DNA of 64,000 bases, taken from NCBI GenBank assembly GCA_965649825.1, contig OZ287701.1, forward strand, positions 857,101-921,100, read 5' to 3'. Every line of letters begins with the position of its first letter. The stretch's first letter is position 1. The notes under the pieces are model-generated. The model saw nothing but the letters and a program-made list of their open reading frames with translations, made no database searches and was not told the origin of the DNA. Below are positions 1 through 64,000 of the stretch, in pieces. This DNA is from Penicillus capitatus. Taxonomy: Eukaryota > Plantae > Chlorophyta. The translations under genes and the position numbers were made by a program.

Positions 1-1886
1 ACCAATCCGTCATCGACACATTTCTCGTCGAAAACGGGACATGTTCTTTGGTAGCTGTGATGGTGACCAGACCAAACCATGTCGACCTGAAAACACAAAT
101 CTGAACCCTATTCAGAAGGATTCAGTAGCTTACTCCATTTTCGTAGAAGAGCTCTCCAAACTGCTCTTGAAGTTCTTGACCCACAAACCAGTATCCACCA
201 CGCCTGTCAAATGTGATTCCGGGGTACATGGGGCGATGGACGCAGACGATGACCCAAGGCGTCACTGAGCGATCCACGGATTCGAGATCTTCTTTGATGA
301 ACCTGCACAGTCCGCGCGTTTTCTATGATCTTTGAACGAAGGACATGTTTACTCGAATTGCTCTGTGCCAGATTCGAAGTCGTGCTCGCCGCTGAAGGTG
401 AGGAAGTGGATGGGTCCGAAGTTGACGGAGTACCATGGCTTGTCGACTTCCTTGACTGGCATCTGAAGTCTTCTCTCGTAAGCGACCCCACATTCGCCTC
501 CTGAATCACGTTTTGTGTCATAGCGATCCCCGGATCCTGGGTAGAGGCGTTCGTGGTTTCCAAGGACTGTCTAGAAAGCGAGCAGATTCGGAGCCAGATC
601 AGAGATGGATAAAGGATCACCATGTAAGGGACCTTGGAGACCAGCGGATAGAGCTGATCAAAGAACACGTCCCAGTCTGCGACGTAGCCTTGCGCATAGG
701 AGATGTCCCCGACGTGAAGCACCAGGTCGACGTCTTCCTCCAAGTGGATGTTCTTGGAGGTGCCCAGCGATGGCTTGTAGCCGTGCGGATTGTCGAAGTA
801 GTCGACGTTGTACTGTCCCATGTCCGCTAGACCGATGATCTTGACGAACGCCTCGGGACCGACCGCCGGAGGCGCTTTGAACTCGTGCTCCTCGCTGAAA
901 CCTCCGATCTGCACATCTGATGTCCAAGAATGCTCAGCAAGGACTGCGATCTCACGTCGTTGCCGAATCTGTAGTAGTAGCGCCGTCCCGGCCTCAGACC
1001 TTTAAGCACGGCTGAGTACATGTACCCGGGATCGATGTACCCTTGCTACACAAACAGCGCACACAGAGATCTCGACCAGTTCGCGCGGAAGCAGGAGTCC
1101 CACAGTCGTGGCAGGAGGGCCGCACAGGTCATTGGGTGTGTACGTCGTCCGCTCTGCGACCACTTCCGCGTCGAGCTTTCCTGATTTGGTGCCCCATTGC
1201 ACCACCGACTTCTCCTTCGACGACGAGACCCACTGCACCCGCATCTCACTAAACAATCAGTCAGCGGAGTCACTCCATGTCGGTCACACTTTTCTTTGTC
1301 TGTCAACGCCAGATGCACCGAAAGAGGGTACCCTCCGCGGCGCAGTTTGATGACAGGGCTCTCTCCGAGCACACGAGGACTGTCACGAAATTCCCGAATG
1401 AACAGGAACTTGACGTCCGTGCGGTGGTTGAAGAGTCTCACCCTACAGGTTCGTACTTCAGGGCATAACATCCCATGTTTGCGATTCGTACGGGAGCGAA
1501 CCCGATCCCGACAGCAGATGCGTTGGCGCATCTGAGGCGTAAGTGGATTTGATTGGGGCCTTTGAAAGCCAGTCTTCTTCGCCATAAGCGTAGAGAGCGA
1601 TAATGTCATCGTCGTGGGGCGTCGGTACGGATTTCCACGAAACGGTGACCCAGTCGAATCCTCTTCCGTCGAATTTCGTGGCATTGACGTCGAGAGAGAA
1701 CTCTTCGTTTTTAAGAGATGGCGGAAAAGAGACGAGGTCTGGGTGGTAGTGGTTGAGTGGGTGCTCTTCGTCCGTCGATACGCTCGTGTTTAATGCGCCG
1801 TTTGCTTTTCCCTTGGCAATACATCTCCTCACAGAGAAAGAGAGATACAGTAAGAAGAAAACGCAGTAGACCCGATGCAAAAGCAT
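1..1886 (-). CDS. Purple acid phosphatase / nucleotide pyrophosphatase-type metallophosphoesterase, copy A (multi-exon; 3' end runs off the window)
   Basis: Hydrophobic N-terminus from ATG at 1886, Fn3-like segment (MRVQWVSS...VVQWG), and PAP motifs ADMG, GDISYA, GNHE, HRPMY and GHHHSYQRTC across short GT-AG introns. Confidence 0.9.
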
Positions 1887-1968
1887 GCTTGAACGCTCGA
1901 ACCCGAAAAATTCGACATCAAAGACGTCATCATTATGAAGAACGCAAGCATCTTCAGATTCCCAATGG

Positions 1969-2808
1969 ATGGCACAGAGAGCGGCACTGCAGGTCGTCGT
2001 GGATCTGCGTTTCAAAGATGAGAGAACGGGCTCTCCGGGTGGCAGAGACAACGCCGCGGGACGAATCCTTCCAGCCGTCGTCGGACACGTGGACAGAAGC
2101 GTCGAGGAACTCGAGAGAGGCAGACTCGTCGGTTCGGCTCTCACTTCTCGTACTCCACTCTCATCCTCTGCGACGCTTAGGCCTGCCCATGGACACGATC
2201 TACGGATTGGCGGCGGACGCAGGGAACGGAAACGCCGTCAACGCCCTGTATGCGACGAAGGGTCGTTCGACGCACGTGCCGCTGGCCGTGTGCGTTGCTG
2301 AGGTTCAGGATGTCGCCAAACTGTGCGAGGTGCATCACCTGCCCGGCGGGTTGCTGGATGCTCTGGTGCCTGGACCCGTAACGGCGGTCCTCCGCCGGCA
2401 GGAGACGTCTCTCCTCCCGTTAGAGCTCAATCCAGGTCTCCCTTCGATCGGTAGGTTCTGATGGAACCCATGGTGCCATCTCGCGTTTCGGCTGCATCTC
2501 TAGGCGTGCGGGTACCGGATGCCGAGTTCGCTCGCCTTCTGTGCAGTCGGCTGCGCAAACCGATCACGCTGACGAGCGCCAACAGGAGCGCAGATCCGTC
2601 AAGTGTGTGCGTTTCTGAGTTTCAGGAGCTCTGGCCGGACTGTGCCGTCGTCTTTGACGGTGGCCGAAGCTCAGGATCAAAACTGGGATCGACCGTGGTG
2701 GACCTGTCGTCATCGGGCCAATACAGAATTCTGCGCGCAGAGGACGGTCTCCACCAGTCCGTTCTGGAAGCTCTTAAGCGTTTTGGCCTTCGAGAAGCTT
2801 CTGAGTGA
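1969..2808 (+). CDS. YRDC: Threonylcarbamoyl-AMP synthase (YrdC/Sua5 domain), 3 exons
   Basis: Motifs LPMDTIYGL, KGR...PLAV, PGPVT, GVRVPD, LTSANRS and STVVDL. Two short GT-AG introns (near 2131-2179 and 2452-2503) join the ORF pieces in frame. Confidence 0.9.
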
Positions 2809-3974
2809 AATCGCATTTGTCTGTTGCTCGCGCGTTTCTTTGGCGGAGCTTTCGTCAGATGAACAGACGGCACGCCTGTTACTCGACGAAACTGTTCTCG
2901 GAATGAATTCACAGCGATCGTCTTCTACGCGCCCGATCGTACGAAGAACCTCCTTTGCGAGCTGCGCAGTGGTTTCTTTCTCTGCATTCCTTGAACGACG
3001 GTCACCAATTAGACGACGCCTCTTTTGTGCAGCCGTCTTTTCTCGCGAAAGACAAAAATCTCGACTCGCTTGATCGCCGTCTCTCGTGTCTGCTACTGAC
3101 GACATACTGACAAGAGAAGATCCATTGGAAATCTCCGGCCCGCGAAAAGCAGGAATCGTTAAACGAGACAGTCTTACGGATTTTAGAGGTTAGATCGGCG
3201 CCCACGTAGGTAGAGAGTTCGCCAGATCGTTTCAGATAGCTACGCGCCAATATTTCGACATGCACACCATGTGATCATCATCAAACCAATAACCAATTCA
3301 TACCATCCTAAATCAATCTATGTTGGCCATTGTCGCGTCATCAGAAGAGTGCTCAAATGAGAAATTAACAAGGAATTCTGTCAAGTCACGGATCGCGCGA
3401 TTCTGATGTGAAGATATCCTTGAGAGGCTCTCACCTTGCCCTTCGATCACTCAAAAGTAAAGAGCATATAGTTACATTTCTTTGATACTTGTACGACAGC
3501 AAGTCTCAAACTAGTACTGAGATGCAATAGGTATAAGTCCACAGGGTGATTTCTAGAACACGATTTGCTAAACGTCAGAAATGGGTATCCGGTTCGATTT
3601 TACATGCAGCCTCTCATGTACCAGTCATAACCACCACTTCTGCATGATCCTCGAGAAATAACATTCCTTCACACGTGACTGGATAACGGCACAGTCCGTT
3701 CCACAGCAGGAGATTTGGATGCTGGAAGCGTTTCAGTCGATTCTAGCGCTTGCTTATTGCTCGGCGGCTTCGTCGTTGGTGATTACGTCGCCATCACTAA
3801 CTGCCTCACACGGTTGCGACTGTCATTTGCGGTCAAAACCCCGGGCGTTTCTGAATTGTATTGCTTTTTCGTTTCTTCGAGTTTTGGACGTTTCTCGCTG
3901 CGCTTACCTTTCCAGCAGAAACGCTTCCCGGTCGCCGCTCTCTTCACGTTTTCCGTCTACCGCTGTCCAAGCCG

Positions 3975-4450
3975 CTGCCTTTCGACGCACTCACCCTCCA
4001 AGAACGATCTGCTGAAGAGAGATCGGAAGCCGACTCCAGCCATTCGGCACTCCGTCCGCGTGTGTCTTCGATAGTGAGTCGAATCTCTCCTCCTGCCCTC
4101 GTAGGCAATTCCTTCAAATTATCCAACGTTCATTTGCGTCTTGCAGGTCGCCAGTTGACGAAAACTCGCCCTCCGCGACCGAAAGGATCGACTCGTAACT
4201 GTCCAGAACGCGGGTCGTGGGTGTTGTGGACTCGACAATGGAATCCGGCGCGGCTGTTCTCTGGACTGCTGGGTGGCTCGGAGACGCGTGGCATGGGACG
4301 GTTGACGTCTGAATCGACAGAGGTAGCTAAGGATGGAGCTTCTGGGAGAATCCAGAGTGAGCCATGCAGGTACCAAACTGTCTCCGGCGCGATAGACAAG
4401 GGACATTTCAGAAGACGACAGTAGAATGGGCACCGCATCATGGTATGGCG
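3975..4450 (-). pseudogene. Internally deleted, disrupted paralogue of the unknown gene at about 42.1-43.8 kb
   Basis: 3975-4270 aligns with about 42555-42855 and 4270-4400 with about 43460-43590. Shared peptides GRSAEWLESASDLS, KELPTRAGG and DVNRP..RV. This copy has an in-frame stop and a frameshift. Confidence 0.6.
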
Positions 4451-5039
4451 CCTGGTGGTGGTCTGACGGTTGACGGACCACCATGGTAAGTGCAGACGGT
4501 CGCCGTTCATTTTTCAGAACCCTGTGTTTCGATATAGCTACGGACGAGATGATTGGTCGTCCGTCCTGATCGGGACTACAGCAACAGTGGAGAGCGAGTC
4601 CACCGTGCGACGCAGGACGGATCTGGATCGGCTGCAGGCAGTCAGATGTGAGGCTGTTCCAGAGATTAACAGCCAACACTCCGTGATCGCAATAGCCAGG
4701 TCAGTCCACTCTTTACGCACTCTCTCCTAAACGATTTTACAGTTCACAGAGGGAGAAAGAAACACTATCTGGTGGAGGCCCATCTTAGCAGATACGGATG
4801 AAAGAAGATCCCCATCAACAATTCAGTCAACCATAAATTTTTCTTTAGCGAACAGAACGCTGGAATCAAAGCCAGTGATCTCCAAGGACCGAAGCGACAA
4901 AGCCTGGAGCCCTGAGCAAGTCCATTACCTGGGGAATAACAATGCCAGCTGCCTTCTCGGTTCCACCCAACTCGTGGCCAGTCGAAGAGGAGACGTGTAT
5001 GAAGCACGCAGACATCAGCCCGTGGTCAACAAAGGGCAT

Positions 5040-5250
5040 GTACATGAGTCTGCCGTCGATCTGCCTTGATGCAGATCGACGCAGACCTGTACGTAGCTAC
5101 TCCATGTGCATGAGTCTGTCGTCGATCTGCCTTGATGCAGATCGACGCAGTCCTGCACATGGAGGCGCTCAAGAGGCCATAGCTACTGCCATGTGCATGA
5201 GTCTGCCGTCGATCTGCCTTGATGCAGATCGACGCAGACCTGCACATGGC
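5040..5250 (+). repeat. Three direct copies of an about 50-bp unit (catgagtctgccgtcgatctgccttgatgcagatcgacgcagacctg)
   Basis: Near-identical unit read directly at about 5043, 5109 and 5196, separated by short unique linkers. Confidence 0.9.
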
Positions 5251-5305
5251 ATAAGTATCCAAGCCTGGAACAACGAGCCTACCCGAGTCGTGCTTTCCCA
5301 GCGTC

Positions 5306-5735
5306 ATGGGAAGAAGCTCGAGACCCGGCAGCTTCAGAGACTCCGTCTCGGTCGAGTCCAAGACCTACCGCTTCGTCAGACACGCAACCGTTGCCTCCTC
5401 CATCCACAAGAACTTCTCCTTCGTCGCTAAGGTACGTGCATGCACGATAATCTGGATCGGTTTCACTTGGGTGTGTGTCTGGCAGCAACTAGAAGGCCGT
5501 CGGCTTTGCGGTGTCGGAGGTATGCGTCATCGGCAACTGGTTCAGCCCCAAGACAATGACGACGTCCAAGTGGCTGACGCTTCAGGAGCTGATGGACGAC
5601 ATGGATCTTCTTGACGTGGAGAAGTGCAGGGATATCGCCAAGAGAAGAGTAATGTCCGGAGAGTTGACTACGGCGTATGAATCTCTTATGGACAGACTCG
5701 AATGTTCCCTCAAGCCATTTCATATCAGTACTTGA
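5306..5735 (+). CDS. Hypothetical protein exons, unknown function
   Basis: ORF 5306.. and ORF 5511..5735 can be joined in frame by a GT-AG intron starting gtacgt at about 5431. No family recognised. Confidence 0.3.
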
Positions 5736-6309
5736 CGAGGAAACAGTATGGTTAAGAGAAGCGGCTGTTCTTCTGCAGATATATAATGTTAAAGGTATGG
5801 AACCTTAGAATGCAAAAAAAAGCTGAATGCGATGTTCCAGACAGGCCAGAAGATTCGGATCTTTGTGGAGGACACTGTGGAGAATTGATGCGTGAAGTCT
5901 TGTCGTGGAAGATCAATCAATTACCGTTTGAGAGGATTTCGCTGGTCACCGAGATTTGATGCGGACAGAAGGCAACACATATGACTGCCTCGATCAGCAT
6001 CACTGCATCGCCTCTAGAGATCACTTCATCGATTGATCTCTGCTCAGCATAATCCAACCCATCCGATGCAAGAGGTTTCACTTACGTTAACAGCTGGTCT
6101 ATTGGCACAAGTGTTGTTCATCACGAAGAGATGTCTTACAAGGTCAGAGTGTTAGTTCATCAGCCAGTGAATTCTGTGAAGCTCTGAGAGACCTGGAGAA
6201 ATGTGCCGAGGAAGCAATCTCATTATGCTGGCCGAAAAGGGCGTCGTTGAAGAGAATTACTGTAGGTTCTCTCATGATCAGCTGTGTTGACAAGAGAGAC
6301 GACACGTGA

Positions 6310-7480
6310 CGAAGCCGACATCCGACAACCTACGATGAAGCATCTGGCAGCGGACATCCTGTGATCCGACATCCGACAGCCCATTGATGAAGACGACGAC
6401 CGATGATGAAGCTCCCAGCAGTCGATAATCTGTGATCCGGAATCCGACAAACGATGGTGAAGACGATAGCCTAGATCTGGAATCCGACAGCCCATCGATG
6501 GAGACGACGACCGATGATGAAGCTCCCAGCAGTCGATAATCCGACATCCGACATCCGACAGCCCATCGATGAAGACGACGACCGATGATGAAGCATCTGG
6601 CAGCAGGACAACCTGTGATCTGACATCCAACAGCCTACAGTGAAGCCTCAGGCAGCCTATGATCTGAATTCCGGCAGCAGACAGTCTGCGATCTGACATT
6701 CGACGGTGTACGATGAAGATGAGAGCGTGTGATCTGGAATCCGGCAGTCTGTGATGACGACGAGAACCGACGATCAAGTTTATAATAGCAGACAACTTAT
6801 GATCCGATATCTGACAGACCTATGATGAAGACGACAACCGACGATGAAACATTGGCAGCCTCTGATCTGACATTCGACGGCGTATGATGAAGCCTCCAGC
6901 AGCAGACAACCTACGATCTGGAATCCGGAAATCTATGACGATGAACAACCGACGATGAAGCCCTCGGCAGCCGACAACCTATCGATCTGGAATCCGAAAG
7001 TCTGTGATGAAGACGACAACCGACGATGAAACCTCCAGCGACCTATGATCCGACATCCTACGGGGTACGATGAATCCGACAGGTTATGATCTCGAATCCG
7101 ATGGTGCATGACGAAGCCTCCAGCAGCAGATATCCTATGTAATTGAACACCTGACAGTCTCCAGCAGCAGACATCTTATATCATCTGGAATCCGAAAAAC
7201 TACGACGAAGACGACAACCTGTGATCAAGCCTCCAGCAGCAGATATCCTACATGATCTGGAATCTGATAGCCTATAATGATGACGATATCTTATGATGAA
7301 GCCTCATACAGCCTATGATCTGACAACCTCCGGCAGACAATTCTCGATTTGACAGCAGCAGACAGCCTTTTACCAGCCTCCAGCAGCATAAAATTCTCGA
7401 TTTGACAGCAGCAGACAGCCTTTTACCAGCCTCCAGCAGCATAAAATTTTCGACTTGACAGCAGCAGACAGCCTTTTATC
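6310..7480. repeat. Degenerate minisatellite array (about 60-70 bp units), ending in three about 52-bp copies
   Basis: Recurring gatctggaatccgac / gatgaagacgacgaccgatgatgaagc / cagcagcagac motifs. Frame-shifting indels make continuous coding unlikely. Confidence 0.85.
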
Positions 7481-7674
7481 AAGCCGATCGCGTGCATTTC
7501 AGTTGTTGGGCGACATTCTCAATTACCTCTAGACGAATAATTATATGGCGTTTTTGCATATCTTTTGAGCATTTAAAAATTCTGGACTTGTACAAACTAG
7601 ATTTTACAATCTTGATGACGTAGTACTGAATCGATCACATTCTGTCCGATTTGTTTAATAAAAAGAGGGATTCT

Positions 7675-7807
7675 CTGTTTAGGCCATCTCATTTATGGCA
7701 AATGTACAGACACATGATATGCTGTTTAGGCCATCTCATTTATGGCAAATGTACAGACACCTGTTAAGCTGTTTAGGGCATCTCATTTATGGCAAATGTA
7801 CAGACAC
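7675..7807. repeat. Three 39-bp direct repeats at 47-bp period with different 8-nt linkers
   Basis: ctgtttagg(c/g)catctcatttatggcaaatgtacagacac starts at 7675, 7722 and 7769. Confidence 0.95.
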
Positions 7808-7982
7808 AGTAGACGATGTAGCTCGCGATAACGAACGCGTCGAAAACGCAATATAAGACGTCCCTTACGCATCCCAGTCCAGGTTGCTAGAAGTGTGTTC
7901 GATCGACTCTGTTTAAACATGCAGGACTCAGAGAACCACAAAGAAGCTCGATTGTATACTACTGTCACCCAAATGGCATCTC

Positions 7983-10321
<2,339 letters not shown>

Positions 10322-10546
10322 TCAGGTGATAGTTACTCTGGCAATTTAGGAAATGGAGGTGCCTATGCCGAACATACGTTCAAGGAGAAATGTTGGGTGC
10401 CTTGCAAGTCTTTTTCCCGACCGGTTTGTACACGATTTTGAATTTGTGATGGTCATTATTGCCTGCACGTTGGGTGACCGCAACTACAGACCGCCCTGAA
10501 CATTCTGAAAATGCAGTAACGCGCTGTGTTCCACAGATGGTCCGGG

Positions 10547-10793
10547 TGTCGCCGAGCGATGTGACACTGCCTTGTTTTGTGAGGGTCAACCGTGCGAGGG
10601 GGTGCTGCCTGTCTTGTCAACGGCGTCTTGGGACGCCTTTCTCTGGCCCTGAGCACGAGCTGACTCACCTTTCTAGAAGGGTTACGTCAGCAGGCGACTA
10701 TATAATGCAGAACCTGAACGTTGTTTCGCCTTGCTCCGAACACTGTAACAAGACTTCCGCTGTTATCGTTTAGTTCGGCGCCTCCGCGCGACA
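10547..10793 (+). repeat. 5' LTR of gag-only element (contains TATATAA at 10699-10705)
   Basis: Identical to 12217-12463, with TG...CA ends. Confidence 0.95.
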
Positions 10794-10806
10794 TGGTTTC
10801 GGAGCG
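10794..10806 (+). promoter_or_regulatory. Primer-binding site TGGTTTCGGAGCG
   Basis: Starts with TGG immediately after the LTR. The identical 13-mer occurs in the gypsy element at 60898-60910 (minus strand). Confidence 0.85.
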
Positions 10807-10949
10807 TTGTTAAACGTTCCTCAGTTTGATCTCCGTCTAAGTGACGTTGCGTGTTTGCTGTGTGCATTACGCGCCTTTCTGAGTGGAAGTCGAGTCCTGT
10901 CTAGACACGTCTAGACGCACCTAGGAAATTCAAGGAAGCAGTAGCAAGG

Positions 10950-12152
10950 ATGAGTCAAGTACGACGAGAGAGAAGAACGGAGCAAGGTCACGTAGAAGAG
11001 GGGTTTTACAATGCCACAGTTGTCGGGCCGAACCTGCTCAGTTGGCTTCATGAAGACGAGGGTTTATACCCGGAAGGACTTACCTTTCGCAGGGTACAGA
11101 CGTGGCGTCGGGGTTACTCCGTCGACGTGCTCAAGGAAAGATACTTGTTGGAGGCGACGGAGCTGTGCGCTTTCTTCCGCTACATCTGTCCGAGGCTCCA
11201 AGAGAGACGGGACCTGCGAGAGGAGAACGAACACCTACGACGGCAGTTGGAGGGTGAGCGGCACAAGGCCTCCGAGGCGGCGAGAAGATTGCGCGAGGGA
11301 AAGGAGAAGATATACCAAAGGGCGACGACCCTTGACGCAGAGAAGGAGCAGCTGCGACAGCAGCTGCAGAGCGAACGACTGACCGCGTCTGAAGCACGGA
11401 AAGCATGTGCCGACGCAGCCCGGGAGAGCGAACGGTGGAAAGGGCTCCACGACGAGCTATACCGGGAGTTTGAGCAGGGACTGCAACAAAACGCCTTGGC
11501 TGCGCAAGCATGGGAAGAAGTGAATGTGAAGAACGAACGGTTATCGGGGGCGAATGCGAGGCTGCAACAGGATCTTGCCGAGGCGCAGCAAGGCAGCGTC
11601 AAGGCACAGCAAGATGCAAACGAGGCACGCGTGGAAGCCTCCTCTCTCCATGAGAAGCTTAGAGAGACTGATGCCGCCTTCACAGAGGCGAAGAAAAAGT
11701 TTATTTCGGCACCTGATTTGGTGCCATGTCTACAGTCTTTGGCCGCCGAGGTGAAGACTCTGCAGGAAACCGTACGGACGAACGGCGAAAGGACGGCTGA
11801 GTTGATGACGACAAGACCGGCAGAAGGACGGAGAACCGTGAAGACGTTGCATCAGATGAAGCGCGTTTTGCACGACATTGGGCGGTTCCCGCGCCGACGA
11901 CGGGCGAGAGCAACCGACGCGGCAGATGATGGCGGAGGTGCCATCAAGCGCGGTCGGATATGTTATGTGTGCCGATGCAAGGGGCATCTGGCCAAGGACT
12001 GTCCGCAAGCGCGGGTTAATGCGGTCGAGTCAGTGGATCCGACGATATCGGATGCGCAGCAGAGAGCGGGGGAACCAAACACAGAAGCATCATCATCTTC
12101 GGGATGGACCATTTTCTCGGCGCTGCGACGATTCACCTCGGGCATAGACTGA
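10950..12152 (+). CDS. Gag-like protein, 400 aa: long coiled coil plus CCHC zinc knuckle
   Basis: Intronless ORF inside the LTR element. E/R/Q/A-rich heptad region and CX2CX4HX4C motif CYVCRCKGHLAKDC. Confidence 0.85.
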   Translation: MSQVRRERRTEQGHVEEGFYNATVVGPNLLSWLHEDEGLYPEGLTFRRVQTWRRGYSVDVLKERYLLEATELCAFFRYICPRLQERRDLREENEHLRRQLEGERHKASEAARRLREGKEKIYQRATTLDAEKEQLRQQLQSERLTASEARKACADAARESERWKGLHDELYREFEQGLQQNALAAQAWEEVNVKNERLSGANARLQQDLAEAQQGSVKAQQDANEARVEASSLHEKLRETDAAFTEAKKKFISAPDLVPCLQSLAAEVKTLQETVRTNGERTAELMTTRPAEGRRTVKTLHQMKRVLHDIGRFPRRRRARATDAADDGGGAIKRGRICYVCRCKGHLAKDCPQARVNAVESVDPTISDAQQRAGEPNTEASSSSGWTIFSALRRFTSGID

Positions 12153-12216
12153 TTTCATTCTGTTGTTTTCGTGGGGGCTTGCTTGCGTTTTTTTCGGAGT
12201 TTGGCGGGAAGCGTGG

Positions 12217-12463
12217 TGTCGCCGAGCGATGTGACACTGCCTTGTTTTGTGAGGGTCAACCGTGCGAGGGGGTGCTGCCTGTCTTGTCAACGGCGTCTTG
12301 GGACGCCTTTCTCTGGCCCTGAGCACGAGCTGACTCACCTTTCTAGAAGGGTTACGTCAGCAGGCGACTATATAATGCAGAACCTGAACGTTGTTTCGCC
12401 TTGCTCCGAACACTGTAACAAGACTTCCGCTGTTATCGTTTAGTTCGGCGCCTCCGCGCGACA
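12217..12463 (+). repeat. 3' LTR of gag-only element
   Basis: Identical to 10547-10793 and followed by the TSD CCGGG. Confidence 0.95.
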
Positions 12464-14438
12464 CCGGGTTACTTCAATCGAAACGGAACCCACATGGGCG
12501 GAGACAGTAAACTAGGGCATATCAGCCTATGCCGCAAAAATGAACGTCTAAAGTAGTTAATAGACCAGCGAATCTCACTTCAAAAGAAATGACATCTCTG
12601 TTTTTCAGTAAGCATCTTTCTCTATAGCACGGCAGACATAGAAAAGTAGGGCTTAGATGAGACTGCTCAGAACGGAACATTATGAAATGGTCTCTTTCGT
12701 GAAATGTAATACATTTTAAAGAAGGGAGGGAGGGTCCGAGTGAGGGGACAGCAAAGTCCGTTTTTCATTCATGGTTCATAGAGAGATCTCGTAGATCGCC
12801 GTTTTGAAATAACTTTGAAACACAATAGGGTACAGTCAGTGTTCAAAGGAATGACTGGTTACAGTTTTCATGCAAATGAATGTCGACCTCTGCAGTGGTC
12901 TCGATCGCGGTTTGGAATGGACTTAAACGGCTGACGCTGATGTGACAGATAGATGTCGGTGCGAAAAAGAGGTTGTTAGGAGTATTTGCAGGCATTTGTT
13001 TCTATGGCCGAAAAAACACATCAATTATCTTTCTGTTGGCATTCGACCATGATAATTAAACATAGCTGCAGATGATCAGCTTCCCCGAATTCAGGCCAAT
13101 CGCAAATCCTCGTCCGATGCTTTATCCCATAACCATGTCAGATTTCTAGATGGGACATGTGAACTTCGGGGTCCATCGGCACCACAATGTCCACACGCAT
13201 TCCAGCTGGCAAAAAGTCCGCCTGCACCAGCAGCCTCTTCAGCTCTCTATGATGGAGATGCGGCAATGTGAATCTCACTCCCACGTCAATATCGCAACGT
13301 TCACACGTAGCATTCGACATTCCCAGATCACATCCTTGCTATGGCTAACAGATCCAGATGTCAAAGGTTGGCTGACCGTTTAGATGTTGATAGGGTGTCT
13401 TAATCAAGGACCGTCTTCGGTTAGTCACGGTTGCTAGGTTTTCGTTGTCTTGCGACCGATGCGATTCGTTCGAAGCACTGAAGCAAAAGTGGCCATATCT
13501 GCTAAAGCAGTGGTCGCGTCCGATTTAGGAACTGTGGACAGTCGTGTGCTTGATGTGCAGAATGACTGTGACGGTTTGCTGCCACGTTTTTGTCCGCCTC
13601 CAACTGTCACCAACGATCCGTACTTGCAAGAAGCGGCACCGAATGCGTACGTGTGTATCAACTACGCCTCGCAGCGCTTTTTCATCTCCACGAGTCGGAC
13701 ACTGTCGTCGCAGTACATCCCACACGCCTGCCCGCTCTTCTAGTGCCTCTCTCGCACATGCTCTGAAGAATAGCTTCTTTACGTGGCCATCTCCAGGAAA
13801 AAGAGAAGTGGACGTCTTTCCTGAAGGCAAGACCTACGTGTTGTCGATCATTGTCACAATAGCTAATTGAACCTGTTGAGATCGAGCGAAGGCGATATTG
13901 GTGTTTCGTGCTTTTCAGTCTCGACCGATCAGTCTCTTTTTCAGCATCTATATTTTAAAGGTCCGATCTTCATTACCAGAAGAAAAGAGGCAACCTTCGT
14001 TTTTTGCTGTTCCTCGCGTCATCGCCGCTTCATCTGGTTATAGGATCGAGCAGAAAGTGAAAATAGCAAGATGGCAATCACACATGCTTATCTGTGTCCG
14101 TTGCCTACATCTCAACACTGCACCTTTGAATGAGTCATCTATCTTTTTACGACATGGCTTCCAGCGTTGTGTGTTTGCAGTTTCTTTGTCGAGATGAGGA
14201 CTCGAGGCATCGCCGATGGGACACCATCGGCCGCGGTGGCGGGTTTGATGTGACAGGGAGATCGCTGACCTGTCAAAACAGTTCCACTGTACAACGAGGT
14301 TAAACCGTGTTGCGGGCGCCTACCAAAACTCTATCCGTCGTGGAGTTTTAAGCGCCGTCATTTGCACCGTGCAGTCGCTTTTGCTCGCTTCGACTTCTGT
14401 CTCCCTTTCCTCTGATTGCCGTTGTTTCGTCTGACAAC

Positions 14439-15576
14439 ATGAAACTTCTCTGGGTTTTGCTTTTTGTCTGTCTTGCCTCGGTGAAGGCAAACAGGGAAGA
14501 AGAAGGTGCAGAGGTCGGCGTTAGGTGCTCCGCCTTTGCAGCCCTGAAGATTCGAACAGTCGGCACTGCCAAGTGCAAGGGGCAAGCCGGAGCTGACTGC
14601 GCCGTAAGATCTCTCCCGTCGGTGCTCATGGGATGAGTGTATGTCTGTTCGGTGCAGGCCGTTGCCAGTTCACAGAGCGAATTCCGCGAGGCTTATGCCG
14701 AATGGTTCAACGACGAGGGAACGTGCGACGGCGCCAAACTCGAGGTCGCCGCAGAAGCCATCGCCACGGCGTGCGCCGCCGGTAGGATCCTTCAGTTCCC
14801 GAAACGGGCCTCGGACAATCCTGTGCGCAGTGTACGCGAAGACGTTCTCCAAGGTTACCTGCAAGGGAGAAGGAGCTTTTGCCTGCGGCTACGCCATTAC
14901 TGACGGTGCCGCCTTCGCGAACGCTTTGGCGAGAGCGTCTGCCCAAGCCGTTGTCGACGCGAGTACTGAGAAGGCAGATGCCTTCTGCTACTCGGATGTC
15001 TCGGCCGTCGCCGGCGCATTAGCCAATGCGGCCGCCTCGGCGAGATCTGCCGCCTGCGTCAAGGGCACCGGCTCCGAGGAAGACTTCCAGGAGGCTTTCG
15101 TCGAATCCGTCTCTCAAGCTTATGCAAACGCTTTCGCCTCCGCCGTCGCCAAGTCTTGCAGCGGTATGACCGATCCCCTTTCGACACGCCGCCTTCACAT
15201 CACATGCCTGTCTTAGAGCCGGGAGCAGCGGCAGCTTCGTCTCTCTGCTCGGGTGAGGCTGAAGGCAAGACTGTCGGAGAGATCAGAAAAGACGCAACCG
15301 AGAAAGCCAAGGCTGCGGGCGAGGCGAAGGAGACTCCCCTCTGCTGCAAGGACATGGATGAATGCTGTGCACCTGGCTATAGCAAACGCATCTGCAACGT
15401 TAATCCTGGGTATGCCACATCTTCTTTTCCGTTTCTGTTGCTCATCTTCTCCTGTTTGCTGCAGAGAATGCGGTGGAATGTGGGTGAAGCGACGCGTCGC
15501 TGGAGCCTTTGTCTGGCAGAGCCGTGGAGACTGGGGTGATTGCTTGTGCCTCAAGCCAAAAATCGTTGCTACCTGA
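14439..15576 (+). CDS. Secreted Ala/Cys-rich protein with a small Cys-rich C-terminal module, 5 exons
   Basis: Signal peptide MKLLWVLLFVCLASVKA. Four short GT-AG introns join the ORF pieces in frame. Ala-rich helical tracts and C-terminal CC..ECC..C...EC...W...C.C pattern. Confidence 0.75.
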
Positions 15577-16945
15577 ATTGCCGGCTCGACACTCTCTATT
15601 CGATAGCAGCTTTTTTTTCTTTCGGTATTTCCCCCAACAGACAATTTTCCTGCTATCCAATATCAAATTGACAATGCCAATTTTCTAGCGAATGTCACCC
15701 TTTGGTCTTTCGCAAACGGTTATGCTTTGTTGTTGGTTTGCTTCTACCTGATGACTTTACCTCCAAAGAACTAGACGAGGCTTGGACGACATTGGTTTAA
15801 CCAACATTATGAATCAGGATGCCTTCTCTCCCTACGCTCTGGAAGCGCCTGACATGACACCCGTCACCTTATTATGTTGTGACTGAGTCAGCATCACACA
15901 CTACAGAAATTCAGCATGCCTTCTACATTCAATGGCCGTGACTGCTTTCTTTGATGGAAGTAAAGGTACACGAAAGAAAAAGAACAGTGAAACGAGGATC
16001 AGAAGCAAATTTCCAGTTTGGATTACAATCAATCATTCGTATGAGTGAAACAATTGACTTCGACAATTGTGATCGCAGTGAATCCAAGGCGATCGGGAAC
16101 CGTTGCTTCGTCGTGTAATGCCTAGACGAGCTTTATAACAATTCGTGAGACAAACTGCACGAAAACACCAAACAGTCAGTGTGTGCTTTGCATCGCGAAA
16201 TGTTGCCAGTATCTGATGCTTGATGAATAGATTCTTATTAGGTACTTGAACAATTCTTGTACATAGGAATGCCAAAACGTCTCCACTGACTCTGCTAGAC
16301 TCAATGAGTCTAAACGGAACATCTTTAGCGAGAGGTTTTCCTAGAAGTGACCTTTTGCCGTACGCGCGTACTTCAAACCTTCGTCTTTGCACCAGTATCA
16401 ATAATACTGACGAAGACTCTTCATATGCTTTGGCAACGTCAGGTTCATCAGGAACAAATCAAAAGTTGGCAATATCGGGTTCCTTACCAAGCGCAATGCT
16501 CATCGACAGTCCTCGCGGAGCGACTAAGGGTGTTCGCACAGACAGCACCATGAATGACTAGATGCATGATGACTCGGCGGTCATCCGCTGTGGATAAGTT
16601 CATCAAGACGGTATCTCGGTACTTTGCGCGATATACCTTAACCTTTTCTCTTCGAATGTCAGCACGTCTCGTGCCGCACATTACGTGATATATTTGTTTC
16701 ATTGCGAAGTTGCTCTCGGACGTAAGAAAGCGGATGAAAATGAACTGCGGATTGGCCGAGGGGTCCACTGTTTTCGGTGCTGCGCTTGAGTGGGGTGACA
16801 GGTGCTATTGGAAAAAACGACTTTCAAGCGTCCACTGTTCGACTTGAAATGCTTGCTCTTGCCGCGGTTCCTTTCTGTAATAAACTGAACTTAGCCTCAT
16901 AAACGGTCTAAGTCAAGAATGGCGTGCGTGTTTCCTCGTCGTGTT

Positions 16946-19071
16946 TCAAACAGGACGTTTCTTGTGGAGTGTTACTGTATCCATCACCGTGCGATCTTCG
17001 TTCCTCACAGCTTCCACCGTCAACTGGTTGGAGTTGACCATCACCCGAACGTAACCAAACTCCAAGGCTTGGAACTGGTGGTGCAGATTTAGGAAGCTCA
17101 TTGCCAAACAACGCTTACCTCAATAAAAGGCTCTTTCACCAAATTTCTGTACAAACGGGCTCCGGAGTTCCCGAAGATGATTTGGACTAATCCACCATCG
17201 ACGCACCGCTCTTTGTAAACGGGACACGTCCTTTGGGAGCTGTGATGGTGGCCAGACCAAACCATGTCTACCTAAAAACACGAATTTAAAGCTAGATGAG
17301 AGGAATCCAGTATCCTACTCCATTTTCGTAGAAAAAGTCTCCGAAATGCTTTTGGAGTTCTTGACCGACAAACCAGTATCCACCACGTCTGTCGTGTGTA
17401 ATTCCGGGGTACATGGGGCGATGGACGCAGACAATGACCCAAGGCGTCACTGAACGATCCACGGATTCGAGATCTCCTTTGATGAACCTGCACAGTCCGC
17501 GCGTCCGCGATGAGCTTTGAACGAAGGACATGTTTACTCGAATTGCTCTGTGCCAGATTCGAAGTCGTGCTCGCCGCTGAAGGTGAGGAAGTGGATGGGT
17601 CCGAAGTTGACGGAGTACCATGGCTTGTCGACTTCCTTGACTGGCATCTGAAGTCTTCTCTCGTACGCGACCCCACACTCGCCTCCTGAGTTGTGGTTGT
17701 TGTAGCGATCGCCCGATCTTGGGTAGTCGCGTTCATGGTTTCCGGGAACTGTCTAGAACGCGAGCAGATTCGGAGCCAGATCAGAGATGGATAAAGGCTT
17801 ACCATGTAAGGAACCTTGGAGACCAGCGGATAGAGCTGATCGAAGAACACGTCCCAGTCCGCGACGTAGCCTTGCGCATACGAGATGTCCCCGACGTGAA
17901 GCACCAGGTCGACGTCTTCCTCCAAATGGATGTTCTTGGAGGTGCCCAGCGATGGCTTGTAGCCGTGCGGATTGTCAAAGTAGTCGACGTTGTACTGTCC
18001 CATGTCCGCTAGACCGATGATCTTGACGGACGTCTCGGGACCGACCGCCGGAGGCGCTTTGAACTCGTGTTCCTCGCTGAAACCTCCGATCTGCACATCT
18101 GATGTCCAAGAGTGTTCAGCAAGGACTGCAATCTCACGTCGTTGCCGAATCTGTAGTAGTAGCGCCGTCCCTGCCTCAGACCTTTAAGCACGGCTGAGTA
18201 CATGTACCCTGGATCGATGTACCCTTGCTACACAAACAGCGCACACAGAGATCTCAATCGGTTCGCGCAGAAGCAGGAGTCCCACAGTCGTGGCAGGAGG
18301 ACCGCACATGTCATTCGGTGTGTACGTCGTCCGTTCTGCGACCACTTCCGCGTCGAGCTTTCCTGATTTGGTGCCCCATTGCACCACCGACTTCTCCTTC
18401 GACGACGAGACCCACTGCACCCGCATCTCACTAAACAATCAGTCAGCGGAGTCACTCCATGTCGGTTACACTTTTCTTTGTCTGTCAACGCCAGATGCAC
18501 CGAAAGAGGGTACCCTCCGCGGCGCAGTTTGATGACAGGGCTCTCTCCGAGCACGCGAGGACGTCCAAGGAATTCCCGAATGAACAGGAACTTGACGTCC
18601 GTGCGGTGGTTGAAGAGTCTCACCCTGCAGATGCGTATTTCAGGGCATAACATGTCATGTTTGCGATTCGTACGGGAGCGAACCCGATCCCGACCGCAGA
18701 TGCGTTGGCGCATCCGAGGCGTAGGTGGATTTGATCGGCGCCTTCGAGAGCCAGTCGTCTTCGCCGTAAGCGAAGAGAGCGATGATGTCATCTTTCTGAG
18801 GGAAGAGAGCGAATCTCCACGAAACGGTGACCCAGTCGAATCCCGTTCCATCAAATTCGGTGGTATTGACTGTGAGACGGAGTCCCCGGTTCTGTGAAAC
18901 CTCTTCAAATGAAACGAGGTCAGAGTGGTAAAGATCGAGAGGATGTTCGTCCTCAGCCCTCAAGTCGGCGAATGACGTGAGGTTCGGTCTCTCGTACGCG
19001 GAGGTTCTCTGCGCGCAGAAAAAGAGGTGAAGCAAGAGTAAAGCGCAGGACCCCCGACACGGAAGCATCAT
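16946..19071 (-). CDS. Purple acid phosphatase, copy B (complete, multi-exon)
   Basis: High DNA similarity and shared intron positions with copy A. Motifs ADMG, GDISYA, GNHE, HRPMY and GHHHSSQRTC. Signal-peptide-like N-terminus; TGA at 16946-16948. Confidence 0.9.
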
Positions 19072-19787
19072 TCGAAACACGCTGTAACGATTCAACTGCC
19101 CGCGGCGTTATGAATGACAATCGCTACATGCTCGGATGGATATTCCGTATCACCTCCTGTACGTGTAACACAGCGGATGTTGAAGAATCTCGGAGCCGTT
19201 TTGATGATTTTCCCTCAGATTTCCTCCTCTTCATGTCCTTTCTGGTATGTCAAAAATGATGCAGAGCGAAAAACCGATCAATTGGTACATGAACCGTGCG
19301 AGGAAGAGACGTCCTCTGTATAAACAAAGTTGTACGACCAAGCGCCTACTGATGAAAAATGCACCAGCTTTGGCTATCCATCGGAGGACAAAATCCAGAG
19401 AAAAGTATTCTTATTCAAAGTGTGTATGTATCTCTACGATTGCGAACAACAAATCTCGTTTGAAATGCGTTCTTCGCTTATGAATGGAAAAATGCGAAGA
19501 TTCACCCAAAGACGAACCCCATTCTTAGACATCCCATTGGAAACTAGGCAAAGGCTACGTGGGAGTCTGATAGCCATCAAGTTCTCTAGATCCTAGAAGT
19601 TACCACTCACTTATTACCAAGCAACGGAAAGAACAGGCAGATGATGAAACAGTCAGCATGAGCATACTAACGGAGAAAAGAAAAGAAAACCCCAGTGCCA
19701 TAATGCAAGGTAAGCTGGTAGCTCGATAGAAGTCTGCAGCAAAACACACACAGGCATAGATATGTTTAGTTCTCTATGTTTTCGTTT

Positions 19788-20990
19788 CTAAAGACCTCCA
19801 TACGTCCAGGCCATAGCTCTTTCTGGATATCGATACCCTTTAATTCTGTCAGCGATCCCATTCAACTTAAATATGTCCTCCTCAGTTAGCTTCACATAGA
19901 ACGCTGCGGTGTTCAGTTCGAAAGAACTGACTCTTCTTGTCCCGGGTATTGGGAAAACATCTTCCCCCTGAGCATGCACCCAGGCGAGAGCCACTTGAGC
20001 TGGAGTGCATCCCTTCTCTGCGGCGATGTCCTCAACAATCTTCACCAGTTTGATATTGTGATCAAAGTGCTCATTCGAGCGCGGAAGCACTAGGCGCAAA
20101 TCTCCTTTTGGGATATCTTCCTTATTCTTGAAGACACCTGTCAAGAGCCCACGGCCCAATGGACTGTAAGCCACTATCCCTAGTGTGATAGGAGGACATC
20201 TCATCGAGATCAGAACCGACTGCAACACCAGACGCTTACCTATTCCGAGGTCCCGGCATGTGGGGACGAGCTCGTCTTCCACATCCCTCGTGAACAGAGA
20301 CCACTCCATCTGGTATGCCGTGATGGGACACAGGGCATGGGCCTTGCGAAGCGTCGGGATAGGCATCTCAGACACACCCACATACTTCACCTTTCCCTCC
20401 TCAACCAGCTCCTGGATGCAGATTCTGCAGAGTTTCTTACAAGGTGAGATTTCTTGCCTTGAAAGCGCCCATCGTCTCCTCGATCGGCGTCTTCCTGTCG
20501 TAGCGGTGAAGGTAGTAGAGATCGATGCAATCCACCCCCAGTCGCTCCAAGGATCCTGCAAGGAAGCGATCGACGACTTTGGTGATGAACCCTCTCTCCA
20601 CAGACATACCTTGACAGCTCTTCTTGATGTGAGCGGCAGACGAGTCATAAGCGATTCCTCCGGGAGTGCGAACGATACCACATTTCGTCGCGATCTTGAA
20701 CTTTCCTTTCTTGTCGACCGTCGCTTTCTCTGTCAGACACATCTTCTTGTGAGTGCATTGAGCGCATTGAAAAACTTACGGATCAGCTGTTCATTCGTGT
20801 AAGGGCCGTATAAATCTGACGTGTCGAGCATAAGATTTGATTGTTTTGCTGCCATCTCGAAGACGCGTAACGCTTCTGCTTGTGCCTCTTCTGTCTCGAA
20901 GCCTTTGTAGTATGCACTCATTCCACTGCACCCGAGTCCTTGCGCGGCGCATTTGAAACCCAGACTGCCGCATTTGCGAACGGGAAGCAT
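19788..20990 (-). CDS. Aldo-keto reductase (AKR13/IN2-2/perakine-reductase-like), copy 1
   Basis: [61 protein letters not shown] and PIPGT motifs across short introns. Confidence 0.93.
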
Positions 20991-21199
20991 CTTGATTATC
21001 GAGAGTTCAACTTTTGTCGCTTTTCTCGTCCAAGTGATTAATCGCGTCTAAAGACAAAGATGCGTTCATTGGTGACGAAAATAGACTGTTTATTTTTATC
21101 TATGCCCTGATGGAACGTGTTGCGCCGTAAAACATACCGAGGGCGATGACGCAAAGATGACGACATTTAGGGCAAGAACACGACGGGGACGTTCTCGAC

Positions 21200-21825
21200 T
21201 TAACAAAGTAGCCCGCTACGCAGCTCTGTCTATCACTGGACTTCTGAATACCACATCCACCGAAGCAGCTCTGGCGCTATCTCATCTCTGGCCTATCGAA
21301 GCACATGTCACAAACGAGCTTCTTGTCCTTGGACCACGGATCTGGAAATAAAACACTAGAGACGTGAACTCGGGACCGACAGGGGCAACGTACTGTTCTC
21401 CGACAGACCTACGGCGGACAAAAATTCGAGGACTCCGCCAATCGGGCGTTCCGTGTGATGTCGGACCCTGCTGCGAAATCATCCATAATGTCGACTGCTC
21501 CGATCACGGACAAAAGCATTTCAAGGCCACTGTCAGAAGCTACATAGAAGACCATCTCTCTTGCCTTTGGACTACATGCTCAAAGGCCATTGGGCTCAAA
21601 GAACTAGGATGGATACACCACACACATGCCAAACCATGGTTCCACAGACCAACCTGGAATAGATCAGACGCCCGGCTAATCTTTATGTTTTTATCTGTGC
21701 GTTTCCCAACAAGATTCTACTTAGCGCCACGTGGCCATGACCTTCCAGATACTAAATACCGTCTCTGCTCAAAGCATCCTGAGACCCGCAACCATCTGCT
21801 CTGGTGCATAGCCCCGCTCGCGTAA
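21200..21825 (+). mobile_element. Decayed 3' fragment of a non-LTR (LINE) ORF2
   Basis: ITGLLNTTSTEAALALS resembles LAGAFRTTSYPSAFALS of the LINE at 62.5-64 kb. The C-terminal LCSKHPETRNHLLWC resembles the LINE C-terminal zinc motif. The fragment is frameshifted. Confidence 0.6.
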
Positions 21826-22894
21826 GAGGCTCCGATGAAAGCATTTGGATGAACTGACGATGTCTGGCCTTCCATCTCACGCATCATCCTTGACCCGAAC
21901 TTCTACGAGAGTTGTCTGCATTCCGTACAAATCGTTACTCCTCTGTTACTGTTTTGATTTCATCTTGTTCACTATTAATTTTGAATCGCATACAATCATT
22001 AGAAACAACATATAGCTCCCGATCTGGGAAGGCAAGGACACATGCCTATGGCGACCCCTACCTCTCTTCTGCAAATCGGATTACATCCCGGAAGGTGAGC
22101 AGAACGTTCCTCGGCAGGGTATAGATGAAAACTGCCAAGTCGTGTCATTTATTTAACGTTTTTACTGCACATCAATCAACTGCTCTCATCGTTACTCGAA
22201 GATCTCGATGGTAGAAGCTCTTTCGTCTTCGCTCTCGTAGACAGAACAAGGCGTAATTTTCTCCCAGGCTCTAAGCAAAACATGGAGACTGTTCTTAAAC
22301 GTAGTCAACGAAGTCTTGCGAACTGCTATTCCGGAAACGGTGATCAACATGTCGTCTGACATATGTGATAAGGCAAACGACGTCATGTCGATCATAGATA
22401 GCCAAGCCTTTGCTGTCTGTCGGCTATTTGCGATGTGACCAATGTTAGAAGTCCTCGTACGCATTGCTGGCTCGTTGATCTTGGCGCATCACATCCGGAT
22501 GGGATGACATGCCTCGCCGAGCACTGTCGGTTGTGATAAGAGATGTAGGCAGGAGACTCTCGATGCTCTCCAATTAGATTGTCGCGAAGCGAGCCAAAGA
22601 GAGAATTAAATGAGCAAAGGGTTTGGAAAATCGAACACAACTGAACCAGGTTTCCGCTATGCATAATTGGATTCACAAAACTGTGAACGAATGCATACAC
22701 ACAGCAAGAGTGCAAGACCACGATTGCACTCATCAACTACCACAGGATCTGTCGCGGCTGTCAGTTTCACCGAATAAACGAAGATAACGCTGAGTTATTT
22801 GTAAAAACGGAACAAAGGATGCTGTTAATACGGTCCTCCATATTTGAAACTTGAAAAGGTTGTAAAGCTATTGAAAAAACAAACGTCTACGATA

Positions 22895-24184
22895 CTAAGT
22901 GCTATTGTATACCATGACCATGCGCTCGGCCGGGAGTCTCGTGCCCCGCACCTGCTCCGCGATCCCATTCAGCTTAGCCATGTCGTCCTCTGTCAACTTG
23001 ACATAGTAGGCCGCCACGTTCTCTTCGAAACGATCGACGTGCTTCGTTCCGGGTATTGGGAAGACGTCTTCCCCTTGAGCATGCACCCAGGCGAGAGCCA
23101 CTTGTCCAGGAGTGCATCCCTTCTCTGCGGCGATGTCCTCAACGATCTTCACCAATTTTACGTTGTGATCGAAATGATCACTCAGACGTGGGTGCTTTTC
23201 GCGCCAGTCTCCTTTCGGGATGTCTTCCTTGCTCTTGCTCGCACCAGTCAGAAATCCGCGGCCCAGCGGACTGTAAGTGACGATACCTGCAAAAGATAGC
23301 GCAAAAAACCTTTGCGCTGCTCCAAGATACCCTCTTACCTATTCCCAGCTCGCGGCATGTTGGAACGAGATCCTCTTCGACGTCTCTGGTGATGAGGGAC
23401 CATTCCATCTCGTAAGCAGTGACAGGACAAACGGCATGGGCTTTCCGAAGTGTGGAGATGGACACCTCGGACATGCCCACGTACTTAATCTTCCCTTGGT
23501 CGATCAGCTCCTGTCGGCAGGCTTCATCTCGAATCCACGAAACGACCAATCCTACCTTGAAAGCGCCCATCGTCACCTCGATCGGCGTCTTCTTGTCGTG
23601 GCGATGGAGATAGTAGAGATCGATGCAGTCCACTCCCAGGCGCTCCAAGGAGCCTGCAAGAAAGTGGTCATAGCATCAAAAGACGAAAAACGATGCCAAC
23701 ACTGGCAGCTCTTCTTTATGAATTCGGGTGACGAATTCAGAGCGACTCCCTGTGGCACATGGACAGTGCCGCACCTCGTTGCGATCTTGAACCTCCCTTT
23801 CCTATTGATGGTCCCCTTCTCTGCAACAAGATATCGCTTCGTCGCTCCCTGCCCCAAAGCAAGGGTCTCACGAATCAGTTGTTCGTTTGTGTAGGGGCCG
23901 TAACTGTCTGACGTATCGAGCATGAAATCTTGAAACTGCGCTGCCCTGTCGAACACGCGCAGTGCCTCGGCTTGCGCAGCGTTTGTCTCATAGCCTTTGT
24001 AATATGCACTCATTCCGACGCATCCGAGTCCTTGCACTGCGCATTCGAAACCTTGGTTGCCGCATCTTCTGACTGGCAGTGTCTTGGCTGCAGTCCTTTG
24101 TGCAGAACACAAAATGCACAGGATCCTTTTCCTGGATTTCGGATGGTAATAGTATCTGCGCCCCGACGATGCAACGGAATACAT
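22895..24184 (-). CDS. Aldo-keto reductase copy 2 (possible N-terminal extension; KIATR instead of KIATK)
   Basis: Same motifs and intron positions as copy 1. Start codon uncertain (ATG at 24184). Confidence 0.9.
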
Positions 24185-25230
24185 CGCTTCTTCGTCGATC
24201 AGTGTCCGGATAGTTTTTTTGGCGTTACAGTCGCTGATTCAGGAGATTATGCCATCTGCCGCTTAACACGACGGACGGACTGATCAGTCCCGTACCATTA
24301 ATGCAATGACGTCTCGATTAGTGCTGTCTACAATTGGTGGAACGCCAAAAAAACTCCTGAACGTGTTTTGTCGCCGTGATCTCTTATGTTTGCACGTCAC
24401 ATCAGAGCTTAGCAGCAGCTGTCTCGCGGCGTCGGCTTCTCTGCGTTAGTTCTTCGTCGTCGAAGCGATCCAAGTAGAGTCCTTTTTCGAACGATGTCTC
24501 TGTCATTCTAAAGCCACAACTTCGTCAGCGCTGGGTGCGTTTCGATAACACCATCGAACGATTCATTAAATCTGGTGTTTTGCATCACGCGGTCGAACCG
24601 GAATTCCGGATCATTCAGAAACATCGACCCGATGCAAATCGACTTCGATGCTACGAACTTGGTGGCTGAGATTTCGCGCATAAGTTTTTGAGTATCACGC
24701 AACAGAGAACGATCGTTCTGTGACACGAAGCACGACTCGCTATTTAGTAGAGGACCCGCCGAGCTGACGCTCCGATAGAGAATTCCAATGCGCAGAACGA
24801 TTCTTACGGCGGCGTCGCTCTTCGTCCATTTTATCGGGACCGTTCGTTCGTGAGCATCCTCATGGTTCGAAAGAAAGCGGCTAGTGTACTGCGCTCTCCG
24901 AATAAAACTCCAGATTTGTCAACAACATCATCGCGTCGCTTTTTACAGAATTCAAACCAAACTTGGGGCGAAAAGCACGTTAACACCGTTTGCTGAGCAG
25001 GACCTACTGTCTCTCAGTCGATCTCGAGAATCTGACGGACAAGATGCACATGCAATCGACTTTTGACAGGTTTATAGACTTCCAGAGAGAAGTTCTCGCT
25101 GAAGGGCCGTCTGTACAAGATACAGGACCGAGTGTGCAGTCCTGGGTGGACGGATGAATAATGAAACCAACGAAGTCAGGAAAGAATAGCCTGTCACATC
25201 ACGACGCAGACACGCAAAGTCGAACGGAAT

Positions 25231-26446
25231 ATGTTGCCTGTACGAAAATGCGGCCGCCAAGGATTCGAATGCGCGGCACAAGGGCTCGGTTGTATGAGCA
25301 TGAGTGCCTTTTACAAAGGTTTCGAAGGCGAGGAAGCGCAAGCCGAGTCCATGCGTGTCATTGACAAAGCGTTGGGGATCCAGGGTATGATGCTGGACAC
25401 TTCAGACCTCTATGGTCCGCACACGAATGAACAGCTCATCGGTATGACGCAGGCCGGTCTGTATAAACGTTCAGTTCGATAACAGGCAAGGCGATCACCG
25501 GCAAGAAAGATACATTTAAGATCGCAACAAAGGGAGGTGTCCTAATAACGCCAGAAGGAAGATTCTTCGATTCCTCTCCCGAGTATATCAAAAAAGCGTG
25601 TCAAGGTCTCTCACTGTTTTTGTTTCTGAATCACACTCGAGTTCGTGTAGCATCATTGGATCGACTGGGGGTGGATTGCGTCGATCTGTACTACCTGCAT
25701 CGATACGACAGGAGAACTCCGATTGAAGACACCATGAGGGCTTTCAAGGTGAGACACTGTTCTTGGATGCAGAGCAAACAACTGCATTGACTCTGACGCA
25801 GGAGCTCGTCGAAGAGGGGAAGATTAAGTACGTCGGCGTGTCGGAGATCGACGCCTCCACACTTCGCAGAGCACATGCCGTCTGTCCAATCACCGCGTAC
25901 CAGATGGAGTGGTCTGTCTTTACGCGTGATGTCGAAGAAGAACTCGTCCCAACATGCCGCGAGCTAGAGATCGGTGAGCGTCTGTTAGTACTCAGTACTC
26001 TAGAAGAGAACTTTCAATGACTTACTCTGCTAACAGGAATCGTGGCTTACAGTCCACTGGGTCGCGGTTTTCTGACCGGATCCATTAGAAGCATTGACGA
26101 TATACCAGAAGGCGATTTTCGACGGAATGTTCCTCGCTTCAGCGAAGACCATCTTTCCGAAAACTTGCAGCTCGTGGAGATCATCGAATCGATCGCAGTT
26201 GAGAGAGATTGCACTCCAGCTCAAGTGGCTCTGTCCTGGATCCACGCTCAGGGAGAAGACGTCTTTCCGATTCCCGGAACGAAGCACGTTCGTCGATTCG
26301 AAGAGAACATCGGCGCCTTACATGTCAAACTGACCGACGACGACATGCGCAAACTAGGGGAGATCGCTGAGAGAACGAAAGGAAAACGCTGCCCGCAGGC
26401 GTACATGAAAGGGACATATGAGACTGCAAACAAAATGGGAGGCTGA
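25231..26446 (+). CDS. Aldo-keto reductase copy 3 (opposite orientation)
   Basis: MLPVRKCG...[33 protein letters not shown] and PIPGTK motifs with four short GT-AG introns. Confidence 0.93.
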
Positions 26447-27067
26447 GGACATCTGGTGCCACCAGTTGTTTTCTTTCGTGTGTTGCAAAAAGAGATGCTG
26501 CTTCAGAGCTGACGAACTTCCAGATCTGATCTTTTGAAAAAAACCTAAAGCCGACGACGCGAAGATTCCGTCTTTCAAACGAAAGAGAGATTTGAGTTTG
26601 CTGGACAAGCTTTAAGAATGTAAGTAATAATTCCTCGGTATACACGATTCGATTTAAGAAGCGAAAACCGCACCGATCCCGGATATGTCATTCTATCACC
26701 GCTCTCCTACGCCCAAGGGTGTCTCTGTCGATGTCATGTGATTCCTAGAGTGACAAGGAGAAGCACAATGATGTTCTCAACAGAAGCACTTCGGCAAGAT
26801 AGAACTAACCTAATTTCCTGATCATGTACGCTTTCAATGGACAAGAAACGAAATCAGAGTTGCAGATGAGCCTGCCATCATAGAGAACATTGAGACTGAC
26901 ACGTCCTTTGGTGTTGACAAGTACTTGTTCTCAGAAACTACACTGGAGACGCATCTTCCTCTTCCCTCTGTGTGCGACTCAGGTCTCGTACGGCAGGGAT
27001 TTCGCCGACGTCATCTGCCGTTATCGGACGGCAACGGTCGACTGCTCACGGCGAGGAGACTGACCTC

Positions 27068-27904
27068 ATGAAGGCTATCCTGTTCGTCGTAGTATCCCTC
27101 TTCTTTCTAAGTGCAAGTGGAGCGGATGAAGGAATCTTCGGAACGAGTCCCTTCCACTCTTTCGTTGACGACATCCGCGAACTGCGAAGTGGTTTCCCCG
27201 AACTGGTCGCCCTGCAGGAAGTCGTCGCACGCGGAGTGGACTACATCTCAACGACCACAGAGACCGCCGTGTTGCCAAGCCTGCAGACACGCGTCCTCGG
27301 ACGGGGTTTCCACCGCACTCTGCACTTCGAGATCGAGGACGTCTTGCACACGGGTCCCGTCGATGTTCTGATCTTCCAGCGTCTCGGAGCCGGCGTCTTC
27401 GCCGATCCTTACGAGCTAGAGGGCTTCCAAGAAGGACGCAAACGTTCTGTTGAGATACGGATCGTTGGACCTGTGGACTTGGAATCTCCAGCCTCCAGTT
27501 CTTTTCCCACACTCCTTTTTCTGAAGGCAAGGATAGCTCCGGCGAAGACCGGCCGCATTCTCACCGTACCGCTCTACGCAAAGTACCCGGAGGCGATCTC
27601 CAGAGAGGAGAGCAAAGCGTGTGATGGGAGCAGAGTCGACTGGATGTTGTGGTCGAGCTGCCACGTCTGTGTGGAGCTGGATCACCCCATCGCGGTTCTG
27701 GATCTCATGGATGAATCGAAAATGGGGATCGTCCTGGTATCGGAGTCAAGACAGAGGCTAACGATTCCTGCGGGAAACGCAGACCATACAGTGGCTGTCG
27801 TGCTTGTCAGCTTTCTCGTTCTTATGGCCTCATCCGCCGCAGTTCTGTGGATGCTCTTCACTGCACCTTGTGGACAATCGGTTTTGGATCAGAAGATCGA
27901 ATAA
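27068..27904 (+). CDS. PIGX: PIG-X/PBN1-like subunit of GPI mannosyltransferase I
   Basis: Signal peptide from ATG at 27068, GVFADPYEL, DLESPA, VPLYAKYP, IPAGN and a C-terminal TM helix, which is the PIG-X architecture. Confidence 0.8.
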   Translation: MKAILFVVVSLFFLSASGADEGIFGTSPFHSFVDDIRELRSGFPELVALQEVVARGVDYISTTTETAVLPSLQTRVLGRGFHRTLHFEIEDVLHTGPVDVLIFQRLGAGVFADPYELEGFQEGRKRSVEIRIVGPVDLESPASSSFPTLLFLKARIAPAKTGRILTVPLYAKYPEAISREESKACDGSRVDWMLWSSCHVCVELDHPIAVLDLMDESKMGIVLVSESRQRLTIPAGNADHTVAVVLVSFLVLMASSAAVLWMLFTAPCGQSVLDQKIE

Positions 27905-28677
27905 GCGCAGCTGACTCGCATGGAGTTTGAATACCTGCCTGTCGGAGTCGGTGTGATGCTGGTCTGTTGTGGTGCACTCTTCGATACTCGAGCGCTTGAT
28001 CGGCGCTCTCTGTATCAATTCGAAGTGTCGGAGAGGTCCCTTGTGGTTAATTGCATGAAGCGTGTGGTGACTAACAAAAGGCATTATCTAGTAAACCTTC
28101 AAGACGTTGTCGCGTCAAAGAGAGAGAAAAGGTTTGGCTTCATGTCTACTATTCCGACGGTTACAAATTGAATAACGTTTTCCTGCAATCTGGCATCCTT
28201 TTCTGAAGACATGCGTTGAGGAACAATGCATTGTAATCGACATCCTCTTATACAACAACTTCTCATGATTTTCTGAGAACTGCGCAGCTAACATAGAAGT
28301 CAGCAGAAAACTCGGCAATTCCAGGCAACAGATCTGACGAGACATCGGAATTCATGCACAATCAGCTCGCAATTTTTGGCTGCGTATTATTAGCCGACAC
28401 AGTTACAGTACGTCTCAAAGATTGCGACCGTCATATCACCAAGTGCACAGAGCGTTCAATTGCTTCTTAAGTGGTCGTTTGTTGCGAATCCCTCCGAAAC
28501 ACACCGTCCGTCAGCGCACTGCGGCGCAACCGACTGCATCCGCACCATCTGTTGCACGCGTTAAGGTCACAGCCACAGAAAGTATGTACGTTCGGCTGAC
28601 GCTCAATGTATCACGTCCAAAATGTCACGATCGACTAACCGACGCCACGCAGTTTTTCCTTCGCGTTCGTCGTCGAC

Positions 28678-29547
28678 ATGCTTAACATCAGCAGAGCATC
28701 CTGCCGGGCGGGAAACAATGTAGCAGGAAGAGTGCACAACACACACAGGAAGCACGTTGCCAGGCATACCATGCGTACTGGACTGAGCATCGGATTCGAA
28801 AGACAGGCTTTCTCGGGAGGTCTCTCGCGGTCGACCAAGCATCTTTCACGAAAGCTCTTTCTCGATGAAGCCAAACTCCGTCGCAAAGCGGAGCTCGATT
28901 ACATCGACTACCGACATCTGAATGGCGCCGTCATCGAAGAGGCATCAGATGAAGATCCACCCCTCACCGAAGAAGCGATCTCCGACAACGGCTACGTCGA
29001 ACTGGATGCAGACATGGAGGAACTGGACAGCACTCCACCGAAGCAAGGCATCTGGCAGAAGTTCCGCGGCATTCGGGCGCTCTTCGCATACCTCTCCGAT
29101 CGTCAAGAACTGGGCAAGAGAGGCGAAGGACTGTTCCTCGTGAGTGCCATCATCACCATCCTCGCCCTCTTTCCTCCCTTCGCCGTGCGAGGATGCTTCA
29201 AGGCGATTGGATACATCGCCCTTATCTACGGCGCCGTCAGTGCCGTGGCCGGAGTGACGACACTGGGTGAATCGTTCTCTCCCTTGCCCGTTCCTAGGAA
29301 AGATGCCTCCTTCGTCTCGACGGGAATCTTCCGCTTTGTCCGACATCCCTTCTACGCCGGACTCCTTTTCGTTGCCTTGGGTTTCTCGATCGTCTCGGGA
29401 AATGAGTTCCGCCTGCTCGTGACGGCATTGCTGTACTGGATGATCGATCAGACGATCAAGGGAGAAGAGAAAGACCTGGAAGAAACCTATCCCGAATACA
29501 CCGCCTATAAATCCCAGACGGCAAAACTGATTCCTTTTCTCTACTGA
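28678..29547 (+). CDS. ICMT/PEMT-like membrane methyltransferase family protein with transit-peptide-like N-terminus
   Basis: SPLPVPR...FVSTGIFRFVRHPFYAG...EEKDLEETYPEY..YK..T.KLIP motifs and several TM helices. Confidence 0.85.
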   Translation: MLNISRASCRAGNNVAGRVHNTHRKHVARHTMRTGLSIGFERQAFSGGLSRSTKHLSRKLFLDEAKLRRKAELDYIDYRHLNGAVIEEASDEDPPLTEEAISDNGYVELDADMEELDSTPPKQGIWQKFRGIRALFAYLSDRQELGKRGEGLFLVSAIITILALFPPFAVRGCFKAIGYIALIYGAVSAVAGVTTLGESFSPLPVPRKDASFVSTGIFRFVRHPFYAGLLFVALGFSIVSGNEFRLLVTALLYWMIDQTIKGEEKDLEETYPEYTAYKSQTAKLIPFLY

Positions 29548-29608
29548 CCCACTGTGGTTCACGATGCTGATACGGCCAGATGTCTGAACGACGTGGCTGA
29601 TCTTCCTA

Positions 29609-29613
29609 TGTAA
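29609..29613 (+). promoter_or_regulatory. Candidate chlorophyte-type TGTAA polyadenylation signal
   Basis: TGTAA about 60 nt after the stop at 29547. Another occurs at 26619-26623, downstream of AKR3. A 5-mer alone is weak evidence. Confidence 0.4.
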
Positions 29614-29787
29614 ATCCAATGCATGATGCAGCACATTAATCGCGAACGGCACCGGCATTTCTTCAAACAGCATTTAGTTTGCACTTTTTCCTGAGCACTC
29701 TGTATTGGACGTATTCTTCAAATATCACCCACCTGTCCAATAACCATCGTCTCCTCCTTCTTTTATTTAGTAAAACGCCTCCTCTCC

Positions 29788-31392
29788 ATGGCGTCTGTTA
29801 TCGAGCATTTCGAAATCGAAACGGACGCATCTGTATACTTTCCTGGTTCTCTCGTCAACGGACGCGTCTGTCTTCGAACGAATAAGAGCGTCCTGTGCAA
29901 AGGCATTTCGCTCGAAGCTATCGGCGAAGCGCAATGTGTCATGGACGCACAACCGCCTCTAAGCCGGACCTATTACTACCGCCAGGCAACATTGTATGGC
30001 GGTGTGTATCGCACGGAGATCGCAAGATGGAAACACGGCGAGCTGCGATTCGCGAGCAAGGCAGTTCCGGACGGAGGCATCCTTCATGTACCCATTTCCA
30101 AGTACGAAAAGAAGCTGGTGCTGCACCTCGTTGGACGTTCTGGGGATGAAGAAGTCGTCCTCGGTGCAGCACGGCTCTATCCCTTATCTCTCATTGACAA
30201 CTGCCGCTCAAAAGACCGTGTTGACATGCCGTTAACACTGGATGGCGCTATTGTGACCGCAGTCGCTCAGTTCAAGGCATCGTGGCAGTTGTCCGACAAA
30301 GGTGACTGTCTGCTTCTGCCCTTACACGGATACTCCGAGCAGTCGCGGGTCGTGACATTCGACATCTCCAGCGTCCTTCTGAAGAAACTACCAGAGCTGG
30401 ATGCAGCCATCGATGCATTCTATTGTCAGATATCGGTGGAGTCGGACGCCGTTCATGCCGACGGTCAGCAGATGAAGATCCCCAAGCTCGATGTGGAGTT
30501 TCCGTTTTCCCTGAAGCTGCCTGAAGAGCTCCCGACAAGTCTCGACACCGAAGATGGACATTCCATCCGTTACGCATTAACGTGCTCCCTAAACGACGCA
30601 CTCTCGACATCCTACTCCGTCGTCTGCCACTTTGCTGTCATACAGCCCATTCCGAGTTCGATCCCTGTCCTTGCTACGGCTCGAAAAGTTCAGTCGACGA
30701 GAAAATGGTGGTGGAGTTGCATGCGGGACAGTCCCATTAACATGGTCACACACTTGGATCGTTCTGGCTACTCCCCAGGAGAGCCCGTTCGTCTCCGTGT
30801 CAAGGGAGAGAATTCTCTCAGAGTTCCGTTAGATATTCGAGTGGATCTCATTCGAGTGCATCGCTGCTGCAATGCCTTCGATCAGGAATTCACATTTTGT
30901 ACCGAATTCAATATGTTGTCGGACGTGAGAGTGAAAGAGAAAGAACCGTTTTTATTTGATTGGGCCCTTCCGTTTCCAGTCGTGGCCCCGACCTACGAAG
31001 AAATCGAGGGCGAGCCGGAGCCATTGACATGGCATTATGAACTGGCTGTGACGGTCGAAGCCCGTAACACCGTCATTCTTGTACATCAAGCAACCGTCGT
31101 GGCAGCTGCCTTACCAACCGAAGTCTTTTCCGAGTCCAAAGGAGACCGCATTCATCACTCAAGGATCGAAATCACATCCATGCTCTCAAAACAGACCCGC
31201 GTGCTTCTTGGCGATTGGCAAGACATTGTTGCGGAAGACTTCGATGGATCTTTGAATCTTAAGCCGGATGCGCACAAGGAGGCCATCCGTGCAACCAATA
31301 AAGTCATTAGGCGAGGAAAGACCGAAGCGTCATCCTTCATTCCCCTTTACTCATCAGCAAGGGCCGTCGAATCAACGGCTTTAGAACAATGA
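29788..31392 (+). CDS. Arrestin-domain protein (arrestin-N and arrestin-C) with an insertion in the N-domain
   Basis: VYFPGSLVNGRV.L...GISLEAIGEA, FPFSLKLPEELPTS...IRYAL and LDRSGYSPGEPVRLRV..EN are typical alpha-arrestin fold motifs. Confidence 0.75.
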   Translation: MASVIEHFEIETDASVYFPGSLVNGRVCLRTNKSVLCKGISLEAIGEAQCVMDAQPPLSRTYYYRQATLYGGVYRTEIARWKHGELRFASKAVPDGGILHVPISKYEKKLVLHLVGRSGDEEVVLGAARLYPLSLIDNCRSKDRVDMPLTLDGAIVTAVAQFKASWQLSDKGDCLLLPLHGYSEQSRVVTFDISSVLLKKLPELDAAIDAFYCQISVESDAVHADGQQMKIPKLDVEFPFSLKLPEELPTSLDTEDGHSIRYALTCSLNDALSTSYSVVCHFAVIQPIPSSIPVLATARKVQSTRKWWWSCMRDSPINMVTHLDRSGYSPGEPVRLRVKGENSLRVPLDIRVDLIRVHRCCNAFDQEFTFCTEFNMLSDVRVKEKEPFLFDWALPFPVVAPTYEEIEGEPEPLTWHYELAVTVEARNTVILVHQATVVAAALPTEVFSESKGDRIHHSRIEITSMLSKQTRVLLGDWQDIVAEDFDGSLNLKPDAHKEAIRATNKVIRRGKTEASSFIPLYSSARAVESTALEQ

Positions 31393-31650
31393 TGATTCGT
31401 GAATCCAGTATGGAGGTGTTCGATCATGCGCAGAACTCTTCAAACGTATGTTGTTGTTGTTTGTTGTTCGATTTCAACCTGTTCTAGAAACGTTTGGACA
31501 TCAAGAAGCGTAATCAAGGCACATGTATCACGATTGCGCACGACGGTTGCACGACTTCTTTTTCGACGTTCTTCCCTGGCTGTGCTTTATTGGCCTGACC
31601 TGTGTCTCACAGAAACGAAGCGGAGGTTGCGTGAAGCCGGTCGGACGCCG

Positions 31651-33205
31651 ATGACGACGGACGCATTCCTAAAGAGAACCTCTTTACTCCTGTTGCTCAG
31701 TTTAACACTTTTTGCATTCACGGCGAAAGCCCAACTCGACGAAGGTCGTATTCACTCCGCCCGCTATACCGACGACGATACCGCCGCCAGACGCGCGACA
31801 TCTCGCGCAGCTGTCGTTGGCTGGGCTGCGTGCGATGATGCAATGTATTGGTTGTAGAAGAGGACGATGAAGACGACTCGTGGTCTCTCGTCCTTGCTCT
31901 GGTGGTTGTGATCGTCTTTCTGGCTCTCCTGTCCATCTGCTTGATCGTCGTTATCTGCGAAATACGAACATCCAAGGTACGCTCTTTATCTCTATGGCCT
32001 TCCATCGATGTACGACGGACGACGCTGTTCAGCCCGATCCTGCACCGGAACCCAAAACGTCTGAAGTGCAGCGGATTCACATTGGCATCCAGACAGACCC
32101 GGTGGCGTATGCTTTTCGTGCTGTGCTGTGTGACGGCTGTATGGTCTGCAGGAAGAACCACCGATTGCCATTGTTGCCAGAATTCCATCTTCTACCGAAT
32201 CGGAAGAAATTGTACACTCTCCAGCGCCCTTCTCCAAGATTCTCGACGGTAAGATGCCGATGCCGCAAGAGATCGGCCATCGTGCTGCTCTCCTGTTCGG
32301 TAGGTTTGTATCATCTGTCCCCGAACGCGATATACGGGCGGAATGCAACGTTAATAAAAGGAACGGCTGTGGTTGCTCCGCGTGAGGTCTTGCTAAAAGT
32401 CTTCGATCATTCGAATCTCTGTATGCACGAGTACGACTTCTATACCTCCATTCTGAACCAAGAGGGCCCATCGTTGATGTACAATCAAGCCAGGACATTC
32501 ATTCCCGAACTCATCGATGCTGGACAGCTGACGATGGGCGATCGAACCCATCCGACGCTCGTGCTCGAACAGGGAAAGTTTACCGTCAGAGATTTTATTT
32601 TGCCCAAGAAGGGTGCACAGCAGTATGTCGTGTTGTCCGAAAAATCGAGCTTCTTCCAAATATGCAGTTCTGTGCGATTCGTGCACAGCAAAGGCTACGT
32701 GCACGGTGACTTGCATCCAGGGAGCATCATGTTCTTTGGCAGTCGCTGGAAACTCGTCGATTTTTCTTCTTGGGGAAGCGAAGAGACGCCGATGGCATGT
32801 CGCTCGACCCCACACTATACAGCGCCCGAAATAATGCAGGCCATTGCTAAAGGAAACGCATCCATGCCAATGGCTCAGAAAGCCGATGTCTGGTCTCTTG
32901 GACTCATCGGATGGGAGATTCTTACCAAGCAACCCCTTCTGCCGACATCCGAGTGCGTCCCCTCTCAACGACGGTGATGCCACGTGGCGCGCGATCGGCT
33001 TGTCTGGTGTAGATATACGGAAGAGGACATCGTGGAGATGAGCTTCGGTAATGAACCCTATCCGTGGGAAGGCAAGGCTGCACAGTTCTGGAAACCCATC
33101 AGGAGCCCAGCTGCCGCCAAGATCGTTCAAAACTGCCTTCATCGAGATCCCGAACAGAGATGGAATGTTGAAAAAGTTATCCAACATATGAAATTCTGGT
33201 CCTAG
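31651..33205 (+). CDS. Membrane-anchored protein kinase-like (signal peptide, tiny ectodomain, TM, degenerate kinase domain), multi-exon
   Basis: N-terminal hydrophobic signal, TM LVLALVVVIVFLALLSICLIVVIC, and kinase motifs VLLK, VHGDLHPGS, LVDFS, YTAPE, DVWSLG and DPEQR. Confidence 0.8.
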
Positions 33206-33701
33206 AGGCAAGTACATATGTCGTTGTTGTCTTCTTTGATTCGATTGATCTTTTGCATCGACACCTTGTCAACCAGTGACCTTCTTCCCACCGTATTGTC
33301 ATTCTTGTGTCCCTTGTCCTTCAAAAACAAAGCCACAAGATCGCCATCGACGCTGACGCCTTTCGCCGGAGGAACAGAAAAATGGCGGCTGCGTCACGTC
33401 ACTGCCTTTTTGATATTACACTCAACGTCAACAAAGTCAAGAATAATAGCTCTTCTCTCCTGTGTGTACCTTCTTAGATGAAATGCTTAACCATTTGGTG
33501 CTTTCTTTCGAAGATTCAATGAGCTTTTATGGGTGTGCACAAAATAGACGCCATGTGCGATGCTAGATGCATGTCTGAGGGACCGCGAAACAGTTACAAA
33601 GAGGCAAAGTGTTCTCACTCGCGCGATCTCGCTGAGAATCTTCGCTCAAAAAAATAAACAAACAAGAAGAATCCATCCGCCAGACGTATGCGCTTAGAGG
33701 T

Positions 33702-35425
33702 TTAAGAAATCGATGTCCTTCGCGACTTTTCGTCAATGATGCGTTTTTCAGCAATCCCGAAACAGATAGCCGATGCCATGTAGCTCAACGGAATAATACA
33801 CATAGCATCTCTCAGGCCAATCTTGGGCTCCAGTGCTGCGATCAAGATCGGTCCGACACTGGCCAAGAGATTCCTTAGCGACAGATGTATGGCGGCGGCC
33901 GTCGAAACGGCATCGGCTGGACACGATTCTCGCACCATGATCGCACAGGAGGCACGCCAGCTTTCCAGGAACAGATAACCGAAGAGGAGATAGAGAAAGG
34001 AAGACGGATAGTCTGCCGCCTGAAAAGACATAAAGATCAGAGGCGATCCAAGCAACGTCCCACCAGACGTCAAAATAAAACGCGCATTGCGCTGCGATAG
34101 CCAATCCGAAAGAAGACTCCCACCCACGCCGCCCACGATGCCACTGATCGGTATAATTGCTGCCAGTAGAGGGGCATAGACACTCGAGGAGATGCCGTAA
34201 ACACGTTCGTAGAAAATAGCCTGCCAGGAAATGAGAGACCAGAATCCAATGTCGTTTAGAGAAGCTGCCAGTGTGGTGGCTCGAAAGCTCTTGTTCTGAA
34301 GAATGCTCTCGATCTTGGAGCGCATTTCTTGAATGCCTTGTTTCGGTCGTTCGGCCGGCAGCGATCGGTTCTGCTCACGCGGATCCTGTACCAATGCCAT
34401 GAGGAATCCAATTCCCAGTCCAGGAATGCCAACCCAAAAAAGCAAATCTCGCCAAGACGATGCGGATTGGGCCATTCCTATAAAATCGTAGTCAAAAAGC
34501 GGCGCCACAGTGGCCTGATCGCCCGTCACATACAGGAGAGACATAGACGTCACATCAAACTGATCCAGAGGGACGGTGTGTATACCCATCATCTCATGGA
34601 CACCGAATTTTACCAGGATCAAGGCGAGGAAGAACGACAATGCTCGGCCAATGTACAGCGCTGAATTATAGAGCGACATCGCCGTCGTGCCTTTATTGGG
34701 AAAGAGTTCAGGAATCAGTCCATAGGCAACAGGATTCTGCATCGACTGCGAAGCGGCCGTGGAAAGACGAACAAGAAGAAGGTCGCTGAAGGAAGTGGCT
34801 TTCGAGGCCAATGCAGTCACCACACTCCAACACACGATGCCAAACGAAAGCAGCTGCGGACGATTCATGCGATCGGCCAGGAAGCCAAACGGAATCTGCA
34901 TCAATGCGTAGACCATTGTGAAGCCAACCGTCAGAAATGCCCCTTGGCTGTCAGTAAGGGCCGAATCGGCAGCGATGGAGGGCAAGAGGGCAGGAATAGC
35001 AAATCCTGTGCTGCTGCAGTGAAGGTATGAGATGGTGCAGAGGCCCAGAATCCAGAGAGCATTTGCCGCTGTGGGGGTAGTCGTATCGGCTGGAATCTCC
35101 GTCGCTTCTTCAGCTGTGGAGAAACCCAAACCCTTCACATCTGCTGCGCCTATCTCGGATGCCGCCCTGCATAGACGCACGCTTCTGCGCGTGGTTTTGC
35201 GAGAAGGATGGACCTAAAGGTAGCACCGCTATGGGGATCATCAACCTCTATATATTCCACTTCGCTAAAATCGACGCTGCGTTCGACCACACTGAAAGGA
35301 ACATCGTCGCCCGTCGCCGCCCTTCCGATGCGCGGCGTCTGTTTTCGTGTCTGACGCGTCAGGCATTTCTGCTGCAGTGGCGTTAGCCGCCAGGGAAGAA
35401 AGAGGGCACTGCTCTGTATCATCAT
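33702..35425 (-). CDS. Major facilitator superfamily transporter, Spinster-like, with N-terminal extension
   Basis: About 12 TM segments and MFS motif A (GFLADRMNRPQLL). The upstream exon is joined by a 47-nt GT-AG intron at about 35167-35213. Confidence 0.9.
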
Positions 35426-35522
35426 ACGGGCGGGCGTTAATGAGAAGACGTGGCGAATCTCGTTCGTGAATGGTCCACCGCCCGCGCGACCCAGTTATTC
35501 GGTGACGCGTCAATCTCTGTCC

Positions 35523-37736
35523 ATGACGACGCCTCCTGGAATGCCGAACGCTCCGGCAGGGAGCTTTCCCCCACAGGGCACGCCGATACCGCGACCGGGA
35601 GCGATCCCTCTCCCGCCGTTTGTCACGCCGCCCGTCGCCGCGACATCTTACGGTCTCTCTGCGTCGTGTCTTGCTGAAGGAGACGACGCGAAACTGCTCT
35701 CTAGGCTTTCCGCCGCCCATGCATCCGATGATGGTACCTCCTGGTGCTGGACTGATGCCGCCAGTCATGCCGATGCCCCTTCCCACCGCAGCGGTCCCCA
35801 AGAGCACCGATGTCTACGTTGGCAAAATCGCAAACACCGTCGAGGACGAAACGATCAAAGTCCGACCCTCATCGCCTCCATCTCGCGATATGACCCTTCG
35901 CGCGCGGTGCAGCGTCTGTTAGAGGTATGTGGCGAAGTCAAATCATGGAAACGGGCAGAAGACCCAGACACACATCAGCCCAAAGCTTTTGGTTTCTGCG
36001 AGTTCGAAGAGGCCGAAGGCGTATTGCGGTAAGACCCGTGCAATGTGACAGCTCTCGGTCGAGCAGTGTGTCTAGTGCAACGCGTTTGCTGAACAATCTG
36101 AAAGTGGACAATCAGGAACTGCAGGCACGCAGCAGCAGTGCCACGTCGAAGTATGTCGACGCCTTTCAACGAGAGAAAGCAATGCGTGGAATAGAAGACA
36201 AAGAAGAAGGCGAGCACGTCGAGACGGAAGAACAGAAAGACGCGAAACTGATGGAACAGATCACGAAGATTCTGGACGAGCGCGAGGCGGAGAAGAGTAA
36301 AATGAAGGAGGAGGTGCCCCTGACGAAAGATCAGGATTCGGAAACGATGAGTCAGCGATCGCGCGACGTCGAGAGCGATCTGCGCGATCGACGATACGCG
36401 AGATACGGACGTGGATCGAACGATGCCCGATCGGAACGGGCACTGTCGCGTGATCGACGTGAGATGGAGATGTTGATTCGTGATGAAGAGGCGGCGTATC
36501 GTAAGAGACTGCAAGAATGGGAAAGCTACGAACGGTATCGCACAATCTCACTCTTTTATGGGTATTCTCACTGTTTTTGCGATTAGACGTATTGAGAAAG
36601 AGCTTCAACGAGAGAGCGACATCCAGAGGACATTGCAATCGGAACGGGCCCGGGCACGTCGCGTTGATTACTTGGAAGAATCGGATGATGAGAAGGAGTC
36701 ATGGGAGAGAAAGCCGTACAAGAATAGGTGCGAAAAAGTGTGAGAGAGATGTGTGATGTGTGTGGTAGTCGAAGGGCCGAGGTCCGCCGCAGGCGACGAA
36801 GGGAAGAAGAGGCCTGGGACGAAGCTGATCGACAACGCGAAGAGAAAGAGAACGAGATGAAACGACAGAAGTCTGAGGAACCGGAAGACATGGAAGTCGA
36901 CACCATACCCTCAGAAGAGCCCACACAACACGTACTCCATCATGCCCCGATCTCATAGCCGTCATCGTGATTGTTAGATGGATATCGAAGGCAGCAATGG
37001 AGTGCAAGCGACCGATTCTCAGGCGAATGTGGAGAAGGAGATGCAGCCAGAGGTTGTGACGGCAGGCTCCATTGCATTGACCCTTCAGCCGAAGAAAACG
37101 GCGAAAGCAGTGACTCCGGTTACCTCTTTGGAAAGCAGTGCGTTGAAAGATATCTTTGGCGATGAGGAAGAGGATAAGCCAAAGCGCGAAGCGGTTTGTC
37201 TCTCTGTTCGCAGAGATGTCAGATAACAGACATTACGTTTGTTTTAGAGGGGATTGGCTTTCTCTGAGATCGATACGAGACCGACACCAGATCCCAAAGA
37301 TGCCGCCAAGAATCTCATCGATGCGCTTCCCAAGACAAAAGACGAAGTCTACAAGTACTGCATTTCTCACTCTTTTTACACAACACTGACATCTCTCTTG
37401 ACAGCTATGCTATCAAGTGGGAGGCATATCAGTCCAATGTCGCCGGCGCCAAGATCGAGAGCTGGCTCAACAAGAAAGTATCCGAAATCCTCGGCTTCGA
37501 AGAAGCCAGTTTGACAAGTGTGTGACCATCCATCTATCCCTATGCCAGATGTGTGAGAAATATCTGTCACATCAGGTTTCATCATGGCTCAATTGGATCA
37601 ACATCAACCACCGAGTGCTTTGGAGAAGGAACTGGCTGAGGTGCTGGATGACGAGCAGCAGACAGAGACCTTCATCATCAAGCTCTACCGCACCGTCATC
37701 TATGAAACCGAAAAGGCAGCTGCTCTTGACACCTAA
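35523..37736 (+). CDS. RBM25: RNA-binding protein 25 (RRM + RE-rich region + PWI domain), multi-exon
   Basis: RRM VYVGKI...LLEVCGEVKSWKR...KAFGFCEFE, an Arg/Glu-rich middle, and C-terminal PWI-type LPKTKDEV...WLNKKVSEILGFEEASL...FIIKLYR. Confidence 0.9.
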
Positions 37737-39251
37737 TAACATTGGGGTACTCTTTACGATGTTCGAACTGCCTTTCTATGTGAAGAGTTCTTTGCTATCT
37801 CCCTCCCTGTCTTTGGCAACGAAGGCGTTCGTGAAACCTAGCCTATGCGAAAAACGCTTTCCAGGTCTGGAACTGTTTTCTCCGTATGATCTGTGCACTG
37901 CTCTGTCTGTAGTGACTCAAGGACTGTCCATACAGCAGAAGGCGGCATTTCGACAGTCGTGCTGTCACATCACCACTATCATCCCCACGTCCCCCACAGG
38001 TGTCACATCATCCGAACATCGCGCCGTCGCTTCTGTCGATGCGTCGTCGTCTATGTCTTCGACGATGTCATTCGTACATGCCTGGTAGACACGACTTCTG
38101 ACAGACAACGATCGGATTCTGATCACAGGAACGCTCGACGGCCACGTGCACGTTGTCAGGCGTCGATCTCCGCAACGACGCCTCCCATCAGATCGACGTA
38201 TACACAGAACGGGTATGGACATGGCTATTTGTTGGATACCTCGTGCATCGCATGAATGTCATGCCGAAAGAGAAGAGTGAGAGGATCCATTCACTCCTCT
38301 GTTATGATCACTAGCAGGGACGCCTTCGGTTACCAACCACAATAGCTGTTGTCTCTCCGCATGGCAGCATGAGCGCGGCATTGGTGTTTCAAAGGCACTT
38401 CACCTATCAGCACCACAGGGCAGAGTTCGTTAGTCTTCGGCCACATATCTCGCTATGACGGGCGAGTGAGATGACACCCAGCAGGAGAAAGTCATGACAG
38501 GGGTCACATTAGGCAAAGATGTGAGGTGGCAGGGATCGGAAGCATTTGCCGTGGCGCTGCCCTCAACCAGAACTCACGGAATGATCATGATCCTGCTCGA
38601 TGGTGGAATGCGCCAGCAATGGTCGTGCCTATGTTGAATGTGTAGGAACTGAAGATTGCGATGACCCAATTGCGCTGTGAGATCCTTTTCCTCTTTGCAG
38701 AAACGAACTGTAAGCTTAGTAGATATTCTCCTGCGTCTACGACTGCTACAAGAAGGGCACTGCTTACTGTTGGTTTTGGCTTCATTGGTGTTTGCGGCAA
38801 TGGCGAATGGTCTCCGCAATCCACGTCGCAGATCACGATGACATGCAACAAGACTGCATTGTATGTGTGCATGGCTTCAGACACAACCAATTCATTAAAC
38901 AACAGGTACACACCACTGAGGGTTGCTTCTGGGCTTCCTGTTGTGTGCTGTGTAAAACAAGTTGCTTAACAAAGGGTTTCTCCCTGCTGAGTATCTCTTC
39001 TGACACTTGAGTTCAATTGTTCTCTCTGTGGTGTTTTGATCACGATGGCAGCATGAGCAGCATGACATCTGTGCCTGATGTGACGTCACAGTTGTCGATA
39101 GCCGTGCGCAACGAGAGAATATAGGGGAAGAACGCAGCAAGATATCTTTTCATTGTCCATCTGACCCAGTCGCGTGGCGGAGGTCAACACTTGGCGGATT
39201 GTCGCCGACTTCGATGCGATGGGTGACGTCACGTCAACTTTTCGTTTGACG

Positions 39252-39969
39252 ATGTCGTCATGTGTTGCACCGCGATTCTCCATCCTTGGACTTCACCGTC
39301 AGCGCCCGGGCTGCTGCATTTCGCATCGTCCCTCGCGGAGATCCTATCAATGGCGTATCCGATCGATCACGCCGCCGCAATCGAGCGATCGCGAAATACG
39401 ATCCGAATCGCCAGACGTCAAAGAACGCGAAACTCGATCCTGTTCGTTTAACGCGATATTGGAAGAAGTCCGCGATACCCAGTCCCTTGGATCGCGCGGA
39501 GAGGGCTGGGTGCTCTCTGTGCTCCTCGCATGGATTCTGCTGCTCTTTCCACCCGTCCATCTCTTTGGTCTTATGAGAGCAACGGGTTGGATCTTGACCA
39601 TTGGTGGCATCGTGCTGTTCGTCTCCGGACTGCTCAGCCTCGGGCGGAACAACTTCCCTCTACCGCATCCTCGCAAAGAGGCATCATTTGTACAGCAAGG
39701 CATCTACGCTCATGTACGTCATCCACAATACGGTGGCATCCTGCTCCTGTCCCTCGGTATCAGCGCCATCACCCACAGCGAAGTGCGTCATCCCCTTGTC
39801 ATCTATGCCTTGCTGAGGGCTCCCTTAGACTCGGGCCCTGTTCTGTGTGCTGCTGTGGTTTGCGTTGGAGCGGCTAGTGAAATACGAAGAGCGTGTGTTG
39901 AGAGAACGATTCCGTGAGAGCGATGCCTATAGCGAAGGCACCAGGAAGTTCATTCCTGGCGTATACTAA
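39252..39969 (+). CDS. Second ICMT/PEMT-like membrane methyltransferase family protein
   Basis: RGEGW, PLPHPR...GIYAHVRHPQYGG, one short intron, then EERVL...Y...TRKFIPGVY. Confidence 0.85.
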
Positions 39970-40164
39970 GCGAAGATCGGCGTTTCGATTAACAGAGAGA
40001 TTCGCACATTTTCAATGGGGTTGCATCCACGGCGATACTCAGCTCTTGTCCTTCCTCTTGTTGCTCTCTTGCGTTAAAAATCAGATCCAATTGGATGGAT
40101 GCTCTCGCCAAAGGACGGCGACGATAACAACAACAATAACGAAAAAATAAACAGGCGTGTGTTT

Positions 40165-41354
40165 TTAGAAACATTTTCTGTGGACGATGGATGGACCCAT
40201 CTCATCAAATTCTTGCTTTCCGATCCACATGCTGCTGAAGGTCGAGAGCGATGCCAAAATGGAACCGCCGATCCAGACGGAGTACTTTCTCTCTGGCGGT
40301 GCCACGACCTTGATCTTGGCCGATGTCGGGGCCAATTCTGTCATCTCTTTGCTGACACGTTCAGCAATACCTAATCCCGAGCTGTCACATCACGGCTGAA
40401 TCAAAAGAGTGAGATCACACCTTGGAACATCGTTGTACCACCAGACAGCACCACGTTGGAGTAGAGTTCTTTGCGGATGTCCAAGTCACATCGCATGATG
40501 GAGTTGTAGCAGGTGGCATGAATACCGTCCGCTTCCATGCCGATGATACTGGGCTGGAACAGGACTTCGGGGCAACGGAATCTCTCACTGCCAACCGTAA
40601 TCACTTGGCCGTCTGGTAGTTCAAACGTCTTTTCAAGCTCAGAGCTGCTATCTGCATTTGCCAGTTCCGCATCGTAATCGAGCGCCACGTAACAGAGCTT
40701 CTCCTTGATGTCTCTGACGATTTCCATACCGGCCGATCCGGGGAATGTGTAACCGCGTTCCGTGAGAATGGTCTTGAGCTGCTCTGTCAGATCGCGTCCA
40801 GCGAGATCCAGACGCATGATGGCATGGGGCATGGCATAGCCTTCATAGATGGGCACGGTATGGGTGACACCGTCACCGGAGTCCAACACAATACCCGTTG
40901 TTCTACCCGAGGCGTAGAGCGACAAGACGGCCTGGATCGAGACGTACATTGCCGGCACGGAAAACGTCTCAAACATGATCTGCGTCATTTTCTCGCGATT
41001 GTTTTTCGGATTCAGCGGCGCCTCCGTCAACAAGACGGGATGCTCCTCAGGCGCCACACGCAATTCGTTGTAGAACGTGTGTTGCCAAATTTTCTCCATG
41101 TCATCCCAGTTCGTCACGACGCCGTGCTCAATGGGGTATTTAATCGTCAGGATACCACGCTTGGACTGAGCTTCGTCGCCCACGTAGTTATCTTTTTGCG
41201 CCGTGCCGACCATGATAGACGACGTCCCTGCGCGAGGACGCCCAACGATGCTCGGAAAAACCGCACGCGGTGCATCGTCTCCGGCAAAACCGGCCTTGAC
41301 CATTCCTGAACCATTGTCACAGACAAGTGCTGCTATCTCAGCCTCTTCTGCCAT
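40165..41354 (-). CDS. ACT: Divergent actin, 2 exons
   Basis: [65 protein letters not shown] and IVHRKCF. Intron at about 40371-40420. Confidence 0.97.
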
Positions 41355-42125
41355 GTTAATCGCACAAACAGTCGCTCAAGAAAGGCAAAACTCTGAACGT
41401 GGGTAAGGAATAGAGAACCGTTGTTAGGAATCGGTGTTCTTAAATGCGGCGCCTAGATGTCACGTCACCATTGAAAATACCGTCAACGATCATTCGGATC
41501 ACTTACAGGCGTATCGATAGCATGCCATCGATAAGTGGAACAGAGTTGTAGCGAGATCTCAGATGATCTAACTAAAAAGAAAGATAACAGCACGTGATTG
41601 AAAGAACACAATACAGCAGGCTTGTCATCCTTGGAGACGACGAAAAACAACCCTACACGTTCAGGCATCGCTGTACATGAGCCCCATGACTGCAGGGACA
41701 TACGTGTGCACCATCGATGTGCGTGTGTCTGTCCGATGCTTCACTCGTTTCTGCTCCATCATTACGGTAAGATTTAGGGTTAGACGATCTGGTGAGAGGC
41801 GATAGACTTCCTGAAGTGTGCCATCTCTTGGTGGCATCCACTCAGTGCTGTGAGACAGATATAGGCAGATTTATGGATGGGCTGGGCTGGGCTTACCGTG
41901 CGGTAATTTTTTCACTGCTCAACTTCACAGACATTCTTTTCTGTTCTTGATTGTTCCCACGCCCTCTCTTGAAAATAATCTGCAGAGGGGCAGTCGTTCA
42001 GGGCGATGGCAGAGTGATCGCACCGGTTCTCCGTTCCACGGCCGTTGTTCTCGGCACTCGTACATAGTTGTCCACGTTACCAATCTAAAATGTTGTGCCG
42101 TCGAGTCAATCTGACGATCACACAT

Positions 42126-43808
42126 TCAACAGAAAGAGTGAGATATGTTTGGGATGATAGAGTAAGGTATGACGATGAGATATCTGATATGGCCCTCAAA
42201 TTTGTGATGTATCTTCTTCGTTTGAGGAAAGGCAGCTTGCGCTTTGTACAGATCTTTGCCACCCTTCTCCATCTTCCAGCTGCCATTAAAAGCGCTGACA
42301 TTTCTGAACGCGGCAGAATCCAAGACAAACGTGCGTCCAGTCGGCGATGACGGAAACTGAACCTCCGGTAGATTTCCAAAAAACTTCGAAAAGGGATACA
42401 GTCGATAAACGAACTCTGCACCGAACACAACCAGATACCATACATGTCTAACGTCCTCCGCGACAACACCTGGCGTTTTGTATGGAGAACATTCCTCTGT
42501 GCTGCGTGGTGGTTCGGGTGAGATATCCGGCATGGATCTCAGCATCTCCGCAACGCTGTTATTCGATGCACTCACTCTGCGAGAGCGATCGGCTTGAGAG
42601 AGATCGGATGCCGACTCCAACCACTCGGCACTCCGTCCTCGTGCGCTTTCGATGATGGGTCGAATCAGTCCTCCTGCCCTCGTGGGCAATTCCTTCACAT
42701 TGCCCACCGTTCGTCTGCGTCTTGCAATTCGCCAATTGACGAATTTCGCCCTCCACGACTGAAAAGGCATCGACTCGGCGCTGTCCAGATCGCGGGTCAT
42801 GGGCGTCGTGGACTCGACGATGGGGTGCGGTGCAGCTGTTCTCTGGACTGATGGGTCGAGAGGCGGCCTCAAAACAAAGGAATCCGATGCAGACTGCTCC
42901 ACTCCATCAGCCGCTATCTCACCTGCCACAGCACAAAACGTCTGAACGTGATAGATGTACCAAAGAGTGATGGAGTGAGTCGTGGGGCAGTACGTGTCGA
43001 AGGTTCTTGCGACGACGGATCGTCTTTCGACCAAGACTTGAGACTCACGGATCCAACGGTGCTCTTAGAGGCGCCCGCCGAGAGGAAAGGAAACCCGTCG
43101 ACTCCAGCTCCAGCCGAGGAGGATGTTTCCGGCAGCGGTGCAAATTTGAAGGAATTCTCTGCTGCTGGTGGCGGAGCTGTGGCTTTCATGGCCTGCAATC
43201 TTTGGAAGAGCTTGAAAGGACTTGGAGTTGCCAGCAACGAAGATTCCACCTACCAAGAAGCTATGAAAACGCAAGGAGGAAGGCGACATTTGCAGACGGC
43301 AAAGTCCTCTTGTAGACTGCGAGGGACTTCCAACTGCGGGACGTATCTTTCAGCAGCATCGGCAGCTGTTGTCATTTGGTGGACGGGGCGGTCCATGAGG
43401 AACGACGACGGAAGAGACGCACTCAGCGACGACGACGCGAGACAATCATGAGCATGATCATGGCTCGGAGACGCGTGGCTTCGATGGGACGCGTGGTATG
43501 GGACGGTTGACGTCTGTAAAGGTCGAAGCAGCGAAGGACGAAGTGTCTGGGAGAATCCAGTGTGAGTCATGCAGGTACCAGAAGCCGCCATCGAGAAACG
43601 ATGATTCGCGTTGCACAGGTGGCGTTTTATGACAGACGCCGAGATAACGAACTTCCTCAAAGCCAACGGGTGTAATACCACAGGTCAGCAGAAAGCCGCA
43701 TCGGTCGATCTCTTTCACCTCGTTCATGCTTTTCTTCGGCAGTTCTGCGGGAGCATCTGACGCAGGCAGGATTCTATACGACGTACTGTTACAAGGGTAA
43801 AGAGACAC
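42126..43808 (-). CDS. Unknown Ser/Pro-rich multi-exon protein, divergent from the Crypton-like gene
   Basis: Plausible GT-AG introns at about 43250-43297 and 42915-42952 join minus-strand ORFs in frame. Substitutions versus the 4-kb paralogue fall mainly at third codon positions of this frame. Ends are uncertain. Confidence 0.5.
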
Positions 43809-43866
43809 GGAGCTTTCGAGCGGAGATCGGTTTGAATGGCGCCCGTCTCAGAATTGGATACATTCG

Positions 43867-46800
43867 GTGCGATCTTTGTTGTGGACGGCGGTGTGGCGAA
43901 GGTGTTGTGTTCTGAATAGACTGTGGACGAGTGCGTTTGTTGCGCAGCAACAGCCGGGGTTTGAATGGGGAGAGTATGTGGCGGATGTGCTGCGTCTGCC
44001 GGGTCATCAGCTTGAGGGATGGCCAGAGCTCGTGCGCCGTATGTACGAAAAACTCCAAGAACTCGATCTCCGCGCTATTTTGAGCGCGTCGCGTCGGAGA
44101 TGGAGTGAACGTTTTGGTATTCTGCCGAAAAAGGCGACGGAAACGCCGGGCAGTATGCCGAGTCGACATACCGGGGGACCTTCGATGCTGGCGAGCGTCG
44201 GACGTCCTGAGACAGGACTTCAGCGACAGCTGATGGACATCGACGGGCCGGAAGCTCCGGAGGGTTTGACGAGAAGCGACGCCGTCGCCGAGCGACACGC
44301 TATCGTCAACAGCGACGTGGCGCCTGTTACAGGATACGGTGGAAATGATGACGTCATGGAGACGACGCTACCGGGCAACGGCGACGGCGACGAAGAAGAT
44401 GCGCTATTGCCTCTAGAAGGCGACGAGGATGGAGACCGCGATCTGCCGTTCTCTGGACAGCGCGGAGGCGACTGTGGTAGAGATGGAGCCGATGGCGAAG
44501 AAGAGCCGCCAGACGACGACGGTGCATCATCCATCGAGACCTCGATAACAGACAAGGTCTTCTTGTAGATGAACCGGATTCCAATCGAGGACCGGCGACG
44601 CCTTGTCCACCTGAGAAAGCCACGGGACAGGCGCGTATAATGGAGGGACGCTCGCGCTCGCGTCATCCCGTTTTGAAGTATTTCTTGGATGATATGGTTC
44701 TCGGACTGGGTATGATGCGATCCGAAGTCGAAAAGCGCTATATCAATGACGAGGGCGGCGGACACGAGATATCACTCGATCAGAAGATTCGCCTGATCAA
44801 GAACAAGATCACGCATCGCCTGACGACCCATCGCTGCTACATTCGCACGGCGAATCTCTTTTTGCTCTGGCTGAATGAAGAGGATACGAATCTCTGGAAG
44901 GATTCCGGCATTCTTCTGGCGACACAGCACAACATCTATGCATTTCTTGAGGACTACCGCACCGGCAAGATTCGTCCGACGGGGACGGAGCCTTCCATCG
45001 CACAAGTGCTGGACGGAACGGCACGCTTTGTGCGGAAGACGTCGAAGTTGCCCCTCTCTGCAGCCAATGGGGCAAAACTCATATCGGCGCTTTCTTTCAT
45101 GTACGATGCCCAGCAGACCTTGCTCAATGCCGTTCGGGTTGAAAGTCTTCGAAGCTACCGCACATTTAATCTGTGGGAGAGCAATCTTCAATACGCCGAA
45201 ACAGATCGCCGCCACGGGTGAGAGAATCGACCCGGTCGCTCAAATCGATACACGATGTCTTCTTTCCAGGTCCTTTGATGATCGTCAGCGTAACGTCTTG
45301 GCGACGGAGTGTCCACTGGGAGCGAAGAAACGCCAGAGCGTGCATTTGGTGCTGGAGGATTCCTGGCTGGGCAATCGCAATCGTGCGATGACTTTGAGCC
45401 AAGCGTTCAGTGTGAGTCGATTCGATGAGCTGTCGAAATGGTCCATCGCCGACCTCCATGCATTCACCTATTCCTCCGATCTCCCCACGGTCGGTGAACA
45501 GGACATCAATGTCATCTACGTCACACAGCCACTGCACAAGAACCTCAAAGTGACACCCCAATTCGTTCCGCCTTCCCTCCACATCTCGCGTGTGGCAGGA
45601 TGGAAGACCGCCAGATGAGAAGCTCATTATTCGACACAAAGACATTCTGCTCTGTCCACTGAGCGCCGTAGCGATGATGATGTTCGATCGCTTTGTTCTC
45701 TCCAACGAACGTCCCTTCGATCTCACCAACTTCCAATCATGGTCTGTCCCCTGTCACGCCATGCCTCTCAAACTGACTGTCGTCATAGGTACAATGTCAA
45801 AGTGTTCCGCAATACATTGGATGCGGACAAGGCAGTGAAGAGTAGTACGGTGTACACGCAACGCAAAGAGATGATGGAGAATACGGCCACCGCGACCAAT
45901 GGCTGCGTCAACCATTACGATCGCAAACTCGGTGCCCTGATCGCCCGTCTTCACGGAATCGGCAACAGCGAGTTGAAATCGTTGGGTCTGTGGGATTCCG
46001 CCATCCTCGACCGTCACTACTCGAAGTACGCCCTCCCGGATACCGTTGCAAAGCTCTCCGGATTCCAAGACGGCCAGCATTACTTCCTCCCCAGAGCCAA
46101 AGCAGATCCGATGGAGTTCCAGGAGCTCCATGGAGGGGAAGAGATGTTCAGCACATTCTTTCCGTTTCTCGACGAGTCGACGGTCTTCCAGTCCGTCCTG
46201 GAGCAACGTGCCGAGGGCAACAATACGTGCTTCAATGTTTACCAGACGCTGCATCTGATGCGTTTGATCTTTTGGCAGGATCTGCCACACTATTTCTCCC
46301 TCTACCCCCAGCTCCGCGTCTTCAAGTGCGCGGCATTGACAGATCACTGGGGAACATTCCTCAAGTGGTGTGAATTCTGCAACGAACGCGTTGTTCATGG
46401 CGAAGCTGCCCTCGCCCGCAACTTGGGCGCAACAGACGAAGGCACGGCGGCCGTCGATGGGGAAGAATGGAACTCCTGGCGTCAAAAGGTGGATCTGTCC
46501 GTACGCGAACTCCGCAGCCTAACGCAAGCCAACTCGGCAAAGCTGGATCGTTTGCTGCACGCCGTGGAATCGCACGGGGCTTTCGGCAAGCGCAAGAGAG
46601 AAGTGGGCGAACCCGAGCTGAAGAAGTGCCTGACGAATGGCGGACGTCATCTGCTGCGAAAGCTGCGCGATCTGAACGACATGTCGATCAAGGACGTCTA
46701 TGAGGAATGGAATGTGGCTGTCGTGAGCGAAGGCGTCGAGTTCTGCAGCCTGAAAGAATTCGAGCGCCGCCGTACGGAGCTTAAGGAGCAGTACCGCAGC

Positions 46801-46980
46801 GATCAGCTGAAAACGGCCGTCCACAGACGCAGAAACCTCGCGGCATTCGTCGAGCAGACGGCGACAGAACTGGGCGATCTCGATCGCGCCTTCAAGTGGA
46901 TCGAAGATCTTCAGCTCAAACTCGGACACGGAAAGAAATGCACACTCTACAAACTCTGGCAACACATTAACGCGTTCTGA
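43867..46980 (+). mobile_element. Crypton-type tyrosine recombinase gene (NDC10-II-like YR domain + GCR1_C-like C-terminus), intact, 4 predicted introns
   Basis: Spliced ORF contains RNRAM...SRFDEL...DL (catalytic R), HKN (K), RHKDILLCPLSA.A...F.RF, NHYDR..GA (HxxR), LGLWD (W) and RHYS (Y). C-terminal SIKDVYEEW...SLKEFE...RRR resembles GCR1_C. Introns at about 44557-44615, 45219-45270, 45550-45598 and 45742-45788 all keep frame. Start codon uncertain. Confidence 0.85.
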
Positions 46981-47097
46981 ACAGCAGCACTGTGCGGAAA
47001 CGCATTTTTGACCAAGCGATGCAAAAAAGGACAAGTGTTAGAGGAGAAAGCGGACCATGTGGACGAGATATCGTTTTGTGTTGGGAATGATTTGTGG

Positions 47098-48526
47098 TTA
47101 GATGGCTTTGGCCATATCCAATAGCGTCTGCACATCGCGTAAACTCTGTCGTCTGTCGTCCATGAATCTGTCCAGGGCTTCCAGCTCCTTCGACAGTTCT
47201 CTGAACGGAAGGGCGATGTTGGAATGCAAAGGTCGAAAGAATGTCTCACCTGAATTCTCGCCGATCAGTGTCCATCGCGCTTCTCTGCTGCAGAAGAAGC
47301 GATCTTCTCTCTTTCAGCTCTCCCTCGGACGCTTCCGCACCGTCGAGAACCTCTTCGACTTCGCGAACGAAGTCCTTCTTCTGCACGAGTTCACGGAGCA
47401 GACCGGGCGGCGGATCTTTGCCGTCGGCCAGGACTTGTGCCAGACCGATGATGTCGATCGCGCCGCTTTGCGATTGAGTGAACGCTTCGTACATGCGTCC
47501 CAGCGCATTGCGTTTCCTGAACACTCAGATCCGATGAAGCGTCGTACAGCTTGAGCCTGTCAGATGGCACAGGACCTGTCCTTGGAGGTACCGCCTGCAG
47601 CTGGATGCAGAATGCCCAGGAGCTCATCCAGCAGACGGAGGGATGGAGTCGCGTTCTGTCTCTCGACTTCCGCACGGACGCGTCGCCAAATCATTCGCAA
47701 TCCTTCGGAGGCGCTCGCATCCTAAATGCATCCATTCTAACAGCACACCCGCGGCGATCTCGCACTTCATAACGCTCGGCGCACTCGATTCTGCGCCAGA
47801 ACTTCTCGAGTAGATTCTCGTCCAGATAGTCTCGATACTCTTCGAGCTTGTCCTCGAAGAGACTCCCTAAGAAGAGATGCTGTGTCTTCCGATCGTCGGT
47901 CGACAGAGCGTTGCCTGCATTAACGAGATCGACGATGATCTTTGTCGTTCTTCGCTCTGGATCCAACTGGGCAATGCAGATGAGACAGGCAGAGTCATCT
48001 CGGATCGTACCTTCTTCACATCGACGTCCTCGTCAGGCGGACCCATGTTCAGCAGGGGATCGGGTACGTACTCAGGAAGGTCTTCTTCCTATTGGCACAA
48101 CGAATGTGTGTGAAGCACGATGCCGATGCTCCGTTGGAACGTACATTGACGATTTCTGCCTGCTCGGAATCTTTATCGTCTGTCGGCTTGATGGCGAAAG
48201 ACACTTCGCGTGTCAGAAAGGGTCGCCGTGATGTTCTCTTTCTGTTGGGTAGAAAGGGCGAAGGAGATGGAGGCTTGGCAGGAGTGACGGCTTTGAACAG
48301 CCTCGGCATTCGGTGAGCGGGAAGACCAGTGATTTGTACGACAGGACTTCTGTGGACGACGCCTCGTTGACAGGGATCGCCAACTTGTCGTCCAAAGCAC
48401 TTGTTTTCGTGTTAATAGATCACAGAAGATAGGACTAACGTGCGGTCTGGACACCAGTGATTGCGCTTTGGCTCGACAGAGATTGTTGCGGTCGGTGAGA
48501 CCTGACACACTTATCAGAGATGTCAT
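47098..48526 (-). CDS. PAC: PALE CRESS (PAC)-like plastid protein, multi-exon
   Basis: Transit-peptide-like N-terminus. The spliced protein contains ATPSLRLLDELL and KDFVREVEEVL, matching from memory the PAC motifs ATP.MRLLNDLL and DFVREVDALL. Confidence 0.7.
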
Positions 48527-48617
48527 GGACGCTACGAAGGTATAGGTTTGAGTTTTTCTGTCGAATTTGAGGGTACGTCGATACAGGATAACCGAAAAGA
48601 AGTGGAGTACGATAAGA

Positions 48618-51600
48618 TGAATCGAACGTCTTCTGTCCTCCACAAGACGTGTCTGCATCTCTCCGTTATGTTGTCGGAGACTTTCTGCAGAACTCTTCAT
48701 GGTCATAAGCAAGGACGCGGAGTTGTGATATCAAGCTTTATCTCTCGCAAAAGCTGCATCCATGACTGGGATATGCTCTCCTGGCAGGCAGGACACGTCA
48801 AATCAATTCACCTGCATTTAATGTCAACGACAACGTCCACGCATCTTTCTCCACTGCGAACTTTGTTACGAACTCTTGCGACGGTAAGTGCATCTGTTCG
48901 TTTCGGTGGCACGACGAGCGAAAACGCTTTGTCGTGTAGACCACAAGCGAACATGCAAGCCCGAGCTCCTGACGAAGGGCCCAGTGGCGTACAGCCACCC
49001 GGGTCGGAAATTAGTATTCAGCTCACATCCCAAAACGTTGGAAACGAAGAACGTCGCGACCTAATCCTTCTGCGCGGCGTTGTGAGTAGATACAACATTC
49101 ACAACACCAGGTCGCTGGTTGTCGCGTATAACGCGACCACGAATGAAAACGAACGCGCTGTCCTCCTTGGATGGCTGCGTAAGTACCACGAACGAAGGGA
49201 AGATTGCCTCACGCAAAAGGCTGTCCTTGAATATGCAGAACTGGTCAACATCGCTCCACGTTCCATCAGCGAGAAAGATATTCTGAAAAATTTGATCTGC
49301 GACCTTTGTTCCAGTATCCCAGTAGGAAACTTCCTTCCGCCGAACTTTGCCGCTGCCATCCACAGGGCACTTGTGCACGTCGATCCATCAGTGTATGGCG
49401 GAGTTGCGGAGCTAATGGTCGTGGCAAGGAAGCTTTTGGGAAGTCTGTCAGCGACACCGAAACTCGAAAGAGAGAACTTCTCGGTCCACAAAGGGACCTT
49501 TCTCGCACTTCAGCAAACCCTTTTCTTGTTTCTTAAAAGTAATCAAAGTGGAATCGACAAAGAAGAAAAGCAAGAGCTTCGTCAAGTCATTGCAACGAAG
49601 GAGAGAGTTTTGGAGCCATCGTGCAACTACTACCCTGTGAAGTTCCGTTTCCAAGTTCTTCGTCAAGCGGTTGAACGCCTCGAGGCAAGAAATGCTTCGC
49701 GTATCGCAGAAGTTTTTTTTATTACTCGTGGATGCTGTGGATCCGCGCACGTTTTACACTCTCTCCTGATGCTGGCATGCATTGATGTTTGTCCTGAGGC
49801 AATTCAGCGTGCATTCAGAAAGGCTCGAGTTGCTGTCGAAGACATGGGAGTGTTGAAGAGACCGTGGTTCGACTCGCTTTGGAATCTAATGGCAGCAAGG
49901 CTGGAAGCCGCAAAGGACGAAATGAAGCTTGACCTCTTTGGATCTGTGTGCAGTACCATAATAGAGAATCAACGAAAGATAAAGAACAGAGAAGAGTTAA
50001 AAGCGCTGAGATTTGGAATCATTGACGAGTTGGGCATGCTGGCAATCGAAGGATCATCGGAGAACGCTCGCAGAGAAGCTACAACCATGTTGTCGAATCT
50101 GGCAACGCAACAAGCAATCGGCGAAGGATGGATCGATGATGATGATGATGACATCCTGATCGCACTCCTGGATGTCATATACGCGGTGCGCATGACTGGC
50201 CAATATAACGAGAAGACTGAAGAAGCACTCACGGCCTTGTATGTATACTGCGATGGCTCTACCAGAGACGCGATGATGGCATGGTTGGAAGGAAAAAGCA
50301 TTGAAGAGAAGCTTCAAGCTGGAAGCTCGCCAGCAACTCAGCCAGAACATAGAGATTTATTTATTAAGACTCGCAGAGACGTTGGATACACTCCACCAAC
50401 TAAAGATGACTTAATGAAAACATACCTCAACGACGGTTTTGCAACGGTAATGTCCCGCGAAGATGAGCTTCCTGTGGTTGACTGTTTCGTTTCTGAAGGT
50501 GGCTTGTTTGCTCGACGAAGGTATCCCTAAGCACGTCAAGGCCATGAAGCACCACCTCGTCATCTTCGAAGAAATCTTAGAAGAACGAGATACCAGATCG
50601 AGAGATAGAATACACAGAATTATCCAGAGGTTGGAAGATTTGAAAGGCGAGTCTTCAAATCGTGGAAGAGATCAGGCGCAGGAACATTGTGAAAAGACAA
50701 GAGTCGCAAAATCCATTCTTCTGGAAGATTTGTTTAAGCGAAGATCTCTCGCATCAGGGGATCCAGAAAACGAAGTTCGAAGGGTGCTCCTCTATGGAAA
50801 CCCTGGATCCGGAAAAACATGCATCGCAAGAGTCATTGCATATAATTGGGCACTGGGAGAAATGGCACAAGACCTCGACGTCATTTACGTAGTGCCGGTG
50901 GGAGTTCTCAGCAGTGCGGAGCACAGTGGACATAAATGGACAAGACTCGAGGAAGCTGTGTCAGAGATATGCTTCTCTGAAAGCAAGCATACTTTCAACA
51001 ACGAAGACCTGATCGCTCAGGCGGAACGCGATCTCGACGATTCTTCCACACTGCTCGTGGTTGATGGTCTGGATGAGGCGAATGATCATGCAATGGAGCT
51101 CTTGTCTACCATATGGGAGCGACCCTGTAAGGTATTGCTTCTTTCTCGTCCGTACAACACGAGAGACGTGGAAACCCGTGTCGACGTTCTGGTGGAGTGC
51201 CTCGGATTCAACGATGAGCAACTGCGAGACTACATAGAGAGCGAATTGTCTGAGAAAGAGGCTCCGAGGCTCATCCGCTTTATCGAAGACTCCGATGCCT
51301 TGTGGGAGATGGCACACGTTCCAGCAACGGCAAACCTTCTCTGTTCCTTATCGAAGAAGCACGGCACTGCGATTGAAGAACGAGGAAAGGGAGCAAGCCT
51401 GTTCCAATTGTGCAACGAGATAACGAACTTTACCTGGAAAAGGTTCAAAGAGAAGCCGACGGCAAGAAAAATACAGAAAATGGAACTCTTTCAGAATCTG
51501 GAAAGAATTGCTTTCGAATCGCTTCGCAATGGACTAGTTCTTATCGACGAAACGTTTGTTACGCAACACACAGCGTCGAGAAATGCAGCTAGAAAGTTGA

Positions 51601-54600
51601 AAGAAAGCGGACTCCTCTTGCCTGTTTTGGAGGACCAAGCGTATAGGTTCCCTCAACTAACTTTCCAGAAGTATTTTGCTGGAAGACACATTGCAAAGAA
51701 TTTACAAAGAAAAGGATTAGATGGGGAAAGAGTAGTGGCGTTTGTTCGAGAAGAAAAATACAATCAGAAGCATGCTGCGACACTTTCATTCGGTATGCAC
51801 GCATTTGCAGAAAGCCGAGGAAAAGATGCGCTGCAAGAAATGCTTTCGATTGTCGACGAAGAACCCGTCGAGGTTTTCGGTATACAACACTTTTTTCTGA
51901 AGATGCGAATCCTCAATGCAACCTTAGAAGAGACACATGAAGATGATTTGAAAGAACTTTTGGAGGACAAACGCGCAACGAAGCTCGCCGAAAGCGCTCG
52001 TCTGCTGCTCGAGCGCACTATCAATGATGCTGAAATTCGTAGAATCGTTGTCCAAGAGTTCCAACAATCGTCTCGTGTTTTGAAGAAATTTCCTCAAGTT
52101 CTCGACAAAACTATCAAAGAAGTAAAGAAGACGCTAGCATGCGTGCATAACTTGACGCAGAGAGAGCTGGACAAAGTCACAGATGTCTTAAAGCTCACGA
52201 ATCATTATGTGGAGCAAAGCAACACAATAATTAAATCCGTACTGGAAAAAGTTGACGAACCCGTTAGTCCGTGCATGACAAAGGAGTACATCAGAAGATT
52301 GAATTCTATTGCCAAACAATTGACCCATCTCGCCGGCAAGTTTCTGCCAAAGCTGGCTGAGAAGTGCGGCGATGAAGACACGGCCGTGCGTCGAGACGCG
52401 ATGACGGCGATCAGCAGTGTGATCGCAGCGGCGCCCCATCACGCCGGCGAGTTTCTGCCGAAGCTGGCTGAGATGTGCGGCGATGGAGACACGGCCGTGC
52501 GTCGAGACGCGATGACGGCGATCAGCAGTGTCGTCGCAGCGGCGCCCCATCACGCCGGCGAGTTTCTGCCGAAGCTGGCTGAGATGTGCGGCGATGGAGA
52601 CACGGCCGTGCGTCAAGACGCGATGACGGCGATCAGCAGTGTGATCGCAGCGGCGCCCCATCACGCCGTCAAGGTCCTGCCGGCACTGGCCGAAGGGTTT
52701 GGAGACGGAAACTTAGCCTTGCGTGAAGCAGCAATGTCTGCGATTGGAAGTGTCGTCTCAGCGGCGCCTCAACACGCCGACAAAGTCCTGCCGAAGCTGG
52801 CCGAGAAGTGCGGCGATGGAGACTGGGCCGTGCGTCGAGACGCGATGATGGCTCTCAGCAGTGTCGTCTCGGCGGCGCCTCAACACGCCGCCGAGTTTCT
52901 GCCAACGCTGGCTGAGGGGTGCAAAGACGGAGACGAGAACGTGCGTGAAGCAGCGATGTCGGCGATTGGCAGTGTCGTCGCGGCGGCGCCCAATCACGCC
53001 GGCGAGTGTCTGCCGACGCTGGCCGAGGGTTGCAAAGACGGAGACGGGAACGTGCGTGAAGCAGCGATGTCGGCGATTGGCAGTGTCGTCGCAGCGGCGC
53101 CCCATCACGCCGGCGAGTTTCTGCCGACGCTGGCCGAGGGTTGCAGAGTCAGAGACGTCGTGTTCGTGCGTCGAGCAGCGATGTCGGCGATTGGCAGTGT
53201 CGTCGCCGCGGCGCCAAATCACGCCGGCGAGTTTCTGCCGAGGCTGGCCAAGGGATGCAAAGACAGAGACGGGAACGTGCGTTATGCAGCGATGTCGGCG
53301 ATTGGCAGTGTCGTCGCGGCGGCGCCCAATCACGCCGGCGAGTTTTTGCCGACGCTGGCCGAGTGGTGCAGAGACAGAGACCGGAACGTGCGTCGAGCAG
53401 CGATGTCGGCGATTGGCAGTGTCGTCGCCGCGGCGCCAAATCACGCCGGCGAGTTTTTGCCGACGCTGGCCGAGTGGTGCAGAGACAGAGACCGGAACGT
53501 GCGTCGAGCAGCGATGTCGGCGATTGGCAGTGTCGTCGCCGCGGCGCCAAATCACGCCGGCGAGTTTTTGCCGACGCTGGCCGAGTGGTGCAGAGACAGA
53601 GACCGGAACGTGCGTCGAGCAGCGATGTCGGCGATTGGCAGTGTCGTCGCCGCGGCGCCAAATCACGCCGGCGAGTTTTTGCCGACGCTGGCCGAGTGGT
53701 GCAGAGACAGAGACCGGAACGTGCGTGAAGCAGCGATGTCGGCGATTGGCAGTGTCGTCGCGGCGGCGCCCAATCACGCCGGCGAGTGTCTGCCGACGCT
53801 GGCCGAGTGGTGCAGAGACAGAATCAGGAACGTGCGTCGAGAAGCGATGTCGGCGATTGGCAGTGTCGTCGCCGCGGCGCCAAATCACGCCGGCGAGTTT
53901 CTGCCGACGCTGGCCGAGGGGTGCAGAGACAGAGACGGGAACGTGCGTTATGCAGCGATGTCGGCGATTGGCAGTGTCGTCGCGGCGGCGCCCAATCACG
54001 CCGGCGAGTTTCTGCCGAGGCTGGCCAAGGGATGCAAAGACAGAGACGGGAACGTGCGTTATGCAGCGATGTCGGCGATTGGCAGTGTCGTCGCGGCGGC
54101 GCCCAATCACGCCGGCGAGTTTCTGCCGAGGCTGGCCAAGGGATGCAAAGACAGAGACGGGAACGTGCGTGAAGCAGCGATGTCGGCGATTGGCAGTGTC
54201 GTCGCGGCGGCGCCCAATCACGCCGGCGAGTGTCTGCCGACGCTGGCCGAGGGTTGCAAAGACGGAGTCTGGAACGTGCGTCGAGAATCGATGTCGGCGA
54301 TTGTCAGTGTCGTCGCCGCGGCGCCAAATCACGCCGGCGAGTTTTTGCCGACGCTGGCTGAGGGGTGCAGTGACGGAGACTCGGCTGTGCGTGATGCAGC
54401 CATGTTGGCGATTGGAAGTGTTATCGCGGCAGCTCCTCAACACGCCGCCGAATTCCTGCAGACGCTTGCTAATCGGTGCGGCGACGGAAACCCTTCTGTG
54501 CGTCGAGCAGCGATATTGGCGATTGGCAGTGTCGTCGCGGCAGCTCCTCAACACGCCGCCGAGTTTCTACCGACACTGGCAGGCGGGTGCGCCGACGGAT

Positions 54601-55877
54601 ACCCGTCCGTGCGTCACGCAGCGGTGTTGGCAATTGGCAATGTTGTCGCGGCGGCGCCTCAACACGCCGGCGATTTCCAACCGATGCTTGACGAAGGGTG
54701 CTGCGACGATGACCCTTCTGTGCGTCGATCAGCGATATCGGCAATTGGCATTGTTGTCGCGGCGGCGCCTCAACACGTGGGCGAGTTTCTGCCGTTACTG
54801 GCTAAGGGATGCAGCGACTTGTACTTCTCTGTGCGTCGAGCAGCGATTTCGGCGATTGGCAGTGTCGTCGCGAATACATCACACATCCTGACGGCACTAT
54901 TTCAGTTACTAAAGACAGGATACGAAGATAAAGATTTCTTTGTGCGTCAGAATGCGATAGAGAACGTCGGCAGAGCTTTAAGGGAGAGACAGTTTTCTGA
55001 CCGCCAACTGCTACCGATTCTGAAGAGTGGTTGTAACGACAAAGACTTCTTTGTGCGCCAAACCGCAATAGAAGCTGTCTGCAAAGCCATCATAGTCGAG
55101 CCAAATCTTTCTGGCGGATTGCTGAAGCTTCTTGACGAAGAGTGCATTGACAAGGTCTATTTTGTGCGTTGGAGTGCAATGGAAGCCATGGGCAAGGCCT
55201 TAGAAGCAACGTCACATCTGACGGATAGAGGTCTGTCGATTCTTGAGAAAGGTCATCGCGACGAAGATTTCTTTGTACGTCTGAAAGCAATAGATGCCGT
55301 CGGCTCGGCAGTCGCTGCAGCGCCAGAACTCGCTGGTGAACTCATGCCAATACTCGAGAGAGGGTGCGTGGACGAACACAGCGATGTTCGTGCTAATGCG
55401 CTCAAGGCCGTAGAGGCAGCGCCGCAATTCGTCGTTAAACTCTTATCGATGCTCGAGAACCAGCGCATGGATGAACACAGCGATGTGCGTTCGAGTGTGT
55501 TGAAGGCTATTGGGGGAGTTGTTGAGACGGCTCTACATCTCGTGGGCGAACTGCTGCCAATGCTTCAGAGACGGTGCGACAACGAACAGTCCTTCCCCGT
55601 TCGACGAAATCCAAGAACAATGCCAAATGAATCGAGACTAACTTGGATTACTCCTCCATCAAAGATCTCTGCTCTAATGAATAAGTTCTTGCTCGTTTTT
55701 ATTCAAAACTCATTTACACTGGAACCAACTACGGAAGACGAGAAAGTTTCTCTTGTGCTACATGCATCATCATCGCATGAGATTGGGAACTGGGAAGGGG
55801 AAGCTCTCGACAAGCATCTCGAGCATTTGAGAAGAGATTTTGAAGATAAGTTTCCGGGTTTGTTGAGAAGCTTGTAG
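48618..55877 (+). CDS. NLR-like STAND protein: helical N-terminal domain + NACHT NTPase + about 29 HEAT repeats
   Basis: A 52-nt GT-AG intron (50447-50498) joins ORF 48548-50530 to ORF 50463-55877 in frame. Walker A LYGNPGSGKT (50796-50819), Walker B LLVVDGLDE, and winged-helix-type FPQLTFQKYFAG, followed by the HEAT array. Start codon uncertain (48618 or 48951). Confidence 0.9.
52340..55580 (+). repeat. Coding tandem array of 111-bp (37-aa) HEAT repeats
   Basis: The period was measured directly (agtttttgcc at 53341 and 53452). About 13 central units are near-identical and the flanking units are progressively more diverged. Confidence 0.97.
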
Positions 55878-56235
55878 TAAAGAATGAATGAATGGCACTT
55901 TGAAAATAAAGGTTTGCAAAACTCAAGCGATCGAGACACGTTAACACCTATCATGACTTGTTCAAGTTTGGAAGCAAGTGGTTCGATGATGGAGCGAACG
56001 GCCCTATTCAATATTTCGGACTGACGAAGATGATTTCATGTCTTTGAGCGTTTCTTGATCTATGCATCACCAGCAAAATGTGTGCCTCGTTTGGAGTGTT
56101 CTCATTGGCCGGACGTGTGATTCGTGCGTCTTATTAAGTGCATTAAAGTATAAGCACGTTACTCAAGTACGTATGGGTATCGCTGGATGTGGTTGATAGT
56201 GAGATACATTTGTAAGAGGCGAGTTGCTTCACCAT

Positions 56236-56384
56236 TGTGATCCCATAGCGCAGAGGTTCAGAAAACGAGACTGCTCTTCTTAAAAAGCGTCTATGCACAA
56301 GAATACAAGGTATATATACTCACTGTCTTCTCATTCGTTTTCATTCGTAGGTAGGGTCACATCAGTCGTCTTCTGGCAACTACA
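56236..56384 (-). repeat. 3' LTR of gypsy element
   Basis: Identical to 60913-61061. Confidence 0.95.
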
Positions 56385-59175
56385 ATCGCTACCCTGCGCT
56401 TTACTCCGACAAAAAAAAAACGACGCAGGTGATCTCTATGAGCCAGAAAGGGCTTTTTTGATGTAGGCGAAACAAGATAATAAAGTTGAGCAGAAAACCG
56501 TCTCTGAACGATAAAAGGTCCTTGCCACTGAGGTGCCAGCTTATTGCCATGCGTCTGAGCAAGCTGATTGTCAAACAATAATACTTTCTCTCCCATTTCA
56601 AAATCCTCAGATCTATAAGGTAGAGAGGCTTGTCTCTTCTGCTTGTACTGTAATTGTGCATCGATTGCTGTCCAGCGAGTCGCAAAATATCTTCATGTCG
56701 TATCTGACTAGGATCTTCCGAATTCGGCTCGACAACGGTCGAGGGAGTAACTGAATGAAGACGCGGCTGATAGCCAAAAGCAATCTGTATGGCGCTGAGG
56801 TGGGTCACGGAGTTCGGATGAGAGTTCAGCAGTGCCTGGATCTGCGGGAGGCAGACTGCCCACTTTCCACCTTTCTGAAGGCGTTGCAGGCGTCGAATGA
56901 TTTCCTGATTAAGACGCTCAACTGTCCCGTTGCATTGAGGTCGATATGCAGGGATTCTTCGTCGATTGATGCCGCGATCTGACATCCAATTGGACAATTG
57001 ATTTCCGACAAAGGCCGGTGCGTTATCCGTTTGTAGACAATCAGGATTGCCAAAAAGTGAAATCCAGCGCTCAAGAAGCTTGATAATCGCTGCTGCGTTT
57101 GCCTTGGACGACGCAGAAATCAGACAGAAACGTGTGCAAAGGTCCACCGCTGCGATAATGAATCTCTGTGATCCATCTGGCTTCATCGGTCCAATAACAT
57201 CCAGACCTACGCACTGGTTCATCTGCTGCCAGGTATTGAACGATTGAGCAACAGGGGGGTCATGTCTCGCGAAATGTTGACATCTTTCACAACTGCGTAC
57301 CCAGTTTTGCACGTGCGAGGGGGCATCAGGAAAGTAGATCATCTTCTGTAGGTTGTGTAGAGTGGTTTGGCTTCCATAATGCCCACTCTGTTCATGTGCT
57401 TTGCACAACCATTGAGAGATCTCATTCCTATTGAGGCAGCACGGTCGCCAGTGCATTCCATCGGCGGAATATTCCATTTTTTCTGATCTCATCCGGAAAA
57501 ACCTACTCCGATGCTTTATACGTGCTCTCTGTTGAGGAGTCGTTTCATTTGGGCACTTTCCTGTCCTCAGATAGTCTTCCATGTGCAAGTACCACTCCGG
57601 CCATTCTGCATTGATTTTGGCCGCCGCCGCCGCCGCCGTTGATCCTTCGGCCTTCGAATCTTTGAGCTCTCTCCTCCACCATGGACTCCTGCTGAGCAAA
57701 TCGGCCACAACGTTTGACACACCGTCTACGTGTTCCACTCTGCCCACGGCCAAGTTTAGAGCATCCAAATGCTTGTGTACCAAGAAACTCTGATCTTTGG
57801 TGCCGCTTGCCTGCTTGACCACAGTTGCGTCGGTAAAAATGGTCAGTCGCTTGCCCATGATCAGATGCCTCACTTCCTTCAGTGCTCGTTCCATCCCGAG
57901 AAGTTCTGCTTTGCCACTTGAACGAAATTTCTCTCGTCGGAATCCTCCTGCCCCGAGTCGGATTAGTTGTTTTGTTTCTCTGCTGAAGAGGGCATATCCG
58001 AATCCGTCTCTACTTGCGTCGATGTAAAGATCCACGCTGGTTCCAGCTGCATCAGGCCGATTGTACCACAAGCGGCTCGTTGACTTGATGATAGCCTTCC
58101 AATGATCAGGATTTTCTTGCCAGTACTTTCTTATCGTCGCCGCGTCTGCATTGCACAATCTCTGCAACGTTGCTAGACTTTTAGCGTCTCCTCGACAGTA
58201 TCGCAGCAATGCGCGGATAACTCCCAAGCATGATCGAACTTCAGTTCGAGTCTGCGGTGGTTTGGCCGAGAGCAGCTTCTGCAAAGTTCCCTCTGGTGGG
58301 AGAACTCCTTGTGGTGTGAATCGATGCCCCAGAAATTCCAGCTCTTCTACGGCATATGAGCATTTCTTCGGGGATATCGTCCATCCGTATTTCCTGTAGG
58401 TGAGCAGCAGATTGTGCACCGCTTTTGCCAGATCTTGCTTGGTCCGTGCCCCGATGCAGACATCATCGGCATAACTCTCGATGGCAACGTGGATTCCACT
58501 TTTCTTTATCTGATCGCGGGCTTCTGAAATCGTCATCTGAACTGCATTTTCAAAGAAAGCCATTGAATTAGTCCATCCCATGGGTAATCTCGTAAACGCG
58601 TATGGTTGCTTGTCAAACACAGTCACGAAGTAAGGCTGCAAATCAGCAGCCAGTGGAATTTGATAGAAACCATGCCGAAAATCGAATTTTGCGTAGTACC
58701 TCATGCCACACAAATTCTGCACAGCTCCCTCGCGATGCATTGGCAAAGCGGGGCTTCTCGCTGTCAATTTGTTCAAGCCTCGAAAATCCAGAACCACTCT
58801 GCGTTCGAGCGAGTCTTTCTTCTCCACTGAAAACCAAGGTATCAAGTGCTTCGGCTTTCCTTTGAATTTCTCCACGATCCCAGCGTTTATTAACTGATCG
58901 ATCTCACTTCTGCAAGCTGCAGTCTCGGCAGCGAAGGCATACGGGAGCTTCGTGTGAACGGAATGCAGCTTTCCCGCAACATCCTTTAAACTAACCTCCC
59001 ATCCCGAGAAACGTCCAACTCCCTCACGGATGACGTCTGGGAATCGGGTCAGCAGCTGTCCTCTGCTGCAGCAGTCAATTTCATCATTCGGCGACAGTAA
59101 GCCTGACTGCGCGTTTACTGTCGCTTCTGAAAAGATCTTCGATTTCCTCTGAGCTGATGTTTCTCTCCATTGCAA
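56357..59175 (-). CDS. Pol: reverse transcriptase, RNase H, integrase (frameshift near the integrase C-terminus)
   Basis: RT RVVLDFRGLN, FDFRHGFYQ, PMG and YADD (58462-58473). RNase H IDAS...ELLG...FTD. Integrase H-H-C-C zinc motif, GLDVIG, QTDN and VERLN. The GPF motif (LAPQWQGPF) lies in another frame (56357-56596). Confidence 0.95.
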
Positions 59176-60923
59176 TCGCTGACGACAGGATCCACACCCG
59201 CCGGAACTGGCACTTCAAAGATCGTCGTCTTTCCAGTTATTCTGACCGGTTCTTCGCGATGGTTTGTCAGAGTAAGCGTAGAGAAGCTCGCATACTGAAC
59301 ACCGAGATGTACGGAAAAGGTAGGCGCCACAACAGGTGTTCGCTTGTGGACTAGTGACCTTGGAATGACGATCGGTGTCTTCAGCATCCTACTCTCTTTT
59401 GGTCCAAGCACGACCGATCTGTTGAGTGGCACTTGCATCCTGTCACCCTTTAGCCCCGGAAGATGATCCACTTTTTCTGTAAGGCGACCAAGTCCCTCAG
59501 GTAGTATAGAGTTAACCGCCTCCTTATCCATCTTCGGGCCCGCAAACAAACAGTTAATCTTTCTGCCCCTGATGCTTACTGAGCGGCTATGGGGGTGTGC
59601 CGAGATCTGGTTGTCGGCCATAGCATCGAGGCCCAACAGCAAATCATACCCAGGCTTAGGTAGGACCATACAATCCAGATTGAACCTTTGGTTGGCGGAT
59701 TTTTCGACAGAAACTGCAATCTCACACCTTCCATAGACCTTGGTTGCTTGGCCATGGGCGAGCAACAGCCGTGTGTCATCTGGCCTGACCTTAGCGCCGA
59801 GCTCTTCCGCCAGCGCCAACGATATGATCGATGATTCCGCCCCTGTGTCGACAAGCGCATCGATCTTTCTCGGATATCCGAGATGGCTCTGGGAAACGAG
59901 GCCTAATTTCATCACCCTTCTCTTCGCTTTTGTCGCAACTGTCTTGGCTGTGTTCGCTAGTAATGTATCAGGCTCTGATGTAGCGTCCTCCACTTCACTC
60001 AACGTCTCGCAGATAGGTTCTGCGGCTTGCATATTGGACATGGAGTTCTCAGCGACGAAAGCACGACGACCGCCTCCTCTCCTCTGCTGAGGCTGTGATC
60101 TTCTTGGTCCATCAGTACCATTACAGAGTTTCTGCAGAAATCTGAGCATATTCTGCGCTTCGCGCTTCGAGGTTTTGCAGATTTCCCGAGCGCCGACCAT
60201 TACTCTTCCGGCGTTGGTAATGGCAGCAAAATTGATGGTCCCGTCATTCGCGATCACTCTACCGTCTGTTGCAGCATTGGCCTGGGCCGTCACCAAATCG
60301 ACATCCATCGCGTCTACATTGTCTTCCGTCTTCAGCTGTCCACCTGACTCCCAAAAACTTGCGTTTCGTATGACAGTGCTCATAACAGCGACCGTCGACA
60401 GTGGCGATAAGTGAAGCATCAATCTCCTCAGGTTAACAGGGAGCTTCCTGTAAAGAGTCTTAATCTGCGTCTCCGCTGACGCTGTAGTTGTCGTGCACAA
60501 AGTACGGTACCGATCGACGAAGTCGGACCAGGTCTCTCCTTTGGTCTTGGACAGCCTTGCGAGTTGTTCTTCGGCAGACAGACTTGGCTGTGGGCACGCA
60601 CCCAGAACAAGTTCCTTCAGAATACGCCATTTATGATCCGTTTCAACCGATGCGATTGGTGCGCCGAAAAAACGATGAACCGTCGCGGCTCCCCCAGTGA
60701 ATGCCGCATTAAAGGCGGCCAGTGAAACGAAATGTGGCTCGATTCTCTCGGTCACTTGTCTCAGCAATTCGAACGCAGGCGAACCGAATTCCAGCTTTTT
60801 CACGACATGCCTCAGACGAGGTCTATAGTCATCCTCAACAAGCGCCGCTGCGCTGAGCACTGACGCGAAAGCTTCCCGATCCATTTTCGAGGTAAGACGC
60901 TCCGAAACCAATTGTGATCCCAT
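59115..60923 (-). CDS. Gag-protease ORF with a downstream dUTPase-like segment
   Basis: Gag-like ETWSDFVDRYR...YRKLP, aspartic protease LVDTGAESSI (about 59847), and a post-protease beta-rich segment. Confidence 0.85.
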   Translation of the reverse strand: MGSQLVSERLTSKMDREAFASVLSAAALVEDDYRPRLRHVVKKLEFGSPAFELLRQVTERIEPHFVSLAAFNAAFTGGAATVHRFFGAPIASVETDHKWRILKELVLGACPQPSLSAEEQLARLSKTKGETWSDFVDRYRTLCTTTTASAETQIKTLYRKLPVNLRRLMLHLSPLSTVAVMSTVIRNASFWESGGQLKTEDNVDAMDVDLVTAQANAATDGRVIANDGTINFAAITNAGRVMVGAREICKTSKREAQNMLRFLQKLCNGTDGPRRSQPQQRRGGGRRAFVAENSMSNMQAAEPICETLSEVEDATSEPDTLLANTAKTVATKAKRRVMKLGLVSQSHLGYPRKIDALVDTGAESSIISLALAEELGAKVRPDDTRLLLAHGQATKVYGRCEIAVSVEKSANQRFNLDCMVLPKPGYDLLLGLDAMADNQISAHPHSRSVSIRGRKINCLFAGPKMDKEAVNSILPEGLGRLTEKVDHLPGLKGDRMQVPLNRSVVLGPKESRMLKTPIVIPRSLVHKRTPVVAPTFSVHLGVQYASFSTLTLTNHREEPVRITGKTTIFEVPVPAGVDPVVSDCNGEKHQLRGNRRSFQKRQ

Positions 60924-61061
60924 AGCGCAGAGGTTCAGAAAACGAGACTGCTCTTCTTAAAAAGCGTCTATGCACAAGAATACAAGGTATATATACTCAC
61001 TGTCTTCTCATTCGTTTTCATTCGTAGGTAGGGTCACATCAGTCGTCTTCTGGCAACTACA
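60913..61061 (-). repeat. 5' LTR of gypsy element
   Basis: Identical to 56236-56384 and followed on the minus strand by AT + PBS TGGTTTCGGAGCG. Confidence 0.95.
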
Positions 61062-62306
61062 CCATTAAGGAACGCGTTATAACTTGGCAAGATTCTCGAC
61101 ATCTTACAGTGCTACGGGTGAAGTAATAAAAACTTTGATAGAGTCATTGTGTGTCGGGAAGGGAGAGTTGTTTCTACAAACAAGGCTCCTCCTTGCGCGC
61201 AGAATCAATACATCCTACGTCGATCCGCGATGATGACGCCTTTGCAGCAAATTTGAGATGGCTACTGTCCGCTTATAGCATCAGGTTCGTCAAAAAGGAA
61301 AGGTACTCTTTTCATCTTCATTTGGAGAAACGTGGGTACACGTCCGTGCAAATAATCTTTTTATGTGCAACACGCGAGCAGCGAAAGAACACGGAGCATC
61401 GGCGGAAAAAGCGCTGAATGGGTAGTTAAAAAGAAAAGCACACAAGCTCGGTAATCGGCCTAAACGCTCAAAAAAGCTAACAGACGAACGAGGCGTCGAC
61501 AAGATGATACCTTGCGGTCGGACAGAAAAGCTCCTGCGGTCAGATTGGATGCATGTGTCGAGAGGAGGTCGAAAGAAACATGCTTAGGCGATGGCTGCAG
61601 TTCACCAAGGTTGCCAACTACTGGAAACGTGTGTCGATAGAATAACTGCGAGCTAAAGATGTCGACAAAGGAAGGAAGAACCGTGATTCGGTATGTTCGC
61701 TGTCTTTTTCTCTCTTGAAAATCCCCATGAAACAAGCTTGTTCGGTCTCTCCGATAGCGCAAAAGCAACTAGTGCGAAATCAATTAGGTCCATTGAAAGA
61801 AACCAAAATCGATGAAACACCTTTCCTACTGTCAAACGCAAAACGACTGACTCCTCAAAAGACTAGCCGAGGATATTACGTGTTGGATATGAAGCGTCCT
61901 ATCCGTCGTTCGTGGCCGTCGGAAGCGGTTCGCTGTCATGGTAACCACCTCGGCGCGCAGACCATCAGCTGCGACGGGTGTTAGCCTCCGAGCCAACTTC
62001 CTCATAACAGTAGGGCGATGGTTTCCGAACGAGCCCTGAAGTTCTCGACTATTAGATAGTATGGTTAGGAAACGCACAACCACCGTGGGTGCTTAAGGTT
62101 GACATTCCTGTTGTAAATAATCTCGAGTCCCTGTGCTATCGTTCGAGCGTTCGTTTGCGTCGTTGTCGCGTGCCTGTTCGACTCTGAGTTTCTCAAGTCG
62201 TTACATCGATCTCCGACAATACGGTTGAGATGAACGTTAGTAGGGTCGAGATGGTGCCTCAGAGCACGGAATGGATGCAACAGACATTCAGATACTCGCC
62301 GGATCA

Positions 62307-64000
62307 TTTTTTTTTTGAGAGCTTTTACATCTCCTTTTTAAAAAGATCAGGAGAGCGTCCATACAATGTAAGTGGTTCGATGTGTCTCAAAGCTAAAGGG
62401 TGTCGTTCCAAGATCTAGCGCGTCCACGCGGCTGTCTTGTCTCACGGGCCGAAGGCCCTTTTATCGTCCCCATCGTCTTCCTGTTTCTTGCCATTGTTTT
62501 GCGAGCACCTCTACGAACTCCGAGAGAGCCTCTGGGTGCGTAAATGCACATGCAATCGAAAGTGGGCCGTCGAGTTCACCCTCCAATCTTCGTCGGGCTT
62601 TGAGCAAGCTTGGGCACTCCAGGAGTAAGTGGTCTCGGTCCTCAAGTCGAGCCCCGCAGGGGCAACCTGTAGCCGCGTCCAGTTGGCCGAAGCGATGTAG
62701 ATACTGTCTGGAAGGGAAGTGGTTAGCTGTGAATTGGCTCAATCGGGAGGCTGGGTCTCGGTCTAGATACTTCGCTGGGAAGTGGCCTTTGCAGAATCTT
62801 CCCAGATGCTGCGTAAGATGCGCACTCTGTTCGCGACTTTTGATGTCCTGGAGGGCAGCTTGATTAAGGTACGCTGCAATCTTGATTTTCTGCCAGGATC
62901 GACTCAGAGCTGTCCCCTTGGGTAGTCCTTCCTTCTCTGAGGCCGCTCTCAGTGCTCGTTGCTGGGTAGCGAGGAAGGGGCTGAGCCCGGGCTTCCAAGT
63001 CGAGGTAGTCCAGAACACTAGATGACCGGTGTCTGCCCACTTGATGAGGCGGCGCTGTATCTGCGTGGCTGTCTCGCTGACATTCGAGAGACGCAGTGCG
63101 GTCTTTTTATGCCTGATCGTATCAGTGACTATTCCCAGGGTCTGGACCGCTTGCAATTGAGGGTCAGCGGTTCGTTCCATCAATTTGTCCAGTCCATTTC
63201 GAAGTCCCACCATGATCGCCTCTTCTTCGGAGGCCCAGTCCGGGTCCCACCAGGACTCCCTGAACTCCGACTCTTCCGAGGTGAGTATCCAGCAGGTGCC
63301 GAAGCTGTGCTTATCTGGATTTCGGCCAAGGGCCACCGTTAACAGCCAATCTGGCCGCTCTGTCTCTGGGATCGACATCGTTCCGTCCAGAAGTTGTCGG
63401 TGATGCGGTGGGATGGGACTCCAGTCTCGCTGAAGGGGGCCGCATGATCCTTGCGTCTTGATCGGCAGAGACCGTTGCCATCTGGACCATGCTATGCGTC
63501 GGTAACTTTGGCCGGCCGACCTCTCCTGGCGAGCCGAGGGCCATCCCGCGTACGCATCTTTCTGTCTTCGTCTCGATTCATAGTAGAGGCTTTGCATGAT
63601 AATCTGTTGCGTTGGCGGACGGACTCCTGAGAGCGCGAAGGCTGATGGGTACGATGTCGTGCGGAATGCTCCTGCTAAGAGGAGGCACGCTTGCCGGATT
63701 GCCTTCTCTAGTGGTGCCAGTGTCCGCGCACTATAAGCCACACTTTGCCAGACCACTGCTCCGTAGTAGGCGGCCGGCTCGATAGCCATGTGGACCAGTT
63801 TCTCCACTGCTGCCGGTAGCATTCCCCAGAATGGGCCGGTGAATCGCCGGATCTGATCGAGTCTGCCTCGGACCTTCTTAGCAGCATAGTGCACCTGTTC
63901 TGTCCACGAGAGAGTCATGTCAAACCAAATCCCAAGGTACAGCACGGCCTTCTGTTGGGGCAGCTGCTGCCCGTTGATGTGGAGCGGTCTTGGTGCGATA
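62307..64000 (-). mobile_element. Non-LTR retrotransposon (LINE) 3' part: RT C-terminus, RNase H-like domain, C-terminal zinc motif; possible poly(A) at 62307-62316
   Basis: ORF 62461-63945 has YLGIWFD..LSW..QV, YGAVVW, AGAFRTTS and CPCG...EDRDHLLLEC. A10 run on the element strand about 150 bp past the stop. The element continues beyond the window. Confidence 0.92.

Follow-up and report, generated by a model that had tools for sequence, protein, structure and literature searches.

A CryptonF-type tyrosine recombinase gene and a PAC-like gene within a 4.8-kb presence/absence segment of a probable bryopsidalean green alga

The 64-kb stretch of DNA analysed here (the window) carries on its plus strand, at 43629-46980, an intact gene for a CryptonF-type tyrosine recombinase whose seven exons are spliced into a frame for 1005 amino acids. 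A gene with four GT-AG introns had been predicted at this locus, and these introns are indeed in place at 44557-44630 (74 nt), 45218-45269 (52 nt), 45550-45598 (49 nt) and 45742-45788 (47 nt), with their removal joining the pieces into one ORF and with homologous proteins of Caulerpa and Bryopsis aligning gap-free across the last three junctions. The start had been placed at 43867, which is merely the GTG that opens the ORF; the real start lies 238 bp further upstream because two additional 5' exons, followed by introns of 59 and 53 nt, are supported by the Caulerpa lentillifera orthologue P0152 and by the orthologue on L006, a contig of a more distant relative. Exon 1 (43629-43683) begins with the first ATG of its frame and encodes MTDAEITNFLKANGCNTT, which is kept in L006 as MTDTEISEFLSANGSSAS, while exon 2 (43743-43866; VLREHL...KGKETRSFRAEIGLNGARLRIGYIR) matches both P0152 (GRESKSYRVDVNHRGLKHRIGYIR) and L006. 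An AP2-like DNA-binding sheet is conceivable in exon 2 (YKGKETRSFRAEIGLNGARLRIGY), but this part has no match in Pfam or among PDB profiles and is modelled with a pLDDT <50. Exon 3 (43920-44556) contains the conserved N-terminal module up to ~44115 and then a linker (44116-44556) that is acidic, disordered (pLDDT <50) and only 34% identical to L006, and exon 4 (44631-45217) encodes a helical domain resembling a core-binding domain (pLDDT >90). The catalytic domain begins in exon 5 (45270-45549) with R518 (45418-45420) and K558 (45538-45540) and continues through exon 6 (45599-45741), for which L006 has the same intron position and phase. Exon 7 (45789-46980) then supplies H651 (45913-45915), R654 (45922-45924), W677 (45991-45993) and the nucleophile Y686 (46018-46020), a coiled coil (46348-46575), a GCR1_C-like DNA-binding tail (46654-46977) and, as predicted, the stop codon TGA at 46978-46980. 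The surroundings of the gene are likewise much as first described, with a divergent gene on the minus strand upstream and 117 bp (originally ~118 bp) between its stop and that of a convergent gene.

All tyrosine recombinase motifs named in the original prediction (R, K, HxxR, W and Y) are found in the protein, and the resulting catalytic set R518-K558-H651-R654-W677-Y686 is not only complete but conserved across the family (53/55, 59/59, 76/79, 79/80, 82/83 and 83/84 sequences, respectively). Pfam assigns NDC10_II to residues 519-790 well above threshold (39.4-39.5 bits at a cut-off of 26.3) and no DUF3435 in addition. For the C-terminal tail, the Pfam GCR1_C match stays below threshold (15 bits, E = 0.032, cut-off 23), but profile-profile comparison with canonical GCR1_C tails using hhalign recovers the homology (probability 97.7%, E = 2e-12, 89 columns) and the yeast Ndc10 C-terminus aligns with the family profile as well, so that the tail is, as judged from these alignments, a divergent GCR1_C domain. 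It is this shared architecture of NDC10_II and GCR1_C from which we infer that the recombinase belongs to the CryptonF group. Direct phmmer comparison with PDB sequences gave no match, and a profile of the family was required to reach yeast Ndc10/Cbf2 (E = 5e-21). The AlphaFold model, confident in both core and tail (pLDDT >90 for each), matches the same protein and two site-specific recombinases in Foldseek, with E-values of 3e-7 for Ndc10 and 9.5e-5 for Flp and a target-normalised TM-score of up to 0.67 for Cre.

The convergent neighbor is a multi-intron gene on the minus strand at 47098-48309 (ATG at ~48309, stop at 47098-47100) for which we keep the tentative label PAC-like from the original prediction; it is described by exon frames and a guided model, and the 5' exon structure is approximate. 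Neither Pfam, which has no match to the gene, nor the single, unnamed homologue found, the 286-aa protein P0159 that aligns over the full length (100%) of the model with 55% identity, confirms this label. Together, the two genes fill a segment of ~4.8 kb (~43587-48391, plus strand for the putative Crypton element) that is absent from two contigs of a sibling genome, L010 and L011. Both contigs are colinear with positions 30408-43586 of the window (85.9% identity over 13.3 kb) and then run straight into the homologue of 48392-48457 without the intervening 4.8 kb, so that the joined flanks of the window align continuously with either empty site. At the junction, the sibling genome has a single CCGAAGCC where the window has CCAGAAGCC at 43578-43586 and CCAAAGCAC at 48392-48400 bracketing the segment; homology on the left stops at 43586, with a crossover zone that possibly extends to ~43594. 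Comparison of flanks had been proposed as a way to find empty sites and short direct repeats, and it thus yielded both. The repeat is imperfect and short (8-9 bp), and ~0.5% of random position pairs match as well as its two copies do. A search of 43540-48440 for terminal repeats, inverted or long direct, came up empty, and tblastn detected no trace of the recombinase or the PAC-like gene at the L010 and L011 sites. The recombinase gene starts 42 bp inside the left end and the PAC-like gene ~85 bp inside the right end, in what would otherwise be intergenic DNA between two divergent host genes. With the PAC-like gene wholly inside the variable segment, it does not limit where the termini can lie, contrary to the initial impression that its proximity left little room for them.

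To the right of the junction, homology to the sibling genome extends over only 66-92 bp at ~76% identity, in L011 it is followed by 1.1 kb of unalignable DNA, and L010 and L011 themselves part from each other 490 bp from the junction. Elsewhere in the window (~4259-4440), a partial paralogue of the left flank seems to run across the junction in its empty form, in which case the empty state would be ancestral. Given the 14% divergence from the sibling genome, an insertion or excision at this site need not be recent. In L006, the recombinase gene again adjoins the PAC-like gene, but the pair has unrelated genes on both sides that differ from those in the window, and the two-gene unit has therefore changed its position between genomes. 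The flanks of the window and L006 are too diverged in alignment to define the ends of the element there.

A genome-wide count of copies had also been suggested; searches of the contig collection and of the window found one intact recombinase gene plus one relic. Across the whole collection, just one contig encodes the exact 413-aa product of the last exon, the 64-kb window contains no second copy, and another contig of the same assembly (L004) has a decayed recombinase fragment of 185 bp upstream of a NACHT gene that is paralogous. A three-member cluster only hints that the sibling genome may hold the element elsewhere.

The nearest relatives of the recombinase come from Caulerpa lentillifera (P0152, 64% identity) and Bryopsis, which makes a bryopsidalean green alga the probable host; the earlier assignment to a probable green alga thus finds its footing in the recombinase's own kinship. 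These relatives were recovered by exhaustive HMMER search, whereas a word-indexed search with the full spliced protein gave none, probably because the acidic linker swamped the query. Of the 90 relatives, 75 have NDC10_II and 29 have GCR1_C. No relatives turned up in a scan of JGI metagenomes, and the loci of the Bryopsis paralogues show neither a PAC-like neighbor nor further identical copies. Orthologues are present in four data sets, namely the window, L006 (71% identity), Caulerpa lentillifera (P0152) and L003, and five of six intron positions are common to the window and L006, with most of them also shared with Caulerpa. Despite saturation of synonymous sites (pS 0.77) in the comparison of the window with L006, dN is just 0.22 for the whole protein and 0.11 for the catalytic domain, which is 83% identical between the two copies, a degree of conservation that requires continued selection on the lineage. 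For the same pair of species, two neighboring host genes evolve faster than the recombinase (dN of 0.44 for an arrestin and 0.30 for an MFS transporter). Codon usage and GC3 of the recombinase gene do not separate it from host genes or from a Ty3/gypsy element, and scans of the window for Rfam families and tRNAs gave no matches.

We consider the segment to be a low-copy, autonomous CryptonF-type transposon of ~4.8 kb in the nuclear genome that carries a recombinase gene and, as a passenger, the PAC-like gene, and we give this reading a probability of roughly 60%. The original prediction had left open whether the locus is an active Crypton or a domesticated gene; its tyrosine recombinase identity holds, and the evidence now favors a mobile element with domestication as the main rival. 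The low dN, the conserved introns and the gene adjacency in L006 at first favored domestication, and it was the empty sites in L010 and L011, where the sibling genome cleanly lacks the two-gene segment, that made us drop it as first choice. A proposed test of synteny and dN thus came out divided, with purifying selection but no fixed locus, as the sibling site is empty and the flanks in L006 differ. The presence/absence pattern points to mobility and may have arisen by insertion or by precise loss.

The mechanism of such an element can be modelled on the Goodwin model and the observations made in Chlamydomonas. The recombinase would bind DNA with its helical N-terminal core domain and the GCR1_C-like tail, and Tyr686 would cleave with the help of R518, K558, H651, R654 and W677. 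The short core at the element's end would then exchange strands with a target of nearly the same sequence, CC(A)GAAGC, with integration leaving the element between two copies of the core and excision, presumably as a circle, restoring a single one. Gene structure, fold, catalytic residues, the presence/absence polymorphism with its repeat at the junction and the move of the gene pair between genomes are all seen in the data, and catalysis, the circle, present-day activity and the status of the PAC-like gene as cargo, not as a function of the element, are inferred.

Several observations sit less easily with a transposon. Only one intact copy was found, the recombinase evolves more slowly than the two host genes, and its intron positions are shared with L006 and largely with Caulerpa as in a vertically inherited host gene; a single copy under purifying selection would, however, be equally expected of a functional low-copy element. 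Moreover, the junction would look the same if the sibling lineage had undergone a microhomology-mediated deletion, the right flank is short, and the 14% divergence from the sibling genome allows for an older event.

These same points make up the case for a host-domesticated but still catalytic Crypton recombinase, a single-copy nuclear gene that host-level selection would maintain in Bryopsidales, linked to the PAC-like gene, with the empty sites in the sibling genome explained by a 4.8-kb deletion between 8-bp microhomologies or by general rearrangement. Orthologues in all four data sets, the strong constraint relative to the arrestin and the MFS transporter, conserved intron positions and phases, and the adjacency to the PAC-like gene in L006 are what a resident gene would show; so is the one intact copy detected, with the additional copy in L004 decayed in the manner of redundant duplicates, and the region is structurally unstable anyway, as seen from the divergence of L010 and L011 so close to the junction. 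Yet a deletion would have had to take two conserved genes together, exactly the unit that travels together in L006 with both flanks differing, and the likely paralogous site in the window is also empty, which points to the empty state as ancestral. In addition, the described Crypton-derived host genes are all without catalytic residues (PMC3212892) and all six are kept here. We therefore regard domestication as a serious but clearly less probable account, perhaps one chance in a few.

A bolder variant of the transposon reading is that a single-copy cut-and-paste Crypton has captured a plastid-biogenesis gene of the alga, if the PAC-like gene is indeed akin to PALE CRESS and its product has a transit-peptide-like N-terminus. 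Recombinase and a passenger needed by the host would then form one travelling unit, an "addictive" integrative element resembling a miniature Starship or an ICE, and the inability of the host to lose the element would account for the long, host-gene-like conservation of a recombinase whose position changes. We offer this idea as speculative and, in its full form, improbable. It is doubtful, too, that the segment is a stranded Crypton that entered this site once the sibling lineage had branched off and has since lost its mobility, with its frame intact by short time or chance. The single copy, the lack of recognisable terminal structures beyond the short core and the lack of any sign of present-day activity at this locus would suit such a remnant, but neither the seven-exon recombinase gene nor the multi-intron PAC-like gene is interrupted, catalytic residues and splice sites are all intact, and the conservation of the catalytic domain at saturated synonymous sites calls for continued selection. 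Finally, a structural DNA-binding protein of the kinetochore or of transcription that uses the recombinase fold for binding only, akin to Ndc10/Cbf2 or Gcr1, is very improbable: Ndc10/Cbf2 is the best match in Pfam, among PDB sequences and by fold, and the tail is GCR1_C-like, but Ndc10 and Gcr1 have lost the catalytic site, which is degenerate in Cbf2 despite the shared fold and Pfam family (PMC3212892), while R-K-H-R-W-Y is complete here within the best-conserved part of the protein and the gene is absent from the orthologous sibling site.

Among known systems, the preferred reading of a CryptonF-type transposon finds its closest counterparts in the CryptonF elements of fungi and oomycetes and in CryptonF-1_cRei of Chlamydomonas reinhardtii, an element whose activity was observed experimentally (PMC9977147) and which makes the original remark about few reports from green algae outdated. 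Shared with these are an NDC10_II core and a C-terminal GCR1_C domain on one large protein, introns, an apparently low copy number, the lack of terminal inverted or long terminal repeats, and flanking on either side by a short direct repeat or core of which the empty site keeps one copy. Insertion between two divergent genes likewise agrees with the gene-proximal insertion preference and short-core model of CryptonF-1_cRei (PMC9977147). The element described here differs in having an additional conserved N-terminal module and a long acidic linker, a GCR1_C tail too divergent for the Pfam threshold, only one intact copy found, a further multi-intron gene on the other strand that looks like a host gene, and an imperfect core of ~8-9 bp where direct repeats or cores of Cryptons have been described as 4-6 bp (PMC3212892). 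Crypton-derived host genes, i.e., NDC10/CBF2, GCR1, MSN1 and HOT1 of yeast and the animal DUF3504 genes ZMYM2-4, QRICH1, KCTD1 and KIAA1958, resemble it in their descent from a Crypton recombinase, single-copy state, strong purifying selection and orthologues across species, but they reside at fixed loci without catalytic residues, whereas the gene studied here keeps all six and is a presence/absence variant with a recombination-type junction.

Starships of Pezizomycotina share with the element a tyrosine recombinase gene at the extreme 5' end that faces inward and is followed by passenger content, as well as an apparently low copy number. They are far larger, however, with 27-700 kb, a DUF3435 "captain", short terminal repeats and specific fungal targets, compared to 4.8 kb, one passenger gene, a recombinase of the CryptonF/NDC10_II type and a green-algal host. 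Flp of the yeast 2-micron plasmid and Cre of phage P1 have the same predicted two-domain fold and R-K-H-R-W-Y active site, and by analogy the chemistry would be expected to pass through a 3'-phosphotyrosine intermediate and then a Holliday junction. Outside the motifs, no sequence similarity to them is detectable, no 13-bp inverted-repeat recombination site was recognised at the ends of the element, and the protein described here has extra N-terminal, coiled-coil and GCR1_C domains.

No class of eukaryotic DNA transposons is less well understood than the Cryptons, whose ends are hard to define. To our knowledge, their activity has been observed directly only in Chlamydomonas; with active Cryptons thus already known from there, the element adds to the known CryptonF kind, and the searchable literature contains no reports of Cryptons from Bryopsidales. 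What the locus offers is a complete, intact element together with an empty site at base-level resolution and a candidate core for recombination, and orthologous copies of it occur across siphonous green algae. If the PAC-like gene is indeed a passenger, small tyrosine recombinase transposons would be able to carry host-like genes around algal genomes, much like the Starships of fungi, and the locus would provide a compact, naturally intron-bearing system for site-specific recombination. If the gene has instead been domesticated, it would be the first known Crypton-derived host gene with a full catalytic site. Among the relatives of the recombinase, one Bryopsis paralogue bears an additional C48 peptidase, an addition known from CryptonF-2_PS (PMC3212892).

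The tyrosine recombinase gene at 43629-46980 (+) has 7 exons in its final model and encodes 1005 residues. All four introns of the original prediction are real and restore a single frame, with the last three junctions lying in gapless alignments to Caulerpa lentillifera and Bryopsis sp. KO-2023 proteins, but the start then placed at 43867 was too late. Comparison with the Caulerpa orthologue P0152 (g4242.t1, 901 aa; 64% identity across 758 residues) and with the copy on L006, a 52-kb Logan contig of a more distant relative, revealed exon 1 with the ATG (43629-43683, +) and exon 2 (43743-43866, +), which reach the formerly first piece via introns of 59 and 53 nt. Position and phase are shared with L006 for five of the six introns, the differing one falling within the variable acidic linker. 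Immediately upstream of the ATG, both species have ...YAG/GTGGCGKTTTATG (window 43609-43631; L006 8243-8264), an acceptor-like AG preceding a conserved block, which may point to a 5' UTR intron with an upstream exon that would lie beyond the 42-bp left end or across a circle junction.

The protein matches Pfam NDC10_II at 39.4-39.5 bits (gathering cut-off 26.3), and in a search with a profile of 90 relatives, yeast Ndc10/Cbf2 was hit at E = 5e-21 and there was a weak match to Cre. Its AlphaFold2 model (mean pLDDT 76.9, above 90 in core and tail) resembles Ndc10, Flp, Cre and XerH, and the catalytic residues recognized from the sequence (R518, K558, H651, R654, W677 and Y686) are nearly invariant family-wide. 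The proposed GCR1_C-like tail stays below the Pfam threshold (15 bits) but is recovered at 97.7% probability when profiles are compared with canonical GCR1_C tails. Orthologues share a conserved N-terminal module (aa 1-125) that has no match among known families, and the acidic linker is a disordered stretch of low conservation. Overall, this architecture is that of CryptonF as described by Kojima and Jurka (PMC3212892).

An exhaustive HMMER search found 383 relatives, the best of them Caulerpa lentillifera and Bryopsis sp. KO-2023 proteins, and the L006 copy is closer still than P0152. Among 90 relatives, NDC10_II is found in 75 and GCR1_C in 29, and one Bryopsis paralogue additionally carries a C48 peptidase. 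The gene adjoining that paralogue (contig L013, BSYQ01000015.1) shows a weak USP7_ICP0_bdg match, as does a gene beside the L006 orthologue (L006 6450-7409), a pattern that may reflect chance or a recurrent association. Judging from the recombinase's nearest relatives rather than from host genes, the host is probably bryopsidalean.

An identical actin exon product is encoded on two contigs of assembly ERZ26696514, L010 and L011, which represent a sibling genome and are 99.1% identical to each other across 13.7 kb and 85.9% identical to window 30408-43586 across 13.3 kb. Homology to the window ends at 43586, 43 bp 5' of the recombinase ATG, and alignment of the flanks uncovered an empty site: Both contigs go straight on into the homologue of 48392-48457, with a homologue of ORF48548/NACHT further along in L011, and neither shows any trace of the recombinase or the convergent putative PAC-like gene within 10 kb. 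The window reads ...TGCAGGTA CCAGAAGCC GCCATCGAG... at the left junction and ...CTTGTCGT CCAAAGCAC TTGTTTTCGTGT... at the right, and the sibling ...TGCAGGTA CCGAAGCC CTCGATGTCGTGT... at the empty site. Joining the window flanks in silico gives an unbroken alignment to both sibling sequences, though over a short right flank within fast-evolving DNA, and of random position pairs separated by 4814 bp, just 0.5% give a junction repeat this good.

Window 3974-4440 holds a partial paralogue of the divergent minus-strand gene upstream of the recombinase and of its 5' intergenic region (70-79% identity), whose clear homology to the 43.5-kb copy stops at the GGTACC position, i.e., the element junction. 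Its left-flank part (ca. 4259-4440) seems to cross the junction without the segment, the right side aligning weakly. At L010 7245 and L011 7246, 490 bp past the empty-site junction, the siblings, 99.1% identical until there, diverge completely into the NACHT locus (L011) and an inverted homologue of the aldo-keto-reductase region at window 25.0-27.4 kb (L010), a structural variant near the recombinase target site.

Synteny and dN in the comparison with L006, together with copy number, at first pointed to domestication. The recombinase and a convergent putative PAC-like gene on L006 are colinear with window 43617-47969, and an ICMT-arrestin-kinase-MFS block lies nearby but in altered order. Amino acid identity between window and L006 is 71% for the whole recombinase (dN 0.22) and 83% for its catalytic domain (dN 0.11), versus 51% for arrestin (dN 0.44) and 62% for the MFS transporter (dN 0.30), with synonymous sites saturated in all three genes (recombinase pS ca. 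0.77). Across the whole collection, the exact last-exon product is encoded by one contig only; there is no second copy in the 64-kb window, and a paralogous NACHT gene on L004, another contig from the window's assembly, has only a 185-bp recombinase relic in front. Clustering at 90% identity places the last exon in a group of three, the same size as for arrestin (the window and two sibling contigs), which hints that the sibling genome holds the recombinase at another place. The main rival explanation is a domesticated, still catalytic host recombinase, with its single copy, slow protein evolution and conserved introns in favor and the sibling's absence ascribed to microhomology-mediated deletion. 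We consider this rather unlikely; all Crypton-derived host genes described so far have lost their catalytic residues (PMC3212892).

What is present in the window, missing from the sibling and at a different place in L006 is not the recombinase alone but a unit, the two-gene segment of ca. 4.8 kb (ca. 43587-48391), and the putative PAC-like CDS (ATG ca. 48309, stop 47098) lies entirely within it. This explains the apparent lack of room for element termini that had been noted originally, and domestication loses its main argument, since the conserved adjacency of the two genes is internal to the unit. Terminal inverted repeats are absent from the segment, and its junction matches the Crypton model, in which recombination occurs between a short core at an element end and a near-identical target, and clean excision leaves one core. 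This model has been confirmed for the active CryptonF-1_cRei of Chlamydomonas, an element that likewise shows a preference for intergenic DNA close to genes (PMC9977147). Because the two-gene unit relocates and its junction fits this model, we favor, at a probability of roughly 60%, a putatively autonomous element of CryptonF type that is intact and low-copy and carries a passenger gene; the event may be a gain here or a precise loss there. Cryptons of CryptonF architecture are already known, including one active in a green alga, and we found no Crypton report in the literature for Caulerpa, Bryopsis, Ostreobium or Bryopsidales generally. What is unusual in this element and merits follow-up is its passenger gene, apparently single copy and long-term conservation.

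The window corresponds, in reverse orientation, to a stretch of the 776,749-bp contig ctg340446_32x_l in the ENA metagenome assembly ERZ25074695. Its gene content is eukaryotic (actin, arrestin, MFS, ICMT and NACHT+HEAT genes plus a Ty3/gypsy element), with very short GT-AG introns of 42-74 nt. The ORF at 50463-55877 (+), with 48548-50530, encodes 1804 aa comprising a NACHT NTPase followed by ca. 23 tandem HEAT-type repeats of 111 nt (37 aa), with 94-96% identity among the central units. This is an NLR-like gene whose repeat array is unusually homogenized. The related genes on L004 and L011, either paralogues or orthologues, share just ca. 75-76% identity, compared to 86% in the flanks. The Ty3/gypsy retrotransposon at 56401-60923 (-) carries gag-protease and RT-RNaseH-integrase ORFs that look intact, and L004 is colinear with both of its flanks (56219 and 61074), so it is an insertion specific to the window locus. 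An aldo-keto-reductase-like segment occurs in three diverged copies, at 19836-20993 (-), 22979-24078 (-) and 25006-26460 (+), two in the opposite orientation to the third, and these copies are the source of the window's inverted repeats I1-I5. A duplicated gene segment (1-815 and 17186-17997; 17.2 kb apart, 85-93% identity) matches a single L006 block (1000-3070) with both copies. Finally, degenerate GATGAAG/GACGAC-rich repeats of ca. 99 nt at 6323-7041 (63-80% identity) probably encode an acidic repeat protein.
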